From Longimicrobiales bacterium (GTDB lineage: Bacteria; Gemmatimonadota; Gemmatimonadetes; Longimicrobiales; Gaopeijiaceae), in assembly GCA_965115975.1 (NCBI GenBank), contig OZ220468.1:629060-693059 (forward strand): a DNA stretch of 64,000 nucleotides, read 5' to 3'. This document shows, in pieces, positions 1 through 64,000 of this stretch. Made by a program: the position numbers and the translations under genes. The notes under the pieces are model-generated. The model was not told where the DNA came from and did no database searches. It was given only the letters and a program-made list of their open reading frames with translations. Positions within the stretch are counted from its first letter, which is position 1. Every line of letters starts with the position of its first letter.

Positions 1-30
1 CATCAGGAGGAGGGAGAGCAGACCTCGCGA

Positions 31-2340
31 ATGGCCATGGCGATCGTCGCCAACGCCGTGGTGTTCCACACCACGCTCGTGGGACGCCACGGGATCCCCG
101 GATTCGACGGCCTCCGAGGCGAATTGGGTCGCGTCTCCCAGTCGGAGCTCATCCAATGCTGGCGGCGCATCCTGAGGATCAACTACTGGCCGATCTTCAG
201 CATCGCGATCAAGCTGATACTCGAGATCCGCTCTCGCGCGTTTCGCCCGATCATGGACCGGCTCGTGGCCGCCGCTCAGGAGCTCTCCGAGATTGGCGCG
301 ACCAGTCTGAACGACCTCTCCGGGCGCATGTTCCAGCGCCTGATCGTAGACCGGAAGTTCCTCGCCACCTTCTACACGCTGCCCACTTCGGCCACGTTGC
401 TGGCCGAGCTCGCGATTCCAGAGCTGGACGTCGACTGGGAAGACGCCTCGTCGATCCAGGCATTGCGGATGGGGGATCTCGCCTGCGGGACCGGAGCCCT
501 TCTGCTGGCGGCCTACCACGGCGTGCTCGGCCGGTACCGACGCACCGGACGGGACGACGCCGAGCTGCACGCGGGGATGATGGAGCGCGCTCTGGTGGCG
601 GCGGACATCATGCCGGCGGCCACGCACCTGACGGCGTCCAACCTGTCGGCGGCGCACCCGAGCGTGACGTTCGAGGGCACGCGGGTGTACACGATGCCCT
701 ACGGGGAGCAGCCCGACAGTCGGCGCCACGCCGCGGCCATCGGATCGCTGGATCTCCTGGACGAGGGCCATATCGCGTACGCGCTGTTCGGCACCGGGCA
801 GACGCAGGCGCGCGGCGACCGGGCCGCCGTGGACGACGTGAACGTCGACGTCCAACATGGATCGCTGGACCTCGCGATCATGAATCCGCCGTTTACGCGC
901 CCGACGAACCACGAAGCGACGGACGTGCCGGTGCCGTCGTTCGCGGGGTTCGACACGGCGAGGGCCGAACAGCGCGCGATGTCGAAACGACTGAAGCGCA
1001 TTCGCCAGCGACCGGGGTCGAGGGCGGGCCACGGCAACGCCGGACTGGCGTCGTATTTCGTGGATCTCGCGCACGTCAAGACGCGTCCCGGAGGCGTCGT
1101 CGCGCTGGTTCTCCCGGCGTCGTTCGCGCAGGGCGGCTCCTGGAAGTCGGCGCGGGAGCTGATCGCGGCGGAGTACGAGAACGTCGTGGTGGTCGGCATC
1201 GCGGCGACGGGGAGCACGAGCCGGGCGTTCTCGGCGGACACGGGGATGGCCGAGGTCCTGCTGATCGGCAGGAAGGCGCGGGCAGGCGCAGCGGGCGACG
1301 GCAGGGCGCTGTTCGTGAATCTCCGCCGTCGGCCGAAGAGTCTTCTCGAGGCGGCCGAAGTGGCGCGCGCGATCCGCGGGCGAGTCGAGTCCGGCTCTCC
1401 GAGCACGGGCTGGCTGCACGTTGGCGAGGGCGCGGTGGGAAGCTACGTGGAGGATTCGCTGGCCGATTGCGGCGCGGCGGGCGTGGCGAATCCGGACCTG
1501 GTCGGGACGATGCGCGAGCTGGAAGCCCAGCGGCTCCGACTGCCCCGTCGATCGGGGTCGCTCGAGGTTCCGGTTGCGGCGCTCGGCGAGCTGGGAACGC
1601 GCGGCCCGGTCCATCGGGACATCAACGGGAGACATCCAGACGGAGCCTCGCGCGGGCCATTCGACGTCGTGGACCTGAGCGACGCGGAACAGCCGCCGAC
1701 GTATCCGGTCCTTTGGGCTCATCAAGCGTCGCGAGAGCGCTGTCTCGTCGTGGATCCCGACCGGGCGGGTCGCGTCCGCGACGGCTGCGACGATCGCGCG
1801 GTGGCCGTTTGGAACGCGGCGGCGGGTCGCCTGCACTTCAACCTGGACTTCCGGGTCAACTCGCAGAGCCTGGCGGCGTGCATGACGCCGGAACCCGTGA
1901 TCGGCGGTGTGGCTTGGCCGAGCTTTCTCCCAGAAGTGGCGGACTGGGAATGCGCCCTCGCCCTGTGGGCCAACACGACGCTGGGACTCATGTCGTCTTG
2001 GTGGAAGGGTTCTCGGCAGCAGCAAGGCCGATCGCGTTTGACGATCTCGCGGCTCCCGGAATTGTCCGTGGTCGATTGCCGTCAACTCACGTCGGGACAA
2101 CTAGATCGAGCCAAGGCGATCTTCGAGGAGTTCAGAGACCGCACCCTGCTGCCCGCCAACGAAGCCTATCGCGACGACGTTCGGGCCGACTTGGATCGAG
2201 CCGTGATGGTGGACCTGCTCGAACTGCCGGAGTCGATCTCGTCGTCTCTAGAACTGCTGCGCCGTCAATGGTGCGCGGAGCCCAGCGTTCACGGGGGCAA
2301 GTCGACCCAACCGAGCGAGGTCCCCGAACGAACTGCGTGA
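31..2340 (+). CDS. N6-adenine DNA methyltransferase-like protein (motif I before motif IV, gamma-class order)
   Basis: 769-aa ORF. SAM motif I DLACGTGALLLAAY and catalytic motif IV IMNPPFTRP. The frame is open back to base 1, so the start could lie upstream, although AGGAGG at 5-10 precedes ATG31. Confidence 0.7.
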   Translation: MAMAIVANAVVFHTTLVGRHGIPGFDGLRGELGRVSQSELIQCWRRILRINYWPIFSIAIKLILEIRSRAFRPIMDRLVAAAQELSEIGATSLNDLSGRMFQRLIVDRKFLATFYTLPTSATLLAELAIPELDVDWEDASSIQALRMGDLACGTGALLLAAYHGVLGRYRRTGRDDAELHAGMMERALVAADIMPAATHLTASNLSAAHPSVTFEGTRVYTMPYGEQPDSRRHAAAIGSLDLLDEGHIAYALFGTGQTQARGDRAAVDDVNVDVQHGSLDLAIMNPPFTRPTNHEATDVPVPSFAGFDTARAEQRAMSKRLKRIRQRPGSRAGHGNAGLASYFVDLAHVKTRPGGVVALVLPASFAQGGSWKSARELIAAEYENVVVVGIAATGSTSRAFSADTGMAEVLLIGRKARAGAAGDGRALFVNLRRRPKSLLEAAEVARAIRGRVESGSPSTGWLHVGEGAVGSYVEDSLADCGAAGVANPDLVGTMRELEAQRLRLPRRSGSLEVPVAALGELGTRGPVHRDINGRHPDGASRGPFDVVDLSDAEQPPTYPVLWAHQASRERCLVVDPDRAGRVRDGCDDRAVAVWNAAAGRLHFNLDFRVNSQSLAACMTPEPVIGGVAWPSFLPEVADWECALALWANTTLGLMSSWWKGSRQQQGRSRLTISRLPELSVVDCRQLTSGQLDRAKAIFEEFRDRTLLPANEAYRDDVRADLDRAVMVDLLELPESISSSLELLRRQWCAEPSVHGGKSTQPSEVPERTA

Positions 2341-2442
2341 CGTCCCCCGCCCGGGGTCGAACCCATGCGGGCCCTCCGCTAGCTTTCGAGGCCGGGCGGG
2401 GAAACCTCTCGCCCTCGGTCGCCACGCCCCCTTTTCGCGCCC

Positions 2443-3504
2443 ATGACCCAGAGAAAACGCGTCCTGTCCGGCATTCAGCCGACGGCCGTCATGACGATCG
2501 GCAACTACTTCGGCGCCGTCCGGAACTGGGTGAAGATGCAAGACGAGTGCGACTGCGTGTACTGCGTCGTCGACCTGCACGCCATGACGTCCAGCGCCGA
2601 CCCGGAGGCGCTGCGGCGCTCGTCGAAGGACATGTTCGTCAGCCTGCTCGCGGCGGGGATCGATCCCGACCGAGCCACCCTTTTCGTCCAGTCGACCGTG
2701 CCCGAACACGCCGAGCTGTGCTGGCTGCTGGCCACGCTCACGTCGCTGGGCGATCTCGGGCGCATGACCCAGTTCAAGGAGAAGTCGGGCCTGCTGCAGG
2801 GCGACCCGGCCGAGGACGGCGGCGAGTTCACCTCGGCGGGCCTCCTGTTCTACCCGGTGCTCCAGGCCGCCGACATCCTGGCCTACCGCGCCGACTTCGT
2901 CCCGGTGGGGCAGGATCAGGACCAGCACCTCGAGCTGACCAGGGGCGTCGCCAGACGGTTCAACGCGCGCTACGGAACCGTGTTTCCCGAGCCGCGCACC
3001 ATGCACGCGCCCGTGACCAAGATCCTGTCCACGGCCGACCCCGGCCGGAAGATGAGCAAGAGCCTGGGCCCGAAGCACTACATCGGCCTCTTCGAGGACG
3101 AGGACTCCGTCCGGCGGAAGATCCGTTCGGCGGTGACCGACTCGGGCAGGGCGCCCCAAGCCGCGAACGGGCCTTCGGACGATGCGTCCGCCGGGCGCGC
3201 CGCGAGCCCGGGGATCGAGAATCTGCTGACGATCCTCGCGGCCTGCGGGCGCGCCGACGAGGCGCGCCAGATGCGCAGCGACTACTTCGACGACTCGTTG
3301 CGCTACGTTGATCTCAAGAACGAAACGGCCGACGGCTTGGTCGATCTGACCCGCCGGATGCGGGAACGCCGCGACGAGATCCTGCGTCGGCGGACGGATC
3401 TGGACGACTTGATCGAGGCCATGGGGACGAAGGCTCGATCGCTGGCCAGGGAGACGCTCGAGCTCGTCCGGGAGAGGATGGGGGTGTTCCCCCCCTCGCC
3501 TTGA
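2443..3504 (+). CDS. trpS: tryptophan--tRNA ligase
   Basis: Class I aaRS signatures: N-terminal SGIQPTAVMTIGNYFGA, and KMSKS as GRKMSKSLG. 353 aa, typical length. Confidence 0.93.
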   Translation: MTQRKRVLSGIQPTAVMTIGNYFGAVRNWVKMQDECDCVYCVVDLHAMTSSADPEALRRSSKDMFVSLLAAGIDPDRATLFVQSTVPEHAELCWLLATLTSLGDLGRMTQFKEKSGLLQGDPAEDGGEFTSAGLLFYPVLQAADILAYRADFVPVGQDQDQHLELTRGVARRFNARYGTVFPEPRTMHAPVTKILSTADPGRKMSKSLGPKHYIGLFEDEDSVRRKIRSAVTDSGRAPQAANGPSDDASAGRAASPGIENLLTILAACGRADEARQMRSDYFDDSLRYVDLKNETADGLVDLTRRMRERRDEILRRRTDLDDLIEAMGTKARSLARETLELVRERMGVFPPSP

Positions 3505-3577
3505 TTCGCTCGGGCGCGATTTCACTGGACACGCGAACGGACGCGGCGACGCCGCGCGAACTCGAGGAGGTCTTTGC

Positions 3578-4516
3578 GTGAGTCTTGGCGAGAACGGGAG
3601 CGTCGACGTCGGCGGCGTCCTGATTCCGGTCACCACGCCGTTCCGTCCCGGCGAAGGCGACCTGGACCGGGCGGCGCTCGCCGCGAACGTGCGGCGGTGG
3701 AGCGGCACCGGCGTGCACGGGCTGGTGGTGGGCGGATCGACCGGCGAGGCCGTGCTCCTGGACGAGGACGAGCGCCTCGCCGCGTTCGAGACCGTCCGCG
3801 ACGCCGCGAGCGACGACCTGACGCTCGTGGCGGGGACCGGAGCCGAGTCCCTGCGCGCCACGATCCGCATGACGAGCCGGGCGGCGTCGCTGGGCTACGA
3901 CGCGGTCCTGGTCCAGCCCCCGGCCTTCTACCGGGGCGCCATGAAGCCGGGCGTCGTCCGGGACCACTACCTCGCCGTCGCCGAGCGCTCCGAGGTCCCG
4001 GTCGTCGTGTACCAGGCGCCGACCCGATTCAGCACGCTGGACCTGCCCACGGGACTGATCGCCGAGCTGTCGGCGCACGAGAACGTCGTCGGCGTCAAGG
4101 ACTCGAGAGGGAAGCTCGAACTCGTGGGCGACCTGCTGACGCAGACGACCGCCGGCTTCCAGGTCCTCGTGGGAAGCGGCGCGATTCTCTACGCCGCTCT
4201 CGAGCTCGGGGCGTCCGGCGGCATCCTGGGCGTCGCGAACCTCGCCCCGGCCCAGTGCGCGTCGATCTTCGAGCTCTTCCGCGCCGGCGACGCTCGAGCC
4301 GCAGGCCGGATCCAGGAGGGGATCGGGCGCCTCCACGACGCCGTCGTCGGCGGCATGGGCGTGGCCGGCGTCAAGCGCGGCCTCGACCTGCTCGGATTCG
4401 GGGGAGGTCTCCCCAGACCTCCCTTGCCGCCGCTGCCCGCCCAGGCGAGCGGGGAGATCGCGGCTCGTCTGCGGGACGCCGGCGTCCGGATCCCGGACGG
4501 TCCGGTCGCCGCTTGA
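3578..4516 (+). CDS. dihydrodipicolinate synthase family class I aldolase (true DapA not certain)
   Basis: GGSTGEAVLL and Schiff-base lysine motif VVGVKDSRGK. GTG start preceded by GGAGG. 312 aa. Confidence 0.8.
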   Translation: MSLGENGSVDVGGVLIPVTTPFRPGEGDLDRAALAANVRRWSGTGVHGLVVGGSTGEAVLLDEDERLAAFETVRDAASDDLTLVAGTGAESLRATIRMTSRAASLGYDAVLVQPPAFYRGAMKPGVVRDHYLAVAERSEVPVVVYQAPTRFSTLDLPTGLIAELSAHENVVGVKDSRGKLELVGDLLTQTTAGFQVLVGSGAILYAALELGASGGILGVANLAPAQCASIFELFRAGDARAAGRIQEGIGRLHDAVVGGMGVAGVKRGLDLLGFGGGLPRPPLPPLPAQASGEIAARLRDAGVRIPDGPVAA

Positions 4517-4527
4517 CGGCGATCGCA

Positions 4528-5814
<1,287 letters not shown>

Positions 5815-5898
5815 CCCGGTCGCCCCTGCGGGCGCCCGGCGGTCGGGCGCCGATCGCACGCGCGTTCTCTCCGGCGGGCGTCGCCCGGGCGGGTTCGG

Positions 5899-7206
5899 GT
5901 GTTTGAGGACCTCAGCCGCAAGCTGGACGGAGTTCTCGGGCGTTTCCGGCAGCGCGGACTCCTCACCGAGCCCATGATCCGGGAGGGCCTTCGCGAGGTG
6001 CGAAGAGCCCTGCTGGAAGCCGACGTCAACTTCCGCGTCACGCGCTCCTTCCTCGCCCGGGTCCAGGAGCGGGCCACGGGGCGCCGCGTGCTCAAGTCCG
6101 TCTCTCCGGGTCAGCAGATCGTGAAGATCGTGCACGACGAGTTGGCCGCCCTGATGGGCGGCGACGGCGATCACCGGCTGCGGTGGTCGCCCGCCCCGCC
6201 GACGGTCGTCATGCTCGTGGGCCTCCAGGGATCCGGCAAGACGTCCACGGCCGCCAAGCTCGCCAAGCGACTGACCCGCCAGGGACGCTCGACGCTGCTC
6301 GCCGCCTGCGACCTGCATCGGCCCGCGGCCGTGGAGCAGCTGCGCGTCCTGGGCGAGCGGGCCCAGGTCGAGGTGCACTTCGAGGAAGGCGCGACCGATC
6401 CGGTCGCCGTCGCGCGGGCGAGTCATCGCCGGGCCCGGCGGACGAAAGCGGGGGCCCTCGTCGTCGACACGGCGGGTCGGCTGCAGGTCGACGAGCCGTT
6501 GATGGACGAATTGGTCCGGCTCAAGGAAGCGCTTCGTCCGCGCGAGATTCTGCTCGTGGCCGACGCGATGACCGGCCAGGAGGCCGTGCGCATCGCCGAG
6601 GGGTTCGACCGCGCGCTCGACCTCACCGGCTTCGTTCTGGCCAAGATGGACGGGGACGCCCGCGGGGGCGCGGCGCTCTCCATCCACGGCGTCACGGGCA
6701 AGCCGCTCAAGTTCGTGGGCACCGGCGAGGGCGTGGATGCCTTGGAAGCGGTGGATCCGCAACGAATTGCGGACCGCATCCTGCAGAAGGGCGATGTGGT
6801 CGGGCTGGTCGAACGGGCTCAAGCCGTCGTGGACGTCGACGACGCGCGGAAGATCCAGGACAAGGTCTTGGGCAAGGGTCGTTTTACCTTGGAGGACTTC
6901 CTGGGCGCCATGCGGCAGGTGCAGAGGATGGGACCGCTGGATCAGCTGATGAAGATGATCCCCGGCCTGGCCCGACGCATGCCCGTTCAGGATGTGGATC
7001 CGAAGAAGCTCAAGCACATCGAGGCGATCATCCTCTCGATGACGCCCGACGAGCGTCGTCGGCCGGAGATTCTCGACGGTTCGCGCCGGAAGCGGATCGC
7101 GCGCGGCAGCGGTCGCCCCGTCCACGAAGTGAATCGCCTGATCAAGCGATTTCGCGAGATGGAGAAGACGCTCAAGAAAATGAAGGGGCTCGTGCCCGGG
7201 ATGTAG
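5899..7206 (+). CDS. ffh: signal recognition particle protein Ffh
   Basis: MFEDLSRKLDGVLGRF N-terminus, GTPase motifs GLQGSGKTSTAAKLA and DTAGRL, Met-rich M domain at the C-terminus. Confidence 0.95.
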   Translation: MFEDLSRKLDGVLGRFRQRGLLTEPMIREGLREVRRALLEADVNFRVTRSFLARVQERATGRRVLKSVSPGQQIVKIVHDELAALMGGDGDHRLRWSPAPPTVVMLVGLQGSGKTSTAAKLAKRLTRQGRSTLLAACDLHRPAAVEQLRVLGERAQVEVHFEEGATDPVAVARASHRRARRTKAGALVVDTAGRLQVDEPLMDELVRLKEALRPREILLVADAMTGQEAVRIAEGFDRALDLTGFVLAKMDGDARGGAALSIHGVTGKPLKFVGTGEGVDALEAVDPQRIADRILQKGDVVGLVERAQAVVDVDDARKIQDKVLGKGRFTLEDFLGAMRQVQRMGPLDQLMKMIPGLARRMPVQDVDPKKLKHIEAIILSMTPDERRRPEILDGSRRKRIARGSGRPVHEVNRLIKRFREMEKTLKKMKGLVPGM

Positions 7207-7297
7207 ATCCGGGCCCGGCGAGATCCCCAGGAGAAACCGGGCCTCGAGTCGCGAGGCCCGCGAGTTGACCCGCAGACCGGGAAGGTTGGCAAGAGAC

Positions 7298-7678
7298 ATG
7301 TCCGTGAGAATCCGTCTTCGCCGCATGGGCAAGAAGAAGCAGCCCCACTACCGCATCGTCGTGGCCGACGGCCGCGCTCCCAGGGACGGGAGGTTCGTCG
7401 AGAACGTCGGCTACTACAGTCCCGTGTCGAGTCCGGCTCGACTATCCGTCGCGCTCGATCGCGTCCAGCACTGGGTTGGCCGGGGCGCCGTCGTCTCGCC
7501 GACCGTCGAGAGCCTCGTGAGGAAGGCTCGCGCCGGAGGCGACGACCGAGTCGCCCTGGTGCCGGCCGACGCCGACGCGGAGCCCGCGACCGGAGAGGCC
7601 GACGAGGCCCCGGGCGCCGAGGGCGGCCCCGAACCCGAGTCCGAGGACGCGGCGGCCGGAGAGAGCGCCTCGGAGTGA
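7298..7678 (+). CDS. rpsP: 30S ribosomal protein S16 with acidic C-terminal extension
   Basis: MSVRIRLRRMGKKKQPHYRIVVADGRAPRDGRFVENVGYYSP. ATG at 7298 inside the longer TTG-started track ORF. Confidence 0.93.
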   Translation: MSVRIRLRRMGKKKQPHYRIVVADGRAPRDGRFVENVGYYSPVSSPARLSVALDRVQHWVGRGAVVSPTVESLVRKARAGGDDRVALVPADADAEPATGEADEAPGAEGGPEPESEDAAAGESASE

Positions 7679-8211
7679 GCTCCGAGGGGCGCCCGCGCTT
7701 CCTCGTCGTGGGTCACGTGAACAAGCCCCACGGCAGGAAGGGCGAGGTCTTCGTCTGGTCGCTCACCGACTATCCGGCCAGCCACTTCTCTCCGGGAGTC
7801 CTTCATCGAACCGGCGACGGCGAGCGGCCGTCGGCCGCCGCCGAATCGCTGGCGGTCGAGTCGGCGCGCCCGTTCCGCAAGGGATTCCTGATCCGATTCG
7901 AGGGCGTGGACGACCGCGACGCCGCCGAGGCGCTTCGCGGACGCTACCTGCATCGCCCCTTCGAGGCGATGGACGAGCCGGCGGACGGAGAGTTCTTCTA
8001 CCACGAGCTGTTGGGCGCGGCGGTCGAGACGCGCGCCGGAGAGCCTCTTGGCGAGGTCCGAGAAGTCTACGCGCTCGAGCCGAACCACCTGCTCCGGGTG
8101 GCGGGCCGCGGCGGCGAGGTGCTGGTGCCCTTCGTCGCGCGCTGCGTCGTCGAGGTGGACCGCGAGAAGCGCCGCATCGTCGTGGACCTGCCGGAGGGAC
8201 TGGCGCCGTGA
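7675..8211 (+). CDS. rimM: 16S rRNA processing protein RimM
   Basis: FLVVGHVNKPHGRKGEVFVWSLTDYP motif. GTG overlaps the rpsP stop. Conserved operon position. Confidence 0.9.
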   Translation: MSSEGRPRFLVVGHVNKPHGRKGEVFVWSLTDYPASHFSPGVLHRTGDGERPSAAAESLAVESARPFRKGFLIRFEGVDDRDAAEALRGRYLHRPFEAMDEPADGEFFYHELLGAAVETRAGEPLGEVREVYALEPNHLLRVAGRGGEVLVPFVARCVVEVDREKRRIVVDLPEGLAP

Positions 8212-8864
8212 TCGCCGTCAACCTGGTCACGATCTTCCCCGGCTTCTTCGGCGCCCCGCTCGAGACCAGCATCATGGGTCGGGCGGCGAGAGCCGGACTC
8301 GCGAGGTATCGGGTGGTCGATCTGCGGCGCTACGCCAGCGACGTCCACCGCACGGTCGACGACCAGCCCTACGGCGGAGGCGCCGGGATGGTCATGAAGC
8401 CGGAGCCGTTCTTCGAGGCCGTCGACGATCTGGCGCCCTCGGGACCCGTCGTCCTGCTCTCGGCCCGGGGTCGGCCGTTCGGCCACCGGGACGCCGCGCG
8501 GCTCTCGCTCGAGTCGGAGGTCACGTTCCTTTGCGGGCACTACAAGGACGTCGATCAACGGGTCGCCGACCACCTGGCGACCGAGGAGCTGTCGTTGGGG
8601 AAGTTCGTCCTTTCCGGCGGCGAGCCGGCCGCGCTGGCGATGACGGACGCCATCGTGCGTCTGCTGCCCGGCGCGCTGGGCGATCACGAGTCCGCCTCCT
8701 CGGACTCCTTCTACGACGGCGACGCGATCTCGGCGCCCTCCTACACGCGACCGGCCGAGTACCGCGGACTCGCGGTGCCGGAAGTTCTGCGCAGCGGCGA
8801 CCATCGGCGGATCCGCGAGTGGCGAAGGGCGGCTTCGGAGCGCCTCGGCCGAAATCGTCGGTAG
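8208..8864 (+). CDS. trmD: tRNA (guanine37-N1)-methyltransferase
   Basis: VTIFPGFFGAPLETSIMGRA, YGGGAGMVMKPEP, LSGGEPAALAMTDAIVRLLPGAL. Start overlaps the rimM stop. Confidence 0.93.
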   Translation: MIAVNLVTIFPGFFGAPLETSIMGRAARAGLARYRVVDLRRYASDVHRTVDDQPYGGGAGMVMKPEPFFEAVDDLAPSGPVVLLSARGRPFGHRDAARLSLESEVTFLCGHYKDVDQRVADHLATEELSLGKFVLSGGEPAALAMTDAIVRLLPGALGDHESASSDSFYDGDAISAPSYTRPAEYRGLAVPEVLRSGDHRRIREWRRAASERLGRNRR

Positions 8865-9039
8865 GACGCGCTCGCGGCGCCGCCGCGCCGGCCCGCGAAC
8901 GCCGCTCGAGCCGCGCGCGGCCCGAGCTTGGCGCGGATCCCCGACGCGCCGCAGGGACCCCGGCCGTTTCCGAACAAAGTCCGAAGTCGTAGCTTCCACG
9001 CCGAGTTCGAGATTCCGGCGCGAGCGCCAGGGAGACGAC

Positions 9040-9861
9040 ATGCCCGACCGAAGCGCCATCGAGTGGACCGATGCGACGTGGAACCCGACCACGGGATGCA
9101 CTCCCGTGTCCGCTGGGTGCGACCGTTGCTACGCCGAGCGGCTGTCGAGGGGGCGGTTGGCGCGCGTCTACCTCGCGAGGGCGCCGGTCGCCGATGCGCC
9201 GGAGAACCGCCGCGACCCGTTCGCGGTGCGTCTGTGGCCGGAGCGACTCCGCATGCCGGCGGCGTGGCGGAAGCCCCGACGGGTGTTCGTCGACTCGATG
9301 TCGGACCTGTTTCACGGCGACGTTCCCGACGGCTTCCTGCGCCGGTGCTTCGAGGCGATGCTGGACGCCAACCGGCACGTGTATCAAGTCCTGACCAAGC
9401 GTCCCGCCCGGGCGGCGAGGTTCGTCCGACGTCGTCGCGACCTTTTCCCGCAGGGCCTGCCCGCCCACATCTGGATCGGGACGTCGGTCGAAAACCAAGC
9501 GGTGGACCATCGGGTGCGGCATCTTCTCGCCGTGTCGGCGGCAGTGCGGTTCCTGAGCTGCGAGCCGTTGATCGGTCCCTTCGACCTGAGCCCCTTCGTC
9601 GGCGAGTCGTCCGAAGGCGGGCTGCACTGGGTGATCGCGGGCGGCGAGAGCGGCGTCGGCGCGAGGCCGTTGGATCCCGCGTGGGTCCGCGCGATCAGGG
9701 ATCGGTGCCTGGCCGCGGGCGTGCCGTTCTTCTTCAAGCAGTGGGGCGGGCGGACGCCGAAGTCCGGCGGCCGCCGGTTGGACGGACGCGAGTGGAACGA
9801 GGCGCCGCGCATCGACGGCGCGGCCCGAGACGCGGCGCTGCGCGGTCTCCCGCGGCGCTGA
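9040..9861 (+). CDS. phage Gp37/Gp68 family (DUF5131) three-Cys-motif protein
   Basis: N-terminus SAIEWTDATWNPTTGCTPVSAGCDRCYAE (C-x6-C-x2-C) and FVDSMSDLFH, both characteristic of the family. 273 aa. Confidence 0.8.
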   Translation: MPDRSAIEWTDATWNPTTGCTPVSAGCDRCYAERLSRGRLARVYLARAPVADAPENRRDPFAVRLWPERLRMPAAWRKPRRVFVDSMSDLFHGDVPDGFLRRCFEAMLDANRHVYQVLTKRPARAARFVRRRRDLFPQGLPAHIWIGTSVENQAVDHRVRHLLAVSAAVRFLSCEPLIGPFDLSPFVGESSEGGLHWVIAGGESGVGARPLDPAWVRAIRDRCLAAGVPFFFKQWGGRTPKSGGRRLDGREWNEAPRIDGAARDAALRGLPRR

Positions 9862-10026
9862 ACGGCCCCGGTCGGTTCGGCCGTCGTCCCGGCCGCAACC
9901 GACGGCGGCGGGTTCCAATCGCCGAACGGTCCGCGTACCTTTCGACTTCAGCCGGTTGGCGGTTCGGAGGCCGACGAACGCCGTTTCCGCGACTTGGATG
10001 GCGACCGCTCACGGGGGAGTGTTCTC

Positions 10027-10386
10027 ATGGCCGACGTACTCCAGCAGTTGGAAACCGAACACGCCAGGGACGACCTCCCGGAGTTCTTCCCCGGCGACAC
10101 GATTCGGGTTCTCTATCGGGTCCGCGAAGGGCAGAAGGAGAGGATCCAGGCCTTCGAGGGCGTGTGCCTGGCCCGCCGCGGCTCGGGAACGGGCGAGACG
10201 TTCACCGTCCGCAAGCGCTCGGGCGGGATCGGCGTCGAGCGCGTGTTCCCGGTCCAGGCTCCGACGGTGGGCGGCGTCGAAGTGGTGCGCCGGGGTCGGG
10301 TCCGCCGGGCGAAGCTGTACTACCTGAGGGCGCTTCGCGGCAAGGCCGCGCGCATCAAGGAGAAGCGGACCTTTCGGCCCCAGTAG
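10027..10386 (+). CDS. rplS: 50S ribosomal protein L19
   Basis: [35 protein letters not shown]...FTVRK...GVERVFP. ATG10027 inside the longer track ORF. Confidence 0.93.
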
Positions 10387-10469
10387 GCCTCTCCGGCCGG
10401 CACGGCGGGACGCCGTTGGCGGGCGACGCCGGGGCGGGGGGCGAATTCGAGACCGCCGCCGAGTCCCTA

Positions 10470-11111
10470 GTGCGCTCGGCCGACGCGGGGACGCCGGACG
10501 ACTACGAGCGCCGTCTCTGGGCGCGGGGCGTTCTTCGCATCGCCGGCGTGGACGAAGCGGGGCGGGGACCGCTGGCGGGACCCGTGGTCGCGGCGGCCGT
10601 CGTCCTGCGACCGGGAGCGGTCGTCGAGGGGGCGAGGGACTCGAAGGTCCTCTCGGCGTCCCGGCGTCGCGATCTGGCTCGAGCGATCAGCGCGCGGGCC
10701 GCGGCGGTCGCCTTGGGAGCCGCGTCGGTGAGCGAGATCGATCGCCTCGACATCCTCGGCGCCACGACGCTGGCCATGAATCGCGCGTTGGGCCGTCTCG
10801 GCCTCGAGCCCGACCGCGTGGTCGTCGACGGACTTCCCGTTCGCGGACTGAATTGGGAGCACGAGGCCGTCGTGGGGGGCGACGCGCGGGTCCACTCCGT
10901 CGCCTGCGCGTCGGTCGTCGCCAAGGTGTGCCGGGACCGGCTGATGCGGCGCCTCGCGCGCCGCTACCCCGAGTACGGCTGGGAGAGGAACAAGGGCTAC
11001 GCGACGCCCGAACACCGGGCAGCGCTCCGAGGCGCGGGCCCGACGCCTCACCACCGCGTCGACTTTGGATCGCTCCAGCTGGAGCTCGACCTCTCGGCGG
11101 GAGCGGGCTGA
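10470..11111 (+). CDS. rnhB: ribonuclease HII
   Basis: IAGVDEAGRGPLAGPVVAAAVVL catalytic motif, DSKVLS, GYATPEHRAAL. GTG10470 chosen inside the long artefactual ORF 8928-11111. Confidence 0.88.
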   Translation: MRSADAGTPDDYERRLWARGVLRIAGVDEAGRGPLAGPVVAAAVVLRPGAVVEGARDSKVLSASRRRDLARAISARAAAVALGAASVSEIDRLDILGATTLAMNRALGRLGLEPDRVVVDGLPVRGLNWEHEAVVGGDARVHSVACASVVAKVCRDRLMRRLARRYPEYGWERNKGYATPEHRAALRGAGPTPHHRVDFGSLQLELDLSAGAG

Positions 11112-11160
11112 AGGGTTTTCCCGAGCCTGTCAGGCGACACGCGGGCGTTATTTTCCCGGT

Positions 11161-11233
<73 letters not shown>

Positions 11234-11332
11234 TGCGCCCGTCGGGTGCGCGGACCTCGGGAGCGGCGCCGTGTCCGGCCCGTGGCGGTCGCCCGAGAGG
11301 CCACGGAGGGCCTGCGCTTCGGGAGCGTCGTC

Positions 11333-12367
11333 ATGATTCGCAGCGTCGGCGCGGCTCTTCTCGCCCTTGTCCCGCTCCATTGGGGCTGCGGCGAGCCTGC
11401 GGTCGCGCCGCGCGAGCGTCCGCCGCCGGACGCTTCCAGTCCCGTCCCCTGCAACGTCGCCGGCGACGCGTGCGCCCAGCGCTTCGAGGTCGACCGAGGC
11501 GTCTTTCTTCCGGTCTTCGGCACCCACCCCCTGTCCGCCGGCCACCCGGGGCCGACGCGAGGTCTCGTCGTCGTGCACGGAAACGCCCGCGACGCCGACC
11601 GCTACTTCGAGACCGCCCTGGCGGTCGTGGCCGCTCAGGGAATCGCGGACGGCGCGATCGTCGTCGCTCCCCGCTTTCAGACGGCCGCCGACGCTCCGGC
11701 GCCGGACGAGCTGCACTGGTCGAGCGGCGGCTGGAAGCGCGGCCACCTTTCCCGCCCCGAGGGTCCGACGCCTCGGACCAGCTCCTACGCGGCCCTCGAC
11801 GCGGTTCTCGCCCGACTGGTCGACCCGGACCGGTTTCCCGCTCTCGAGGAGCTCGTGGTCGCCGGCCACTCCGCCGGAGCGCAGCTGGTGCATCGCTTCG
11901 CCGCCGCCAGCGGCGCCGAAGAGGGCGTCGACCGCGTGGAGTTCCGCTACGTGGTCGCCAACCCGTCGACGTACCTGTACGTCGGGCCCGAACGGGAGGA
12001 TCCGAGCGGCGCGTTCGCGATCCCGGGCGGCGGATGCCGCGACTACGACGACTGGCACTACGGGCTGAGGAATCGCAACCGGTACGCCGGGCGCCTCGAG
12101 GTCGACGCGCTGAGCGCGCGCCTCGAACGCAGGGACGTGCGAATTCTGATCGGGGACGCGGACACGCTGAACGCGTCGCTGGATCTCGACTGCGGCGCTC
12201 GGCTCCAGGGCGCGAACCGATTCGAGAGAGGCCGCGCGATCGTGCGCTTCATGGACGCCAAGCGCCCGGGTCACTTCCACAGGGAGTTCGTCGTGCCCGG
12301 CGTGGGCCATTCCAGCCGGGCGATGTGGCTCTCCGACGTCGGTCTTCGGGCGCTCTGGGGACGTTGA
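11333..12367 (+). CDS. alpha/beta hydrolase fold lipoprotein
   Basis: Signal/lipobox MIRSVGAALLALVPLHWGCG. Nucleophile elbow VVAGHSAGAQL. ATG11333 inside track ORF 11246-12367. Confidence 0.65.
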   Translation: MIRSVGAALLALVPLHWGCGEPAVAPRERPPPDASSPVPCNVAGDACAQRFEVDRGVFLPVFGTHPLSAGHPGPTRGLVVVHGNARDADRYFETALAVVAAQGIADGAIVVAPRFQTAADAPAPDELHWSSGGWKRGHLSRPEGPTPRTSSYAALDAVLARLVDPDRFPALEELVVAGHSAGAQLVHRFAAASGAEEGVDRVEFRYVVANPSTYLYVGPEREDPSGAFAIPGGGCRDYDDWHYGLRNRNRYAGRLEVDALSARLERRDVRILIGDADTLNASLDLDCGARLQGANRFERGRAIVRFMDAKRPGHFHREFVVPGVGHSSRAMWLSDVGLRALWGR

Positions 12368-12516
12368 GCCGTCTTCGGTCGCTCCCGATCGTTCGCACTG
12401 GCGGGCGTCGCCGCCGTCGCCCCACCTTGATTCGGAGAAGGACTTCCGATCGCCCGCGACCTTGGGAAGTTCCCAAGGCGCCGCCGGATTCGGCCGACAA
12501 GAGGACGCTCCCCGCA

Positions 12517-15189
12517 ATGAACCTCCTTCGACGTGCACTCGCCCAGCTCGGGCTGTTCGCGCTTCCGCTCTCCGTCCACGCGGTTCCCGACGTCCGGGCG
12601 CAATCGGACCAGGCGCCTCCCGGCGCGGTCTCGGCGGCCCAGGAGACGTTGGACGCCAAGGGATGGGTGCGGCCTCCAGCCGCGATCGCCGACGCGGTGC
12701 TGGCGCCCCGCTACCTGAACGCGACGCTGGACAACGCCAGTCCCGACGGTCGCTGGTTCCTCCACGCGGTCGGGGACGGACCGGTCCCGATGGAGCGGTT
12801 CTCGCGGCCGTTCGACGAGCTCGGAGGCCAGTTCTTCGAGCCGCAGGCCAACCGACACCGGTCGCTGTCCATCCGGAGTTCGGCCGGGTTGCAGGTGATC
12901 TCGGCCGCCGACGGCGCCGTGGTCGACGTCGAAGTCCCGAGCGGCATGCGCGTGTCCGGCGCCCGGTGGTCCCCGGACGGCTCCCGTCTGGCGTTCTTCG
13001 TCCACGGCGACGACGAGACGCACATCCGCGTGGCCGATCCCGCGACGGGCGACTCGGAGAGACTGACCCGCGACCCGGTGCTCGCCACGCTGGCGACGAC
13101 CTTCGAGTGGACGGCCGATGGACGGGAGATCGCGACGCTGCTCGTGCCCGACGATCGACCCGAGCGTCCGGAGAGGCCTCGCGTCCCGAGCGGGCCGCAG
13201 GTCAAGCGAACCGAAGAGGGCGAGAACGTTCTGCGGACGTACGCCAGCCTGATGGCGACGCCCTACGACGAGGCGCTTCTCGAGTGGCACGCGACGGGTC
13301 AGCTTGCCACGGTGGCCGTCGAGGGACGCCGCGTGACGGAAGTGGGCGCGCCGGCCATGATTCGCAGCTTCGACTTCTCCCCCTCGGGCGAGTACGCGCG
13401 AGTGACGACCTTGCGCAAGCCGTTCAGCTACGTCGTGCCCGTGACCAGCTTCGGCCGGGTGGAGGAGATCTGGGACCGCTCGGGTCGGGTGCTCGCCCAG
13501 GTGTCGGAGACCGAGACGAACACGGGGATCCGCGGCGCCCCGTCGGCGCCGGGCGTCGCGGGAGACGACGACGAGCCGGACCGGCGGCAGGTCGCGTGGC
13601 GCGACGACGGAGCCGGCCTGACGTTCCTGCGGATGGAGGAGCGCAAGGAGGACGACGACGAGGACGGGGAGGACGTTGGGGCGGACGAGGACGAGGACGA
13701 GGACGGGGACCGCCGTCGTCCGAGAGATCGGGTCATGCTCTGGGCGCCGCCGTTCGAGGAGGGCGGCGAGGTCGCGCTCTACGAAAGCGACCGCCGCATT
13801 GCGGAACACCGCTACTCCGCCGACTACGCCTGGCTCTTCTTCTCGGTTCGTCCCTCCGGCGGAGCGCGAGCGGGGGGATCCGACGGGGGCGGAACGGTCG
13901 CCGAATACGCCGTGCGGCTGGACGACCCGGAGACGCGGCACACGATCAGCGAGTGGGACACCGACGACTTTCACGCCAATCCGGGGTCGCTGTTGATGCG
14001 GCACGGGAGGCCGGCGGCCGCGCTTCGTCGCTTTCGCTTCGGCGGATCCGGAGGCGCCGCCGCCGAGCACATCGTCGCGACGTGGGGGGAAGGCGACGCC
14101 GAGTCGGTGTTTCTCCTGGGCGTCGAGTACGGCGAGGACCCGCTGGCGGAGGGCCCGAAGAGCTTCATGGACCGCGTCGCTATTCGCAGCGGCGAGAAGG
14201 AGCGTCTCTACGAGAGCTCGAACGACGGCCAGTTCGAGCGGATCACGGCGGTCCTGGACGCCGGGGCCGGCGCCTTCGCCGTTCACCGCGAGACGCCGAC
14301 CGAAGTGGGGCAGGGCTACCTGGTGAACGGCGACGCGCGAACCCGGCTCACCGACAACGTGGACTACACGCCCGACCTGACGCATGCGCCCCGTCGCCGG
14401 TTCACGGTCGAGCGCCCCGACGGGTTTCGCTTTCTGGTCAACGTCACGTTGCCGCCCGACTTCGAGGAAGGCGACGAGCGTCCGGCGATGTTCTGGTTCT
14501 ATCCCCGCGAGTACGAGGACCAGGACTCGTACGACGAGCGAGGACGCGCGTACAACAAGAACGCCTTCCCGAACTTCGGGACCCGCTCGATCGAGTACCT
14601 GGTCCGTCTGGGATACGTCGTCGTCGAGCCGGACGCGCCGATCGTGGGCGACGCGGGCCGCATGAACAACAACTATCAGCACGACCTGCGCAACAACCTC
14701 GCGGCCGTCATCGACGAACTGGACGCCCGGGGGTTGATCGACCGTCGGCGGCTGGGGCTCGGTGGGCACTCCTACGGCGCCTTCGGCACGGTCAACGCCA
14801 TGGTGCACACGCCCTTCTTCAAGGCCGGGATCGCCGGCGACGGGAACTACAACCGGACGTTCACGCCCCTGGGCTTCCAGTCCGAGCGGCGGCACTTCTG
14901 GGACGCTCGCGAAGTGTACCTGGGGATGTCCCCCTTCGTGTACGCGAACAACCTGACCGGCGCCTTGCTGATGTACCACGGGATGCACGACCAGAACGTC
15001 GGCACGGCGCCGGACCACTCGCCTCGCCTGTTCCACGCCCTGAACGGACTGGGCAAGGAAGCCGCGATGTACCTGTATCCCTTCGAGGATCACGGACCCG
15101 CGACCAGGGAGACGCTGCTGGACCTGTGGGCGCGTTGGGCCGCGTGGCTTGAAGTGCATCTGGCCCAGGAGAAGCGGCCTGTGACGTAG
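12517..15189 (+). CDS. S9 family (prolyl oligopeptidase/dipeptidyl peptidase-like) serine peptidase, secreted
   Basis: Signal peptide MNLLRRALAQLGLFALPLSVHA. N-terminal propeller-like region. C-terminal catalytic domain with GLGGHSYGAFGT, HGMHDQNV and FEDHG. Confidence 0.85.
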   Translation: MNLLRRALAQLGLFALPLSVHAVPDVRAQSDQAPPGAVSAAQETLDAKGWVRPPAAIADAVLAPRYLNATLDNASPDGRWFLHAVGDGPVPMERFSRPFDELGGQFFEPQANRHRSLSIRSSAGLQVISAADGAVVDVEVPSGMRVSGARWSPDGSRLAFFVHGDDETHIRVADPATGDSERLTRDPVLATLATTFEWTADGREIATLLVPDDRPERPERPRVPSGPQVKRTEEGENVLRTYASLMATPYDEALLEWHATGQLATVAVEGRRVTEVGAPAMIRSFDFSPSGEYARVTTLRKPFSYVVPVTSFGRVEEIWDRSGRVLAQVSETETNTGIRGAPSAPGVAGDDDEPDRRQVAWRDDGAGLTFLRMEERKEDDDEDGEDVGADEDEDEDGDRRRPRDRVMLWAPPFEEGGEVALYESDRRIAEHRYSADYAWLFFSVRPSGGARAGGSDGGGTVAEYAVRLDDPETRHTISEWDTDDFHANPGSLLMRHGRPAAALRRFRFGGSGGAAAEHIVATWGEGDAESVFLLGVEYGEDPLAEGPKSFMDRVAIRSGEKERLYESSNDGQFERITAVLDAGAGAFAVHRETPTEVGQGYLVNGDARTRLTDNVDYTPDLTHAPRRRFTVERPDGFRFLVNVTLPPDFEEGDERPAMFWFYPREYEDQDSYDERGRAYNKNAFPNFGTRSIEYLVRLGYVVVEPDAPIVGDAGRMNNNYQHDLRNNLAAVIDELDARGLIDRRRLGLGGHSYGAFGTVNAMVHTPFFKAGIAGDGNYNRTFTPLGFQSERRHFWDAREVYLGMSPFVYANNLTGALLMYHGMHDQNVGTAPDHSPRLFHALNGLGKEAAMYLYPFEDHGPATRETLLDLWARWAAWLEVHLAQEKRPVT

Positions 15190-16369
15190 GTCCTCCGCCT
15201 GCCGTCTCCGGGTGCGCCGGAAGGAGGCGGCTCCCGGATCGGACGCATTGCGACGCCTTGCGCGCGTTTCCGGCTAGGGACGGTTGCTTCGCCCGGGCCC
15301 GTCGATGACCCAACCGACCCGTCGGCTACCGCCCGGATGGGGGCTGTGGACGAAGCGCCGACGCTCGGGGAGAGTACGGTCCCGTCGACCGGGCGGCTGC
15401 CGGTCGACGGGACCGGGAGCGATCCTCTCTATCGGCTCCCCGAGCTCAAGGCCGCGAGCGTCACCTTGGGGCCAGTCTTCCATGGCGTGTCGCCGCCGCT
15501 CTGTCTGGCTTCGATCCACATGACGATCTCCTTCTTGAGATCCACATGGGTAAGAGTCAATGGGGTGCCGGACGCGGTTCGGAACCGGCCGTAGTTCGTG
15601 GTCGTCGTGACGGGCCACGCGAGCACCTGCCTCTTGTCCCAGGCGTCCGTGCCGCTAGTCTCGTGATACAGCGTGCTCTTCGCGCCGCCCAGCGCCGCGA
15701 CGGTCAGCTGCCAGACGATCCGCTGATGCGACCTCTCGTTCGTCGTGGCGACCCAGTCGAGGGTGATCGTGTCGTTGTTCGCGCTGCGACGCGCCTTGAT
15801 CGACCTCGTCACGGGGTCGATCGCCGGCACTTGCACGTACAGCGTGTCGCCCGCCACCGTCGTGGTGCGGTCGCGCGGGTTGGTCCTCGCGTGGACTTCC
15901 ACCCAGAGCGTGAACGTGTCGTCCGGGAAATCCAGCGTGCTGCGCCGCGCCGACCGAAGGAAGTACCCCTTTTTCGTCCAATCGGCTTGGGTGCTGGTTC
16001 CCATGTCCTTCGAGTCCAGGAACAGGGGGCTGGCGTTGTTGATCGAGTCGCCCTGCATGTAGTAGAAGAAGACCGCGGGTCGGGTGCCGGTGCCGGGCGG
16101 CATTCCGTAGTTCCGTCCGGCCACGAGCTCGCGGCTGAAGTACCGCACGATGACGTCGTCCGGCTGCTTGTGAACGGCGATGGAATCCCTGACCTCGTTG
16201 GCGACGCTGTCCACCGTCGCCCGGGCCCGCTCGGCGGCGAGGTCCAGGAACAGCCAGGTGTTCGCCTGGATTCTGCCGAAGTCCCTGCGCTGTCCGGGAG
16301 CCAGCGAGACCCGCTGGTTGTCGTTCGGATAGTCGAAGCCGTGGAACACGTCCTTCGTCGCCACGACGT

Positions 16370-20122
<3,753 letters not shown>

Positions 20123-20148
20123 CCCACCGTTTGTAAAGTCGACAAAGC

Positions 20149-20162
20149 GTCAGATTTCTGAC
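20149..20162. promoter_or_regulatory. palindromic motif GTCAGATTTCTGAC (candidate operator)
   Basis: Perfect 6+6 inverted repeat, 30 nt distal to the G33 tract. Related copies at 25459-25472 and 25478-25491. Confidence 0.4.
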
Positions 20163-20493
20163 TCTGGCGGGTGTCCATGTAGGGGGTCGGGACGGGCTCT
20201 CGGTCGTCCGGGTCGCGGTGGTCGCGATGGTCTTTGGAGCCCCCATGCGGAGCGTGGTGCGGCGTGACGTTTGCCCATGATGCGGCGGGTTCTCGATTGG
20301 ACCGCTACCCCTCGGAACGCCACTTCGCCGTCGCGAGACGAACTGCAACGGAGCCCGCTCGTGCCCCGAAGGTCTTGTCGGCTCATGGAAGGAGGTCGGT
20401 CGCCCTGGAAGAGCCCTCGTTCGCGGGGGCGTGCCGCGCCGATGCCCCGAGCGGCGCTACTTCAGCCCCCGTTCCGCTCCCGAACCGGGACGA

Positions 20494-20508
20494 GGGGCCG
20501 AAGGCCCC
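20494..20508 (-). terminator. GC hairpin downstream of giant gene B
   Basis: GGGGCC-gaa-GGCCCC, 19 nt beyond the stop at 20527. No clear U-run. Confidence 0.35.
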
Positions 20509-20526
20509 GACGGAGCCCGCTCGGCT

Positions 20527-23500
20527 CTATCCGGCGGGTTTGGCGGGAAGCGTGACCTCCGTGTCGCCCGTCGTCCATTCGTCGTCGCTTTCGAGCCTGT
20601 GGTCGATCCTGAAGACGATGGCCGCCTCCATCTCCTTGGCGGTGACGTCGACCGAGCTGCCGCTCGCGGTCTTGAATCCGTGGGGACCCGCGCCGTGCCA
20701 TCTCACCCGTCGGGCCAGACGCGACGACGCCAGATTTTCGTCCTCCCACGGCGTGTAGTACACGGTCGCGCCCGCGCCGCCCAGAGCCGCGACCGACGGA
20801 AGGGTCAGCGCGACCCTCTGCAGCGATGTGAACCCGCCGCGCTGATCGAGCGGCTGACCGGCGGACAGAGGGTTAGACACTACGGAGTTCGCCTTCCAGT
20901 CCAAGACGATCGAGTCGTCGGACCGTCTGGCCTTGATCGATTTCGCCATGAAGTCCATCGCGGGCACCGTCAAGGCGACGACGACGCTGTCCGTCCGGGT
21001 TGATCCGCTGGAGGAGTACGCTCCCGCGAACATGTAGACGTACAAGGTGAAGGACTTTGCAGGCGGATACGATCCGTCATTCGCGGTCCCGACGAACCCG
21101 ATCCTGTCCGTGTAGTTTTCGGTGTTGCCGAGGCTCTCGTGTTTCGTAACGGGGTTGTGGGCTCTTCCAAGCGGACGGCTGGAATCCTCCGGCATGTAGT
21201 ACGACCTATTGATGTACACCTCGTCGGTGTTGGCGGGGAGTCCGTAGTCCCGCGCGTCGTTGACCCTGATCCAGGCGCGCGCCCGGGTGGCGGTGCTCGC
21301 GGGCGGCCCGTTCGCCTGGTCCGCAGCGAGCATGCCCTTGCGATCCCAGTGCTTGACCACGATACCAAGCGCAAGAGGGGTGTATCGAGTCGGCACTAGG
21401 CTCTCGCCGCCCTCGCTGGCCGCGCCCCCAAGGCCGCCGATCGTGGTCGTGCCGCCGGAGCGCGTGACCACAGCGCTGTCCGCCCGTTTCGGATGGCGGC
21501 GATTTCTGACGTTATCGATCACCCAGCGCTCCGCGACAGCGTCCACGAGCATCCAGGTGTTCGTCTGGATCTTGCCGAAGTCCTTGCGCTGTCCCGGAGC
21601 CGCCGAAACTTGGCGGCCGCCGCTCGGGTAGTCGAAGCCGAAGCCGTCGAAGGTCTCTCCAGGGACTAGGTTGCCGAGGGAGTCGATGCGGGGAATGCTC
21701 TTCGTGGCCCTGATGTCGTAGTCGCCGAAGGGCACCTTGAACCGGAACGTCCCCGACGCCCCCGTCTTCATCGAATCGACTACGATGGTCGTGTCGCTCG
21801 CCTTGCGCACCTTGATCCAGACGCCCGGTTCTGGACCGTCGCCCGGAGGTCGAACGAGCCGGCCGGTGATCGTCGCCTTCTGGAACCCGGTGAAGTTGGC
21901 GCCCGAGATGTCGGTGCCCGACGTCGCGGGCAGCGGCAGCGACTCCGGTGCGAACGTGTAGTCCGCGTGCTTGGCTGTGATCGAGACCGTGCCGGACGAT
22001 TTCGCCGCGCCCTGCGCTTGGAAGGTGCCATCGGCGCCCGTCACGAGCTTGCCCTTGTTCGCGCCGCTCTTGGCCGCGTTCTCCGGCGCCTTGCCGTCGA
22101 TCATGATCTCGACGCCCGCGATCGGCGCGTTCGAGCCCGAAGCCACCACTGTGCCGCTGTAGAACACCGGATCGCCCGAACCGCCCACCACGAAGTCGAT
22201 CCGAGTCGGCGAGTTGGCCATGAACTTCGCCTTCCCGCTGCCGTCCCTGAAGCCCTTGCGGGTCCCCTTGGCGTACAGCGAGTCCTTCTTCGCGGACACG
22301 CCCTCGACGACGTAGCGACCGTACATGTCGGTCATGGCCGTCGTTCCGTTGACGTCGACCGTCACGCTGTCGACGCGGAACTTGTCCGAGCCCGTGACGA
22401 TCCCGTAGACGGTGGTCGTCGTCGGCGTCACGTCGAGCGCGACGGCCGCGTCCAGCGGACTGAACGCGTCGCCGAGCTTCGTCGTCGAGCCCTTCGCGCC
22501 CAGCATCGCCTGCCAGCCCGCCGGGACGGCCAGCTTGTAGACGCCGGCCGCGATCTTCCCGAAGTCGAACGCGTTCGTGTCGTCCCAGGTCGTGGCCTTG
22601 GCGTTCGCCTTGGCCGTCGTCTGGCTGTGCTCCATGCCGGCCAGGTTCTTGCCCGCGACGGGCGTCAGGCCGACCGTCACGCCGGCGACGGGCGTCTCGC
22701 TCACGGCGCCGAAGCCCTCGCCGGACTTCTTGATCGATTTCTTCCCGATCGTCCCGCTGACGCCGTGCTTCATGACGTAGGCGAAGGTGCCGCACTCGCC
22801 GAAGTCCTGTCCGGCGGGCTCCGTCGCCGTCAACGGACACAGCTCGACCGTCGGGCTGAACCCGCCGTGATCGCCGAACGCGCCCTTCACGATCCCGTTC
22901 GCGTCAGCGTCGCGGAACGCGAAGAGCTCGGCGGGATCGAGCAGCATCACGTCCGTAGCCGTCGACTTCTCCTTGGCCGAGACCATCACTTGAGCGTCGG
23001 CCGGCAGCTTCTTGAACGAGATCACGCCGTTCTTGTCCGACTTGTTCTTCGGATCCCAGACGTCGCTCGCGAACATGCGGCTGCGCCCGAGCTCGTCGAT
23101 GTAGCGCACGTCGACGTCGATCTTGCCGGACATGCGCTCGTCGCCCCCGAGGACGCTGCCGGTGTAGCCCTCGGCCTGGTCCATCTCGTGGTGCACGTAG
23201 ACGGTGAGCGTCTGCGTCGTCCACATCGCCTCGAGCACGTCGGCGTCCATCGTCGCCATCAACTCGAGGCCCGAGTGCTCGATCGTGACGGGCGTCGAGC
23301 TGAACGTCTCGCCGCCGTCGAGCTTGTCGACCTGAGTCGAGTCGAGCATGACGGTGTACATGGCGGGCAGGTCGGAGGCCATGGCCGTGGTCTTGAACAT
23401 GGCCGTGCCGTCGGCGCCGAGCTTCGCGGGCGCGCCGTCGACGGCCTTGCTGCCCATCATGACGGAGATGGCCCAGTCGGCGAGCGGCTTGCCGCCGCCC

Positions 23501-25314
23501 ATGTCGGTCATGACGGTAGCGCCCGAGATCTTGGCGTCGACCATGAGGTTGAGGACGTCGAAGTCGTTCATGGCCATGGCCGTCTTCGATTTCGCGTTCC
23601 ACTCGATCTTCTGCATGGCGTCGGCTTCGACGGCGTAGTCGTCGCTCGAGACCGAAGCCCAGACCATCGAGCCGGTGGCCATCGAGCGGGCGAAGCGGAT
23701 CGAGGCCATGCCGTCGTCGCCCGCGTCGGCCGAGGCGATCTTCGAGTCGCCGTCCGAGTCGGCGTAGAGCGTGACGGTGGCGCCGGCGAGCGTGTCGCCG
23801 TGCATGTCGCCGTGGCGGAGCGTGACGGTGTAGTGGACGGTCTGGTGGGTGATGTCGTAGGGCAGGCGCTGCACGACGGTCTGGCCGACGGCGACGTCGA
23901 GCTGGTATCCGGTGGCGGGACCGCCGTAGGCGTAGTCGCCGAGCGTCTGAGCGACGGTCGGGCTGCTGACGACGGCGAGCGCGTAGGCGCCTGCGCGCAG
24001 CCCGGAGAACTCGAACATGCCGTTGTCGTCGGTCATGCCGGACATCTGGTCGCCGACGGCCGGACCGACGAGGACGAGGGGGACGCCAGCGATCTCGAGG
24101 GCGTCCTCGCCCTGGTCGTGCATGTCGTTTTTCGTGGCTTCGTCGACGAAGAGCATGCCGGAGACGCTCGCCGTGGTGGCGTGCTCGCCCATGAAGTTGA
24201 CGGTGGCGGACTCGTCGTCGGCGAGCGTGACGTCCATGCGGGTCGTGGAGAAGACGTAGGCCTCGCTGGCGACCATGATCGAGACGGTGTAGTCGCCGGC
24301 GGCCAGCGCGGAGAAGGAGTAGAAGCCGCTGGCGTCGGTGGTGTCCGTCATCGAGTCCATGCCGGCGGACGCGAGCGTGACGGCGACGCCACTGATGCCC
24401 ATGCCGGCGACGCTGACCTGGCCGACGACGCCTGATGTGCGCAAGTACGCGCCGTCGAAGCGGACGTTGGCGGTCTCGCCCAGGGAGACGGTGATGCTCT
24501 GGGAAGTGGCGTCGAAGCCGATGGCGTCGGCGTCGTAGCCGGAGACGGCGACGGAGTAGTCGCCGGCGCGGAGCTTCGAGAAGGCGTACTGGCCGCCGGC
24601 GTCCGTGGTGGTCGTGCGGTCGTCGCCCTCGCCCGAAAGGCTGACGGTGACGCCCGCGAGACCGGAGCCCTCGACGCTGATCTGGCCGCGGATGCCTGCG
24701 GTGCGGAGGTACGTGCCGTCGAAGCTGACGACCTCGGTGTCGCCGACGCCGAGATCCGCGGAGCCCGAGGTGTTCGGGAAGCCGACGTTGTCGGCGTCGA
24801 ACCCGGAGATCTCGATGGAGTAGCGACCCGCGCGGAGGCCGGTGAAGCTGTACTGGCCGCTGGCGTCGGTCATGGCCTCGGCGTCGGACATGCCGGAGAG
24901 GTGGACGGTGACGCCGGAGAGCCCGTCGCCCTCGACGGTGACGGTTCCCCGGACGCTCGCCGTGCGGATGTAGGAGCCGGAGAAGTCGACGGTGGCGGTG
25001 CCGCCGGTCTCGCCGACAGTCACGGGCATCGAGGTGGCGTCGAAGCTGGCTTCGGCGGGGAAGCCTGAGATGGAGACGGTGTAGCTGCCGGGCTCGAGGT
25101 CGTCGAAGCGGTAGGAGCCGCCGCCGGCGGTGGCGGTGGTCGCGCCGCCGGAGAGGGCGACGGAGACGCCGTCGGCGCCCTGGCCCTCGATGGAGACCTG
25201 ACCGGCGACGGAGCCGGTGGGCGGGGGAGGCGCGACGTCCTCCCCGCAGGCGATCGCCACCAAGGGCAGCATTGCCAGCGTTCCCACCAGCAGCCTCTTC
25301 TTCGTCGCGTCCAT
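20527..25314 (-). CDS. giant surface lipoprotein B (paralogue of A) with CarboxypepD_reg-like repeats and a different C-terminal region
   Basis: 1595 aa. Lipoprotein signal MDATKKRLLVGTLAMLPLVAIACG. First ~1200 aa colinear with gene A, last ~400 aa only weakly similar. Confidence 0.85.
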   Translation of the reverse strand: MDATKKRLLVGTLAMLPLVAIACGEDVAPPPPTGSVAGQVSIEGQGADGVSVALSGGATTATAGGGSYRFDDLEPGSYTVSISGFPAEASFDATSMPVTVGETGGTATVDFSGSYIRTASVRGTVTVEGDGLSGVTVHLSGMSDAEAMTDASGQYSFTGLRAGRYSIEISGFDADNVGFPNTSGSADLGVGDTEVVSFDGTYLRTAGIRGQISVEGSGLAGVTVSLSGEGDDRTTTTDAGGQYAFSKLRAGDYSVAVSGYDADAIGFDATSQSITVSLGETANVRFDGAYLRTSGVVGQVSVAGMGISGVAVTLASAGMDSMTDTTDASGFYSFSALAAGDYTVSIMVASEAYVFSTTRMDVTLADDESATVNFMGEHATTASVSGMLFVDEATKNDMHDQGEDALEIAGVPLVLVGPAVGDQMSGMTDDNGMFEFSGLRAGAYALAVVSSPTVAQTLGDYAYGGPATGYQLDVAVGQTVVQRLPYDITHQTVHYTVTLRHGDMHGDTLAGATVTLYADSDGDSKIASADAGDDGMASIRFARSMATGSMVWASVSSDDYAVEADAMQKIEWNAKSKTAMAMNDFDVLNLMVDAKISGATVMTDMGGGKPLADWAISVMMGSKAVDGAPAKLGADGTAMFKTTAMASDLPAMYTVMLDSTQVDKLDGGETFSSTPVTIEHSGLELMATMDADVLEAMWTTQTLTVYVHHEMDQAEGYTGSVLGGDERMSGKIDVDVRYIDELGRSRMFASDVWDPKNKSDKNGVISFKKLPADAQVMVSAKEKSTATDVMLLDPAELFAFRDADANGIVKGAFGDHGGFSPTVELCPLTATEPAGQDFGECGTFAYVMKHGVSGTIGKKSIKKSGEGFGAVSETPVAGVTVGLTPVAGKNLAGMEHSQTTAKANAKATTWDDTNAFDFGKIAAGVYKLAVPAGWQAMLGAKGSTTKLGDAFSPLDAAVALDVTPTTTTVYGIVTGSDKFRVDSVTVDVNGTTAMTDMYGRYVVEGVSAKKDSLYAKGTRKGFRDGSGKAKFMANSPTRIDFVVGGSGDPVFYSGTVVASGSNAPIAGVEIMIDGKAPENAAKSGANKGKLVTGADGTFQAQGAAKSSGTVSITAKHADYTFAPESLPLPATSGTDISGANFTGFQKATITGRLVRPPGDGPEPGVWIKVRKASDTTIVVDSMKTGASGTFRFKVPFGDYDIRATKSIPRIDSLGNLVPGETFDGFGFDYPSGGRQVSAAPGQRKDFGKIQTNTWMLVDAVAERWVIDNVRNRRHPKRADSAVVTRSGGTTTIGGLGGAASEGGESLVPTRYTPLALGIVVKHWDRKGMLAADQANGPPASTATRARAWIRVNDARDYGLPANTDEVYINRSYYMPEDSSRPLGRAHNPVTKHESLGNTENYTDRIGFVGTANDGSYPPAKSFTLYVYMFAGAYSSSGSTRTDSVVVALTVPAMDFMAKSIKARRSDDSIVLDWKANSVVSNPLSAGQPLDQRGGFTSLQRVALTLPSVAALGGAGATVYYTPWEDENLASSRLARRVRWHGAGPHGFKTASGSSVDVTAKEMEAAIVFRIDHRLESDDEWTTGDTEVTLPAKPAG

Positions 25315-25432
25315 TCGATTCGCTCTCCAGCATCGGTTGTACAGGGACCCAGTGCTACCGCAGAGCGCAGGTACAGCAAAATTGGTGCCATCAAGGTCGA
25401 TTTTTCGTAAAAATAATGATCACAGCATATTC
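21717..25432 (-). repeat. direct repeat copy B (3,716 bp)
   Basis: See copy A; fixed offset of 5,347 nt. Confidence 0.9.
25315..25432 (-). promoter_or_regulatory. conserved AT-rich 118-nt leader/promoter region of giant gene B
   Basis: Homologous to 19968-20085. Contains tttttcgtaaaaataatgatcacagcatattc. Confidence 0.5.
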
Positions 25433-25454
25433 GGGGGGGGGGGGGGGGGGGGGG
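25433..25454. repeat. homopolymeric G22 tract
   Basis: 22 consecutive G counted, again starting 119 nt upstream of the start codon (gene B). Confidence 0.95.
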
Positions 25455-25458
25455 CGCC

Positions 25459-25491
25459 GTCAGATTACTGGACGGTCGTCAGATTGCTGAC
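25459..25491. promoter_or_regulatory. two copies of the CGTCAGATTnCTGrAC motif (candidate operators)
   Basis: gtcagattactgga at 25459-25472 (imperfect) and gtcagattgctgac at 25478-25491 (5+5 inverted repeat), immediately distal to G22. Confidence 0.4.
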
Positions 25492-25614
25492 CCCGGCAGC
25501 GGAGCCGGACCGTCGTGGATTCTCCGTGGACCCACCGTCGCGGGAGCGCCGTTAGCGGGCGCGGCTGGCGCGCGCCCGGCGACGGAGCGAGGTCGCTCCG
25601 TTCGTGAGCTCAAG

Positions 25615-25634
25615 CGCGGGCGCCGAAGCCCGCG
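25615..25634 (-). terminator. GC hairpin after the DUF2911 gene
   Basis: CGCGGGC-gccgaa-GCCCGCG, 7-bp perfect stem, 4 nt beyond the stop codon at 25638. Confidence 0.4.
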
Positions 25635-25637
25635 AGA

Positions 25638-26309
25638 CTACCGCCCGGTGACCGCGAACGGGACGGTCGCCAACTGATCGTCCCACCACACCGCGAACAC
25701 CCCCCCGTCGCGGGTCATGTCCAGGAACGCGATCACAAGCTGGTCGGAGGACATCGGGAGCCTATCGACATCCATCGAGACGCGCAGTGCGTCGCGGTCC
25801 GGCGTGTAGCCGTAAGCGCCCCAAAGCGCGTCCGCGTCCTCTTCCCTCGAGCTTTCCCTGGCCCCCCAATTGGAGAAGATCAAGGTCCATTCGTTCTCGC
25901 CCAACGCGGCGAAGAGGCTGTACTCTCCGGCGGGCAGACGCCCGTCGCCGAACGTCAGGCTCGTCTCGGTCGTGAATCGCGTCGATCGGTCGGCGCCCAA
26001 GCGCCAGACCGGCGCTCCGCGCAGAAACGCGGCCCCGTACTGGTGGCCCGATCCGAATAGGTCGCGACCTCGAAGGATGGGTCTTCCGTAGTCCACCACG
26101 ATCCAGGCGCCGTTCTCGTAGCGACCGTTGTCGTTGTACGCGCCGCCCACCTGGGTCGCCGCCTGACCGCGTGGGCTCGCGGGCCTTCGTTGCGCGTCCG
26201 CTGCGTCCAGGGGCGCCAGCGCCAGGATCGGCAGAGCCAACGCGGTCCACGCGCGCGCGCGGCGCGCTGAGCGGGTCCGCTCGCCGGCGTCGATTCGATG
26301 GTCCGTCAT
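25638..26309 (-). CDS. DUF2911 domain-containing secreted protein
   Basis: Signal-like WTALALPILALAPLDAADA. Body VVDYGRP..RGR.LFG..........WRLGA...T.F.T...L.FG...LPAGEYSLF... typical of DUF2911. ATG26309 chosen. Confidence 0.6.
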   Translation of the reverse strand: MTDHRIDAGERTRSARRARAWTALALPILALAPLDAADAQRRPASPRGQAATQVGGAYNDNGRYENGAWIVVDYGRPILRGRDLFGSGHQYGAAFLRGAPVWRLGADRSTRFTTETSLTFGDGRLPAGEYSLFAALGENEWTLIFSNWGARESSREEDADALWGAYGYTPDRDALRVSMDVDRLPMSSDQLVIAFLDMTRDGGVFAVWWDDQLATVPFAVTGR

Positions 26310-26563
26310 GCCTTGCCGCCTCCGCTGATCGAGACCCGACGCGAATCGTTGGTCGGTGCGCGATCCGTCCAAGAGAATCGCGTCGCAATTCTACGGGGTC
26401 CGCGGCGCGCCGCAAGGTCGCGCGCGAGGCGGCGCTCCGTTTCATCGCGTTCGCCGCCGCCGGGCCCCGGCGAACCCGAAGCGCCTTGTCGCTTGCGCGC
26501 GGATGCGCGCCGGCGAATACTGCGAACGCGGTCCAGGGAGATCCACGCAAGGACGGTCGAGGA

Positions 26564-27721
26564 ATGAGATGGAGCTCGTGCGCCCGCGCTCTGCGGCGGC
26601 AGGCCGCGCTCGGCGTCGCGGCGATCGCGGCGGCGGCGCTCGCGCTGGGGTGCGGGAGGGCGCAGGCCCCCCCGGATTCGGCGACGGCCGGCGACGTCGC
26701 GGTCGTGGACTACGAGCCCCGAAGCACGCTGGTCGTGCCGGAGAATCCGATCGCGCGCGCGCGATTCCCCTTCGTGGACGTCCACGGGCACCAGCGCGCG
26801 CACGCGCTGGCGGGCGAGGACGTGGACCGCCTGGTTCGGGAGATGGACGAACTCAACATGGCGGTCATGGTCAACCTGTCGGGCGGCAGCGGCGAGGGCC
26901 TGGCGACCGGACTTCGAAACATGGCCGGACGTCATCCGGGACGCTTCGTCTTCTTCGCCAACGCGGATTTCTTCGGCGTGGGAGAGGGGGGATGGGGACG
27001 GAGAGCGGCCGCCCAGCTCGAGGAGGACGTCCGAGCCGGCGCCGCCGGACTCAAGATCTTCAAGGGTTTGGGCATGGCCCACCGGGACGTGGACGGCGAA
27101 CGGATCCCGGTCGACGATCCCCGACTGGCGCCGTTGTGGGACAAGGCCGGCGAGCTCGGAATCCCGGTCCTGATCCACTCGGCCGACCCAGCCGAGTTCT
27201 GGCAACCGCACGACCGCTTCAACGAACGATGGCTGGAACTCAGGCTGCGACCTCGGCGCATCCGTCCGCCGGATCGATTTCCGCCGTTCGAGCGGATCGT
27301 CGCCGAACAGCACAGTCTGTTCCGCCGCCACCCGAACACCGACTTCATCGCCGCCCACCTTGGATGGCTGGGTCACGACCTGGCCCGACTCGGTCGGGTG
27401 CTGGACGAGATTCCCAACATGTACGTCGGGCTGGGCGCGGTCCTGTACGAGCTCGGCCGGCAGCCGCGATTCGCGCGCGAGTGGCTGATCGAGCACCAGG
27501 ACAGGGTCCTCATGGGCAAGGACTCCTACGACAAGGAGGAGTTCCACACGTACTTCCGCGTCTTCGAGACCCGGGACGAGTATTTCGAGTACTATCGGCG
27601 CTACCACGCCTTCTGGCGCATGTACGGTCTGGACCTGCCCGACGACGTCCTGCGGAAGATCTACTACCGCAATGCGCTTCGGATCGTGCCCGCGATCGAC
27701 GAGAGACTGTTTCCGAACTGA
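26564..27721 (+). CDS. amidohydrolase family metal-dependent hydrolase, secreted/lipoprotein
   Basis: Signal AAIAAAALALGCG. FPFVDVHGHQ metal-binding HxH. IPVLIHSADP. ATG26564 inside track ORF 26171-27721. Confidence 0.7.
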   Translation: MRWSSCARALRRQAALGVAAIAAAALALGCGRAQAPPDSATAGDVAVVDYEPRSTLVVPENPIARARFPFVDVHGHQRAHALAGEDVDRLVREMDELNMAVMVNLSGGSGEGLATGLRNMAGRHPGRFVFFANADFFGVGEGGWGRRAAAQLEEDVRAGAAGLKIFKGLGMAHRDVDGERIPVDDPRLAPLWDKAGELGIPVLIHSADPAEFWQPHDRFNERWLELRLRPRRIRPPDRFPPFERIVAEQHSLFRRHPNTDFIAAHLGWLGHDLARLGRVLDEIPNMYVGLGAVLYELGRQPRFAREWLIEHQDRVLMGKDSYDKEEFHTYFRVFETRDEYFEYYRRYHAFWRMYGLDLPDDVLRKIYYRNALRIVPAIDERLFPN

Positions 27722-28247
27722 AGCGGACCCGTCCGATCGCTGGATTCAACGCGGCCGCGGGACGAGCGGATCCGTCGATCTCGCCGGTCTCGAGCGCGAT
27801 CGGCGCCTCGTTCGCCTCGTCCGGAGGAAAAGGCCGTGACGCGAGCCCGGACGGGAACGGCGGCCGCCTCCTCGACGAGCGCGGCGGCGTCGGCGCTGGC
27901 CTCCGCGCTCGTCGGGCGCTTTCCATGAACGGACGCCTCTCGCAGTCCAGCGGCGGGACGGCGCGCGAGCGGTCCCTCCGCAGCGACCGCTCGCCGTCCG
28001 TCGCCCGTCCGCAGGATCTCGACGAAGCGGTTTGCGCGATCAGCCGGCCACGGTCGAAGTTGTTCCTGGTCGGACGCGGGGGCTGCGGGGCGGCGCCGCG
28101 CACCCCGGGTCAACGTTGCCGCGTCCGCCCTTGTCCTTGGGACGTTGGACCGGGGAGCCCCGAGGCCGGTCGCCGCTCCTGCGCATCGGGACCTCGGGTC
28201 CGAGGCCTTTCACGTGCGCCCCGCTTCGGAGCGCGGAGGAGAATGAA

Positions 28248-29234
28248 GTGAACACGACGCTGACTCGACGGAGCTGGATCCGCGCCGGCGCGGCCGCGGG
28301 CGCCGCCCTCTCGCTTCGCCCCGGGATCCTGAGCGCGCTCGACGCGATCCGGGCCCAGGGGACGATCACCCGAACCATCCCCGGCACCGACGAGCGGTTG
28401 CCGATCGTCGGCCTGGGAAGCTCGGCGACCTTTTCGCGCGCTGCGCGCGGCGAGGACTTCGACGCGCTCCGCGAGGTCCTTCGGACCTTCGTGGACAACG
28501 GCGGCGCCGTCTTCGACACGGCCCCCAGCTACGGCGCCTCGGAGGAGGTCGCGGGGAGAATCGCGGACGAGCTGGACGTCGCGGACGACATCTTCTGGGC
28601 GACGAAGGTCAACGTGGCGGGTCGCGGCGGCGGCTCCGCCGACGCGGACGCCGCTCGCGCCCAGATCGAGCGGTCCTTCGAGCGCTTCGACGTCCCGGTC
28701 GTCGACCTGATCCAGGTGCACAACATGGGCGATCCTCCCACGCAGGTCGGCGTCCTCGAGGAGCTCAAGGCCGCGGGCCGCATTCGGTACCTGGGAATCA
28801 CGAGCACGAGGAAGGGACAGTATCCCGCCTTGGCGCAGGCGATGCGGGACTATCCGCTGGACTTCATCGGCGTCGACTACGCGGTGGACAACCTCAGCGC
28901 GGCCGAGGAGATCCTCCCCGTCGCCCAAGACCTGGGCGTCGGCGTCCTGATCTACGCGCCCTTCGGGCGCACCCGCCTGTGGTCCCGCGTCGGCGACCGC
29001 GAGGTGCCCGACTGGGCCGCCGAGTTCGACGCGCGGTCGTGGGCCCAGTTCTTCATCAAGTTCGCGGCGGCCCATCCGGCCGTGACCTGCGTGACGCCGG
29101 CCACCAGCAACGCCGAGCACATGCTGGACAACCTCGGGGCCGGCGTCGGAAGGCTGCCGGACGAGGACCAACAGCGACGCATGATCGAACTCGTCGACGC
29201 GCTTCCCGAGGCGAGCCGCCGACGGGGCGGCTGA
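28248..29234 (+). CDS. aldo/keto reductase with Tat-like signal
   Basis: TRRSWIRAGAAAGAALSL twin-arginine-like leader. FDTAPSYGASEEVAGR and IRYLGITS motifs. GTG28248 preceded by GGAGGA. Confidence 0.75.
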   Translation: MNTTLTRRSWIRAGAAAGAALSLRPGILSALDAIRAQGTITRTIPGTDERLPIVGLGSSATFSRAARGEDFDALREVLRTFVDNGGAVFDTAPSYGASEEVAGRIADELDVADDIFWATKVNVAGRGGGSADADAARAQIERSFERFDVPVVDLIQVHNMGDPPTQVGVLEELKAAGRIRYLGITSTRKGQYPALAQAMRDYPLDFIGVDYAVDNLSAAEEILPVAQDLGVGVLIYAPFGRTRLWSRVGDREVPDWAAEFDARSWAQFFIKFAAAHPAVTCVTPATSNAEHMLDNLGAGVGRLPDEDQQRRMIELVDALPEASRRRGG

Positions 29235-29257
29235 CCGTGCGCGCGCGTCGAGGCGAC

Positions 29258-30898
29258 ATGGATCGTCGGCGCTTCGTCGGCGCGTCCCTGGCCGCCCCGG
29301 CGGCCGCGGCGCTGAGTGCCTGCGCGCCGGCGGGCGAGCCCGACGCCGAGACGTCGTCCGGGGAGCGATCGGCGGCCGGGGCGACGCGGCCCGACGCGTT
29401 CGAGCTGGACGAAGCGACGGTCGCCGATCTCCAGGCGGCGATGGAGTCGGGCGAGCGCACGGCCCGCTCGATCGCGCAGCTCTACCTGGAGCGCATCGAG
29501 TCGCTGAACCGACGCGGGCCCGAACTGGGAGCCGTGATCGAGACCAACCCGGACGCCCTGGACATCGCCGCCGAGTTGGACCGCGAGCGCCGCGCGAACG
29601 GTCCCAGGAGTCCGCTCCACGGGATCCCCGTCGCGCTCAAGGACAACGTGGACACGCGCGACGGGATGACGACGACGGCGGGTTCGCTGGCGCTGGAAGG
29701 GTCCGTCCCCCCTCGCGACGCGTTCATCGTCGAGAGGCTGCGGGAGGCCGGAGCCGTGGTCCTGGCGAAACTCAACCTGAGCGAGTGGGCGAACTTCCGG
29801 GGCGAGCGCTCGAGCAGCGGATGGAGCGCGCGCGGCGGGCAGACGCGCAACCCGTACGCGCTGGACCGCAACCCCTGCGGATCGAGCTCGGGCTCCGCGG
29901 TGGCGGCTTCGGCCAACCTGGCGGCGCTGACGATCGGCACCGAGACGAACGGGTCGATCGTCTGCCCGTCGTCGGCCAACGGGATCGTGGGCGTCAAGCC
30001 GACCGTGGGCCTGTGGAGCCGGTCCGGGATCGTCCCGATTTCGCGTTCGCAGGACACGGCCGGGCCCATGTGCCGCACCGTGCGCGACGCCGCCGTGCTG
30101 CTGGCCTCCGCGATCGGGGTCGACGCCGACGATCCGGCCACGGCCTTCAGCCAGGGCCAGGCGCACGGCGACTACGTCCGGCTCCTGGATCCAGGAGCGC
30201 TGGCGGGGGCGAGGATCGGCGTCGCGGGGAGCTTTCCGGGATTCTCGCCCGACGTGCTGGCGCTGTTCGACGAGGCGGTCGACGCGCTTCGGAGCGAGGG
30301 GGCCGCGGTCGTGGAAACGGAGACTCCGGTGTCGGCCTCCTGGAGGGACGATGCCCCGCTCCTGGTGCTGGAATACGAATTCAAGGCCGGCGTCGACGCG
30401 TATCTGGCCTCGCTGGGCCCGGACGCTCCGGTCAAGTCGCTGGCCGAGATCATCGACTTCAACGAACGCAACGCCGACGTCGAGATGCCCCACTTCGGAC
30501 AGGAGCGCTTGATCGCCTCGCAGGAGCGGGGGCCGCTGACCGACCGGGCCTACCTGGACGCGCTCGCCTCGATTCGGAGAGCCACGCGCGAGGACGGCAT
30601 CGACGCGACGATGGATCGCCACGGGCTGGACGCGATCGCGGCCCCCAGCCGGGGCTTGGCGTGGAAGACGGACCACATCCTGGGCGACCGCCTGGGCGGC
30701 GGATCCAGCGCGGGCCCGGCGGCGATCGCGGGGTATCCGCACGTGACCGTGCCGATGGGGCGGGTCTCCGGCCTGCCCGCTGGGCTCTCGTTCTTCGGTC
30801 GCCGCTGGAGCGAGCCGGTCCTCCTGCGCCTGGCCTACGCGTACGAGCAGTCCACCGGGCACCGCAGCGCGCCTACGTTTCGGGAGACTCTGGGGTAG
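29258..30898 (+). CDS. amidase (amidase-signature family), secreted/lipoprotein
   Basis: MDRRRFVGASLAAPAAAALSACA leader. AS signature GIPVALKDN ... NPCGSSSGSAVAASANLAALTIGTETNGSI. Confidence 0.88.
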   Translation: MDRRRFVGASLAAPAAAALSACAPAGEPDAETSSGERSAAGATRPDAFELDEATVADLQAAMESGERTARSIAQLYLERIESLNRRGPELGAVIETNPDALDIAAELDRERRANGPRSPLHGIPVALKDNVDTRDGMTTTAGSLALEGSVPPRDAFIVERLREAGAVVLAKLNLSEWANFRGERSSSGWSARGGQTRNPYALDRNPCGSSSGSAVAASANLAALTIGTETNGSIVCPSSANGIVGVKPTVGLWSRSGIVPISRSQDTAGPMCRTVRDAAVLLASAIGVDADDPATAFSQGQAHGDYVRLLDPGALAGARIGVAGSFPGFSPDVLALFDEAVDALRSEGAAVVETETPVSASWRDDAPLLVLEYEFKAGVDAYLASLGPDAPVKSLAEIIDFNERNADVEMPHFGQERLIASQERGPLTDRAYLDALASIRRATREDGIDATMDRHGLDAIAAPSRGLAWKTDHILGDRLGGGSSAGPAAIAGYPHVTVPMGRVSGLPAGLSFFGRRWSEPVLLRLAYAYEQSTGHRSAPTFRETLG

Positions 30899-31688
30899 AG
30901 AAGCCCGTCACCCGGCGGATCGTGCCGTCGGGGTCGGCCACGACGTGGTTGGTCCCCGTCGTCGCGGCGCCCGGACCCGAGGCGCGCCAGTCGACGAGCG
31001 CTTCGCCCCGGCAGACGCGCACGTCGCCCGCGCGCTCGAGGCGGTAGTTCGGCATGTAGCGGTGGCAGTTGCCGATGTGCGCGCTCAGGTCCCGAATCCC
31101 GACCAGGTCCGTCCAGTCGTCGCGAAACGCCACGTCGTCCGCGCAGCATCGCTCGAGCGCCCGCTCTCGAGCTTCGGCGTCGCTCTCGTTCCACGCCGCC
31201 AGCCAATGGCGCAGCGCGCGCTCGAGGCCCCGGAGGAGGTCCGCGCGGTTGGCCATCACGTCGAGCCGACTCAGCTGGAAGCGCCAACCGTTTTTCTGTT
31301 CTTCGGCCGCTTCGGCGGAGGGCAGTCCGGCGTGGCGCAGCTCCAGGCGGCACCGCGTCCCCCGCGCGCGCAGCGACAGCTCGACCAGCGACGATCCCGC
31401 CGGGAACGCCCGCGACCTCGCGCCGCGCTCGATTCCCCACGTGAGGGAGAGCCGCCGCCGATCGGGGTCGAGCGAGACGATTTCGCCGGCGACGACCGTG
31501 CCGACCTGCGGGAACTCGGCTCGAAACGACGCGCCGACCTCGGCGGCGAAGGCGACGTCGCCCTCCATCCACGCGGAGAACTCCGCGGGTCGCGTCAGAA
31601 TCGCCCAGACGGTGTCGGCCGATGCGTCGATCGAGCGCGAAATCTCCACCGCCGCCGGCGCGTCGCGACCGTCTCGCGCCCTCTCCAT
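30873..31688 (-). CDS. SRPBCC (AHSA1/START-like) domain fused to SnoaL/NTF2-like domain protein
   Basis: 271 aa from ATG31688. N-terminal half SADTVWAILTRPAEFSAWM typical of SRPBCC. C-terminal half HWLAAWNESDAEARERALERCCADDVAFRD typical of NTF2-like. Lies in the tail of a 992-aa artefactual ORF. Confidence 0.6.
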   Translation of the reverse strand: MERARDGRDAPAAVEISRSIDASADTVWAILTRPAEFSAWMEGDVAFAAEVGASFRAEFPQVGTVVAGEIVSLDPDRRRLSLTWGIERGARSRAFPAGSSLVELSLRARGTRCRLELRHAGLPSAEAAEEQKNGWRFQLSRLDVMANRADLLRGLERALRHWLAAWNESDAEARERALERCCADDVAFRDDWTDLVGIRDLSAHIGNCHRYMPNYRLERAGDVRVCRGEALVDWRASGPGAATTGTNHVVADPDGTIRRVTGFSTPESPET

Positions 31689-32015
31689 GCGTCTTCGTTC
31701 TCCTCGGCCGAGTGCGGGCGTCTTCGCGACGACGGGGGGAAGCGCCGCTCCCGGCGCGCCGCGACCGCCGCCCGCGATGGGGGGAACATGGGCGCGTCGC
31801 GCCCCGGGCGCGACTCCTCGCCCGACGGCGCCCGCGAACGACTCGGTCGAATCGCGCGGTTGCGCTTCGGCTCTCCCGATCCGGGTCGCGGACCTCGGAG
31901 CCGCCGCCCCGGAAACCCGTTGTCCGCGGTCGTCGTCCGGGTTACGGTCACGAGATCGGGGCGCGAGGGACGAACTGGAGATCCTCGCGGCCGACGCCGA
32001 AAAGGAGGTTGACGA

Positions 32016-32453
32016 ATGGAACATGCGCGCAACGTCGGGGCGGCCGTCCTGGGGTGGGTGGTGATGAGCGCGTTGGTCTTCTCCCAGTATTTCGCGCTGT
32101 GGTGGATCATGGGCCCGGACGGCTCCTTTCGACCGGGGAGCTGGGAAGTGTCGGGCGCTTGGTCGGCCGCGTCCGTGGTCGTCGGGATCGTGGCCGCCCT
32201 GATCGGCGGGGCCGTCTGCGCGCGGGCGTCGGCGGACCGTCGGGGCGTCTGGATGCTGGTCGTCCTCGTGGTCGCGCTCGGGGTCTTCGCGGCGTTGTCG
32301 GAGCTGCCCGCAGGCGTCGGCGTGCGTCCCGAAGACGTGTCCATGTTGGAGGCGATGGGCCAGGCCCGGGTGCCCGGTTGGATCCCGTGGCTCAACCCGC
32401 TGATCGGGGCGGTGGGGACTCTGCTCGGCGCGCGCCCGGCCAGGGGCCGATAG
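32016..32453 (+). CDS. hypothetical integral membrane protein (4 predicted TM segments)
   Basis: 145 aa, four hydrophobic stretches, no recognisable family. Confidence 0.5.
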   Translation: MEHARNVGAAVLGWVVMSALVFSQYFALWWIMGPDGSFRPGSWEVSGAWSAASVVVGIVAALIGGAVCARASADRRGVWMLVVLVVALGVFAALSELPAGVGVRPEDVSMLEAMGQARVPGWIPWLNPLIGAVGTLLGARPARGR

Positions 32454-32567
32454 GCCGGGCCCGACCTGAGCGCATCCCCGGAGCGACCTTCCGCGGCGCC
32501 GGAGCCTCCCGCCGAGCGCGGCGAGGCGGCGGCGCCCCGGCATGGCCGGCCCTTCGATCGCTCCGTC

Positions 32568-33926
32568 GTGGAGGGTCCGGTCGGCCGCGCCGTGTGGTCG
32601 CTTGCGTGGCCGACCATGCTCCAGAACGCCGTCGGGGGCGTGCAGGGACTGGTGGACCACGCGATGGTCGGCCACTTCGTCGGCTACGTCGGAAACGCGG
32701 CCATCGGCGTGTCGTGGCAGATCTTTCTCGTGGTGTACGTCTTCATGGCGTCGCTGTTCACGGGCATGGGGGCGCTCGTCGCGAGGTTCGCGGGTCGCAA
32801 CGAGCCCCGGGTCGTGAGCCGGGTGGTCGTCCAGGCCTTTCTGGTCGCCCTGCTCCTGTCCGTGGGCGTGTTGGCGCCCCTGGGGTACGTCCTGGCGCCG
32901 TCGCTGCTCGACCTCGTGCACGCGACGCCCGAGGTGCGCGCGGAAGCGCTGTCGTACATCCGGACGCTGTTCGTGTTCGGGTTCGGCGTCATGGCGTTCT
33001 ACATGGCCGGCGGAGCGCTGCGCTCGGCCGGCGACGCCCGAACCCCGCTGCGGCTGGGCGTCTGGGCGACGGCGCTCAACGTGGTCTTGAACGCGATCCT
33101 GATTCCCGGTCTGGGACCGATTCCGGCCTTCGGGACGCTGGGCGCGGCGATCGGGACGGTCGCTTCGGCCGCCGCGATGTCGCTCGTGGCCCTGATCGGC
33201 TTCCTCCGGGGCCGCTGGGCGATCCGCGTTCGCCTGGGATCGAGTCTGCGGCCGGACCTGCGGATCGTCCGCCAGCTCTTCCGGTTCGGCCTGCCGACGG
33301 GGATCCAGGGCGTGGCGATGAACGCGGGCGGCGTCGTGCTGCTTCGCTTCGTGGGGTCGCTCCCGAACGGCGCCGAGGCGCAGGCCGCGTACGCGGTGGC
33401 CTACTCGCAACTGTTTTCGCTGGTGACTTGGACTTCGGTCGGACTCATGGGCGCCACGGCGGCGATGGCCGGCCAGAACCTGGGCGCCGGGCGACCGGAG
33501 CGGGTCGTCGCGGGTGCGCGCGTCGCCGCGAGAATCGGGGCGGCGTTGGCCGTGGGCGTCGGCGTCGCGTTCCTCGCGGCGCCGGGTCCGCTGCTCGACG
33601 CCTTCGGAATGGACGACGGCGCCGTTCGCCGACTCGGCTCCCAGCTCCTCGCCTTCCTCGGCGTCAGCGGCGTCTTCGTCGCCGTCGCGCTGGCCTACAC
33701 CGGCGCGCTGCAGGGCACGGGCGACACTCGGGGCCCGCTGTACATCTCGCTGGTCTCGCAGCTCGCCCTGCCGATCCTGTTCTGTTGGATCGCAGGCGTC
33801 GCCGCGGGTCTCGAGGCCGCGCACATCTGGCTGGCGATCCTCCTGGGCCACGTGACCCGGGCCGGGCTCAGCGCGGCGCGATTCCGTCAGGGGAAGTGGC
33901 GAACGATCGCCGTCGAGATCGAGTAG
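32568..33926 (+). CDS. MATE family efflux transporter
   Basis: VWSLAWPTMLQNAVGGVQGLVDHAMVGHF N-terminal MATE signature. About 12 TM segments, 452 aa. Confidence 0.85.
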   Translation: MEGPVGRAVWSLAWPTMLQNAVGGVQGLVDHAMVGHFVGYVGNAAIGVSWQIFLVVYVFMASLFTGMGALVARFAGRNEPRVVSRVVVQAFLVALLLSVGVLAPLGYVLAPSLLDLVHATPEVRAEALSYIRTLFVFGFGVMAFYMAGGALRSAGDARTPLRLGVWATALNVVLNAILIPGLGPIPAFGTLGAAIGTVASAAAMSLVALIGFLRGRWAIRVRLGSSLRPDLRIVRQLFRFGLPTGIQGVAMNAGGVVLLRFVGSLPNGAEAQAAYAVAYSQLFSLVTWTSVGLMGATAAMAGQNLGAGRPERVVAGARVAARIGAALAVGVGVAFLAAPGPLLDAFGMDDGAVRRLGSQLLAFLGVSGVFVAVALAYTGALQGTGDTRGPLYISLVSQLALPILFCWIAGVAAGLEAAHIWLAILLGHVTRAGLSAARFRQGKWRTIAVEIE

Positions 33927-34001
33927 CGCGAGCGGGGCCGACGGCGGGCGGCTCCGGCGCCGTCGAGTCGCCGCCGTTGCGGGGCTTGTCCGGGGCTCCC
34001 T

Positions 34002-34400
34002 CTACCGGCGCGCGTCGACCGAGCGGAGTCCTCCGCTCCAGGACAGGATGCGCTGGTCCGCAGTGACCAGCGTGTGTCCGGCGAGCGCCGTGGCGACGAT
34101 CACGCGATCGGCCGGATCGGCGTGGAAGTCGGCGAGGCGGGCGGCTCGGATGGCGATGTCGCCATCGACGGCGATCTCCACGAGACCCCGTTCGAGAGTC
34201 TCCTCTCTCCAACTCCACGCGTCTTGCCCGAAGTCGACCCGACCCTTTTCCCGCAGCAAGGCCACCTCCCAAAACGAGATCGCCGATTTCGCGAGCGTGG
34301 TTTTTCGGGCTCCGCGCTCGATCAGTCGATGGCATCGTGGCCCGATGCGATCGCGGCCCGTGCGGATCCACACGGCGACGTGCGTGTCCAAGAGGATCAC
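34002..34400 (-). CDS. vapC: type II toxin-antitoxin toxin, PIN domain (VapC family)
   Basis: MILLDTHVAVW (first acidic residue), SFWEVALL, DPADRVIVATA. 132 aa. Overlaps the antitoxin stop by 4 nt. Confidence 0.85.
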   Translation of the reverse strand: MILLDTHVAVWIRTGRDRIGPRCHRLIERGARKTTLAKSAISFWEVALLREKGRVDFGQDAWSWREETLERGLVEIAVDGDIAIRAARLADFHADPADRVIVATALAGHTLVTADQRILSWSGGLRSVDARR

Positions 34401-34690
34401 GAGTCGGGATCGCGTTCCAGGTCGCTTCCGGCCTCCGGTTCCATGTCGATGATGGGCGAAATGATGTCGCCGAGGATCTTGATCTTGTCTCGATCCGCCC
34501 CGAAGAACTCTTCGAAATCGATCGGCTTGCGACGGGGACAGGGGACCAGACGCGCCATCGGGCGTCCGCGCTTGGTGATGACGATCTCCTCACCGTTCTC
34601 CGCCACCTCGTCCATCAGACGCAGGCAGTTCGCCTCGAACTCGGACGCCTTGATCGAACGGGAGCCTCCTCCCGCGTGGTCGATGGTCAT
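34397..34690 (-). CDS. type II antitoxin, Phd/YefM family
   Basis: KASEFEANCLRLMDEVAENGEEIVITKRGRPMARLVP is the canonical Phd/YefM N-domain. 97 aa, directly upstream of the PIN gene. Confidence 0.8.
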   Translation of the reverse strand: MTIDHAGGGSRSIKASEFEANCLRLMDEVAENGEEIVITKRGRPMARLVPCPRRKPIDFEEFFGADRDKIKILGDIISPIIDMEPEAGSDLERDPDS

Positions 34691-35106
34691 GGGCTCGTCT
34701 CCCGTCGATCCGCAGTCACCGCGGTCGTGCCGTGATCGTCAATCTAACGCTCAATGCGCCTCTGCAACGGGATCGCAAGGACGGCGGCGACGCCCGCGAG
34801 CGTCCGGGCGGTTCAGCCGCGCGGGCTCGGTCGCTGGCGTCCGCAGTCCGGTTCGATTCCGGTCTCGACGTCGGTTCGACCACGCGAGGGTGGACCGCGC
34901 CGCCGTGCGGGCCGGGCGAAACCGAAGTCGCGGACGACGGACCGCGGCCCCGACGCGCTCGACCGCCCGAGGTGGATCGCATCGTGCGGAATGGGTAGGG
35001 AATTCCGCGCAAGGAGTGTCGCCATTCGTCGGACGCGGTCCGAACCCCGGTGGCGCTGGCAGGCGGACGATCCCGGCGCCTGCGGGAGGGCTCTACGGCC
35101 TCGCGG

Positions 35107-35825
35107 TCACCCGTCCACGGGCACGGGCCGCAACTTGGCGATCCGCCAAGGCGGCAAGTCGTCCAGGAGCAGATGGAGGAACCTGCCGCCGCCCAAGACC
35201 CTGGACCCCTCGGGAAGGGGCACGTCCTCGTAGAGTTTGACCCCGGTCCGGCGGTCGTAGACCTCCAGAAAAGCGTCGACGGCCTGGAACGCAGGGGCGC
35301 GCGCGGCGTTCATCCTAGATCGGACCAGGATCAGGTACGGCCCGACCGGGGCCAAGAGCGTGACGACGTCGACTCCAGAGACCGCGTCCGCCAGCGCAGT
35401 GCCGTAGCTGCCGAAATCGGAGAACGCACCGGGCTCGAACACCGGAAGCGGCTTGAACGAGGCGGAAGGGGTTCCCAGAACGCCCGCGATCTCTCCCGCC
35501 CCATCGATGACGGTGACCGGATACCTGATTCCCGAGGTCACGAACGTCGAGTCGCCGGCGACCGCGACAGGATAGAACGCGAACGTCTGCCAGTACGGCC
35601 TCTCACTGGTGGTGAACGGGAGTTCGTAACTGCTCCACACCAGGTCCAGGTCTGGAGGGCTCGTCCGGTGGAGGATCGGCGGACGACTGCGAGAAGTCGC
35701 GGTGTGGTCGTACATCATCACGACCAAGTCGGAGCCGAGGGCGAGAACGTCTCTGACGAAGGTCTCCGACGGAAGACCGACAATGGTGTCGGGAGCGAGG
35801 GAAGGAGTCAGATAAGCGAGGCTGT
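35107..35825 (-). pseudogene. C-terminal fragment of IS-disrupted 6-bladed beta-propeller (NHL-like) lipoprotein gene
   Basis: Frame continues from fragment 41639-42022 once the IS and one target duplication are removed (...SNSLAYLT|PSLAPDT...). Confidence 0.8.
35806..35825. repeat. target-site duplication, left copy (AGTCAGATAAGCGAGGC[TGT])
   Basis: Identical 20-mer at 41639-41658. The last 3 nt could instead be the IS terminal TGT, giving a 17-bp duplication. Confidence 0.85.
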
Positions 35826-35829
35826 CGTA

Positions 35830-35845
35830 GCAAAGTAGAAATGTC
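35830..35845 (+). repeat. IS terminal motif GCAAAGTAGAAATGTC, left outer copy (intron-occupied)
   Basis: 16-mer also present at 37854-37869, and as reverse complement at 41590-41605 and 41616-41631. Confidence 0.85.
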
Positions 35846-37835
35846 GTGCGCCGTGGAAAGGCGCCGGTTCCCAGCGGGTGCGAATCCCGTCCGGCAAGGG
35901 TCGTTCCAGCCGGTAGCAACCAGAGCGGGTCGTGGAGGTAACGACATGGCTTGAAGCACTTTGGGTAGACGGACCGCCGTGGGCGGTTCAGCGAACATGC
36001 GGGCCGTAACGCGAGTGAACGCCGAGCAGGCCTCGAAAAGGCTAAGCCGCGGAGGCCGACCCGCCGACATTACGGGGAAGGCTGCCAGCGGTCGGGAAGC
36101 GAACGACGAGAGCACCGACCGCCTCCGCCGGGGTAGTGGCGACGGCACGCATGGAAGAGGGAGGCGGTAGCAACACGGGAAGCCCTGTCGGTGGCGTCGC
36201 GCGGCGCCAACTGGAACCCCGCGAGGGGCAGGCTGGGCCGGCAGGGTGGCGGATGGGCCCGTAGTACTGGAGACGCCGGGTAACGCCGGTCGAGGGAAGG
36301 GGCCCTGCTTCGAGAGCGGTACGGAAAGGGGGAAGGGACGTGACCACTGGCGAGAGCCTACCAGGGTCGGAGAAGGTTCGGAGACTCCAGACCGTGCTAC
36401 ACGCGAAAGCCAAGGAGGAACCTAAAGCGCGGTTCTATACGCTCATCGACAAGGTGTGGCGCGACGATGTTCTCGCGGAAGCCTGGAGGCGGGTACGCCG
36501 CAACGGCGGATCGGCCGGGGTGGACGGAGAGACGTTCGCGGACATCGAGGAGTACGGCGTGGAGCGGTGGCTTGGGGAACTGGCGCGAGATCTGAGGGAG
36601 GGCAGCTATGCGCCGCGAGCGGTGCGGCAGGTGCTGATCCCGAAGAAACAGCCTGGGAAGTACAGGCCGCTGGGCATTCCCTGCATAAGGGACCGGGTGG
36701 CGCAGACGGCGGCGTTGCTGGTGTTGACGCCGATCGTCGAGGCCGATTTGCAACCGGAGCAGTACGCCTATCGGCCGGAGCGGAGCGCGCACGATGCGAT
36801 CCAGCGGGTGCATCGGCTCCTGCACCAGGGGCACAGGGAGGTGGTCGACTGCGACTTGGCCAACTACTTCGGCGAGATACCGCACGCGGAGCTGATGAAG
36901 TGCTTCGCCCGGCGCATCAGCGACGGGCGGATGTTGAAGCTCCTGAAGGCGTGGCTGGAGATGCCGGTGGAGGAGGACGACGGGGAGGGCGGCGTACGTC
37001 GCACGAACCGGGCGCGCAGGGAGAGGAAGGGGACCCCCCAAGGGTCACCGTTCTCGCCGCTGGCCAGCAACCTGTACATGCGGCGATTCGTGCTGGGCTG
37101 GAAGACGCTGGGGTACGCCCAGCGGTTCCGGGCGGAGATCGTGAACTACGCGGACGACCTGTGCGTGGTGAGCAAGGCCCCGGCGGCGGAAGTGCTGGCG
37201 GCGGTCGAGCGACTCATGGAGAGGCTGAAGCTACCGGTCAACGAACGGAAGACTCGATGTCTGCGGTGCCCCGAAGAGGCGTTCGAGTATCTGGGGTACC
37301 GGGTGGGGCGCAACTACCGAGCGAGCGGGCGGGGGTGGTACATCGGGACCCGGCCCAGCAAGGGGAGCGTCCAGGGCATTGTCCGCAAGGTCAGCGAGAT
37401 GACGGCGAAGCGGTACACCGGACTTCCGGTGGAGGTGGTCGTAGAGCGGATCAACCAAGCGGTATACGGGTGGGCGCGCTACTTCAGCCTTGGGCAGGTG
37501 ACCCCTGCGTACCGAGCCGTCAACAAGCACACGGCCAAGCGGTTACGCCGGTGGCTCTGTTCGAAGCACAAGGTGAAGTCCGGGCAACACGCGCGGTTCC
37601 CGGAAGAGAGGCTGAGAGAGCTCGGCCTGTTTTGCCTGACGCGACGGACGATGGGCCTTCCGAAAGCGAAGGCGTGATCTCGTCGGAAAGCCGGATGCGG
37701 GAAAACCGCACGTCCGGTTTGATGGGCGGGGACTGGAAACGCAGCCATGGGAGTCGGCCTTGGAGGCCCGGAGCGAAAGCTACCCGGGATCACCCCACCG
37801 GACCCTAAAGCCGGCGCGCCAGTCCCCGACCCTAC
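35846..37835 (+). mobile_element. group II intron copy 1 (1,990 nt)
   Basis: Starts GUGCG and ends ...CCCUAC. Domain V AGCCGGATGCGGGAAAACCGCACGTCCGGTT at 37689-37719. RT/maturase ORF in domain IV. Candidate EBS1 GACATT at 36066-36071 complements the 5'-exon AATGTC. Confidence 0.85.
36340..37677 (+). CDS. group II intron reverse transcriptase/maturase (no endonuclease domain evident)
   Basis: 445 aa. RT blocks RVRRNGGSAGVDG, IPKKQPGKYRPLGIPCIRDRVAQ, VVDCDLANYFGEIPH, GTPQGSPFSPLASNLYM, YADDLCVV. C-terminal X/maturase WARYFSLG. Confidence 0.92.
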   Translation: MTTGESLPGSEKVRRLQTVLHAKAKEEPKARFYTLIDKVWRDDVLAEAWRRVRRNGGSAGVDGETFADIEEYGVERWLGELARDLREGSYAPRAVRQVLIPKKQPGKYRPLGIPCIRDRVAQTAALLVLTPIVEADLQPEQYAYRPERSAHDAIQRVHRLLHQGHREVVDCDLANYFGEIPHAELMKCFARRISDGRMLKLLKAWLEMPVEEDDGEGGVRRTNRARRERKGTPQGSPFSPLASNLYMRRFVLGWKTLGYAQRFRAEIVNYADDLCVVSKAPAAEVLAAVERLMERLKLPVNERKTRCLRCPEEAFEYLGYRVGRNYRASGRGWYIGTRPSKGSVQGIVRKVSEMTAKRYTGLPVEVVVERINQAVYGWARYFSLGQVTPAYRAVNKHTAKRLRRWLCSKHKVKSGQHARFPEERLRELGLFCLTRRTMGLPKAKA

Positions 37836-37853
37836 CGGTTCTGGGTTGGTTTA

Positions 37854-37869
37854 GCAAAGTAGAAATGTC
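37854..37869 (+). repeat. IS terminal motif, left inner copy (intron-occupied)
   Basis: Identical 16-mer immediately 5' of the second GUGCG. Confidence 0.85.
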
Positions 37870-39859
37870 GTGCGCCGTGGAAAGGCGCCGGTTCCCAGCG
37901 GGTGCGAATCCCGTCCGGCAAGGGTCGTTCCAGCCGGTAGCAACCAGAGCGGGTCGTGGAGGTAACGACATGGCTTGAAGCACTTTGGGTAGACGGACCG
38001 CCGTGGGCGGTTCAGCGAACATGCGGGCCGTAACGCGAGTGAACGCCGAGCAGGCCTCGAAAAGGCTAAGCCGCGGAGGCCGACCCGCCGACATTACGGG
38101 GAAGGCTGCCAGCGGTCGGGAAGCGAACGACGAGAGCACCGACCGCCTCCGCCGGGGTAGTGGCGACGGCACGCATGGAAGAGGGAGGCGGTAGCAACAC
38201 GGGAAGCCCTGTCGGTGGCGTCGCGCGGCGCCAACTGGAACCCCGCGAGGGGCAGGCTGGGCCGGCAGGGTGGCGGATGGGCCCGTAGTACTGGAGACGC
38301 CGGGTAACGCCGGTCGAGGGAAGGGGCCCTGCTTCGAGAGCGGTACGGAAAGGGGGAAGGGACGTGACCACTGGCGAGAGCCTACCAGGGTCGGAGAAGG
38401 TTCGGAGACTCCAGACCGTGCTACACGCGAAAGCCAAGGAGGAACCTAAAGCGCGGTTCTATACGCTCATCGACAAGGTGTGGCGCGACGATGTTCTCGC
38501 GGAAGCCTGGAGGCGGGTACGCCGCAACGGCGGATCGGCCGGGGTGGACGGAGAGACGTTCGCGGACATCGAGGAGTACGGCGTGGAGCGGTGGCTTGGG
38601 GAACTGGCGCGAGATCTGAGGGAGGGCAGCTATGCGCCGCGAGCGGTGCGGCAGGTGCTGATCCCGAAGAAACAGCCTGGGAAGTACAGGCCGCTGGGCA
38701 TTCCCTGCATAAGGGACCGGGTGGCGCAGACGGCGGCGTTGCTGGTGTTGACGCCGATCGTCGAGGCCGATTTGCAACCGGAGCAGTACGCCTATCGGCC
38801 GGAGCGGAGCGCGCACGATGCGATCCAGCGGGTGCATCGGCTCCTGCACCAGGGGCACAGGGAGGTGGTCGACTGCGACTTGGCCAACTACTTCGGCGAG
38901 ATACCGCACGCGGAGCTGATGAAGTGCTTCGCCCGGCGCATCAGCGACGGGCGGATGTTGAAGCTCCTGAAGGCGTGGCTGGAGATGCCGGTGGAGGAGG
39001 ACGACGGGGAGGGCGGCGTACGTCGCACGAACCGGGCGCGCAGGGAGAGGAAGGGGACCCCCCAAGGGTCACCGTTCTCGCCGCTGGCCAGCAACCTGTA
39101 CATGCGGCGATTCGTGCTGGGCTGGAAGACGCTGGGGTACGCCCAGCGGTTCCGGGCGGAGATCGTGAACTACGCGGACGACCTGTGCGTGGTGAGCAAG
39201 GCCCCGGCGGCGGAAGTGCTGGCGGCGGTCGAGCGACTCATGGAGAGGCTGAAGCTACCGGTCAACGAACGGAAGACTCGATGTCTGCGGTGCCCCGAAG
39301 AGGCGTTCGAGTATCTGGGGTACCGGGTGGGGCGCAACTACCGAGCGAGCGGGCGGGGGTGGTACATCGGGACCCGGCCCAGCAAGGGGAGCGTCCAGGG
39401 CATTGTCCGCAAGGTCAGCGAGATGACGGCGAAGCGGTACACCGGACTTCCGGTGGAGGTGGTCGTAGAGCGGATCAACCAAGCGGTATACGGGTGGGCG
39501 CGCTACTTCAGCCTTGGGCAGGTGACCCCTGCGTACCGAGCCGTCAACAAGCACACGGCCAAGCGGTTACGCCGGTGGCTCTGTTCGAAGCACAAGGTGA
39601 AGTCCGGGCAACACGCGCGGTTCCCGGAAGAGAGGCTGAGAGAGCTCGGCCTGTTTTGCCTGACGCGACGGACGATGGGCCTTCCGAAAGCGAAGGCGTG
39701 ATCTCGTCGGAAAGCCGGATGCGGGAAAACCGCACGTCCGGTTTGATGGGCGGGGACTGGAAACGCAGCCATGGGAGTCGGCCTTGGAGGCCCGGAGCGA
39801 AAGCTACCCGGGATCACCCCACCGGACCCTAAAGCCGGCGCGCCAGTCCCCGACCCTAC
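37870..39859 (+). mobile_element. group II intron copy 2 (1,990 nt, apparently identical to copy 1)
   Basis: Sequence repeats copy 1 with a period of 2,024 nt (1,990-nt intron + 34-nt spacer). All track ORFs inside recur with identical translations. Confidence 0.85.
38364..39701 (+). CDS. group II intron reverse transcriptase/maturase (copy 2)
   Basis: Translation identical to 36340-37677. Confidence 0.92.
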   Translation: MTTGESLPGSEKVRRLQTVLHAKAKEEPKARFYTLIDKVWRDDVLAEAWRRVRRNGGSAGVDGETFADIEEYGVERWLGELARDLREGSYAPRAVRQVLIPKKQPGKYRPLGIPCIRDRVAQTAALLVLTPIVEADLQPEQYAYRPERSAHDAIQRVHRLLHQGHREVVDCDLANYFGEIPHAELMKCFARRISDGRMLKLLKAWLEMPVEEDDGEGGVRRTNRARRERKGTPQGSPFSPLASNLYMRRFVLGWKTLGYAQRFRAEIVNYADDLCVVSKAPAAEVLAAVERLMERLKLPVNERKTRCLRCPEEAFEYLGYRVGRNYRASGRGWYIGTRPSKGSVQGIVRKVSEMTAKRYTGLPVEVVVERINQAVYGWARYFSLGQVTPAYRAVNKHTAKRLRRWLCSKHKVKSGQHARFPEERLRELGLFCLTRRTMGLPKAKA

Positions 39860-39912
39860 CTCTTTCGGATGGTCTTCGGTGGTTCACGCAACCCGATCCG
39901 GGAGAGGAGCAG

Positions 39913-41223
39913 ATGGAACTCAGTTTGAAGGAGCGCGACCGCGTGTCGGTGCTGAGGCAGGTGAGCGAAGGGGTGCTGACGGCGTCTGCGGGCGCCCGGC
40001 GCATCGGCGTCACGCCGCGTCACTTCCGACGCTTGCTGCGGCGGTTCGAGGCGGAAGGCGACGCCGTCGCGGTCCACGGGCTTCGAGGTCGGGCCTCGAA
40101 CCGGGCGTTGCCTCCAGAGGTTCGCCAGGCGGTGCTGGCGCTCGCGGAGGATCCGATGTTCCGCGACTTCGGACCGACGCTGCTCGCCGAACACGTCGAG
40201 CTGGCGTGCGGGCTGCGGGTGAGTCGGGAGACGGTGCGGCGCTGGTTGCTGGAGTCCGGGTTGCGGACGCGCAGTCGCAAGCGGGCGAAGCACCGGAGTC
40301 GGCGTCCCCGCCGGGCGGCGCTGGGGGAGTTGGCGCAGTGGGACAGCTCGGTGCATCGGTGGCTCGAGGATCGCGTCGAGGGCGACCTGACGCTGATCGC
40401 GCTCCACGACGACGCGACGAGCCGTCTGATGGCGGCCCGGTTCGTGGCCCGCGACAACGGGGCGGAGAACCGGCGCGTGATCATCGACTACCTGCGGCGT
40501 CACGGTCGGCCCTTGGCGGTGTACACGGACCACGCGGGCCACTTCGGGCAGTGGCAGTCGGAGAAGGAGAAGCGAACGGATACGATCATCTCGAAGGCGT
40601 TGGGCGAACTGGACATCGGGCTGATCCTGGCCAGCTCTCCGCAGGCCAAGGGGCGCGTCGAGCGCACCTTCGGGACGGCGCAGGACCGGCTGATCAAGGA
40701 GATGCGCCTCGCGCGGATCTCGGATCTCGAGAAGGCGAACGAGTTCCTCGAGGAGTACTGGGCGCCGCTGTGGAACGAACGGTTCGCGACGGCGCCTGCG
40801 GAGGCGCGCGACGCGCACCGTCCGTTGCCGGCGGGGGTGGATCTGGACGCTCTGTTCGCGGAGACGGTGGTCCGCAAGGTCGCTCGGGACTTCACGATCC
40901 GCTTCAAGAACGAGCTCTGGCAGATCCCGGAGCACGAAGCTACGGACTTGGCGCCCGGCGCTGAGATCGTGGTCGAACGGCGGTTGGACGGCGAACTGCG
41001 CTTCCGCAGTGGGTCCCGGTACCTGGACGTCGAGTCGCTGGGCTGTGCGCGAAGCCGCCCGAAAGCTCCGGCGCAGCCCGCCGAAGAGAAGACCCCGAAG
41101 CCGCTCGGCAAGCCGCCGAAGCCAGGCTCGGGCCACCCGTGGCGCCTCCGGATCCAAGCGGAAGTGCAGCGCGCGCTGGCCAGGCGGAAGCGGCGCGAGG
41201 AACGGGGTCGAAGCGACGAGTGA
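39913..41223 (+). CDS. DDE (rve-type integrase core) transposase with N-terminal HTH
   Basis: MELSLKERDRVSVLRQV...RRIGVTPRHFRRLL HTH. Catalytic-core landmarks LAQWDSSVHRW, VYTDHAGHF, SPQAKGRVERTFGTAQDRL. ATG39913 inside track ORF 39784-41223. Confidence 0.85.
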   Translation: MELSLKERDRVSVLRQVSEGVLTASAGARRIGVTPRHFRRLLRRFEAEGDAVAVHGLRGRASNRALPPEVRQAVLALAEDPMFRDFGPTLLAEHVELACGLRVSRETVRRWLLESGLRTRSRKRAKHRSRRPRRAALGELAQWDSSVHRWLEDRVEGDLTLIALHDDATSRLMAARFVARDNGAENRRVIIDYLRRHGRPLAVYTDHAGHFGQWQSEKEKRTDTIISKALGELDIGLILASSPQAKGRVERTFGTAQDRLIKEMRLARISDLEKANEFLEEYWAPLWNERFATAPAEARDAHRPLPAGVDLDALFAETVVRKVARDFTIRFKNELWQIPEHEATDLAPGAEIVVERRLDGELRFRSGSRYLDVESLGCARSRPKAPAQPAEEKTPKPLGKPPKPGSGHPWRLRIQAEVQRALARRKRREERGRSDE

Positions 41224-41465
41224 GCAGGCAGCCACGCCGTTCTTCCCCCTCGCCGGGGGGGATCGGACAGGCGCTCGACGCGCCTGAACACAACCCCTCG
41301 CGGGGCAGCCCCGAACCGCCCGCACCGCATGCACGGCGGCCTCGTACGGACGTTCGACGGCGCAGATCGGCCCGCAGGCACCGCTTCTCCGCACACACAT
41401 TCGCCAAGGACAGCGGGTCCCAGGGCGTCCAGACAGGCAACGGGAGCGGTCGGCCGGCCGCTCCC

Positions 41466-41520
41466 GGGCCCTGGCGCCTCGCTTCGGTCGCTCCGCTCCC
41501 TGCGCGAGGCGCCAGGGCCC
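41466..41520. other. 17-bp perfect inverted repeat (hairpin) in the IS right arm
   Basis: GGGCCCTGGCGCCTCGC (41466-41482) and GCGAGGCGCCAGGGCCC (41504-41520), 21-nt loop. Confidence 0.7.
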
Positions 41521-41589
41521 GCGCATCCCAGAAGACGTGGAACGCTGTCGCAACCCGCTACCCCCAACCCCAAGACCGGTCCCCAGGCG

Positions 41590-41605
41590 GACATTTCTAC
41601 TTTGC
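41590..41605 (-). repeat. IS terminal motif, right inner copy (empty intron site)
   Basis: gacatttctactttgc is the reverse complement of GCAAAGTAGAAATGTC. Confidence 0.85.
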
Positions 41606-41615
41606 TCGCCCCCCG

Positions 41616-41631
41616 GACATTTCTACTTTGC
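41616..41631 (-). repeat. IS terminal motif, right outer copy (empty intron site)
   Basis: gacatttctactttgc, 7 nt from the IS end. Confidence 0.85.
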
Positions 41632-41638
41632 GTTGACA

Positions 41639-41658
41639 AGTCAGATAAGCGAGGCTGT
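41639..41658. repeat. target-site duplication, right copy
   Basis: Identical to 35806-35825. Confidence 0.85.
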
Positions 41659-42022
41659 TGCTGCGAGAGCTCAAGACCACGACCTTCCCGGAAGCGGATT
41701 CCGCCAAGCCCGTGATCCGCTGGAACTCGAAGGGTCCTTCCCCGAATTGTCCGAAGCTGGCCTCCAGGCGTCCCTCGTCGTCGTAGCTTCGCACGCGAGG
41801 TAGAAGCCGGTCGGCGATCAAATAGCCGCCGCCGCTACGCTCGACGAACCGGCCGATCTCGGCGATCGAGTCGGAGGGGTCTTCGCCGAGCGCCACGACG
41901 GACTCGGTGGCGAACGCCTCCGCGAGCGTCGCCGAGACGGGCAACGGGACGGGGGCCTCCCTCTCCCCGCAGGCGGCGAGAAGGAGGGCCGCCAAGAGAG
42001 GAGAGGGCCGGGCGGACCGCAC
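41639..42022 (-). pseudogene. N-terminal fragment of IS-disrupted 6-bladed beta-propeller lipoprotein gene
   Basis: GTG42022 gives MRSARPSPLLAALLLAACGE (lipobox). NHL-like FGQFGEGPFEFQRITGLA. The reading frame runs into the IS right end and stops. Confidence 0.8.
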
Positions 42023-42039
42023 TACTGCCTCGCCAATCA

Positions 42040-42297
42040 CTATTTGCGTTCCACAACCACCACGATCCCTTCCAGGCAGCAAATCTCCTCGTTGGTGTCG
42101 CACATCGGGCCTTCGCAGGGATGCCCGGGGCCCGGCGTCCCCTCGCCGTCATGGCAGTAGGGGTCGGCCTCGACGTCGCACTCGCCACCACCGTCGGCGA
42201 CGACCGACTCGGTGCCCACCACGCCGACGCCCACCGCCAACGCAACCGCCAGGATCAGCGCGGCGGCGAAACGGATCAGATTTGCGACGATCTCCAT
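42040..42297 (-). CDS. small acidic six-cysteine secreted/membrane-anchored protein
   Basis: 85 aa. Hydrophobic N-terminus LIRFAAALILAVALAVGVGVVG. Then Cys at 40, 48, 61, 66, 73 and 74 in a D/E/G/P-rich 35-residue stretch. Stop lies 17 nt before the propeller start. Confidence 0.6.
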   Translation of the reverse strand: MEIVANLIRFAAALILAVALAVGVGVVGTESVVADGGGECDVEADPYCHDGEGTPGPGHPCEGPMCDTNEEICCLEGIVVVVERK

Positions 42298-42316
42298 GTG
42301 TGATTCTCCTTGGAAT

Positions 42317-42910
42317 CTAGAGTTGACTGCGAATGACGGCGCTGGCGAGAACCCCTCGCAGAGCGCCGACCTGCGCCTCGAAGCTCCAGCCGCACTCCGA
42401 CGTTGCGGTTCTCGAATCCGACATCAGAATGGTCCGGCTACCGTCCAAAAGGACCTTGGTGCTGGGTAGCAAAGCTCCAAGGACCTCCTCGATTTCCTCC
42501 CTGGACACCGACGAAACGGCCGTGCCGCGCAAGGCGCGACGCGCGCGATCCGGGAGCGTTTCGTCGCCCATCACCAGAATGCGACGGCTGATCGCAGGGT
42601 CTTCGCCCAATGCGTTCCAAGCCGCGAATCCACCGGCAAGGCAAGTGGGGCATCGGTCCAGGTCGAGGAACCAGATCAGGTGGGCGTCGACCAAGGCCCC
42701 GTCTTCGCCGGGAATCCCGACGGTCTCGTGGAAGAAACCCATGGGCACGCGAAGGCCAACCAAGCGGTCGAGCACCGCCGTGCGCTCCGCCAGAAGGGCT
42801 TCTCGCTGAAGGCTGGCGCGCAGCCCGCGATTGACCCCGCTCGCTCTCCACACCCACAGAGCGCTGACCAGGAGAAGGGTCGCAACCGCGAGGTTCGATA
42901 TCCCAGCCAA
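42317..42910 (-). CDS. membrane-anchored thioredoxin-fold-like protein with CPTC (CxxC) motif
   Basis: 197 aa. N-terminal TM NLAVATLLLVSALWVW. IWFLDLDRCPTCL resembles a Trx/TlpA active-site strand-helix. 19 nt upstream of the Cys-rich ORF. Confidence 0.55.
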   Translation of the reverse strand: MAGISNLAVATLLLVSALWVWRASGVNRGLRASLQREALLAERTAVLDRLVGLRVPMGFFHETVGIPGEDGALVDAHLIWFLDLDRCPTCLAGGFAAWNALGEDPAISRRILVMGDETLPDRARRALRGTAVSSVSREEIEEVLGALLPSTKVLLDGSRTILMSDSRTATSECGWSFEAQVGALRGVLASAVIRSQL

Positions 42911-43234
42911 GCGGCGTCCGGCGTTTGGCGATCCCCATCAAACTCTCCTCCCGACGGCCGATGCGTCGGTTCGACGGATACTTCCCGACACAGTGCAACG
43001 GCAGGCGAGCCAGCGCAAGGGGATCGAATCCGGACTTGGCGCCCGCGTGCGACCGGCGCCGCTGCGCGGGCGCCGTGGGGCGCCGTGCAGATTGCGCGTG
43101 CAAGCAGGCGCCGCCGATTTCCGTCGCCGTCGGTGCGTCCGTCAGGCCGTCGCGCGCGGCGGAGCGAGTTGCGAGCGTTCTCGAGTTCCCGCCGGGAGTC
43201 CGGAGCGACGGACCCAACGAACGCACCCGCCGGA

Positions 43235-43621
43235 TCAGACCAGCTTCCCGTCCCGTTCGAGCTTGGCGACGACGGCCCGTCCCAGCGCCTGCGTGACGCT
43301 CGCCGCCACGGCGGCCCGAACGACGGCGCCCAGGCCCGGAACCCAGCGCAGGACGAGGTTGGCCCCGCCCCTGCCCACCATGGTCCCGAGCGTGGCGTAC
43401 AAGGTGGAGCGGACGGCGGCGTCGGTCCACGGAACGCCGTATTCGTCGGCCAGGGCCGTGATCATCCCGACCTGCACGGGAGCGATCGCGACGGCGTCGG
43501 CGCCGGGCACGACCGTCGCCGCCGCTGCGGTGGCCGCCGCGGCGGACGCGGCGTGAACGATGGCCCTGCACCGCTGGTCCCGCTCCGGCAGGTAGCGCCT
43601 GAACTCCTCTCTGAATCCCAT
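43235..43621 (-). CDS. DUF697-like small protein
   Basis: 128 aa from ATG43621. AIVHAASAAAATAAAATVVPGADAVAIAPVQVGMITALADEYG pattern resembles DUF697. Tail of a 1005-aa artefactual ORF. Confidence 0.45.
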   Translation of the reverse strand: MGFREEFRRYLPERDQRCRAIVHAASAAAATAAAATVVPGADAVAIAPVQVGMITALADEYGVPWTDAAVRSTLYATLGTMVGRGGANLVLRWVPGLGAVVRAAVAASVTQALGRAVVAKLERDGKLV

Positions 43622-43740
43622 GGTCCCCTCGCTTCTCGTCGTCGATTCCGGTCCGCCTCGCCGCCAGGCCCGCACTACGCGTCCGCGTCCGCCGGCGTTC
43701 CCGCGTCCCGCTCGCCGCCGGGGGCGTCCGGGCGTCCCGA

Positions 43741-46700
43741 TCAGCTCACGATTCTGCCGGGCCCGGGCAGCACGACCGCCGGCAGTCCGAGCCGCTCGAC
43801 CGCCTCGTTGAAGCGCTGCAGCTCGTTTTCCAGCAGATCGACGTAGCGCGTCCGCACCGTCTCCCACTCCTCGAGCAGCGTGCCCAGACGTTCCAGCGAG
43901 CCCTCCTGCGGCGCGCCTTCGGCCCCGCCGGAGATGTAGCCGTCCGTGCCCGTGACCCGACCGTACAGCTCGATCCACTGGGCGTCGAGGCGGGGAGCGA
44001 AGCGAATCGGGTCCTGGCCCGAGCGGTTCCGGGTCTGCATGAGCTCCTCGGTGACGCCCTCGGACTTGTCCGTCAACGTGTCGGCGAGCGCCTCGAGCGC
44101 GTCGGCCCGGTCGGCCGACCGCGCCCGCTCCATCGTCTCCTCGACCTGCGCGCGGATGGCGGCGAGGCCTTCGATGGCGGCCGTGATCGAGTTGATCGAG
44201 TCGCGCGCTTCGATGGCGACGCGGAACTGCTCCTCGTAGCTCCGAGCCGCGACGTCCGGGATCCTCGGATCGGGCAGCAGCTCGAGGCTCGTCCGGCGCT
44301 CCTCGTCGCCGACCGTCATGCGCACCTCGTAGGTCCCGGGCGGGGCCTTGACGCCCCCCGTGTACCCCCAGGCGACGGCCCCCTCGGGGAGCTCGGGCCC
44401 CGGGTAGAAGAGCGTCCACGCGATCCGATTGAGCCCGGCCTCCTTCGGAATCGTCTCGCCGTCGGCCTCCTCGGCCGCGGCCGAGTCCGAGGAGAACGTC
44501 CGCACGATCTCGCCCCGAGCGTCGACGATCTCGACCTGCACGTCGGCATCGGGCTCCTGGGCGAGGTAGTAGTGGAGCTGCACGCCGGCCGGCGGCGCTT
44601 CGGGATTGAACTCGGCGAGGAACGACGAGCCGACGTTGGTCAGCCGATGCGCCGGCGGGGGCGAGAACAGGTGGGTCCCGGACGCCACCGCGGCCTCGAT
44701 CTCCCGCAGCGGACTGACGTCGTCCATGATCCAGAACGACCGTCCTTGAGTGGACAGGATCAGATCGTCGTGCGCGACGCGCATGCCCGTGACCGGCGTG
44801 ACGGGCAGGTTCCGCTGGAACGACTGCCAGGCGTCGCCGGCGGTGAGCGACACGAAGACGCCGAACTCCGTGCCGGCGAACAGCAGTCCCTCCCGCTCCG
44901 GGTCCTCCCGCACCGTGCGCACCGGGTGGTCGTCCGGGATGCCGTCGATGGCCAGCTCCCAGGACTCGCCGCCGTCGTCGGTGCGGAAGACGTAGGGTCG
45001 GAAGTCGTCCAGCCGGTAGCGGTGCACCGCCGCCCAGGCGCGGCCCGGACGGTGCCGGGACAGCTCGATCTCGTCGACGGTCCCCAGCTCCGGCATGTCG
45101 CCGGGCGTGACCTCGATCCAGTTGGCGCCCCCGTCGCGGGTCACGTGGATCCTGCCGTCGTCGCTTCCCGCCCACAGCTCGTCCGCGTCGAACGGGCTCT
45201 CCGCCAGCGAGAACACCGTGTTGTAGATCTCGACGCCCGTGACGTCGGCGTTGATCGGCCCGCCGGACTGCTCCTGGTGGTCGGGGTCGTCGGTGGTCAG
45301 GTCCGGGCTGATCGTCTCCCACGTCGCGCCTTCGTCGCGGGACCGGTTGACGTACTGGCTCCCGTGGTACAGGACGCTCGCGTCGTGCGCGCTGACCAGC
45401 ATGGGGGAGACCCACTGGAAGCGGTGGCGAAGGTCCTTCGCCGCCATGCCGAGCTGCAGCTGCGGATACAGCATGACGTTGCGACGCTGGCCGCTCGAGA
45501 GGTCGTAGCGGTCCATGACGCCGCCGTAGCAGCCCGCGTAGACGACGTCGGGGCGGTCGGGGTCGAGCGCGACGGGACCCGTCTCGCAGCCGCCGACGTT
45601 GCGCCATCCCTCCTTGGGGTACAGCGCGTTCACGTCGCTCCACGCCGGCACCGAGATCGTCGTGTTGTCCTGCTGCGCGCCGTAGAGCCGGTACGGGAAC
45701 CCGTTGTCGACGATCACGTCGTACAGCTCGGCCGTCGGCTGGTTGAAGTACGTGGACCACGACTCGCCCCCGTTGACCGAGACCTGCGCGCCGCCGTCGT
45801 TGGCGACGACCATGCGGTCCGGGTCGTCGGGGTGGATCCACAGATCGTGCACGTCGCCGTGGGGCACGGGGATGTTCTCGAAGGTCGTCCCGCCGTCGAC
45901 CGATCGGTACAGGCCCGTGTTGAGCGCGTAGACCGTGTTGCGGTCCGTCGGGTCGGCCTGCACGTGCGTGTAGTACCACGCCCGCTGGCGGAGTTCGTTC
46001 TGGGAGTTGGTCCGCCGCCACGTCTCGCCCGCGTCGTCGGAGCGGTACACGCCGCCGTCGGGCTCCGCCTCGACGATCGCCCACACCCGGTCGGGGTCGG
46101 CGGGCGAGACGCTGACGCCGACCTTGCCGACGATCCCCTCCGGGAGGCCGCCCGCCAGCTTCGTCCAGCCGTCGCCGCCGTCGGTCGTCTTGTAGACGCC
46201 GCCCTCGGGGGCGCCCGAGATCATGGCCCACGGCTTGCGCTCGCCCCGCCACATCCCGGCGTACAGCACGCGCGGGTTGCGCGCGTCCATCGTCAGGTCC
46301 GACGCCCCGGTCGAGTCGTTCAGCGCGAGCACGTGCTCCCAGGTCGCGCCGCCGTCGCGCGAGCGGAAGATCCCGCGCTCCGGGTTCCGGCCGAAGGGGT
46401 GGCCGAGCGCCGCGACGTAGACCAGGTCGTGGTCCCGCGGATGGACTTCGATGCGCCCGATCTGCCCCGCCTCAGGCAGCCCCGCGAAGCTCCACGAACG
46501 TCCGCCGTCCGTCGATTTCCACATGCCCCGTCCGGTGGACGTGTTGCCCCGGATGTCCATCGAGCCGCCGCCGACGTAGACGACGTTGGGGTCCGAGGCG
46601 GCCACGGCGACGGCCCCGATCGAGCCGCCGAAGTGCCCGTCCGAGACGTTGCGCCAGTGGGCGCCGTTGTCGTCCGATTCCCAGACGCCGCCCCCGGTCG

Positions 46701-46962
46701 TCCCCATGATCCAGCGATCCGGATCGCCTGCGAACCCGGCGGCGGCCGTGGATCGGCCTCCCCGATAGGGTCCGACCATGCGGTAGCGGAGGTCCTTGAA
46801 CGCCATCGTGTCGATCGCGCGAACGGCGTCCTGGGACGCGAGCGGCGCGGGCGACGCGAGGAAGGCGCCGATCGCCCCGAGGACGACGACCGGCAGCGCG
46901 GCGAGGAGGGGATTGCGGGGCCTGAGGGCGGGGCCCGTCGTCGGGCGGTCGCTGTTCGTCAC
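43741..46962 (-). CDS. BNR/Asp-box repeat, sortilin/VPS10-like beta-propeller glycosidase-like protein, secreted
   Basis: 1073 aa. Signal region. Repeated S.DGG.SW / S.D.G.TW Asp-box motifs (STDGGRSWS, SRDGGATWE, TTDGGDGWT, SDDAGETWR, SVDGGTTF, SRDEGATWE, TRDGGANW, TDDGGESW). Confidence 0.8.
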   Translation of the reverse strand: MTNSDRPTTGPALRPRNPLLAALPVVVLGAIGAFLASPAPLASQDAVRAIDTMAFKDLRYRMVGPYRGGRSTAAAGFAGDPDRWIMGTTGGGVWESDDNGAHWRNVSDGHFGGSIGAVAVAASDPNVVYVGGGSMDIRGNTSTGRGMWKSTDGGRSWSFAGLPEAGQIGRIEVHPRDHDLVYVAALGHPFGRNPERGIFRSRDGGATWEHVLALNDSTGASDLTMDARNPRVLYAGMWRGERKPWAMISGAPEGGVYKTTDGGDGWTKLAGGLPEGIVGKVGVSVSPADPDRVWAIVEAEPDGGVYRSDDAGETWRRTNSQNELRQRAWYYTHVQADPTDRNTVYALNTGLYRSVDGGTTFENIPVPHGDVHDLWIHPDDPDRMVVANDGGAQVSVNGGESWSTYFNQPTAELYDVIVDNGFPYRLYGAQQDNTTISVPAWSDVNALYPKEGWRNVGGCETGPVALDPDRPDVVYAGCYGGVMDRYDLSSGQRRNVMLYPQLQLGMAAKDLRHRFQWVSPMLVSAHDASVLYHGSQYVNRSRDEGATWETISPDLTTDDPDHQEQSGGPINADVTGVEIYNTVFSLAESPFDADELWAGSDDGRIHVTRDGGANWIEVTPGDMPELGTVDEIELSRHRPGRAWAAVHRYRLDDFRPYVFRTDDGGESWELAIDGIPDDHPVRTVREDPEREGLLFAGTEFGVFVSLTAGDAWQSFQRNLPVTPVTGMRVAHDDLILSTQGRSFWIMDDVSPLREIEAAVASGTHLFSPPPAHRLTNVGSSFLAEFNPEAPPAGVQLHYYLAQEPDADVQVEIVDARGEIVRTFSSDSAAAEEADGETIPKEAGLNRIAWTLFYPGPELPEGAVAWGYTGGVKAPPGTYEVRMTVGDEERRTSLELLPDPRIPDVAARSYEEQFRVAIEARDSINSITAAIEGLAAIRAQVEETMERARSADRADALEALADTLTDKSEGVTEELMQTRNRSGQDPIRFAPRLDAQWIELYGRVTGTDGYISGGAEGAPQEGSLERLGTLLEEWETVRTRYVDLLENELQRFNEAVERLGLPAVVLPGPGRIVS

Positions 46963-47407
46963 TTGGAGTTGGAGTCTCTTGGGCGGAACGGAGATCGAGT
47001 TGTGGGCGACGAAGGCCGTCGTCGGTCCGTCAACGATGCCCGCGCCGGTCCCGCCGGGTCAACCCGCTGGCCGCGTTTTGGAATCCCGCCGGCGACGGAT
47101 AGCTTCTCCGGTCCGGCCGCGCGCGACCCCGTCTCGAACGCTGGAGAGGGCTCGGCGGCTCGAGGGGGCGCCGGACGGCGATTCCGCCCCGGAGAATGGG
47201 AGAGCGAGCAGGCGTGATCGCAGGCGAATCCACCCTCGGCCGGCCCTGGCGACGAGAGCGGGCCGTCCGACGCGGCCGCGGGGTCGGCCGACGCGGCGGC
47301 GCCGAATGCGCTCGCGCGGCGGCCCGGTCGCTCGCGAGATCGGCCGCCGACCGCGTCGCGCGCCGCTTTCCGCCGTGCGCGCCGCGCCGTCGTCCGAGCG
47401 CGGTCCG

Positions 47408-47722
47408 TCAGGCCGAGGACGTCCGCTCCTTCCTGGACGGCGTCCGCGCGCCGGGCGAGCTCTCGAGCGCCCGGCCGTCTTCCCCGCGACTCGCGGCCGA
47501 GTGTCCCCTGGAGGGGTCGGCGGGCGTCGCGTCGGGCGACGGGCGCCGGTCGAGGCGCTCGACCGGCTGGGCCGCGGCCTCGCTGTCGCGGGCTTCCGCG
47601 GGCGGCGTCTCCGCGGCCCAGCGGATGATCCCGGTAGCTCCCAGAATGAGACCCAGGGAAAGCCCGAGTCCGACTCCGGTGGCGAGGCGGGGCGATCGTC
47701 GGCTCCAGCGCACCTTGATCAT
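47408..47722 (-). CDS. hypothetical small single-pass membrane protein
   Basis: 104 aa. ATG47722 preceded by GGGGAGGAAG. TM LATGVGLGLSLGLILGATGII followed by a low-complexity tail. Inside a 0.9-kb divergent intergenic region. Confidence 0.35.
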   Translation of the reverse strand: MIKVRWSRRSPRLATGVGLGLSLGLILGATGIIRWAAETPPAEARDSEAAAQPVERLDRRPSPDATPADPSRGHSAASRGEDGRALESSPGARTPSRKERTSSA

Positions 47723-47875
47723 GCTTCCTCCCCTGATCCGGGCGAGGCGCCGCTCGCCCGAATCGTCGTTCCCAACGCCGAGGGCGCGCCAGCGGCGCAC
47801 CCCTTCCGACCAAGCCACTACGCAACTTTCGTGCCGCGGGTTTCCCGCCGAGCGGCCGAGCGGCGGACGAGGACG

Positions 47876-49279
47876 ATGACGCCGACGCTCCTGGGCCTTC
47901 TCCTCTACGTGGCGCTGATCACGGCGACGGGCGTCGCCGTGGGCCGCCGCGTGTCCGGCGCCGCCGACTTCTTCGTGGCCGGGCGCGCCCTGGGTCCGGG
48001 ACTTCTCTTCGTCACCGTCCTGGCGGCCAACGTCGGGGCGGGCTCCACCGTGGGCGCCGCGGGGCTGGGCTACGAGAACGGAGCGGCGGCGTGGTGGTGG
48101 GTCGCGTCCGCGGGCGTCGGCACCCTGGTCCTGGCGTTGTGGCTGGGTCCGCGCATCTGGAGGGTCGCCAAGGAGCATTCGCTGCGCACGGCGGGCGACT
48201 ACCTCGAGCATCGGTACGGTCCGTCGGTCCGCCTGGCGACGGCCGCGACGCTGTGGCTGGGCTCGCTCGCCATCCTCGCGGCCCAGCTCATCGCGATGGC
48301 GTGGATCCTCGAGGTCGTCGCGGGCGCGCCCCGTTGGCTGGGCGCCGTCGCGGGCGGCGTCGCGATGACGGTCTACTTCGCGGCCGGCGGCCTGCTCGGC
48401 TCGGCGTGGGTCAACCTGTGTCAGCTCGCCGTTCTCTCGGCGGGCTTTCTGATCGCCGCGCCCATGGCCGTCGCCGGCGCGGGCGGCTTCGACGCGGCGC
48501 TCGCGGCGGCGCGCTCGACGCCCGGACATCTCGACTTCATGGGCAACGGGAGTTCGGGCTGGACGTACCTGATCCTCCTGGCTCCGGCCTTCGTCGTCTC
48601 GCCCGGGATCCTGCAGAAGACGTTCGGCGCCCGCGACGTCGCCGCCGTGCGCAAGGGGCTGGCCGCGTGCGGGATCGCGCTCATGGCGTTCGCCGCGCTG
48701 CCGCCGATGCTCGGGATGGCGGCCCGCGTCGTCGCGCCCGGCCTCGAGAACCCCGAGATGGCGCTGCCGGTCGTCCTGACCCAGGGCGTGCCGGCGTGGG
48801 TCGGGCTGCTGGGGCTGGCCGCCGTGCTGTCGGCGGAGATCAGCTCGGCCGACGCGATCCTGTTCATGCTCTCGACGTCGCTGTCGCAGGACCTGTATCG
48901 ACGCTTCCTGAACCCGGACGCGAGCGACCGCCAGGTCCTCCGCGTGGCCCGCGCCGCCGCCGTCGTCGGAGGCGCCGCCGGGGTCGCGCTGGCCGTCGTC
49001 GTGCCCACGGTCGTCGCCGCGCTGACCATCTTCTACTCGATCCTGACGGCGAGCCTGTTCGTCCCCGTGGTGGCCGGCCTGTGCTCGCGGCGCCCCGGCG
49101 TCGCCGAGGCGCTGGCCGCGATGGCGGCCGGAGTCTGCGCGCTCGCGGCGGCCCGCCGCTTCGAGTGGGACGTCGCCTGGGCGTCTCCGTCGGCGTGGGG
49201 CCTCGGGGCGGCGGCGACGGCCTACGGCGCCTGGTTCCTCGCTCGGCGCGGACTCGCGCGCAGGGAGGCGGGCGGATGA
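47876..49279 (+). CDS. sodium:solute symporter family (SSF) transporter
   Basis: MTPTLLGLLLYVALITATGVAVGRRVSGAADFFVAGRALG is the typical SSF N-terminus. About 12-13 TM segments. ATG47876 inside a longer track ORF. Confidence 0.85.
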   Translation: MTPTLLGLLLYVALITATGVAVGRRVSGAADFFVAGRALGPGLLFVTVLAANVGAGSTVGAAGLGYENGAAAWWWVASAGVGTLVLALWLGPRIWRVAKEHSLRTAGDYLEHRYGPSVRLATAATLWLGSLAILAAQLIAMAWILEVVAGAPRWLGAVAGGVAMTVYFAAGGLLGSAWVNLCQLAVLSAGFLIAAPMAVAGAGGFDAALAAARSTPGHLDFMGNGSSGWTYLILLAPAFVVSPGILQKTFGARDVAAVRKGLAACGIALMAFAALPPMLGMAARVVAPGLENPEMALPVVLTQGVPAWVGLLGLAAVLSAEISSADAILFMLSTSLSQDLYRRFLNPDASDRQVLRVARAAAVVGGAAGVALAVVVPTVVAALTIFYSILTASLFVPVVAGLCSRRPGVAEALAAMAAGVCALAAARRFEWDVAWASPSAWGLGAAATAYGAWFLARRGLARREAGG

Positions 49280-50289
49280 GCGTCGCTTGGCCCGACGAGA
49301 TCCGCACCGTCGAGATGCACACGGGCGGCGAGCCCGTCCGCATCGTCGTCGCCGGCTACCCGGAGGTCCCGGGCGAGACGATTCTGGACAAGCGGCGCTA
49401 CGCCCGGGACCGCCTGGACCATCTGCGTCGCTTCCTGATGCACGAGCCTCGCGGACACCGGGACATGTACGGGGTCCTTCCCGTCGAGCCGGACGACCCG
49501 GACGCCGACCTCGCCGTCCTGTTCTGCCACAACGAGGGCTATTCCACGATGTGCGGCCACGCGGTCGTCGCCGTGGCCCGTTGGGCCGTCGACGAAGGTC
49601 TGGTCGCCGCCCGCGAGCCCCGCGTCGCCGTGCGCGTCCAGTGTCCCTGCGGCACGGTCGTCGCGTACGTCCGGACGAGCGGCGCCCATGCCGGGTGGGT
49701 GCGCTACCGCAGCGTGGGCGCCTTCGCCCCGCTGCTCGACGAGCCGCTCGAGATCGACGGCCACGGCTCCGTGCCGGTGGACGTCGGCTACGGCGGCGCG
49801 TACTACGCGATCGTTCCCGCCGACCGCTTCGGGTTGAACGTGCGGACGTCGTCGCTCCGGTCGCTCGTGGACGCCGCGTGGGCCGTGACGTGCGCGGCGA
49901 AGAGCCGGCTCGCGCTCGAGCACCCGAGCCACCCCGATCTGGCGTTCCTGTACGGGACGATCCTGACGGACGGCGGCCTGGGGAGCGACGCGCCCAGCGC
50001 CAACGTCTGCGTCTTCGCCGACCGCCAGGTCGATCGCAGCCCGACGGGCAGCGGCGTCACCGCCAGAATGGCCGTCCAGAGGGCGCGCGGGCAGGCCGAG
50101 CCGGGCGACGAGCGGCGGTTCTCGAGCGTCACCGGCGCGGTGTTCACCGGGTGCGTCGTCGAGGACGTCCGGGTGGGTCCGCATCCGGGCGTCGTCGTCC
50201 TGGTGGGCGGTCGAGCGCACTACACGGGCGAAGCGCGCTTCCGGGCCGAGGCGGGCGATCGGCTCGCCGGCGGGTTCGCGCTCCGGTAG
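49276..50289 (+). CDS. proline racemase superfamily protein, Cys/Thr type (predicted trans-3-hydroxy-L-proline dehydratase-like)
   Basis: VEMHTGGEPVRIVV, first catalytic motif YSTMCGHA, second motif DRSPTGSG (Thr in place of the racemase/epimerase Cys). Start overlaps the transporter stop. Confidence 0.8.
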   Translation: MSVAWPDEIRTVEMHTGGEPVRIVVAGYPEVPGETILDKRRYARDRLDHLRRFLMHEPRGHRDMYGVLPVEPDDPDADLAVLFCHNEGYSTMCGHAVVAVARWAVDEGLVAAREPRVAVRVQCPCGTVVAYVRTSGAHAGWVRYRSVGAFAPLLDEPLEIDGHGSVPVDVGYGGAYYAIVPADRFGLNVRTSSLRSLVDAAWAVTCAAKSRLALEHPSHPDLAFLYGTILTDGGLGSDAPSANVCVFADRQVDRSPTGSGVTARMAVQRARGQAEPGDERRFSSVTGAVFTGCVVEDVRVGPHPGVVVLVGGRAHYTGEARFRAEAGDRLAGGFALR

Positions 50290-50354
50290 CGGGTGGGCCC
50301 GGGCGCTCGCCGTGTGCGCGGCTCGGCGCGCCGTCGCCTTGGACGGCCGCCGGC

Positions 50355-51110
50355 GTGACGTTCGCCGAATTCGAGGAGGCCGCCTGGCGCGCCTTCCGGG
50401 CCGTCCCCGAGGAGTACCGGAGCGGCGTCGACGGGCTTAGCGTGCGCCGCGAGGCCTTGCCGCACCCGGTCTTTCCGCACGTCTACACGCTGGGCATGTG
50501 CTCGACCGAGTCGTATCCGTCGGACTGGCGCGGGCCCGAGACGACCCGCTCCGTGGTGGCGCTGCACCACGGCTCCTTTCGCGAGCTGGCCCGTCTCGAT
50601 CCCGACTTCGACTGGGAGGGCGAGCTGTGGGACACCCTCGCGCACGAGCTTCGCCACCACCTCGAGTCGCTGGCCGACCGCGACGACCTGGGCGGCGTCG
50701 ACTACGCCATGGAGGAGTCGTTCAAGCGCGCAGAGGGCCTCGACTTCGATCCCCGCTACTATCGGGCGGGCGACGAGGTCGCGCCGGGCGTCTTCCGCGT
50801 CGAGACCGATTTCTTCATCGAGCAGTCCTGGACCGAGGAGCGGCTCGCCCGGGCCGGCGAGGTGCGCTTTCGGTGGCGGGGCGTCGAGTACGGCGTGCGG
50901 GCGCCCGAGCGCCTGGGCGACGCGCACTTCGTGTGGGTCGACGGCGTCGACGTCGGACCCGGCGAGCTCCAGCTGGCGCTGGTGCGGAGACGCCGGTGGT
51001 GGGAGGCGCTCCTGAGGAGGCCCGGGGGCGAGCTCTGGGAATCGGAGGCCGAGGCGCGGCCGACGGGCGGCGACGGATCGACCCCGCCGGGGTCGACGGA
51101 GCGACCGTAG
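50355..51110 (+). CDS. HExxH zinc metallopeptidase-like protein (zincin fold, family uncertain)
   Basis: LAHELRHHLESL motif. 251 aa from GTG50355. Start uncertain. Confidence 0.5.
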   Translation: MTFAEFEEAAWRAFRAVPEEYRSGVDGLSVRREALPHPVFPHVYTLGMCSTESYPSDWRGPETTRSVVALHHGSFRELARLDPDFDWEGELWDTLAHELRHHLESLADRDDLGGVDYAMEESFKRAEGLDFDPRYYRAGDEVAPGVFRVETDFFIEQSWTEERLARAGEVRFRWRGVEYGVRAPERLGDAHFVWVDGVDVGPGELQLALVRRRRWWEALLRRPGGELWESEAEARPTGGDGSTPPGSTERP

Positions 51111-51189
51111 ACGCCGCATCTTGGGAGCTTGGGCGCGCGGGCGTCGGCGCGTCCGCGGGGATAGGATCGGAGCGAAGCCGGGAGAAGTC

Positions 51190-52116
51190 GTGGACAGAAG
51201 ACGGTTCCTGAGCGCGGTCGGCGTCGCGTGGGGCGGCGGTCCGCTGGTCGGATGGCCGAGGCGCGCGTTCGCCCGCCGCCGCGCCGGCGCGGCGACGCCG
51301 CCCCTCGAGCGCCTGGGGCTCCAGCTGTACACCGTGCGGTCGCTCATGGAGAGCGACGCGGCTCGCACCTTGGACGCCGCGGCCGCGATCGGGTACCGGG
51401 AGGTCGAGTTCGCCGGCCACTTCGGACACCCGCCGGCCACGCTCCGGCGCTGGCTGGACGACGCCGGCCTGACGGCGCCCGCCGCGCACGTCGGCCTCGA
51501 GGCGCTTCGGGGGGCCGGGCTCGAGGCCTCGATCGAGGCGGCGGCGACGCTGGGTCATCGCTGGCTCGCGCTGCCCTGGATTCCCGAGGATCTGCGCTCG
51601 CCGGACGGGTACCGGAGCGTGGCGCGGACGCTCAACGAAGCCGGCGCCCGCGCCGCCGAGTCCGGTCTTCGCGTCGCGTACCACAACCACGAGTTCGAGT
51701 TCGACGCGCTCCCGCCGGCGGCGGGAGCGCGGCCGGAGACGGGCTATTCGATCCTGCTCGACCGCTGCGAAGCGGCGCTCGTCGACATGGAGATCGACTT
51801 CTACTGGGCGCACGTCGCCGGCGTCGACGTCCTCGAGCTCTTCGCCGCCCGCGCCGGCCGGTTTCGGCTGTGCCACGTCAAGGACCGGAGCGCCGACGGT
51901 CGCATGGTCGCCGTCGGCGACGGCGAGATCGACTGGGCCGCGCTGTTCGAGCGGTCCGCCCAGGCCGGACTCGACCATTACATTGTGGAGCACGACCGTC
52001 CGGCGGACCCTCTCGATTCGGCCCGCAGGAGTTACGCCTTCCTGTCGCGGCTCGGGTCGACGGAGGGCCCAGGCGAACGCGACGAAACGGGAGCCCGTCG
52101 GGAGAAGTCGACTTGA
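51190..52116 (+). CDS. sugar phosphate isomerase/epimerase (xylose isomerase-like TIM barrel) with Tat-like leader
   Basis: [15 protein letters not shown] leader. [34 protein letters not shown] motifs. Confidence 0.78.
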
Positions 52117-53615
52117 GCGCATCGGCCGGGAGCGAAGTCGGCGGCGGCGAAGTTCGGGACGTCCGAGCCGGCCGCCTCTTCGCGGGCAGTTGCGTCGCTC
52201 TCGTGGCGACGTCGGTGGCCTTCGCCACCGTGAGCGCCGTCCTCTTCTCGCTCAAGGGCGACTTCCGCCTCGGCAACGAGCAGGTCGGCTGGATCGGCGG
52301 CGCGGCGCTGTGGGGATTCGCCGTCTCGCAGCTGTTCTTCGCGCCGTTCTGCGACACGCTGGGCATGCGCTTCCTCGTGCGCCTGGCCTTCGTCGGACAC
52401 GTCGTCGGCGCCGTGACGATGATCGCCGCCAACGGCTTCGCCGCGCTGTTCGCGGGCGCTCTGATCCTGGCCATGGCCAACGGGCTGGTCGAAGCCGCCT
52501 GCAACCCCTTGGTCGCGGCGCTCTACCCGGACGACAAGGCGGCGAGGCTGAACCGGTTTCACGTGTGGTTCCCCGGCGGCGTCGTGCTGGGCGGCCTGGC
52601 CGCGTACGGGCTGGACGAAGTCGGCGTGTCGGCGTGGCAGCTCAAGATCGCCCTGATCCTGATCCCGACGGCGCTCTACGGCGCGATGCTGCTGGGCGAG
52701 CGGTTCCCCGAGACCGAAGGGGTGCGCGCGGGCGTCTCGATGGGCGAGATGTTCCGCTCCGCGCTGAGCGCGCCGCTCATGCTGCTGATGTTGGCGTGCA
52801 TGGCGGTCACGGCGTCGATCGAACTGGGCCCGAACCGGTGGTTGCCCGCGGTGCTGGACGCGGCCGGCGCGCCCGGCGTCCTCGTGCTCGTGCACGTCTC
52901 GGCCGTGATGGCGATCCTGCGTTTCTGGGCCGGGCCCGTCGTGCGCCTGCTGTCGATCACCGGCGTGCTCCTGGCGTCGGCCGTCGTGTCGGGCGCGGGT
53001 CTGTTCTGGATGAGCGCGGGCGGATCGGGGGTCTCGGTCTTTCTGGCCGCGACGGCGTTCGCCGTCGGCGTGTGCTACCTCTGGCCGACGATGCTGGCGT
53101 TCGTGTCGGAGCGGATCCCCCGGAGCGGCGCGCTGGGACTCGGGCTCATGGGGACCGTCGGGATGGCGGCGGTCGGCCTCGCGGCCACGCCTCGGATGGG
53201 CGAGGTCGCCGATCTGAGGGCGCACGAGATCCTGGTCGCCGAGAACGAGACCTACGCGATCCTGGCCGAGAGCGGCGGCGCGCTGCAGCTCGAGACGCTC
53301 GAGCGCTCCGGGCCGGAGGACGCCGGACTCGAGGTCGCGGCGGACGCGATCGCCGACGTCCTCGGCGCCTACTACCGGGACTGGGAGCTGCCGCCGGTCC
53401 GGACGGCGAGCGCGCTGCGCGCGCTGGTCGCGTCGGGTTCGATGTCGCCGACCGTCGGTCGCGCCGAAGCGCTGCTGGGACGCGCCGAGCACCAGGGCGG
53501 ACTCGCGTCGTTCAGGCGACTGGCGCCGCTCGCCGGCGCGGTCGCTCTCGTCTTCCTGATCCTCCACCTGCATGCGCGAAGGGCCGTCGCGTCGGCGCGG
53601 CGCCAGGCGGCCTGA
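52113..53615 (+). CDS. MFS transporter
   Basis: About 12 TM segments. [29 protein letters not shown] loop typical of MFS TM2-3. TTG52113 overlaps the upstream stop (start uncertain). Confidence 0.7.
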
Positions 53616-53663
53616 CGCTCCGAAGCCGGTGGCTCCGTTCCGCGAGCGAAGCCGGCTCCGGCC

Positions 53664-54854
53664 GTGAATCCGCACCTGGGGCGCAGGCTCCGCTACGGGA
53701 TGGTGGGCGGCGGCCCGGGCGCGTTCATCGGCGGCGTGCATCGAATGGCCGCGGCGCTGGACGGCGAGTGGGAGCTCGTCGCGGGCGCGTTCTCCTCGCA
53801 CGCCGCCACGTCGCGCGACCACGGCGCGACGCTCGGCTTGGATCCTGCGCGCGTCTACGGATCGTTCGCCGAGATGGCGGACGCGGAGGGCGCCCTGGGC
53901 CCGGGACGCGGCGTCGACGCGGTCGTCGTCGTCGCGCCGAACCACGTGCACGCGCCCGCGGCGCGCGCCTTCCTGGACCGGGGGATCCACGTGGTGTGCG
54001 ACAAGCCCATGACGACGACGGCGGCCGAAGCCGAGCGTCTGTGCGAGGCCGTCGAGCGCGTCGGGCTCGTCTTCGCGCTCACGCACAACTACGTCGGCTA
54101 CCCGATGGTCAAGGAGGCGCGCGCGCTCGCGCGGTCGGGCCGTCTGGGGGCGCTCCGCAAGGTGGTCGCCTCCTATCCGCAGGGCTGGCTGGCCACGAGG
54201 CTCGAGACCGCCGGGCACCGGCAGGCCGAGTGGCGGCAGGACCCCCGACGCGCCGGCGCGTTCGGCGCGCTGGCGGACATCGGGACGCACTTGCACCACC
54301 TGGTCGGCTACGTGACCGGCCTCGAGGTCGCGCAGGTCTTCGCCGACGTCGGCGCGCGGGTCGAGGGGCGCGTCCTGGACGACGACGCGGCGATGCTCGT
54401 GCGCTTCCGCGGCGGCGCCCGGGGCGTCTACCACGCGACGCAGGTGGCGACCGGTCGCGCGAACGGACTCTCGCTCGAGGTCTACGGCGCCGACGCCGGC
54501 CTCGTCTGGCGCCAGGAGTCGCCCGACGAGCTTCGCCTCCTTCCCCGCGATGCGCCGCGGCGAACGCTGGCGCGAGGCAGCCCCTGGCTGTCGGCCGCCG
54601 CCCGCCGAGCGACCCGTCTGCCTCCGGGCCATCCGGAGGGGTTCGTCGAGGCATTCGCCAACGCGTATCTCGGCGCGGGCAGGCTCGTCGGCGCGCGCAT
54701 CGCGGGCGAGGAGTCGGACGCGCTGGGTCGCGACGTGCCCGACCATCGAGACGGACTGCGCGGAATGCGGTTCCTCGAGTGCGCGGCCCGCGCGTCCGCC
54801 GAGGGGCGGTGGGTCGACGTGGACGAGCGCTTCGACGCGGGCGGCGGCGCGTGA
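53664..54854 (+). CDS. Gfo/Idh/MocA family NAD(P)-dependent oxidoreductase
   Basis: Rossmann [23 protein letters not shown] motif. 396 aa. Confidence 0.88.
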
Positions 54855-55888
54855 CGGCGGCGCGCCGACCCGTGACGCTGTTCACCGGCCAGTGGGCGGA
54901 CATGCCCCTCGAGGCGCTGGCCGCGAAGGCGGCGGCGTGGGGCTACGACGGTCTCGAGCTCGCGTGCTGGGGCGATCACTTGGACGTGGCCGCCGCGCTC
55001 GCCGATCCGTCGCATCTCGAGGGCCGGCGCCGGCTGCTCGCCGAGTGCGGCCTCGAGTGCCGAGCGATCTCGAACCACCTCGTGGGCCAGGCCGTGAGCG
55101 ACCGCGTCGACGCGCGCCATCGGGCCATCCTGCCCGAGCGCGTGTGGGGCGACGGCGATCCCGCCGGCGTGCGGAGGCGCGCCGCGCGCGAAATGGAGGA
55201 CGCGGCGCGGGTCGCGGCCCGCCTGGGGTGCGATGTGGTCAACGGGTTCACGGGCAGTCCCGTCTGGCACCTGCTGTACTCGTTTCCGCCCGTGCCGCCG
55301 GAGTGGATCGACGAGGGGTTCGAGCGGGTCGCGCGGACGTGGGGCCCGATCCTGGACGTCTTCGCCCGCGAGGGGGTCCGATTCGCGCTCGAGGTCCACC
55401 CCGCCGAGATCGCGTTCGACGTCGTCACCGCCGAGCGGCTGCTGGACGCGCTGGACGGACATCCGGCCCTCGCGTTCAACTACGACCCGAGCCACCTCGC
55501 GTACCAGGGCGTCGACTACGTCGACTTCGTCCGTCGGTTCGGCGAGCGGATCGCGCACGTGCACGTGAAGGACGTGTGGTGGTCCGACGGGCCTCGCCCG
55601 GCAGGGGTCTTCGGGGGCCACACCGAGTTCGGGGATCCCCGGCGGTATTGGGACTTCCGGTCCCCGGGCCGGGGCAAGGTCGACTTCGAGGCGGTGGTTC
55701 GAGCCCTGAACGACGTCGGCTACGCGGGCCCGTTCTCGGTCGAATGGGAGGACGCCGGCATGGATCGCGAGCACGGAGCGCGCGAGGCGCGGGAGTTCGC
55801 CCGCCGGTTGGTCTTTCCGCCTTCGGACGCGGCCTTCGACGCCGCCTTCAGGACGCGCGACCAAGGGGGCGCGAGCGATGAAGACTGA
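54851..55888 (+). CDS. sugar phosphate isomerase/epimerase (xylose isomerase-like TIM barrel)
   Basis: [37 protein letters not shown]54851 overlaps the upstream stop. Confidence 0.8.
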
Positions 55889-56654
55889 AACGGTGCGGGG
55901 ACCCGCGCGGCGAGGCGCGGCGCGGCGGCGGATCGCGAGCCGGAGGCGGGCGACGGGTCTGGCGGTCGCGGTCGCCGCGTCCCTGCCGGTCCTGCCGGCG
56001 GACGGCGCGGGCGCCCAGCGGCGGCCGGCGAACCGACTGACGGCGGAGGAGGAGGCGGCGGGCTGGCGTCTGCTCTTCGACGGGACGCTCGACGGATGGA
56101 GGGGCTACCGCCGCGACGACGCGCCCGGCGGGTGGTCGGTCCAGGGCGACGCCCTGGCGTTCCGGCCGGGCGCCGACGACGGCGACCTGATCACCGCGGA
56201 CGTCTTCGCCGATTTCGAGCTCGTCCTCGAGTGGAAGGTGGGCCCGGGCGGGAACAGCGGGATCTTCTACCGCGCGACCGAGGAGGAGCCGTATCCGTAC
56301 TGGACGGGCCCCGAGTTCCAGATCCTGGACAACGAGGGACACCCGGACGGGCGCGTGCCGGAGACGTCGGCCGGCGCCAACTACGGGCTCCACGCGCCGC
56401 TTCGCGACGTCGCCCGCCCGGCCGGCGAGTGGAACGAGGCGCGGATCTCGGTCCGGGGCTCGAGCGTCGAGCACTGGCTGAACGGCGTCCGGATCGTCGC
56501 GTACGAGTTGGGCGACGAGGACTGGACGCGCCGGGTGGCGGGGACCAAGTTCGCCGACTGGCCCAAGTACGGTCGGGCCTCGGCGGGGCACGTCGGGCTT
56601 CAGGACCACGGCGATCCCGTCTGGTACCGGAACGTGCGCATTCGCTCCTTCTGA
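55878..56654 (+). CDS. DUF1080 (3-keto-disaccharide hydrolase-like) domain protein, secreted
   Basis: [50 protein letters not shown]. Confidence 0.85.
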
Positions 56655-56815
56655 ATCCGCCCCGGGGATCCGATCCGGAGCCGACCCGCCCGCTTGAATC
56701 GGACCCGACGACGCGCCGGACCTTCTTGCGCTTCGGGTCCGCGGGCGCGGACATTGAATCGGGATGTGAAGGGCGGGGGTGCGGGCGGGCATTGGGACGG
56801 GGAGCGCGCGGCACG

Positions 56816-58639
56816 ATGAACGACGCGGCGAAGAGGCGCCTGCCGCCGCGGGCCACCCTGGCCGCGCTGGTCGCGCTCTCGGGGTGCGCCGACGTGGCGC
56901 TCGAGCCCGAGAGCGTGCCGACGCGCCTGGCGATCACGCCCCAGGACACCCTGGTCGTCGAGGGTCGCCCGGCCAAGCTCACGCTGCAGGTGTTCGACCA
57001 GGACGACCGCCCGATGCGCGGTCCGCCGTCCTGGGCGCCCGCGGACTGGCGCGCTTCCGAAGCGGACGCCGTCGAGATCGGGTGGGACGGGAGCCTGACC
57101 ACGCTCAAGGGCGCGGACGTGAGGGTCGTGGCCAAGACGGCCGGGCTCGAGACGTGGACGCGGCTGCGCGTCAATCCCGTGAGCGTGACGCTCTCGGTCG
57201 GCGCCGTCTACGTGAACCAGGTGATCCAGAACGCGCGCGCGGGCGTGCCGATCGTCGCCGGCCGTCCGGGCGTCCTGCGCGTCTTCCTGACCGGCGACGA
57301 GGTGAGCTTCTACGAGCCGCGCGCGCGCGCCGAGTTCGTCGCCGCCGGCCGGGTCGTGCACGCGGCGACGCTGGACGCGTCGTCGGACGTCCTGCCCGCC
57401 GACGTGCAGGAGGGCCGGCTGGACCGGTCCTTCAACGCAGCGGTTCCGGGCGAGGTCCTGCAGCCCGGCGTCGGGCTGGTCCTCGAGCTCGACGTGGACG
57501 GCGCCGTGCCCAAGGCGCCCGGAACCGAGACCCGGTTCCCCGCCGAAGGCGTCATGCCGCTCGACGTGATCGCGATGCCGACGCTCCGCCAGGTCTTCGT
57601 GCCCGTGCTTCTCCGCTCGAACGCCGACGAGCGGGCGCTCGCCGCGGTGCTCAACTGGATTCGGGGGGCGGGCCCCGACGGCGAAAACTCGGAGATGGCT
57701 CGCAAATTGCTGCCCGTGAACGAGATGGAGGTCACGGTGCAGGAGCCCTACACCACGACCGCGAACCTCAGGGTGCAGTCGGGCTGGGATCGCCTGCTCC
57801 GGCAGATGCACGCCAAGTGGCAACTCGAAGGCCGAGAGGGCTACTACTACGGGGTGTTGCAGAACGGCTCCGGGTTCCTTTGGGGCGGCTACGCCTACAT
57901 CGGCCTTCCCGTCAGCGTGGGCGTGACCAGGAACGCCATCTACGCCCACGAGCTGGGCCACAACATGGACCTGAGCCACGCGCCCTGCGGGGGCGCGGCG
58001 GGGCCCGACCCGCAGTACCCTTACGACGGCGGCGGCATCGGCCAGTGGGGGTACGACGTGGCGCGAAACGCGCTGATCGACCCGAGACAGTACAAGGACC
58101 TGATGGGGTACTGCCGGCCGGACTGGGTCAGCGACTATCAGTTCCTGCGCGCGATGAGATTCCGGCTCGAGACCGAGCGCGACCTCCTCGCGCCCCCGCC
58201 GCCGGCGGAGAGGACGCTGATGCTGTGGGGAGGCGCGAGGGACGGGGAGCTGCAGCTCGAGCCCGCGTTTCTCCTGGACGCTCCGGTCTCGCTGCCGACC
58301 GAGGACGGGCCGTATCGTCTGCAGGGGTTCGGGCCGGACGGAGGCGAGCGGTTCTCTCTGTCCTTCTCCCCGATGCCGATGGAGTTCGGAGGCGGGGGCT
58401 TTCACTTCCACGTGCCCTACGACCCCGGGCGCGACGGCGCTCTGGAGCGCGTGGCGCTCTCCGGGCCCGAGGGGCACGTCGAGCTGACGCACGGCGGCGC
58501 GGCGACGATGGCGATTCTGCGGGACCGCGAATCCGGGCGGATCCGCGCCATGCTGGACGACTGGAGCGGCGGGCTGAATCGAGTCGCGGGGGACGTCGAG
58601 GCGCTGGTCAGCGCCGGCTTGCCCGGAGAGCTGCGATGA
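56816..58639 (+). CDS. metzincin-like zinc metalloprotease lipoprotein, paralogue 1 (Big_2-like N-domain)
   Basis: Lipobox LVALSGCAD. Ig-like ITPQDTLVVEGRPAKLTLQVFD. Zinc motif YAHELGHNMDLSHAPCGG (HExxHxxxxxH). Confidence 0.8.
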   Translation: MNDAAKRRLPPRATLAALVALSGCADVALEPESVPTRLAITPQDTLVVEGRPAKLTLQVFDQDDRPMRGPPSWAPADWRASEADAVEIGWDGSLTTLKGADVRVVAKTAGLETWTRLRVNPVSVTLSVGAVYVNQVIQNARAGVPIVAGRPGVLRVFLTGDEVSFYEPRARAEFVAAGRVVHAATLDASSDVLPADVQEGRLDRSFNAAVPGEVLQPGVGLVLELDVDGAVPKAPGTETRFPAEGVMPLDVIAMPTLRQVFVPVLLRSNADERALAAVLNWIRGAGPDGENSEMARKLLPVNEMEVTVQEPYTTTANLRVQSGWDRLLRQMHAKWQLEGREGYYYGVLQNGSGFLWGGYAYIGLPVSVGVTRNAIYAHELGHNMDLSHAPCGGAAGPDPQYPYDGGGIGQWGYDVARNALIDPRQYKDLMGYCRPDWVSDYQFLRAMRFRLETERDLLAPPPPAERTLMLWGGARDGELQLEPAFLLDAPVSLPTEDGPYRLQGFGPDGGERFSLSFSPMPMEFGGGGFHFHVPYDPGRDGALERVALSGPEGHVELTHGGAATMAILRDRESGRIRAMLDDWSGGLNRVAGDVEALVSAGLPGELR

Positions 58640-58812
58640 GCGCCCGGTCGGTCGGGCGCGCCGCGTCCGGCGGGCTTTCGGACGACCCCGGCCTGGGTCG
58701 TCCTCCGCGGGTCTGCGCGGCGCGCAACGACGATTGGCAGCCACTTCGGCTCCGCCGACCCGACGATCCCCGGAACCTCCTTGCGATCCGGGCCTGCGGA
58801 CGCAGACATTGA
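58636..58812 (+). pseudogene. decayed 5' remnant of the beta-barrel gene
   Basis: Starts ATGAGCGCCCGGTC overlapping the protease stop, exactly as 60689 does. DNA alignable to 60689-~60870 with frameshifting indels (for example gattggcagccacttcggctccgc versus gatcggcagccactccggctccgc). Confidence 0.6.
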
Positions 58813-58871
58813 ATCGGGACTTTCAAGGGCGGATTGCGGGCGGGTCTCGGGACGGGGGAGTGCGCGGCACG

Positions 58872-60692
58872 ATGAACGACGCGACGGGAAGAGGTGCGCG
58901 AGGTTGCGCGCGCGCGACGATGGCGACCGCGCTGGTCGCGCTTTGGGGGTGCGCCGACATGGCTCTCGAACCTGAGAGCGTGCCGACGCGTTTGGCGATC
59001 ACGCCTCAGGACACCCTGGTCACGGAGGGCCACCCCGCCAGGTTGACGTTGCAGGTGTTCGACCAGGACGACAATCCGATGCGGGGTCCTCCGTCCTGGG
59101 CGCCCGCCGATTGGCGCGCCTCCGATGCGGCCGCCGTCGAGATCGGATGGGACGGGAGCCTGACCACGCTCAAGGGCGCGGACGTGAGGGTCGTGGCCAC
59201 GACGGCCGGACTCGAGACGTGGACGCGATTGCGCGTCAATCCCGTGAGCGTGACGCTCTCGGTCGGCGCCGTCTACGTGAACCAGGTGATTCAGAACGCG
59301 CGCGCGGGCGTGCCGATCGTCGCCGGCCGCCCGGGCATTCTGCGCGTCTTCCTGACCGGCGACGAGGTCAGCTTCTACGAGCCGCGGGTGCTCGCCGAGT
59401 TCGTCGCCGACGGCCGGGTCGTGCACACGGCGACGCTGGACGCGTCGTCGGACGTCCTGCCCGCCGACGTGCAGGAGGGACGGCTGGACCGGTCCTTCAA
59501 CGCGATGGTTCCGGGCGAGGTTCTGCAGCCCGGCGTCGGGCTGGTCCTCGAACTCGACGTGGACGGCGCCGTGCCCAAGGCGCCCGGAACCGAGACCCGG
59601 TTCCCCGCCGAAGGCGCCATGCCGCTCGACGTCGTCGAGATGCCGGTGCTCCGCCAGGTCTTCGTGCCCGTGCTCCAGCGTTCGAACCCAGACGAGCGGG
59701 TGCTGGACTGGACCCGGGCGGCGAGCCCCGACGGCCGAAACACGGAAATGGCTCGCAAATTGCTGCCCGTGAACGAAATGAAGGTCACGGTGCAGGAACC
59801 CTACACCACGACCTCGAACCTCAGGGTGCGGTCGGGCTGGGATCGCCTGATCCGGCAAATGAGAACGAAGTTCCAGCTCGAGGGACGAGAGGGCTACTAC
59901 TATGGGGCGGTGTACAACACCGGGGGATTCGCGGTCGGGGGCTTGGGCTACATCGGCTATCCGGTCAGCGTGGGCGTGGCCAGGGACGATGTCTACGCCC
60001 ACGAGCTGGGCCACAACATGAACCTGGGCCACGCGCCCTGCGGAGGCGCCGGGGGGCCCGACCCGCAGTACCCGTACGACGGCGGCGGCATCGGCCAGTG
60101 GGGTTACGACGTGAAGCGGAACGTGCTGATCGACCCGAGGCAGTACAAGGACCTGATGGGGTATTGCCGGCCCGACTGGGTCAGCGACTATCAGTTCCTT
60201 CGGGCGATGAAATTCCGCCTCGAGGACGAGGGCGACCTCCTCTTGACCCCGCCGCCGGCGGAGAGGACGCTGATGCTTTGGGGAGGCGCGAGGGACGGGG
60301 AGCTGCAGCTCGAGCCCGCGTTTCTCCTGGACGCTCCGGTCGCGCTGCCGACCGAGGACGGACCGTATCGCCTGCAAGGATTCGGGCCCGACGGGATCGA
60401 GCGGTTCTCGCTGTCCTTCTCCCCGGATCCGGTCGAATTCGGCGGCGGGAGCTTCCATTTCCACGTGCCCTACGACCCCGGGCGCGACGGCGCTCTGGAG
60501 CGCGTGGCGCTCTCCGGGCCCGAGGGGCACGTCGAGCTGACGCACGGCGGCGCGGCGACGATGGCGATTCTGCGAGACCGCGAGTCCGGGCGGATCCGCG
60601 CCATGCTGGACGACTGGAGCGGCGGGCTGAATCGAGTCGCGGGGGACGTCGAGGCGCTGGTCAGCGCCGGCTTGCCCGGAGAGCTGCGATGA
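58872..60692 (+). CDS. metzincin-like zinc metalloprotease lipoprotein, paralogue 2
   Basis: Lipobox LVALWGCAD. YAHELGHNMNLGHAPCGG. Highly similar to paralogue 1, with a near-identical ~80-aa C-terminus. Confidence 0.8.
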   Translation: MNDATGRGARGCARATMATALVALWGCADMALEPESVPTRLAITPQDTLVTEGHPARLTLQVFDQDDNPMRGPPSWAPADWRASDAAAVEIGWDGSLTTLKGADVRVVATTAGLETWTRLRVNPVSVTLSVGAVYVNQVIQNARAGVPIVAGRPGILRVFLTGDEVSFYEPRVLAEFVADGRVVHTATLDASSDVLPADVQEGRLDRSFNAMVPGEVLQPGVGLVLELDVDGAVPKAPGTETRFPAEGAMPLDVVEMPVLRQVFVPVLQRSNPDERVLDWTRAASPDGRNTEMARKLLPVNEMKVTVQEPYTTTSNLRVRSGWDRLIRQMRTKFQLEGREGYYYGAVYNTGGFAVGGLGYIGYPVSVGVARDDVYAHELGHNMNLGHAPCGGAGGPDPQYPYDGGGIGQWGYDVKRNVLIDPRQYKDLMGYCRPDWVSDYQFLRAMKFRLEDEGDLLLTPPPAERTLMLWGGARDGELQLEPAFLLDAPVALPTEDGPYRLQGFGPDGIERFSLSFSPDPVEFGGGSFHFHVPYDPGRDGALERVALSGPEGHVELTHGGAATMAILRDRESGRIRAMLDDWSGGLNRVAGDVEALVSAGLPGELR

Positions 60693-61327
60693 ACGCCCGG
60701 TCCCATGGGCGCGCCGCGCCCGAGAGCTCTGGAGCGACCATGGCCGGGGCCGTCCTCCTGGGGCTCGCGCTGTGCGCGCCGCCGGCGACGGCGCAGTCCT
60801 TGGCCGGCGGCCTGTTTCAGGGCGAAGTGCGGGGAGGACTGACGATCGGCAGCCACTCCGGCTCCGCGGCCGCGCTGGACGTCGCTCCGTCGATCTCCTT
60901 CGACGTCGTCGTGCGCAGGCAGGTGACGAGGTCGTTCGCCGCGTACGGGGGCTTTTTCCGCACGGCCTTCGGGTGCGAGGAGGGGTTCTGCACCGAGCGC
61001 GAGGTCGTCGTCGTCGGCAATCACGGCGCCCTGGGCGTCGAGTGGGGGAGCGGCGGGCCCTGGCTTCGGGCCGGCCTCCTCGTCGGGTCGACCGAGGGCA
61101 GGAGCGGGGTGGCCGCCGGGGGCGTTCGCGGAACCGAGAGCTCGCCCGAGGTGGGCTTCGGCGTGCACGCGGCCGGAGGCTTGACCGTCGGCGCCGGACG
61201 CTTCCGCTTCATGCCCGGCCTGTCCTACCGGTGGCTGAGCGCGAAGACCGCGGCCGAATCGGACCACGCCATCGCGTTCGCGCTGGACCTCGGGGTGGGC
61301 TTCGTCGTCGGCGGGGGCGGACCCTGA
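60689..61327 (+). CDS. outer-membrane beta-barrel protein (OmpW/OmpA-beta-barrel-like, small)
   Basis: Signal AGAVLLGLALCAPPATAQS. Alternating-polarity strands. C-terminal AFALDLGVGFVV. ATG overlaps the protease stop. Confidence 0.6.
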   Translation: MNARSHGRAAPESSGATMAGAVLLGLALCAPPATAQSLAGGLFQGEVRGGLTIGSHSGSAAALDVAPSISFDVVVRRQVTRSFAAYGGFFRTAFGCEEGFCTEREVVVVGNHGALGVEWGSGGPWLRAGLLVGSTEGRSGVAAGGVRGTESSPEVGFGVHAAGGLTVGAGRFRFMPGLSYRWLSAKTAAESDHAIAFALDLGVGFVVGGGGP

Positions 61328-63168
61328 CCGGAATCGGAGCGCGGGGCCCCGGGGTTGCGGCCCTGACCCTGCTCGCCGCGGCCTGCGGCGATTTGGCGCT
61401 CGAGCCCGAGCGAGTGCCCGCGTCGCTCGTCATCGCGCCTCAGGACACGACGGCGACGGTCGGCGACCGGATCCGGTATCGGATGGAAGTCCTGGACCGG
61501 CGCGGCGAGGCGATCGAGGTTCCCTCGTTCTGGGACCTGCCCGAATGGTCCGTCGAGGACACGGCCGTCGCCCGGATCTCGGCCGACGGCCACCTCGACC
61601 CCGAAAGCCACGCGATCACGCAGGTGCGCGTGTCCTTCGCGGGGTTGCGGGCGAGCACCGGCGTGCGCGTCAACCCGCGATCCCTCGTCGTTCGGGCGCC
61701 GGCGTTCCACGTGACGCAAGGCGTGCAGGACGACTTCGGAAAGGTGCCGCTGATCGCGGGACGCGAGGGTCTGCTGCGCGTGTTCGTCACCGGCGATCGG
61801 GGCAGCTTTCATCGACCGCGCGTCCTGGCGTCCTTCTACCACGACGACAGGCTCGCGCACTTCGAGACGCTGGAGCTGGGCGCGATCGGGTTGCCCACCG
61901 AGACGAGTCCGGGGTCGTTGGAGAGCTCCTACAACGCGCACGTCCCCGCGTGGGTCCTGCGCCCGGGCACGGGGCTGGCGATCGACGTCGACCCGGACGG
62001 AGTCCTCCCCGAACAGCCCGACGGCCCGCTCCGCATCCCCGCCGAGGGTCGCTTCCCCCTGGACGTGCGGAGCGTGCCGGACATGGAGCTGACCGTCGTG
62101 CCCGTGCTGGGTCCGTCCGACCCCGAGGGCGCGATCCGCGACTGGACGGCCCAAGTGTCGGCCGACAGCGACCATCTGCGACTGGTCCGTTCCGTCTTTC
62201 CGATCGCCGCCCTCGACGTCGAGGTGCACGAGGGCTTCGCGACGTCGTCGGACCTGAGCAAGGGCGCGGGATGGGGCGAGCTGCTGGGCGATCTGACCTT
62301 TCTGCGCATCCGGGAGGGCGGGACGGGCTACTGGTACGGCGCCATGATCCTGGGCGACGACGCGAACTGGGAAGGGCTGGGCTACATCGGCTATCCCGTG
62401 GGCGTCGGCGCGGCCGACCCCGAAACGCTGGCCCACGAGATCGGCCACAACCTGAACCTGCGCCACGCCCCGTGCGGGGGCGCGATCGATCCCGACGGCC
62501 GCTTTCCGTTCGAGGACGGCGCCATCGGCGTCTGGGGCTACGACTTCCACGAGCGCAAGATCGTGAGTCCGTTCCTGTACCGCGACGTGATGGGGTACTG
62601 CGATCCGAACTGGATCAGCGACTACAGCTTCAATCGGGCGCTGTTCTTTCGCCTCGAGATGGAGGCCGCCGTGCTCCATCGGTCGCGCGCCGACGCGTCC
62701 GCCGCGCCCGGTGCGGGCAGGACGCTGTTGCTGATGGGCCGCGTCCAGGACGGGGCGCTCGAGCTCGACCCGTCCTTCATGGTCGATCTGCCCGCGACGC
62801 TGCCCGCCGAGGAAGGCCCCTATCGGCTGGCCGGGCTGGGGCCGAGCGGAGAGGTGCGCTTCTCGTTCCGCTTCAGCCCGCGCATGACGGCCTACGGGGC
62901 GGGTCACTTCCTCTTCGCCGTGCCGTTCGACCCCGCCGTCGACGGCGCGCTGGACGAGGTGGCGCTGTCCGGCCCCGAGGGGTTCGCGACGCTCCGCCGC
63001 GGCGAGTCCAAGCCCATGGCGATGATCACCGATCGCGCCAGCGGAAAGGTGCGCGGCATTCTGCGCGACTGGGACGGATCGACCCTGCCCGGAGCGATTC
63101 GACGCCTGGCCCGGGGGGCCGAGATCGTCGTCAGCGAGGGCCTTCCGGACTCGGAGAGGAGGCGGTAG
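61324..63168 (+). CDS. metzincin-like zinc metalloprotease lipoprotein, paralogue 3 (divergent); start codon unresolved
   Basis: Lipobox LLAAACGD. LAHEIGHNLNLRHAPCGG. No ATG/GTG/TTG between the upstream stop and the lipobox. CTG61324 (CTGA overlap with the barrel stop) or ATC61333 are the only candidates. Confidence 0.7.
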   Translation: MTGIGARGPGVAALTLLAAACGDLALEPERVPASLVIAPQDTTATVGDRIRYRMEVLDRRGEAIEVPSFWDLPEWSVEDTAVARISADGHLDPESHAITQVRVSFAGLRASTGVRVNPRSLVVRAPAFHVTQGVQDDFGKVPLIAGREGLLRVFVTGDRGSFHRPRVLASFYHDDRLAHFETLELGAIGLPTETSPGSLESSYNAHVPAWVLRPGTGLAIDVDPDGVLPEQPDGPLRIPAEGRFPLDVRSVPDMELTVVPVLGPSDPEGAIRDWTAQVSADSDHLRLVRSVFPIAALDVEVHEGFATSSDLSKGAGWGELLGDLTFLRIREGGTGYWYGAMILGDDANWEGLGYIGYPVGVGAADPETLAHEIGHNLNLRHAPCGGAIDPDGRFPFEDGAIGVWGYDFHERKIVSPFLYRDVMGYCDPNWISDYSFNRALFFRLEMEAAVLHRSRADASAAPGAGRTLLLMGRVQDGALELDPSFMVDLPATLPAEEGPYRLAGLGPSGEVRFSFRFSPRMTAYGAGHFLFAVPFDPAVDGALDEVALSGPEGFATLRRGESKPMAMITDRASGKVRGILRDWDGSTLPGAIRRLARGAEIVVSEGLPDSERRR

Positions 63169-63182
63169 GTCGGGACGGGCAA

Positions 63183-63256
63183 TCGGGACGGCCGGATTCG
63201 AACCGGCGACCCCCTGAACCCCATTCAGGTGCGCTACCGGACTGCGCCACGTCCCG
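63183..63256 (-). tRNA. tRNA-Pro (anticodon GGG)
   Basis: Hand-folded 74-nt cloverleaf. Acceptor CGGGACG/CGTCCCG, D arm GCGC-AGTCCGGTA-GCGC, anticodon arm CCTGA-ATGGGGT-TCAGG, T arm GCCGG-TTCGAAT-CCGGC. Confidence 0.9.
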
Positions 63257-63399
63257 CGAATTCGGTCGAAAGCTAGCGCCTCGGGGTCGAGAGCGGCAAT
63301 CTTGAATCTTGTCCAACGGAAAACGAGCCCGAGCGGCGGCGCGCGGTCCAGCGACGAACGCGCCCTAGTTCCGGGACACGCCATCTTTGGAGCACGACG

Positions 63400-63705
63400 A
63401 TGACTCTCGAACTCGACCCCTCCCGGATCCGCACCCTCGATCAAGTCCGGGCCTTCCTCCGCAGCGGCGAAGCCGCGGATTTCCAGCCCATCGACCGGGT
63501 CGCCGCCTACGACTTCGTCCGCCGCGCCCTTGTCCGCTTCGATTACGACCGGGCTCGCCGACCGGACAAGAGCTCGGTCAAGCGCTACTTGGAGAAGGTC
63601 ACCGGCCTCTCCCGCGCCCAGGTCACCCGCCTCGTCGCCCAGTGGATCCGCACCGGGCGCATCGTCGACCACCGCCGCAGGCCGGTCCGGTTCGACGACG
63701 AGTGA
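63400..63705 (+). CDS. hypothetical; resembles the N-terminal HTH region of integrase-core transposases, probably a truncated remnant
   Basis: 101 aa. LDQVRAFL....F......YDFVRRALVRFDY...RRPDKSSVKRYLEKVTGLSRAQVTRLV pattern recalled from DDE-integrase N-termini. No catalytic domain follows in any single frame. Confidence 0.3.
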   Translation: MTLELDPSRIRTLDQVRAFLRSGEAADFQPIDRVAAYDFVRRALVRFDYDRARRPDKSSVKRYLEKVTGLSRAQVTRLVAQWIRTGRIVDHRRRPVRFDDE

Positions 63706-64000
63706 GTCCGAACGGCGAAGCGCCGTCCAGCCGCGAACGGGCGCGCGCTTGTGCTCCTTTCCGCAGGTTTCTCGAAGGGAAGACGACGGACTGTCCGACT
63801 TGCGAATAGCCACTGGCGCCCAACCTGCCATCGTATGGTCGACTGCCCAGAAACACCCCGTCTCTTCGGCGAAACGTCTGAAACGGCCGACGTCGATCGT
63901 CCACTCCCGCCACCGCGGTCAGACTCGACGGACGCTCGTCGGCAAGCGCCGACCAATGCCTCGGGTCGACCGGGGGGACCGAATCCAAGGCCGTCGAGTC

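Follow-up and report, generated by a model that had tools for sequence, protein, structure and literature searches.

What is the role of a run of 22 identical nucleotides that lies at a fixed distance upstream of a giant lipoprotein gene, and what does it mean that the neighbouring paralogue carries a run of 33 at the equivalent position? In the window, i.e., the entire 64-kb stretch of DNA that was analysed, these G22 and G33 runs are the only homopolymers of at least 8 nt. The G + C content of the window is 70.4%, and the chance expectation for a G22 or C22 run, calculated from base composition alone (0.366^22 x 64000 x 2), is about 1e-5 per window. As the two genes that follow them, termed here gene A and gene B, are both located on the minus strand, the tracts read as poly-C on the coding strand (Table 1).

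According to the initial annotation, the two tracts are positionally equivalent, and indeed each of them is found 118 nt from the respective ATG. Counting also bears out that the tract of gene B is 11 nt shorter than that of gene A (C22 versus C33), where both lengths might be a few nucleotides off since the assemblies appear to derive from long reads, which are prone to miscall long homopolymers. The same annotation had taken the 118 nt for a leader. This is contradicted by the presence of a sigma-54 promoter within these 118 nt, which leaves the tract outside the predicted transcript, in the case of gene B at about -69 to -90 relative to the predicted transcription start.

Genes A and B and their genomic surroundings

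The N-termini of both encoded proteins consist of a basic start and a hydrophobic stretch leading into a lipobox of the form ...IAC (VAIAC in gene B), after which six CarboxypepD_reg/transthyretin-like repeats follow in either protein. The two proteins share more than 90% of their first approximately 1200 residues and have drifted apart in the last approximately 400, so that their earlier description as tip variants is appropriate. An AlphaFold model of the C-terminal tip of gene B is all-beta with a mean pLDDT of 71, and a fold search with this model returned only generic FnIII/Ig-like tandems with low TM-scores; a sequence search of NCBIfam and the PDB likewise yielded no informative name for the giant lipoprotein. 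Judged from sequence and model, which show a lipoprotein signal peptide with a lipobox, a series of beta-sandwich domains and an all-beta tip that varies, the members of the family are candidate envelope proteins. The family comprises 16 paralogues including A and B (P0001-P0015 and P0121) on one contig of 3,064,649 bp, and its relatives are found in metagenome-assembled genomes (MAGs) of Longimicrobiales (Gemmatimonadota).

Besides two sub-threshold matches, an Rfam scan of the region from 15 to 27 kb revealed nothing. One of the two, to the 'skipping-rope' RNA (window 20677-20752, minus strand; 26.7 bits versus a gathering score of 36.7, E = 0.011), is located inside the 3' end of gene B and is probably a chance match.

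Further along in the window, two open reading frames of 445 aa each (36340-37677 and 38364-39701, plus strand) lie 2 kb apart and match in length and in codon-position G + C content. A domain scan, run on the first of them only, found reverse-transcriptase and group II intron maturase domains, and the pair give the impression of a group II intron in two tandem copies. They are followed by an HTH/transposase-like open reading frame at 39784-41223. Finally, at 56096-63168 on the plus strand, three consecutive open reading frames (847, 652 and 798 aa), each with a Peptidase_M66 domain (StcE-like metalloprotease), form a tandem array of paralogues.

Architecture of the upstream regions

Matches to the -24/-12 consensus of sigma-54 promoters are present between tract and start codon at both genes. 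The perfect consensus TGGCAC-N5-TTGCT occurs only twice in the window, namely at genes A and B, compared to an expectation of 0.01, and the spacing between the -24 GG and the -12 GC (TGGCAC-N5-TTGCW) is exact in both promoters. No sigma-70-like promoter was detected near either tract, and no intrinsic terminator between gene B and the tract of gene A or upstream of the tract of gene B. The DNA connecting tract and promoter is 42 nt long with a G + C content of 31-33% at both loci, which places the GG of the promoter 43 nt from the tract in either case; an IHF consensus is absent from this AT-rich segment and from the vicinity of the tracts.

On the far side of the tracts, the palindrome TCAG-N4-CTGA is found. 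There are two copies of it in the window, both upstream of the tracts of genes A and B, compared to an expectation of 0.03. Repeated palindromes about 80-150 bp upstream of the promoter, as expected of sites for an upstream activator, are thus present in the sequence. In the direction of the genes, the order is therefore palindrome(s), poly-C, AT-rich segment, sigma-54 promoter, an untranslated region of about 50 nt and the ATG. Judged by its motifs, this layout corresponds to a sigma-54 promoter of the enhancer-dependent kind in which the putative looping DNA contains a homopolymer, and the tract is, by its position, the predicted spacer between the candidate enhancer and the sigma-54 promoter. 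As to its origin, it may be speculated that the tract arose by expansion of a short C run beside the proximal enhancer site.

Table 1. Positions of the tracts and of the associated features in the window and in related loci
Feature	Sequence	Position	Strand	Remarks
Gene A, paralogous lipoprotein	window	15429..19967	-	1512 aa; identical to P0005
sigma-54 promoter of gene A	window	20028..20043	-	TGGCACCGAATTTGCT; motif match
Poly-C tract of gene A (sister of the gene B tract)	window	20086..20118	-	G33 on plus strand
Enhancer-like palindrome of gene A	window	20149..20162	.	GTCAGATTTCTGAC (GTCAG-N4-CTGAC); TCAG starts 119 nt upstream of -24 GG
Gene B, lipoprotein	window	20527..25314	-	1595 aa; identical to P0121
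Predicted 5' UTR of gene B	window	25315..25364	-	about 50 nt; start inferred from -12 element
Ribosome-binding site of gene B	window	25323-25328	-	GGAGAG; from sequence
sigma-54 promoter (-24/-12) of gene B	window	25375..25390	-	TGGCACCAATTTTGCT; motif match
AT-rich segment, tract of gene B to promoter	window	25391..25432	-	31% G + C (window 70%)
Poly-C tract of gene B	window	25433..25454	-	G22 on plus strand
Proximal imperfect palindrome copy of gene B	window	25459..25473	.	GTCAGATTACTGGAC on plus strand; about 19 nt from distal copy, 5 nt from tract
Distal enhancer-like palindrome of gene B	window	25478..25491	.	GTCAG-N4-CTGAC; TCAG starts 101 nt upstream of -24 GG
Poly-C tract	L004	2695-2714		C20
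Poly-C tract	L012	2704-2714		C11
Poly-C tract of tandem neighbour	L003	8031-8054		C24
Poly-C tract of 149-aa lipoprotein gene	L044	719-733		C15
Palindrome-to-GG distance, no tract	seven OZ220479.1 paralogues			100 nt; extra sites at 121 and 81
Palindrome-to-GG distance, no tract	L076, L080, L088			98-99 nt
Palindrome-to-GG distance, no tract	L083, L085			80 nt
8-nt repeat, example	L023	2552-2599
8-nt repeat, variant	L059			(CGCCAGTC)9

Related loci with and without a tract

The same layout recurs at 14 genes of OZ241864.1, a related MAG of a different species whose giant proteins are 55-67% identical to those of the window. Here, too, the order is palindrome, poly-C (pure, 9-26 nt), AT-rich segment and GGCAC-N5-TTGC. 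The set is made up of 12 paralogues, a tandem neighbour (L003) and the gene for a lipoprotein of 149 aa (L044). All 16 tracts, two from the window and 14 from OZ241864.1, are uninterrupted, and that they have stayed pure although the two species are deeply diverged argues for their maintenance by selection. At L044 (684-1420), palindrome, C15, AT-rich segment and GGCCC-N5-TTGC precede the predicted 149-aa lipoprotein, the gene for which sits just upstream of a giant paralogue; as the cassette is found here in front of a different gene, it is not confined to the giant ones.

In a comparison of 60 loci, the promoter motif GG[CT]A[CT]-N5-TTGC was 57-fold enriched upstream of the genes of the family (37 occurrences in 51 kb versus 15 in 1.18 Mb). 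Also the palindrome recurs upstream of Longimicrobiales homologues, in two or three copies about 20-21 bp apart, and in homologues that have no tract its distance to the GG is fixed at 98-100 nt, or else at 80 or 121 nt. A scan of metagenomes with the full architecture pattern gave 0 matches, and a protein-based scan of metagenomes recovered exclusively homologues without a tract, which are used here as a reference for the spacing. In three such relatives (L021, L050 and L053, at about 2700-2720), GGCCCG follows the proximal palindrome, where positions 25455-25459 of the window may be compared.

In OZ220479.1, which belongs to a tract-free sister lineage, every giant lipoprotein paralogue carries a tandem repeat with a unit of 8 nt, (GCCAGCCC)n with n = 6-12 (loci L014, L016, L019, L020, L022-L025, L038, L049 and L057-L059). 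The sigma-54 promoter is followed at about 230 nt by this repeat, which is part of a 5' leader of about 690 nt and, by its sequence and location, appears to add to the regulatory region of the family another variable repeat that is independent of the first.

Spacing between palindrome and promoter

With respect to the individual segments of the upstream region, each genome has its own constant interval between tract and promoter, which is 43 nt in the window and 51-55 nt in OZ241864.1; the segment between palindrome and tract falls into two classes of 20-26 nt and 31-34 nt in the 16 promoters, and the tracts themselves range from 9 to 33 nt. The resulting palindrome-to-GG distances (n = 16) are 99, 99, 100, 100, 100, 101, 101, 101, 101, 102, 108, 109, 111, 117, 119 and 124 nt. 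Ten of the 16 tract-bearing promoters, that of gene B (101 nt) among them, are thus found at 99-102 nt and the other six at 108-124 nt. Differences between the remaining segments are compensated for by the tract, as is evident from the sums of other segments plus tract, which are 79+22 (gene B), 83+18, 86+13, 89+11, 89+12 and 91+9.

When the tract lengths were shuffled among the first 14 loci, nine of which lie within 99-101 nt, the permutation test gave p = 1.5e-5, and p ~0.001 when identical combinations were collapsed and any 3-nt window was considered, while a Rayleigh test for a helical phase of 10.5 bp with all 16 loci gave R = 0.59 and p ~0.004, all of these p-values being optimistic because the paralogues are related by descent and their independence is overstated. 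The pattern as such is clear and suggests that the enhancer-promoter distance is under selection, the tract being the segment that would absorb the variation. That the tract offsets the other spacer segments across 16 promoters lends indirect support to the view that its length matters.

As assembled, the C22 tract brings gene B to 101 nt, which is the canonical spacing (98-100 nt in the tract-free relatives) and from which gene B is predicted to be ON, and the C33 tract brings gene A to 119 nt, 2 nt less than the 121 nt of the next canonical position. That ten out of 16 promoters are at the canonical spacing is equally compatible with frequent switching and with evolutionary tuning to a majority state that is stable.

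Tract mutability and recombination boundaries

A BLAST comparison of the two loci in the window resulted in a single match of 3761 nt with 92.6% identity, which starts within the tract (A 20107, B 25454) and extends into the coding sequence, and nothing upstream of the tract could be aligned. The statement in the initial annotation that the high-identity repeat stops at the tracts is therefore correct, but its conclusion that the tract marks the boundary of the unit is not. In a MAFFT alignment a conserved palindrome is found just past the tract, so that the functional unit reaches beyond the tract and has its boundary at this palindrome.

The loci L004 and L012 of OZ241864.1 share a 2.7-kb upstream flank that is 98.6% identical right into the tract, past which about 260 nt comprising promoter and leader are unalignable before the coding sequence follows with 94% identity. 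This mosaic structure places a recombination breakpoint exactly at the tract. In addition, the two tracts differ in length (C20 versus C11) right beside this almost identical flank, which implies that the length of the tract changes faster than the sequences around it. Two independent pairs, A/B and L004/L012, thus have high-identity repeats whose end coincides exactly with the tract. Among all these copies there are no silent cassettes, each being a full gene with a promoter of its own. The common flank of L004 and L012 also holds internal repeats of about 300 nt.

A proposed function of the tract and its alternatives

Polymerase containing sigma-54 requires contact with an activator that is bound upstream and reaches it via a short DNA loop, so that both the distance and the helical face between activator sites and promoter matter. 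Long and pure homopolymer runs, in turn, slip often through slipped-strand mispairing. Homopolymers of at least about 8 nt in a promoter region, as are characteristic of simple-repeat contingency loci, are present here as C22 and C33 and, with 9-26 nt, at the 14 related promoters. On balance we favour, as the probable though not firmly established explanation, that the tract is a length-variable poly-C spacer between activator sites and sigma-54 promoter, slippage in which would switch or tune each of the paralogues. An enhancer-binding protein encoded elsewhere would bind to the palindromes TCAGAAATCTGA, the presumed activator sites, and from there would have to contact the sigma-54 polymerase by means of a DNA loop of about 100 bp. 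Being the sole length-variable piece of this interval of about 100 bp, the poly-C run would set the length and the helical phase of the loop, and replication slippage in 9-33 C:G pairs would alter it often, by which each of the 16 paralogues, A and B included, could be tuned or switched ON and OFF on its own. Since frequent slippage is to be expected in runs of 22-33 nt and since there are precedents at other promoters, the paralogues could vary independently. From the motifs and the spacing we infer the use of sigma-54 and of an enhancer-binding protein, the looping of the intervening DNA, and slippage-driven switching within populations.

Neither in the window nor in 1.13 Mb of related DNA was rpoN (RpoN box) or a gene for an enhancer-binding protein (GAFTGA) detected, and there was no enhancer-binding protein among the 20 open reading frames of the window scanned with Pfam. 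Among diderm bacteria with LPS, sigma-54 is found nearly universally (PMC3162934), and the output of sigma-54 enhancers is periodic with the helical repeat of about 10.5 bp (PMC4740811). Taken together, the length of the tract is probably a per-gene expression dial in a giant lipoprotein family of soil Longimicrobiales. In a more far-reaching reading, which is conceivable and which we put forward with some reserve, the organism would be a free-living soil bacterium with a combinatorial switchboard made up of 16 or more genes for giant lipoproteins that differ in their C-terminal tips, each gene having a hypermutable poly-C tract in the enhancer-sigma-54 loop. Slippage would rotate the activator on and off the helical face and thus constitute the first repeat-based phase variation via enhancer-promoter phasing. 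The same tracts would double as junctions for recombination, by which modules of promoter and gene are reshuffled, and the sister lineage would possess its own independent 8-nt repeat in the leader.

That the tracts are nothing but an artefact of sequencing or assembly, e.g., of two-colour poly-G reads or of homopolymer errors, is hardly credible. Long G runs are a known class of artefact and exact lengths are uncertain in long-read assemblies, but artefacts should be irreproducible in position, located at the ends of reads or contigs, and absent from relatives. The tracts are instead internal and occur at the same position in 16 promoters of two genomes, always as poly-C on the sense strand, between conserved flanks and with lengths that sum up to a constant spacing. 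This positional conservation excludes the artefact, and the tight cluster at 99-102 nt argues that errors in tract length are small. The tract is thus real and functionally constrained. If it is taken as a static structural spacer, i.e., a stiff poly(dG).poly(dC) stretch or a protein site whose length was tuned over evolution and which does not switch within populations, the ten of 16 promoters at 99-102 nt and the compensation for insertions and deletions would be expected as well, as slow tuning has the same outcome. Nevertheless, we regard this as unlikely. Relatives without a tract keep an equal spacing with ordinary sequence, so that the spacer can do without a homopolymer; pure runs of 20-33 nt generally belong to the least stable sequences in bacteria; recent duplicates differ by 9 nt in the tract with almost no substitutions in the flanks; and six of the 16 promoters are off the canonical distance.

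The two pairs of loci in which identity ends exactly at the tract rather call to mind a recombination junction or hotspot, at which the tract promotes or ends gene conversion among the paralogues and thereby shuffles promoter and coding modules. Candidate routes are a G-quadruplex on the G strand, for which G22 and G33 should be long enough to form it intramolecularly, or the heterology between unequal tracts. Such a role would be compatible with that of a variable spacer. As the explanation of the tract it appears rather improbable, though deserving of attention, given that there are just two cases of such breakpoints, that every paralogue is complete with its own promoter instead of being a silent cassette, and that recombination would account neither for the conserved place of the tract between enhancer and promoter nor for the compensation in spacing. 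This compensation is likewise left unexplained by the proposal that poly-C in read-through RNA is a loading site for Rho, which would end upstream transcription ahead of the promoter and so make the tract a transcriptional insulator. In the window, the lack of an intrinsic terminator at either tract and the orientation of both upstream genes, which are on the strand of the giant genes, are in line with an insulator; in OZ241864.1, however, the distance to the closest open frame upstream is often 0.4-1.8 kb, and in three of nine cases this frame is on the opposite strand. Altogether, an insulator function is very unlikely.

Comparison with known systems

Phase variation by simple repeats is textbook knowledge for host-adapted pathogens and for sigma-70 promoters, and we know of no phase variation in this uncultured lineage of environmental Gemmatimonadota. 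In the literature searched, no description was found of a sigma-54 promoter with a repeat in the loop to its enhancer, nor of such a loop repeat in combination with a 16-member lipoprotein family in environmental Gemmatimonadota. Accordingly, promoter phase variation by simple repeats as such is already known, and new here would be its action on the enhancer-to-promoter spacing. The tract is placed in front of a 16-member family of lipoproteins of about 1500 aa with variable tips, the control of which by the tract is proposed. If confirmed, contingency loci would have a part in shaping the surface of soil bacterial cells, perhaps with respect to phage, predators or changing substrates, and the naturally occurring series of spacer lengths could be used to study how distance and phase between enhancer and promoter control sigma-54 transcription.

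With respect to promoter anatomy, the closest likeness is to sigma-54 enhancers with multiple sites such as that of NorR at norVW (PMC2831303) and to the synthetic and natural enhancers for which an output with a period of 10.5 bp was reported (PMC4740811). As in the loci described here, enhancers of the NorR type have two to three palindromes about two helical turns apart and about 80-120 bp upstream of a GG-N10-GC promoter, and the output of multi-site sigma-54 enhancers depends on the length and phase of the loop (PMC2831303, PMC4740811). None of those described harbours a hypermutable repeat in the looping region, which is occupied here by poly-C.

With regard to recombination, the G-quadruplex element of Neisseria pilE, reportedly described by Cahoon and Seifert in 2009, is said to lie upstream of a variable surface-protein gene and to be tied to gene conversion. 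It is also said to consist of a defined motif of G3 tracts, to have a small-RNA promoter of its own and to act on silent cassettes. Here, in contrast, a pure homopolymer is located inside the promoter and all copies are full genes, with two breakpoints coinciding with tracts.

In neisserial promoters, the length of repeats determines how far promoter elements or regulator sites are apart, which results in a stochastic and reversible expression of surface proteins (PMC5320596, PMC5953494). What is affected there is the interval between -35 and -10 or a site for a repressor or IHF, whereas here it would be the distance from enhancer to sigma-54 promoter, and the neisserial hosts of such repeats are host-adapted pathogens, unlike the bacterium under study. 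In Treponema pallidum, the length of poly-G tracts at tprE/G/J, tprL and tp0126 sets promoter activity and varies within isolates (PMC7864442). As in the present case, these are G/C homopolymers upstream of several members of a family of paralogous envelope proteins; the treponemal tracts are, however, only 7-12 nt long and lie in or beside sigma-70 promoters with no enhancer or looping geometry.

In Bordetella, finally, the C-stretch of the fim promoters is placed between the site for the activator BvgA and the core promoter. Changes of a single base in the C-stretch of fim2, fim3 and fimX of Bordetella pertussis alter transcription, and the paralogues vary independently of each other (PMC1891110). 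The resemblance to genes A and B is that of poly-C in the promoter region of paralogous genes for surface structures (PMC1891110). The fim promoters are of the sigma-70 type, with a response regulator activating at close range and tracts of about 7-15 nt, whereas those described here are of the sigma-54 type, with a presumed activator about 100 bp away, tracts of 9-33 nt and a free-living environmental bacterium as their host.

Follow-up and report, generated by a model that had tools for sequence, protein, structure and literature searches.

Two identical group II introns occupy the left-end repeats of an ISTde1-type insertion sequence in a Longimicrobiales bacterium

The host insertion sequence

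The window analysed here is a stretch of 64,000 nucleotides from a Longimicrobiales bacterium (assembly GCA_965115975.1, contig OZ220468.1, positions 629,060 to 693,059), and all coordinates below refer to it. It contains an insertion sequence (IS) of the IS1202 family, ISTde1-type, located on the plus strand at 35823-41638 and possessing the ends TGTC...GACA. The element is 5,816 bp long (1,836 bp without the two introns that it carries) and is flanked by a 17-bp target-site duplication, AGTCAGATAAGCGAGGC on the left (35806-35822) and its 17-bp counterpart on the right (41639-41655). The duplication repeats the residues SLAYLT within the interrupted minus-strand host ORF, and no match to the interrupted host gene was found in Pfam or NCBIfam.

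The transposase gene (39913-41223, plus strand) codes for a protein of 436 aa with N-terminal HTH domains, matching HTH_32, HTH_29, HTH_23 and HTH_28, and a DDE-type ISNCY/IS1202 catalytic region. The protein scores 338.7 bits with NF033594 (transpos_ISNCY_2), the cut-off of which is 250, and covers positions 2-356 of the 368 in the model. A scan of 35600-41800 for sigma-70 promoters found none. When the introns are removed, a canonical 1,836-bp IS with TGT..ACA ends and the 17-bp duplication is obtained, and it is because of the ISNCY/IS1202 transposase, the duplication and these ends that the element is assigned to the ISTde1 subgroup of the IS1202 family. Its design is common to about 50 relatives from Gemmatimonadota MAGs, with two repeats of TAGAAATGTC followed by C at each end; target duplications in about 40 relatives are mostly 17 bp, ranging from 16 to 18 bp.

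Two identical introns in the left end

The left end of the IS is interrupted by two segments of 1,990 nt, copy 1 at 35846-37835 and copy 2 at 37870-39859, both on the plus strand, which are 100% identical when compared within the window, the identity also taking in the 18 nt before each of them (TAGCAAAGTAGAAATGTC) and the one nucleotide after it (C). Each segment starts with GTGCG at the 5′ end, finishes with CTAC at the 3′ end and matches two Rfam models above the gathering score, namely RF02003 (group-II-D1D4-4, 89.7 bits) and RF00029 (DV/DVI, 43.7 bits). The domain V hairpin with its AGC triad and 2-nt bulge is located at 37688-37720 (39712-39744 in copy 2), and the single bulged branch-point A of domain VI at 37829 (39853 in copy 2), 7 nt before the 3′ splice site. 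Having these ribozyme domains and an intact RT/maturase ORF, each segment is a group II intron. The original prediction, made from the letters of the sequence, of two identical tandem group II introns of 1,990 nt with a GUGCG 5′ end, a consensus domain V and a CUAC 3′ end is fully borne out, and the structural models suggested as its check matched D1-D4, DV and DVI, the domain structure not being absent.

The introns are separated by a 34-nt segment of the IS (37836-37869), the very spacing that had been foreseen, which begins with the 3′ exon of copy 1 (C...) and ends with the inner-left repeat TAGCAAAGTAGAAATGTC (37852-37869), which serves copy 2 as 5′ exon. For copy 1 this role is played by the outer-left repeat of the same sequence (35828-35845). 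Both junctions are exact, each intron lying directly 3′ of the motif and being followed by C, again as predicted. The distance from the IS tip at 35823 to the transposase ATG at 39913 is about 4.1 kb, in agreement with the 4 kb proposed earlier. A left end split by 2 kb, together with a transposase gene 4.1 kb away from the tip, may cripple the IS. The presence of identical copies at cognate sites and of an intact ORF suggests that the intron is capable of splicing and retrohoming.

Occupied and empty end repeats

The window contains exactly four copies of the 16-mer GCAAAGTAGAAATGTC, two on the plus strand (35830-35845 and 37854-37869) and two on the minus strand (41590-41605 and 41616-41631), with none expected by chance (100 shuffles, 2 mismatches allowed). 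The inner-right repeat (41590-41605) reads GAGCAAAGTAGAAATGTC followed by C on the minus strand and the outer-right repeat (41616-41631) reads ACGCAAAGTAGAAATGTC followed by C; both are empty. The exact core TAGAAATGTC with the subsequent C is represented by 187 copies in 55 related loci, usually two per end, the C being present after all 187. This is in line with the earlier claim that the motif is the repeated terminal motif of the surrounding IS, and the repeat may be a binding site for the transposase. None of the 187 copies in these 55 loci is occupied by an intron. The left-end repeats are 24 or 34 nt apart in about 50 relatives compared to 2 kb in the intron-loaded IS.

The repeats are not alike at positions -18 to -15. 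The tetranucleotide TAGC is found there in all three occupied sites, two in the window and one in a second genome (locus L001, described below), and is missing from both right-end sites and from the empty outer site of L001; it is also present in 49 of the 187 empty repeats elsewhere. The right-end copies have ACGC or GAGC in its place and lie on the opposite strand. The two inverted right-end copies of the original prediction are thus present and empty, but they are not equivalent targets.

The contexts of the repeats also bear on whether the tandem was formed by homing at all. It might be an assembly artefact, or a duplication that arose in another way, for example by unequal crossing-over between the 18-nt repeats, given the 100% identity of the copies over their 2 kb, the 18-nt direct repeat that precedes both, and the fact that the arrangement is known from the assembled sequence. 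This seems very improbable to us, as the flanks differ beyond 18 nt upstream and beyond the first 3′ base and match exactly what surrounds the outer and the inner repeat in intron-free relatives, two of which (L046 and L047) have the same 34-nt spacing. After unequal crossing-over one would expect a third repeat, with the spacer duplicated, 3′ of the second intron; the normal continuation, GTC followed by CTCTTTCGG, is seen there instead, as in L001 and the relatives.

Intron-encoded protein and intron class

Each intron codes, in domain IV, for an intron-encoded protein (IEP) of 445 aa (36340-37677 in copy 1, 38364-39701 in copy 2, plus strand) which consists of a reverse transcriptase domain with the YADD motif and a maturase/X domain (Pfam RVT_1, 2.6e-34, and GIIM, 4.6e-14) and reaches 325 bits with TIGR04416 (cut-off 300). 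The domain search found no D/En domain, with GIIM ending at residue 416 of 445 and nothing further, and the IEP is therefore of the endonuclease-less type (classes A, C, D, E, F/g). The C-terminal motif of class D, LX3AX3PXLF[V/A]HW (PMC4615759), is not found in the C-terminus of the IEP, which ends in ...ARFPEERLRELGLFCLTRRTMGLPKAKA; the comparison of ORF classes, drawing on PDB, plasmid tblastn and Toro & Martinez-Abarca 2013, places the protein only as "not class D by motif". The intron itself is IIB-like and not IIC, since it has a 6-bp EBS1 and belongs to a family with an EBS2 and an EBS3, and its target is not a stem-loop.

Recognition of the exons

The hexamer GACAUU at 36066-36071 (38090-38095 in copy 2) had been put forward as an EBS1 candidate and is located exactly as proposed, being complementary to IBS1 AAUGUC (AATGTC at 35840-35845 for copy 1). 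Covariation in about 40 related introns bears this pairing out: of 39 cognate intron/exon combinations, 34 pair at no fewer than 5 of the 6 positions, a level reached by 7.4% of the non-cognate ones, in a set covering 27 different EBS1 hexamers. EBS3, the pairing of which was also to be checked, is represented by G36136 (intron nt 291; 38160 in copy 2), opposite the C at +1, and the two corresponding positions form a Watson-Crick pair in 19 of 22 related sequences and a wobble pair in 2 more. The EBS1-IBS1 and EBS3-IBS3 pairings are both backed by these comparisons.

The situation with EBS2 is less clear. In the register usual for related introns, with loop offset 3 placed opposite -14 to -10, at least 4 of 5 positions pair in 16 of 39 cognate combinations and in 11% of non-cognate ones, a difference that supports this register for the family; in the present intron only 2 of 5 pair. 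There is a candidate EBS2-like loop GCUAAG (36041-36046; 38065-38070 in copy 2) complementary to (U)UUAGC at -20 to -15, and we tentatively suggest a pairing shifted to these positions, with 4-6 bp possible, although such a pairing could also be produced by chance. Among about 40 related introns, only those from the window and L001 have an EBS2 loop longer by 2 nt.

A related intron in a second genome

The intron at L001 is 87% identical to that of the window, has the same EBS1 and is inserted in the inner-left repeat of its IS. Without the intron, this IS is 74% identical to the window IS and 95% identical to L138, an intron-free IS copy in the same genome, and for this reason L001 is apparently a third event of homing into the motif, independent of those in the window. 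Joint inheritance of the IS and the intron by the two loci was rejected on the same identity values (74% for the IS, 87% for the intron, 95% between L001 and L138). The outer-left site of L138 has TAGC, AATGTC and C, yet is empty, though the genome has a matching intron. As to the prediction of homing specific for IS ends, the three insertions in the motif speak for it; the specificity is confined to this sub-lineage, with close relatives using other targets.

A truncated IS, 87% identical to the window IS, adjoins an inverted intron remnant at L139/L042. It was considered as another association of an IS with an intron and discarded, the 3′ exon of the remnant not being an IS end.

Another origin of the arrangement would be transposition to this place of an IS already carrying one or both introns, the IS and the intron forming a composite element. 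The intact 17-bp target duplication, the full-length transposase ORF, another IS copy of the source genome whose transposase is 99% identical, and the occupied inner-left site in L001 are all compatible with it. We nevertheless find it quite improbable: the loaded IS has its left repeats 2 kb apart and not 24 or 34 nt as in the relatives, the L001 IS is closest to the intron-free copy of its own genome and not to the window IS, and an occupied repeat was found in none of the 55 related loci.

Somewhat less improbable, but still unlikely, is that the insertions were opportunistic (ectopic), in a sequence matching EBS1 and EBS3 by chance, and that the repeat is not where a lineage adapted to IS ends naturally homes. 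The pairing is proven for only 6+1 nt, relatives with other EBS1 sequences occupy many unrelated targets, the junction pattern TAGAAATGTCGTGYGCCGYGG gave no matches in JGI metagenomes, and the 187 repeats in the related genomes are all empty. Against this stand three separate insertions into the same repeat in two genomes, the EBS1 and the unusually long EBS2 loop shared by the window and L001 introns, and the identity of the two window sites out to -18, TAGC included.

Proposed mechanism and significance

The explanation that we prefer, with a probability of roughly 85%, is that a mobile endonuclease-less IIB-like intron homed into each left-end repeat of an ISTde1-type IS. The IS, with its two repeats per end, sits in a chromosomal gene, and the intron would recognise the left-end version, TAGCAAAGTAGAAATGTC followed by C, by means of EBS1, EBS3 and a distal element. 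The latter may be the TAGC at -18 to -15, read either by the EBS2-like loop or by the intron protein. Reverse splicing into the plus strand with subsequent DNA copying, once per left-end repeat, would place identical introns at a distance of 34 nt from each other. The right-end repeats may have stayed empty as they are on the other strand, probably the leading-strand template, which is disfavoured by endonuclease-less introns, and also for want of the distal T-18/A-17.

The replication-fork mechanism, the strand bias and the role of the distal element are proposed here, the precedent for the first two being drawn from RmInt1 and RmInt2. Sequence outside the IS shows a GC skew of +0.032, positive in 13 of 14 bins, which makes the plus strand the probable lagging-strand template; the argument is a weak one because in the flanks of L001 the skew is slightly negative (-0.027).

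It is possible, though we consider it doubtful, that the intron sub-lineage is a dedicated hyperparasite of Gemmatimonadota ISTde1-type IS elements, retuned onto their end motif and braking their expansion. The retuning would have involved EBS1, EBS3 and either the EBS2 loop expanded by 2 nt or an IEP contact shifted to -18 to -15, and an IS with introns in both repeats of the same end would be put out of action at the DNA level, for which splicing would be no remedy.

Should the loaded IS be immobile, such introns would slow the spread of the IS at the level of DNA. Evidently the class D introns of rhizobia are not the only group II introns that target the terminal repeats of an IS, and the Gemmatimonadota ISTde1-type elements are seen to carry two conserved repeats per end. 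A testable target, TAGC-N8-AATGTC followed by C, is now defined, with EBS1 and EBS3 mapped, and the recognition rules could aid retargeting of a very widespread intron family. The locus illustrates cleanly how mobile elements can be nested in nature, in a little-studied phylum, and overturns no current understanding.

Comparison with known systems

Like the window IS, members of the ISTde1 subgroup have TGT termini, direct repeats of 15-17 bp and a transposase with HTH and DDE domains; a second conserved IR domain at about position 20 is described for them, and they are reported in Gemmatimonadetes (bioRxiv 10.1101/2022.12.17.520857). In contrast to the window element, their description by Siguier et al. 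includes neither an internal second copy of the motif at each end nor intron cargo, and the terms "subterminal" and "internal repeat" have no matches in the text of that work.

Group IIC introns, found at terminators and attC sites, likewise have no endonuclease domain and are tied to other mobile platforms. Among solved structures, the one nearest in sequence to the window IEP comes from that class, the best PDB match being the GsI-IIC RT (4.7e-46).

RmInt1 of Sinorhizobium meliloti, also without an endonuclease domain, is largely confined to ISRm2011-2 (IS630 family), favours the lagging-strand template and has been suggested to hold back the spread of the IS. Its target covers about -20 to +5 with T-15 as the distal 5′-exon determinant. 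It differs from the window intron in belonging to class D, in its alphaproteobacterial host and in inserting within the transposase coding region and not in terminal repeats.

That a group II intron homes into the inverted repeats of an IS is not new, as RmInt2 does so with ISRm17 in S. meliloti GR4 (Martinez-Rodriguez et al. 2014, PMC4615759). Both RmInt2 and the window intron are endonuclease-less and IIB-type with the natural target within IS terminal repeats, and in both cases the IS offers sites on both strands, the one on the lagging-strand template being favoured, probably so in the window. RmInt2 has an ORF of class D, whereas the window IEP has no class D C-terminal motif, and ISRm17 is of a different family from the IS1202/ISTde1 element. 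Tandem products have been observed for RmInt2 too, but those are head-to-tail with no spacer and were attributed to the pairing of an EBS3 U with the intron G1 (PMC4615759), while the window intron has G as EBS3 and its copies occupy two direct repeats of one end, 34 nt apart, a double occupancy of a single IS end that is unusual.

The two introns and their protein

Two segments of 1,990 nt, at 35846-37835 (copy 1) and 37870-39859 (copy 2) on the forward strand, differ by no base, and the stretch they share reaches 18 nt 5′ of the intron (TAGCAAAGTAGAAATGTC) and 1 nt 3′ of it (C). Both are group II introns, in agreement with the original prediction of an identical pair: each copy matches the Rfam models group-II-D1D4-4 with 89.7 bits (gathering score 49) and Intron_gpII for domains V/VI with 43.7 bits (gathering score 40), starts with GTGCG and ends with CTAC. 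Folding revealed the domain V and VI features in each copy, represented in copy 1 by a domain V hairpin of about 34 nt with the AGC triad (37688-37720) and a single bulged A of domain VI at 37829, 7 nt from the intron 3′ end. At about 110 nt, domain VI (37724-37832 and 39748-39856) is longer than usual; a large insertion separates the basal helix from the tip, a layout also seen in the relatives' introns.

Domain IV contains an ORF coding for a 445-aa intron-encoded protein (IEP) with RVT_1 and GIIM domains, which scores 325 bits against the NCBIfam group II RT/maturase equivalog (cut-off 300) and whose closest solved structures are group II RTs, the best being the GsI-IIC RT (4.7e-46). A domain search detected no DNA-binding/endonuclease module in the IEP, the ORF stopping 29 residues past the maturase domain. 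None of the proteins returned from the protein collection with the IEP as a query was more than 84% identical to it.

The host insertion sequence

The introns reside in an insertion sequence (IS) at 35823-41638 on the forward strand, delimited by the ends TGTC...GACA and a perfect 17-bp target duplication AGTCAGATAAGCGAGGC on both sides, and 1,836 bp long with both introns excised. Its 436-aa transposase with N-terminal HTH domains (39913-41223, forward strand) scores 338.7 bits against the NCBIfam ISNCY_2 transposase equivalog (cut-off 250). A genome scan yielded 55 loci with related transposases, mostly of 60-72% identity and nearly all from Longimicrobiales, Gemmatimonadota or Candidatus Palauibacter MAGs. 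The related elements measure 1.4-1.9 kb, or 1.5-1.87 kb where the duplication is intact, end in TGTC...ACA and have target duplications mostly of 17 bp (range 16-18). In ends, duplication size and host phylum they and the window IS match the ISTde1 subgroup of the IS1202 family, which has TGT ends, 15-17 bp repeats and an IR domain conserved around position 20 and has been reported from Gemmatimonadetes (10.1101/2022.12.17.520857). The source genome possesses at least one further IS copy, with 432/436 transposase residues identical; the protein collection contains the transposase of this genome as two 99%-identical versions (P0121/P0242) on a 3.06-Mb contig.

The target duplication falls in a minus-strand ORF, which the IS splits, thereby doubling the peptide SLAYLT. 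Joined together, the parts of this gene (35107-35822 and 41656-42103, minus strand) would code for about 387 aa; the reconstructed protein has a lipoprotein-like N-terminus, and neither Pfam nor NCBIfam matches it. The window, with a GC content of 70%, otherwise codes for ordinary chromosomal proteins (S9 peptidase, CarboxypepD_reg repeats, a sortilin/BNR protein, a xylose-isomerase-like TIM barrel) and, according to Rfam, two tRNAs (11161-11233, forward; 63183-63256, minus).

A 16-mer motif is present four times in the window, as two direct copies, one right before each intron, and two inverted copies at 41590-41605 and 41616-41631, the expectation from shuffled sequence being none, even with 2 mismatches permitted. 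Nearly all IS relatives carry two copies ending in TAGAAATGTC at each end, the distance between the two being 24 or 34 nt at the left end and 26 nt at the right. As the exact TAGAAATGTC core occurs 187 times across the 55 related loci and is followed by C in every case, the repeated terminal motif proposed originally does exist and is conserved in the IS family, and it is reasonable to regard it as a putative transposase-binding site. No intron follows any of these 187 cores.

Some family members have further peculiarities. In two related genomes (L007, 6763-10236; L025, 6898-9947) a pair of IS copies stands in tandem with nothing but a spacer of target-duplication length between them, the former arranged TSD-IS-TSD-IS-TSD with a 17/18-nt sequence present three times, which suggests repeated insertion at one target or a dimer intermediate. 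The right terminus in nearly all members (window 41633-41638; relatives L003-L050) reads TTGACA, a perfect outward -35 hexamer, the left ends have TGTCGT or TGTCGC, and the conserved repeat includes the -10-like TAGAAAT (window 35836-35842); in a circle or dimer these two elements might make up a promoter across the junction. A promoter scan of the linear sequence around the IS found none. One relative (L041, 3468-8169) reaches 4.7 kb owing to an internal insert of about 3 kb, for which Rfam gives no group II match and which is not similar to the window intron.

Target recognition

Covariation was examined with related introns from 80 metagenome loci and from L001, L002 and L035, and EBS1/EBS2 pairing was scored on 39 non-redundant intron/exon pairs with mismatched pairs as a control. 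The proposed pairing of GACATT (36066-36071 in copy 1) with AATGTC, the 3′-terminal six bases of the 5′ exon, is borne out across the family: at least 5/6 positions pair in 34/39 cognate pairs versus 7.4% of mismatched ones, with 27 different EBS1 hexamers represented (in L002, for example, EBS1 GACAAT faces an exon ending in ATTGTC). Intron nt 291 (G36136 and G38160) is complementary to the +1 base in 19/22 sequences, with wobble in 2 more. This covariation identifies it as EBS3, and since EBS3 pairs with the first 3′-exon base, the intron is IIB-like.

The family EBS2 is the loop of the preceding hairpin and pairs with -14..-10 (at least 4/5 positions in 16/39 cognate pairs versus 11% of controls), the window and L001 introns matching only 2/5 positions in this register. 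In these two introns the loop exceeds that of every other relative by 2 nt and includes GCUA(A/G)G, which may tentatively be assigned a shifted EBS2-like pairing with (Y)UUAGC at -20..-15, of 6 bp for copy 2 and L001 and four contiguous pairs (5/6 positions) for copy 1. Many 5′ exons of related introns (L035, L064, L098, L103, L108, L114, L116, L121, L122, L127 and others) have TA(G/A)C at about -16..-12 regardless of IBS1/IBS2 sequence, recalling T-15 of RmInt1, which is protein-read in that intron; in the window and L001, TAGC lies 2-3 nt further upstream.

TAGC stands at -18..-15 in each of the three occupied sites, whereas the empty right-end repeats of the window have ACGC and GAGC there and the empty outer repeat of L001 has TGCC. 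Therefore the four repeats share the 16-mer but are not equivalent targets, a refinement of the original account.

Origin of the tandem and homing history

Such a tandem might also stem from a duplication made in assembly or from recombination by crossing-over of the 18-nt repeats, but either route would leave doubled flanks or a third repeat. Instead, copy 1 is followed by the spacer up to the inner repeat and copy 2 by the normal continuation, as in L001 and intron-free relatives, and excision of both restores the canonical left end of the family, with the 34-nt spacing of L046/L047.

In L001, another assembled chromosome, an intron 87% identical to that of the window, with EBS1 unchanged, has inserted into a related IS at its inner-left repeat; the same CTCTTTCGG comes after the intron, and the outer repeat is empty. 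Without the intron this IS is 74% identical to the window IS and 95% to L138, a copy in the same genome as L001 with both left-end repeats empty. The simplest reading of these sequences is that the intron lineage entered the same repeat separately in two diverged IS lineages; the double homing predicted for the window thus gains a third insertion.

Homing is far from saturating, since the outer-left site of L138 looks competent yet is empty, TAGC is also present in 49 empty repeats elsewhere among the related loci, and the junction pattern has no match in JGI metagenomes. Close relatives of the window intron insert at other targets, and in metagenomes the majority of copies occupy unrelated sequences. 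The L002 intron (4456-6439), 85% identical to the window's, is inside a decayed IS1634-family transposase gene (NF033559, E = 1e-10), another IS-borne target of this intron family. A cut-down IS with 87% nucleotide identity to the window IS (L139/L042, 6115-7809), in a region rich in IS3, IS110 and IS21 fragments, adjoins the remnant of a related intron, which is inverted and has lost internal sequence; the case was ruled out as a further IS-end insertion, the 3′ exon of the remnant not being an IS end.

Strand choice and effect on the IS

Outside the IS the forward strand has a GC skew of +0.032, with positive values in 13/14 bins. By this sign the occupied forward-strand sites would be on the lagging template, the one that an endonuclease-less IEP such as this would probably favour, and the empty right-end repeats on the leading template; as an argument for strand choice this is weak, because the short flanks of L001 have a GC skew of opposite sign.

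The outer repeat remains at the IS tip with its invariant next base C now G, copy 1 has shifted the inner repeat 2 kb away, and the transposase starts 4,090 nt from the tip rather than about 110, much as had been claimed. Splicing could mend the RNA but would not repair the DNA end, and the intron-loaded IS is therefore probably impaired.

Comparison with known systems

Group II introns in insertion sequences have long been known, RmInt1 in ISRm2011-2 being the standard example (PMC4615759; PMC5894124). RmInt2 homes into the inverted repeats of ISRm17, which were argued to ensure one site on the lagging template, and its assays gave head-to-tail double insertions (PMC4615759). A head-to-tail pair of distinct related introns with zero spacer, 93.7% identical over 1,007 nt, occurs in L097 (1-3001); the downstream intron is 99.95% identical to that of L098, which occupies its cognate target, and EBS3 of this intron is U, which fits the head-to-tail route proposed for RmInt2. 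The window case differs from RmInt2/ISRm17 in phylum, in IS family, in having two direct repeats at one end, both occupied, and in its IEP, in which no class D C-terminal motif was found, unlike the class D IEP of RmInt2. It is well supported and mildly surprising but introduces no new principle, homing into IS inverted repeats being already known from RmInt2/ISRm17.
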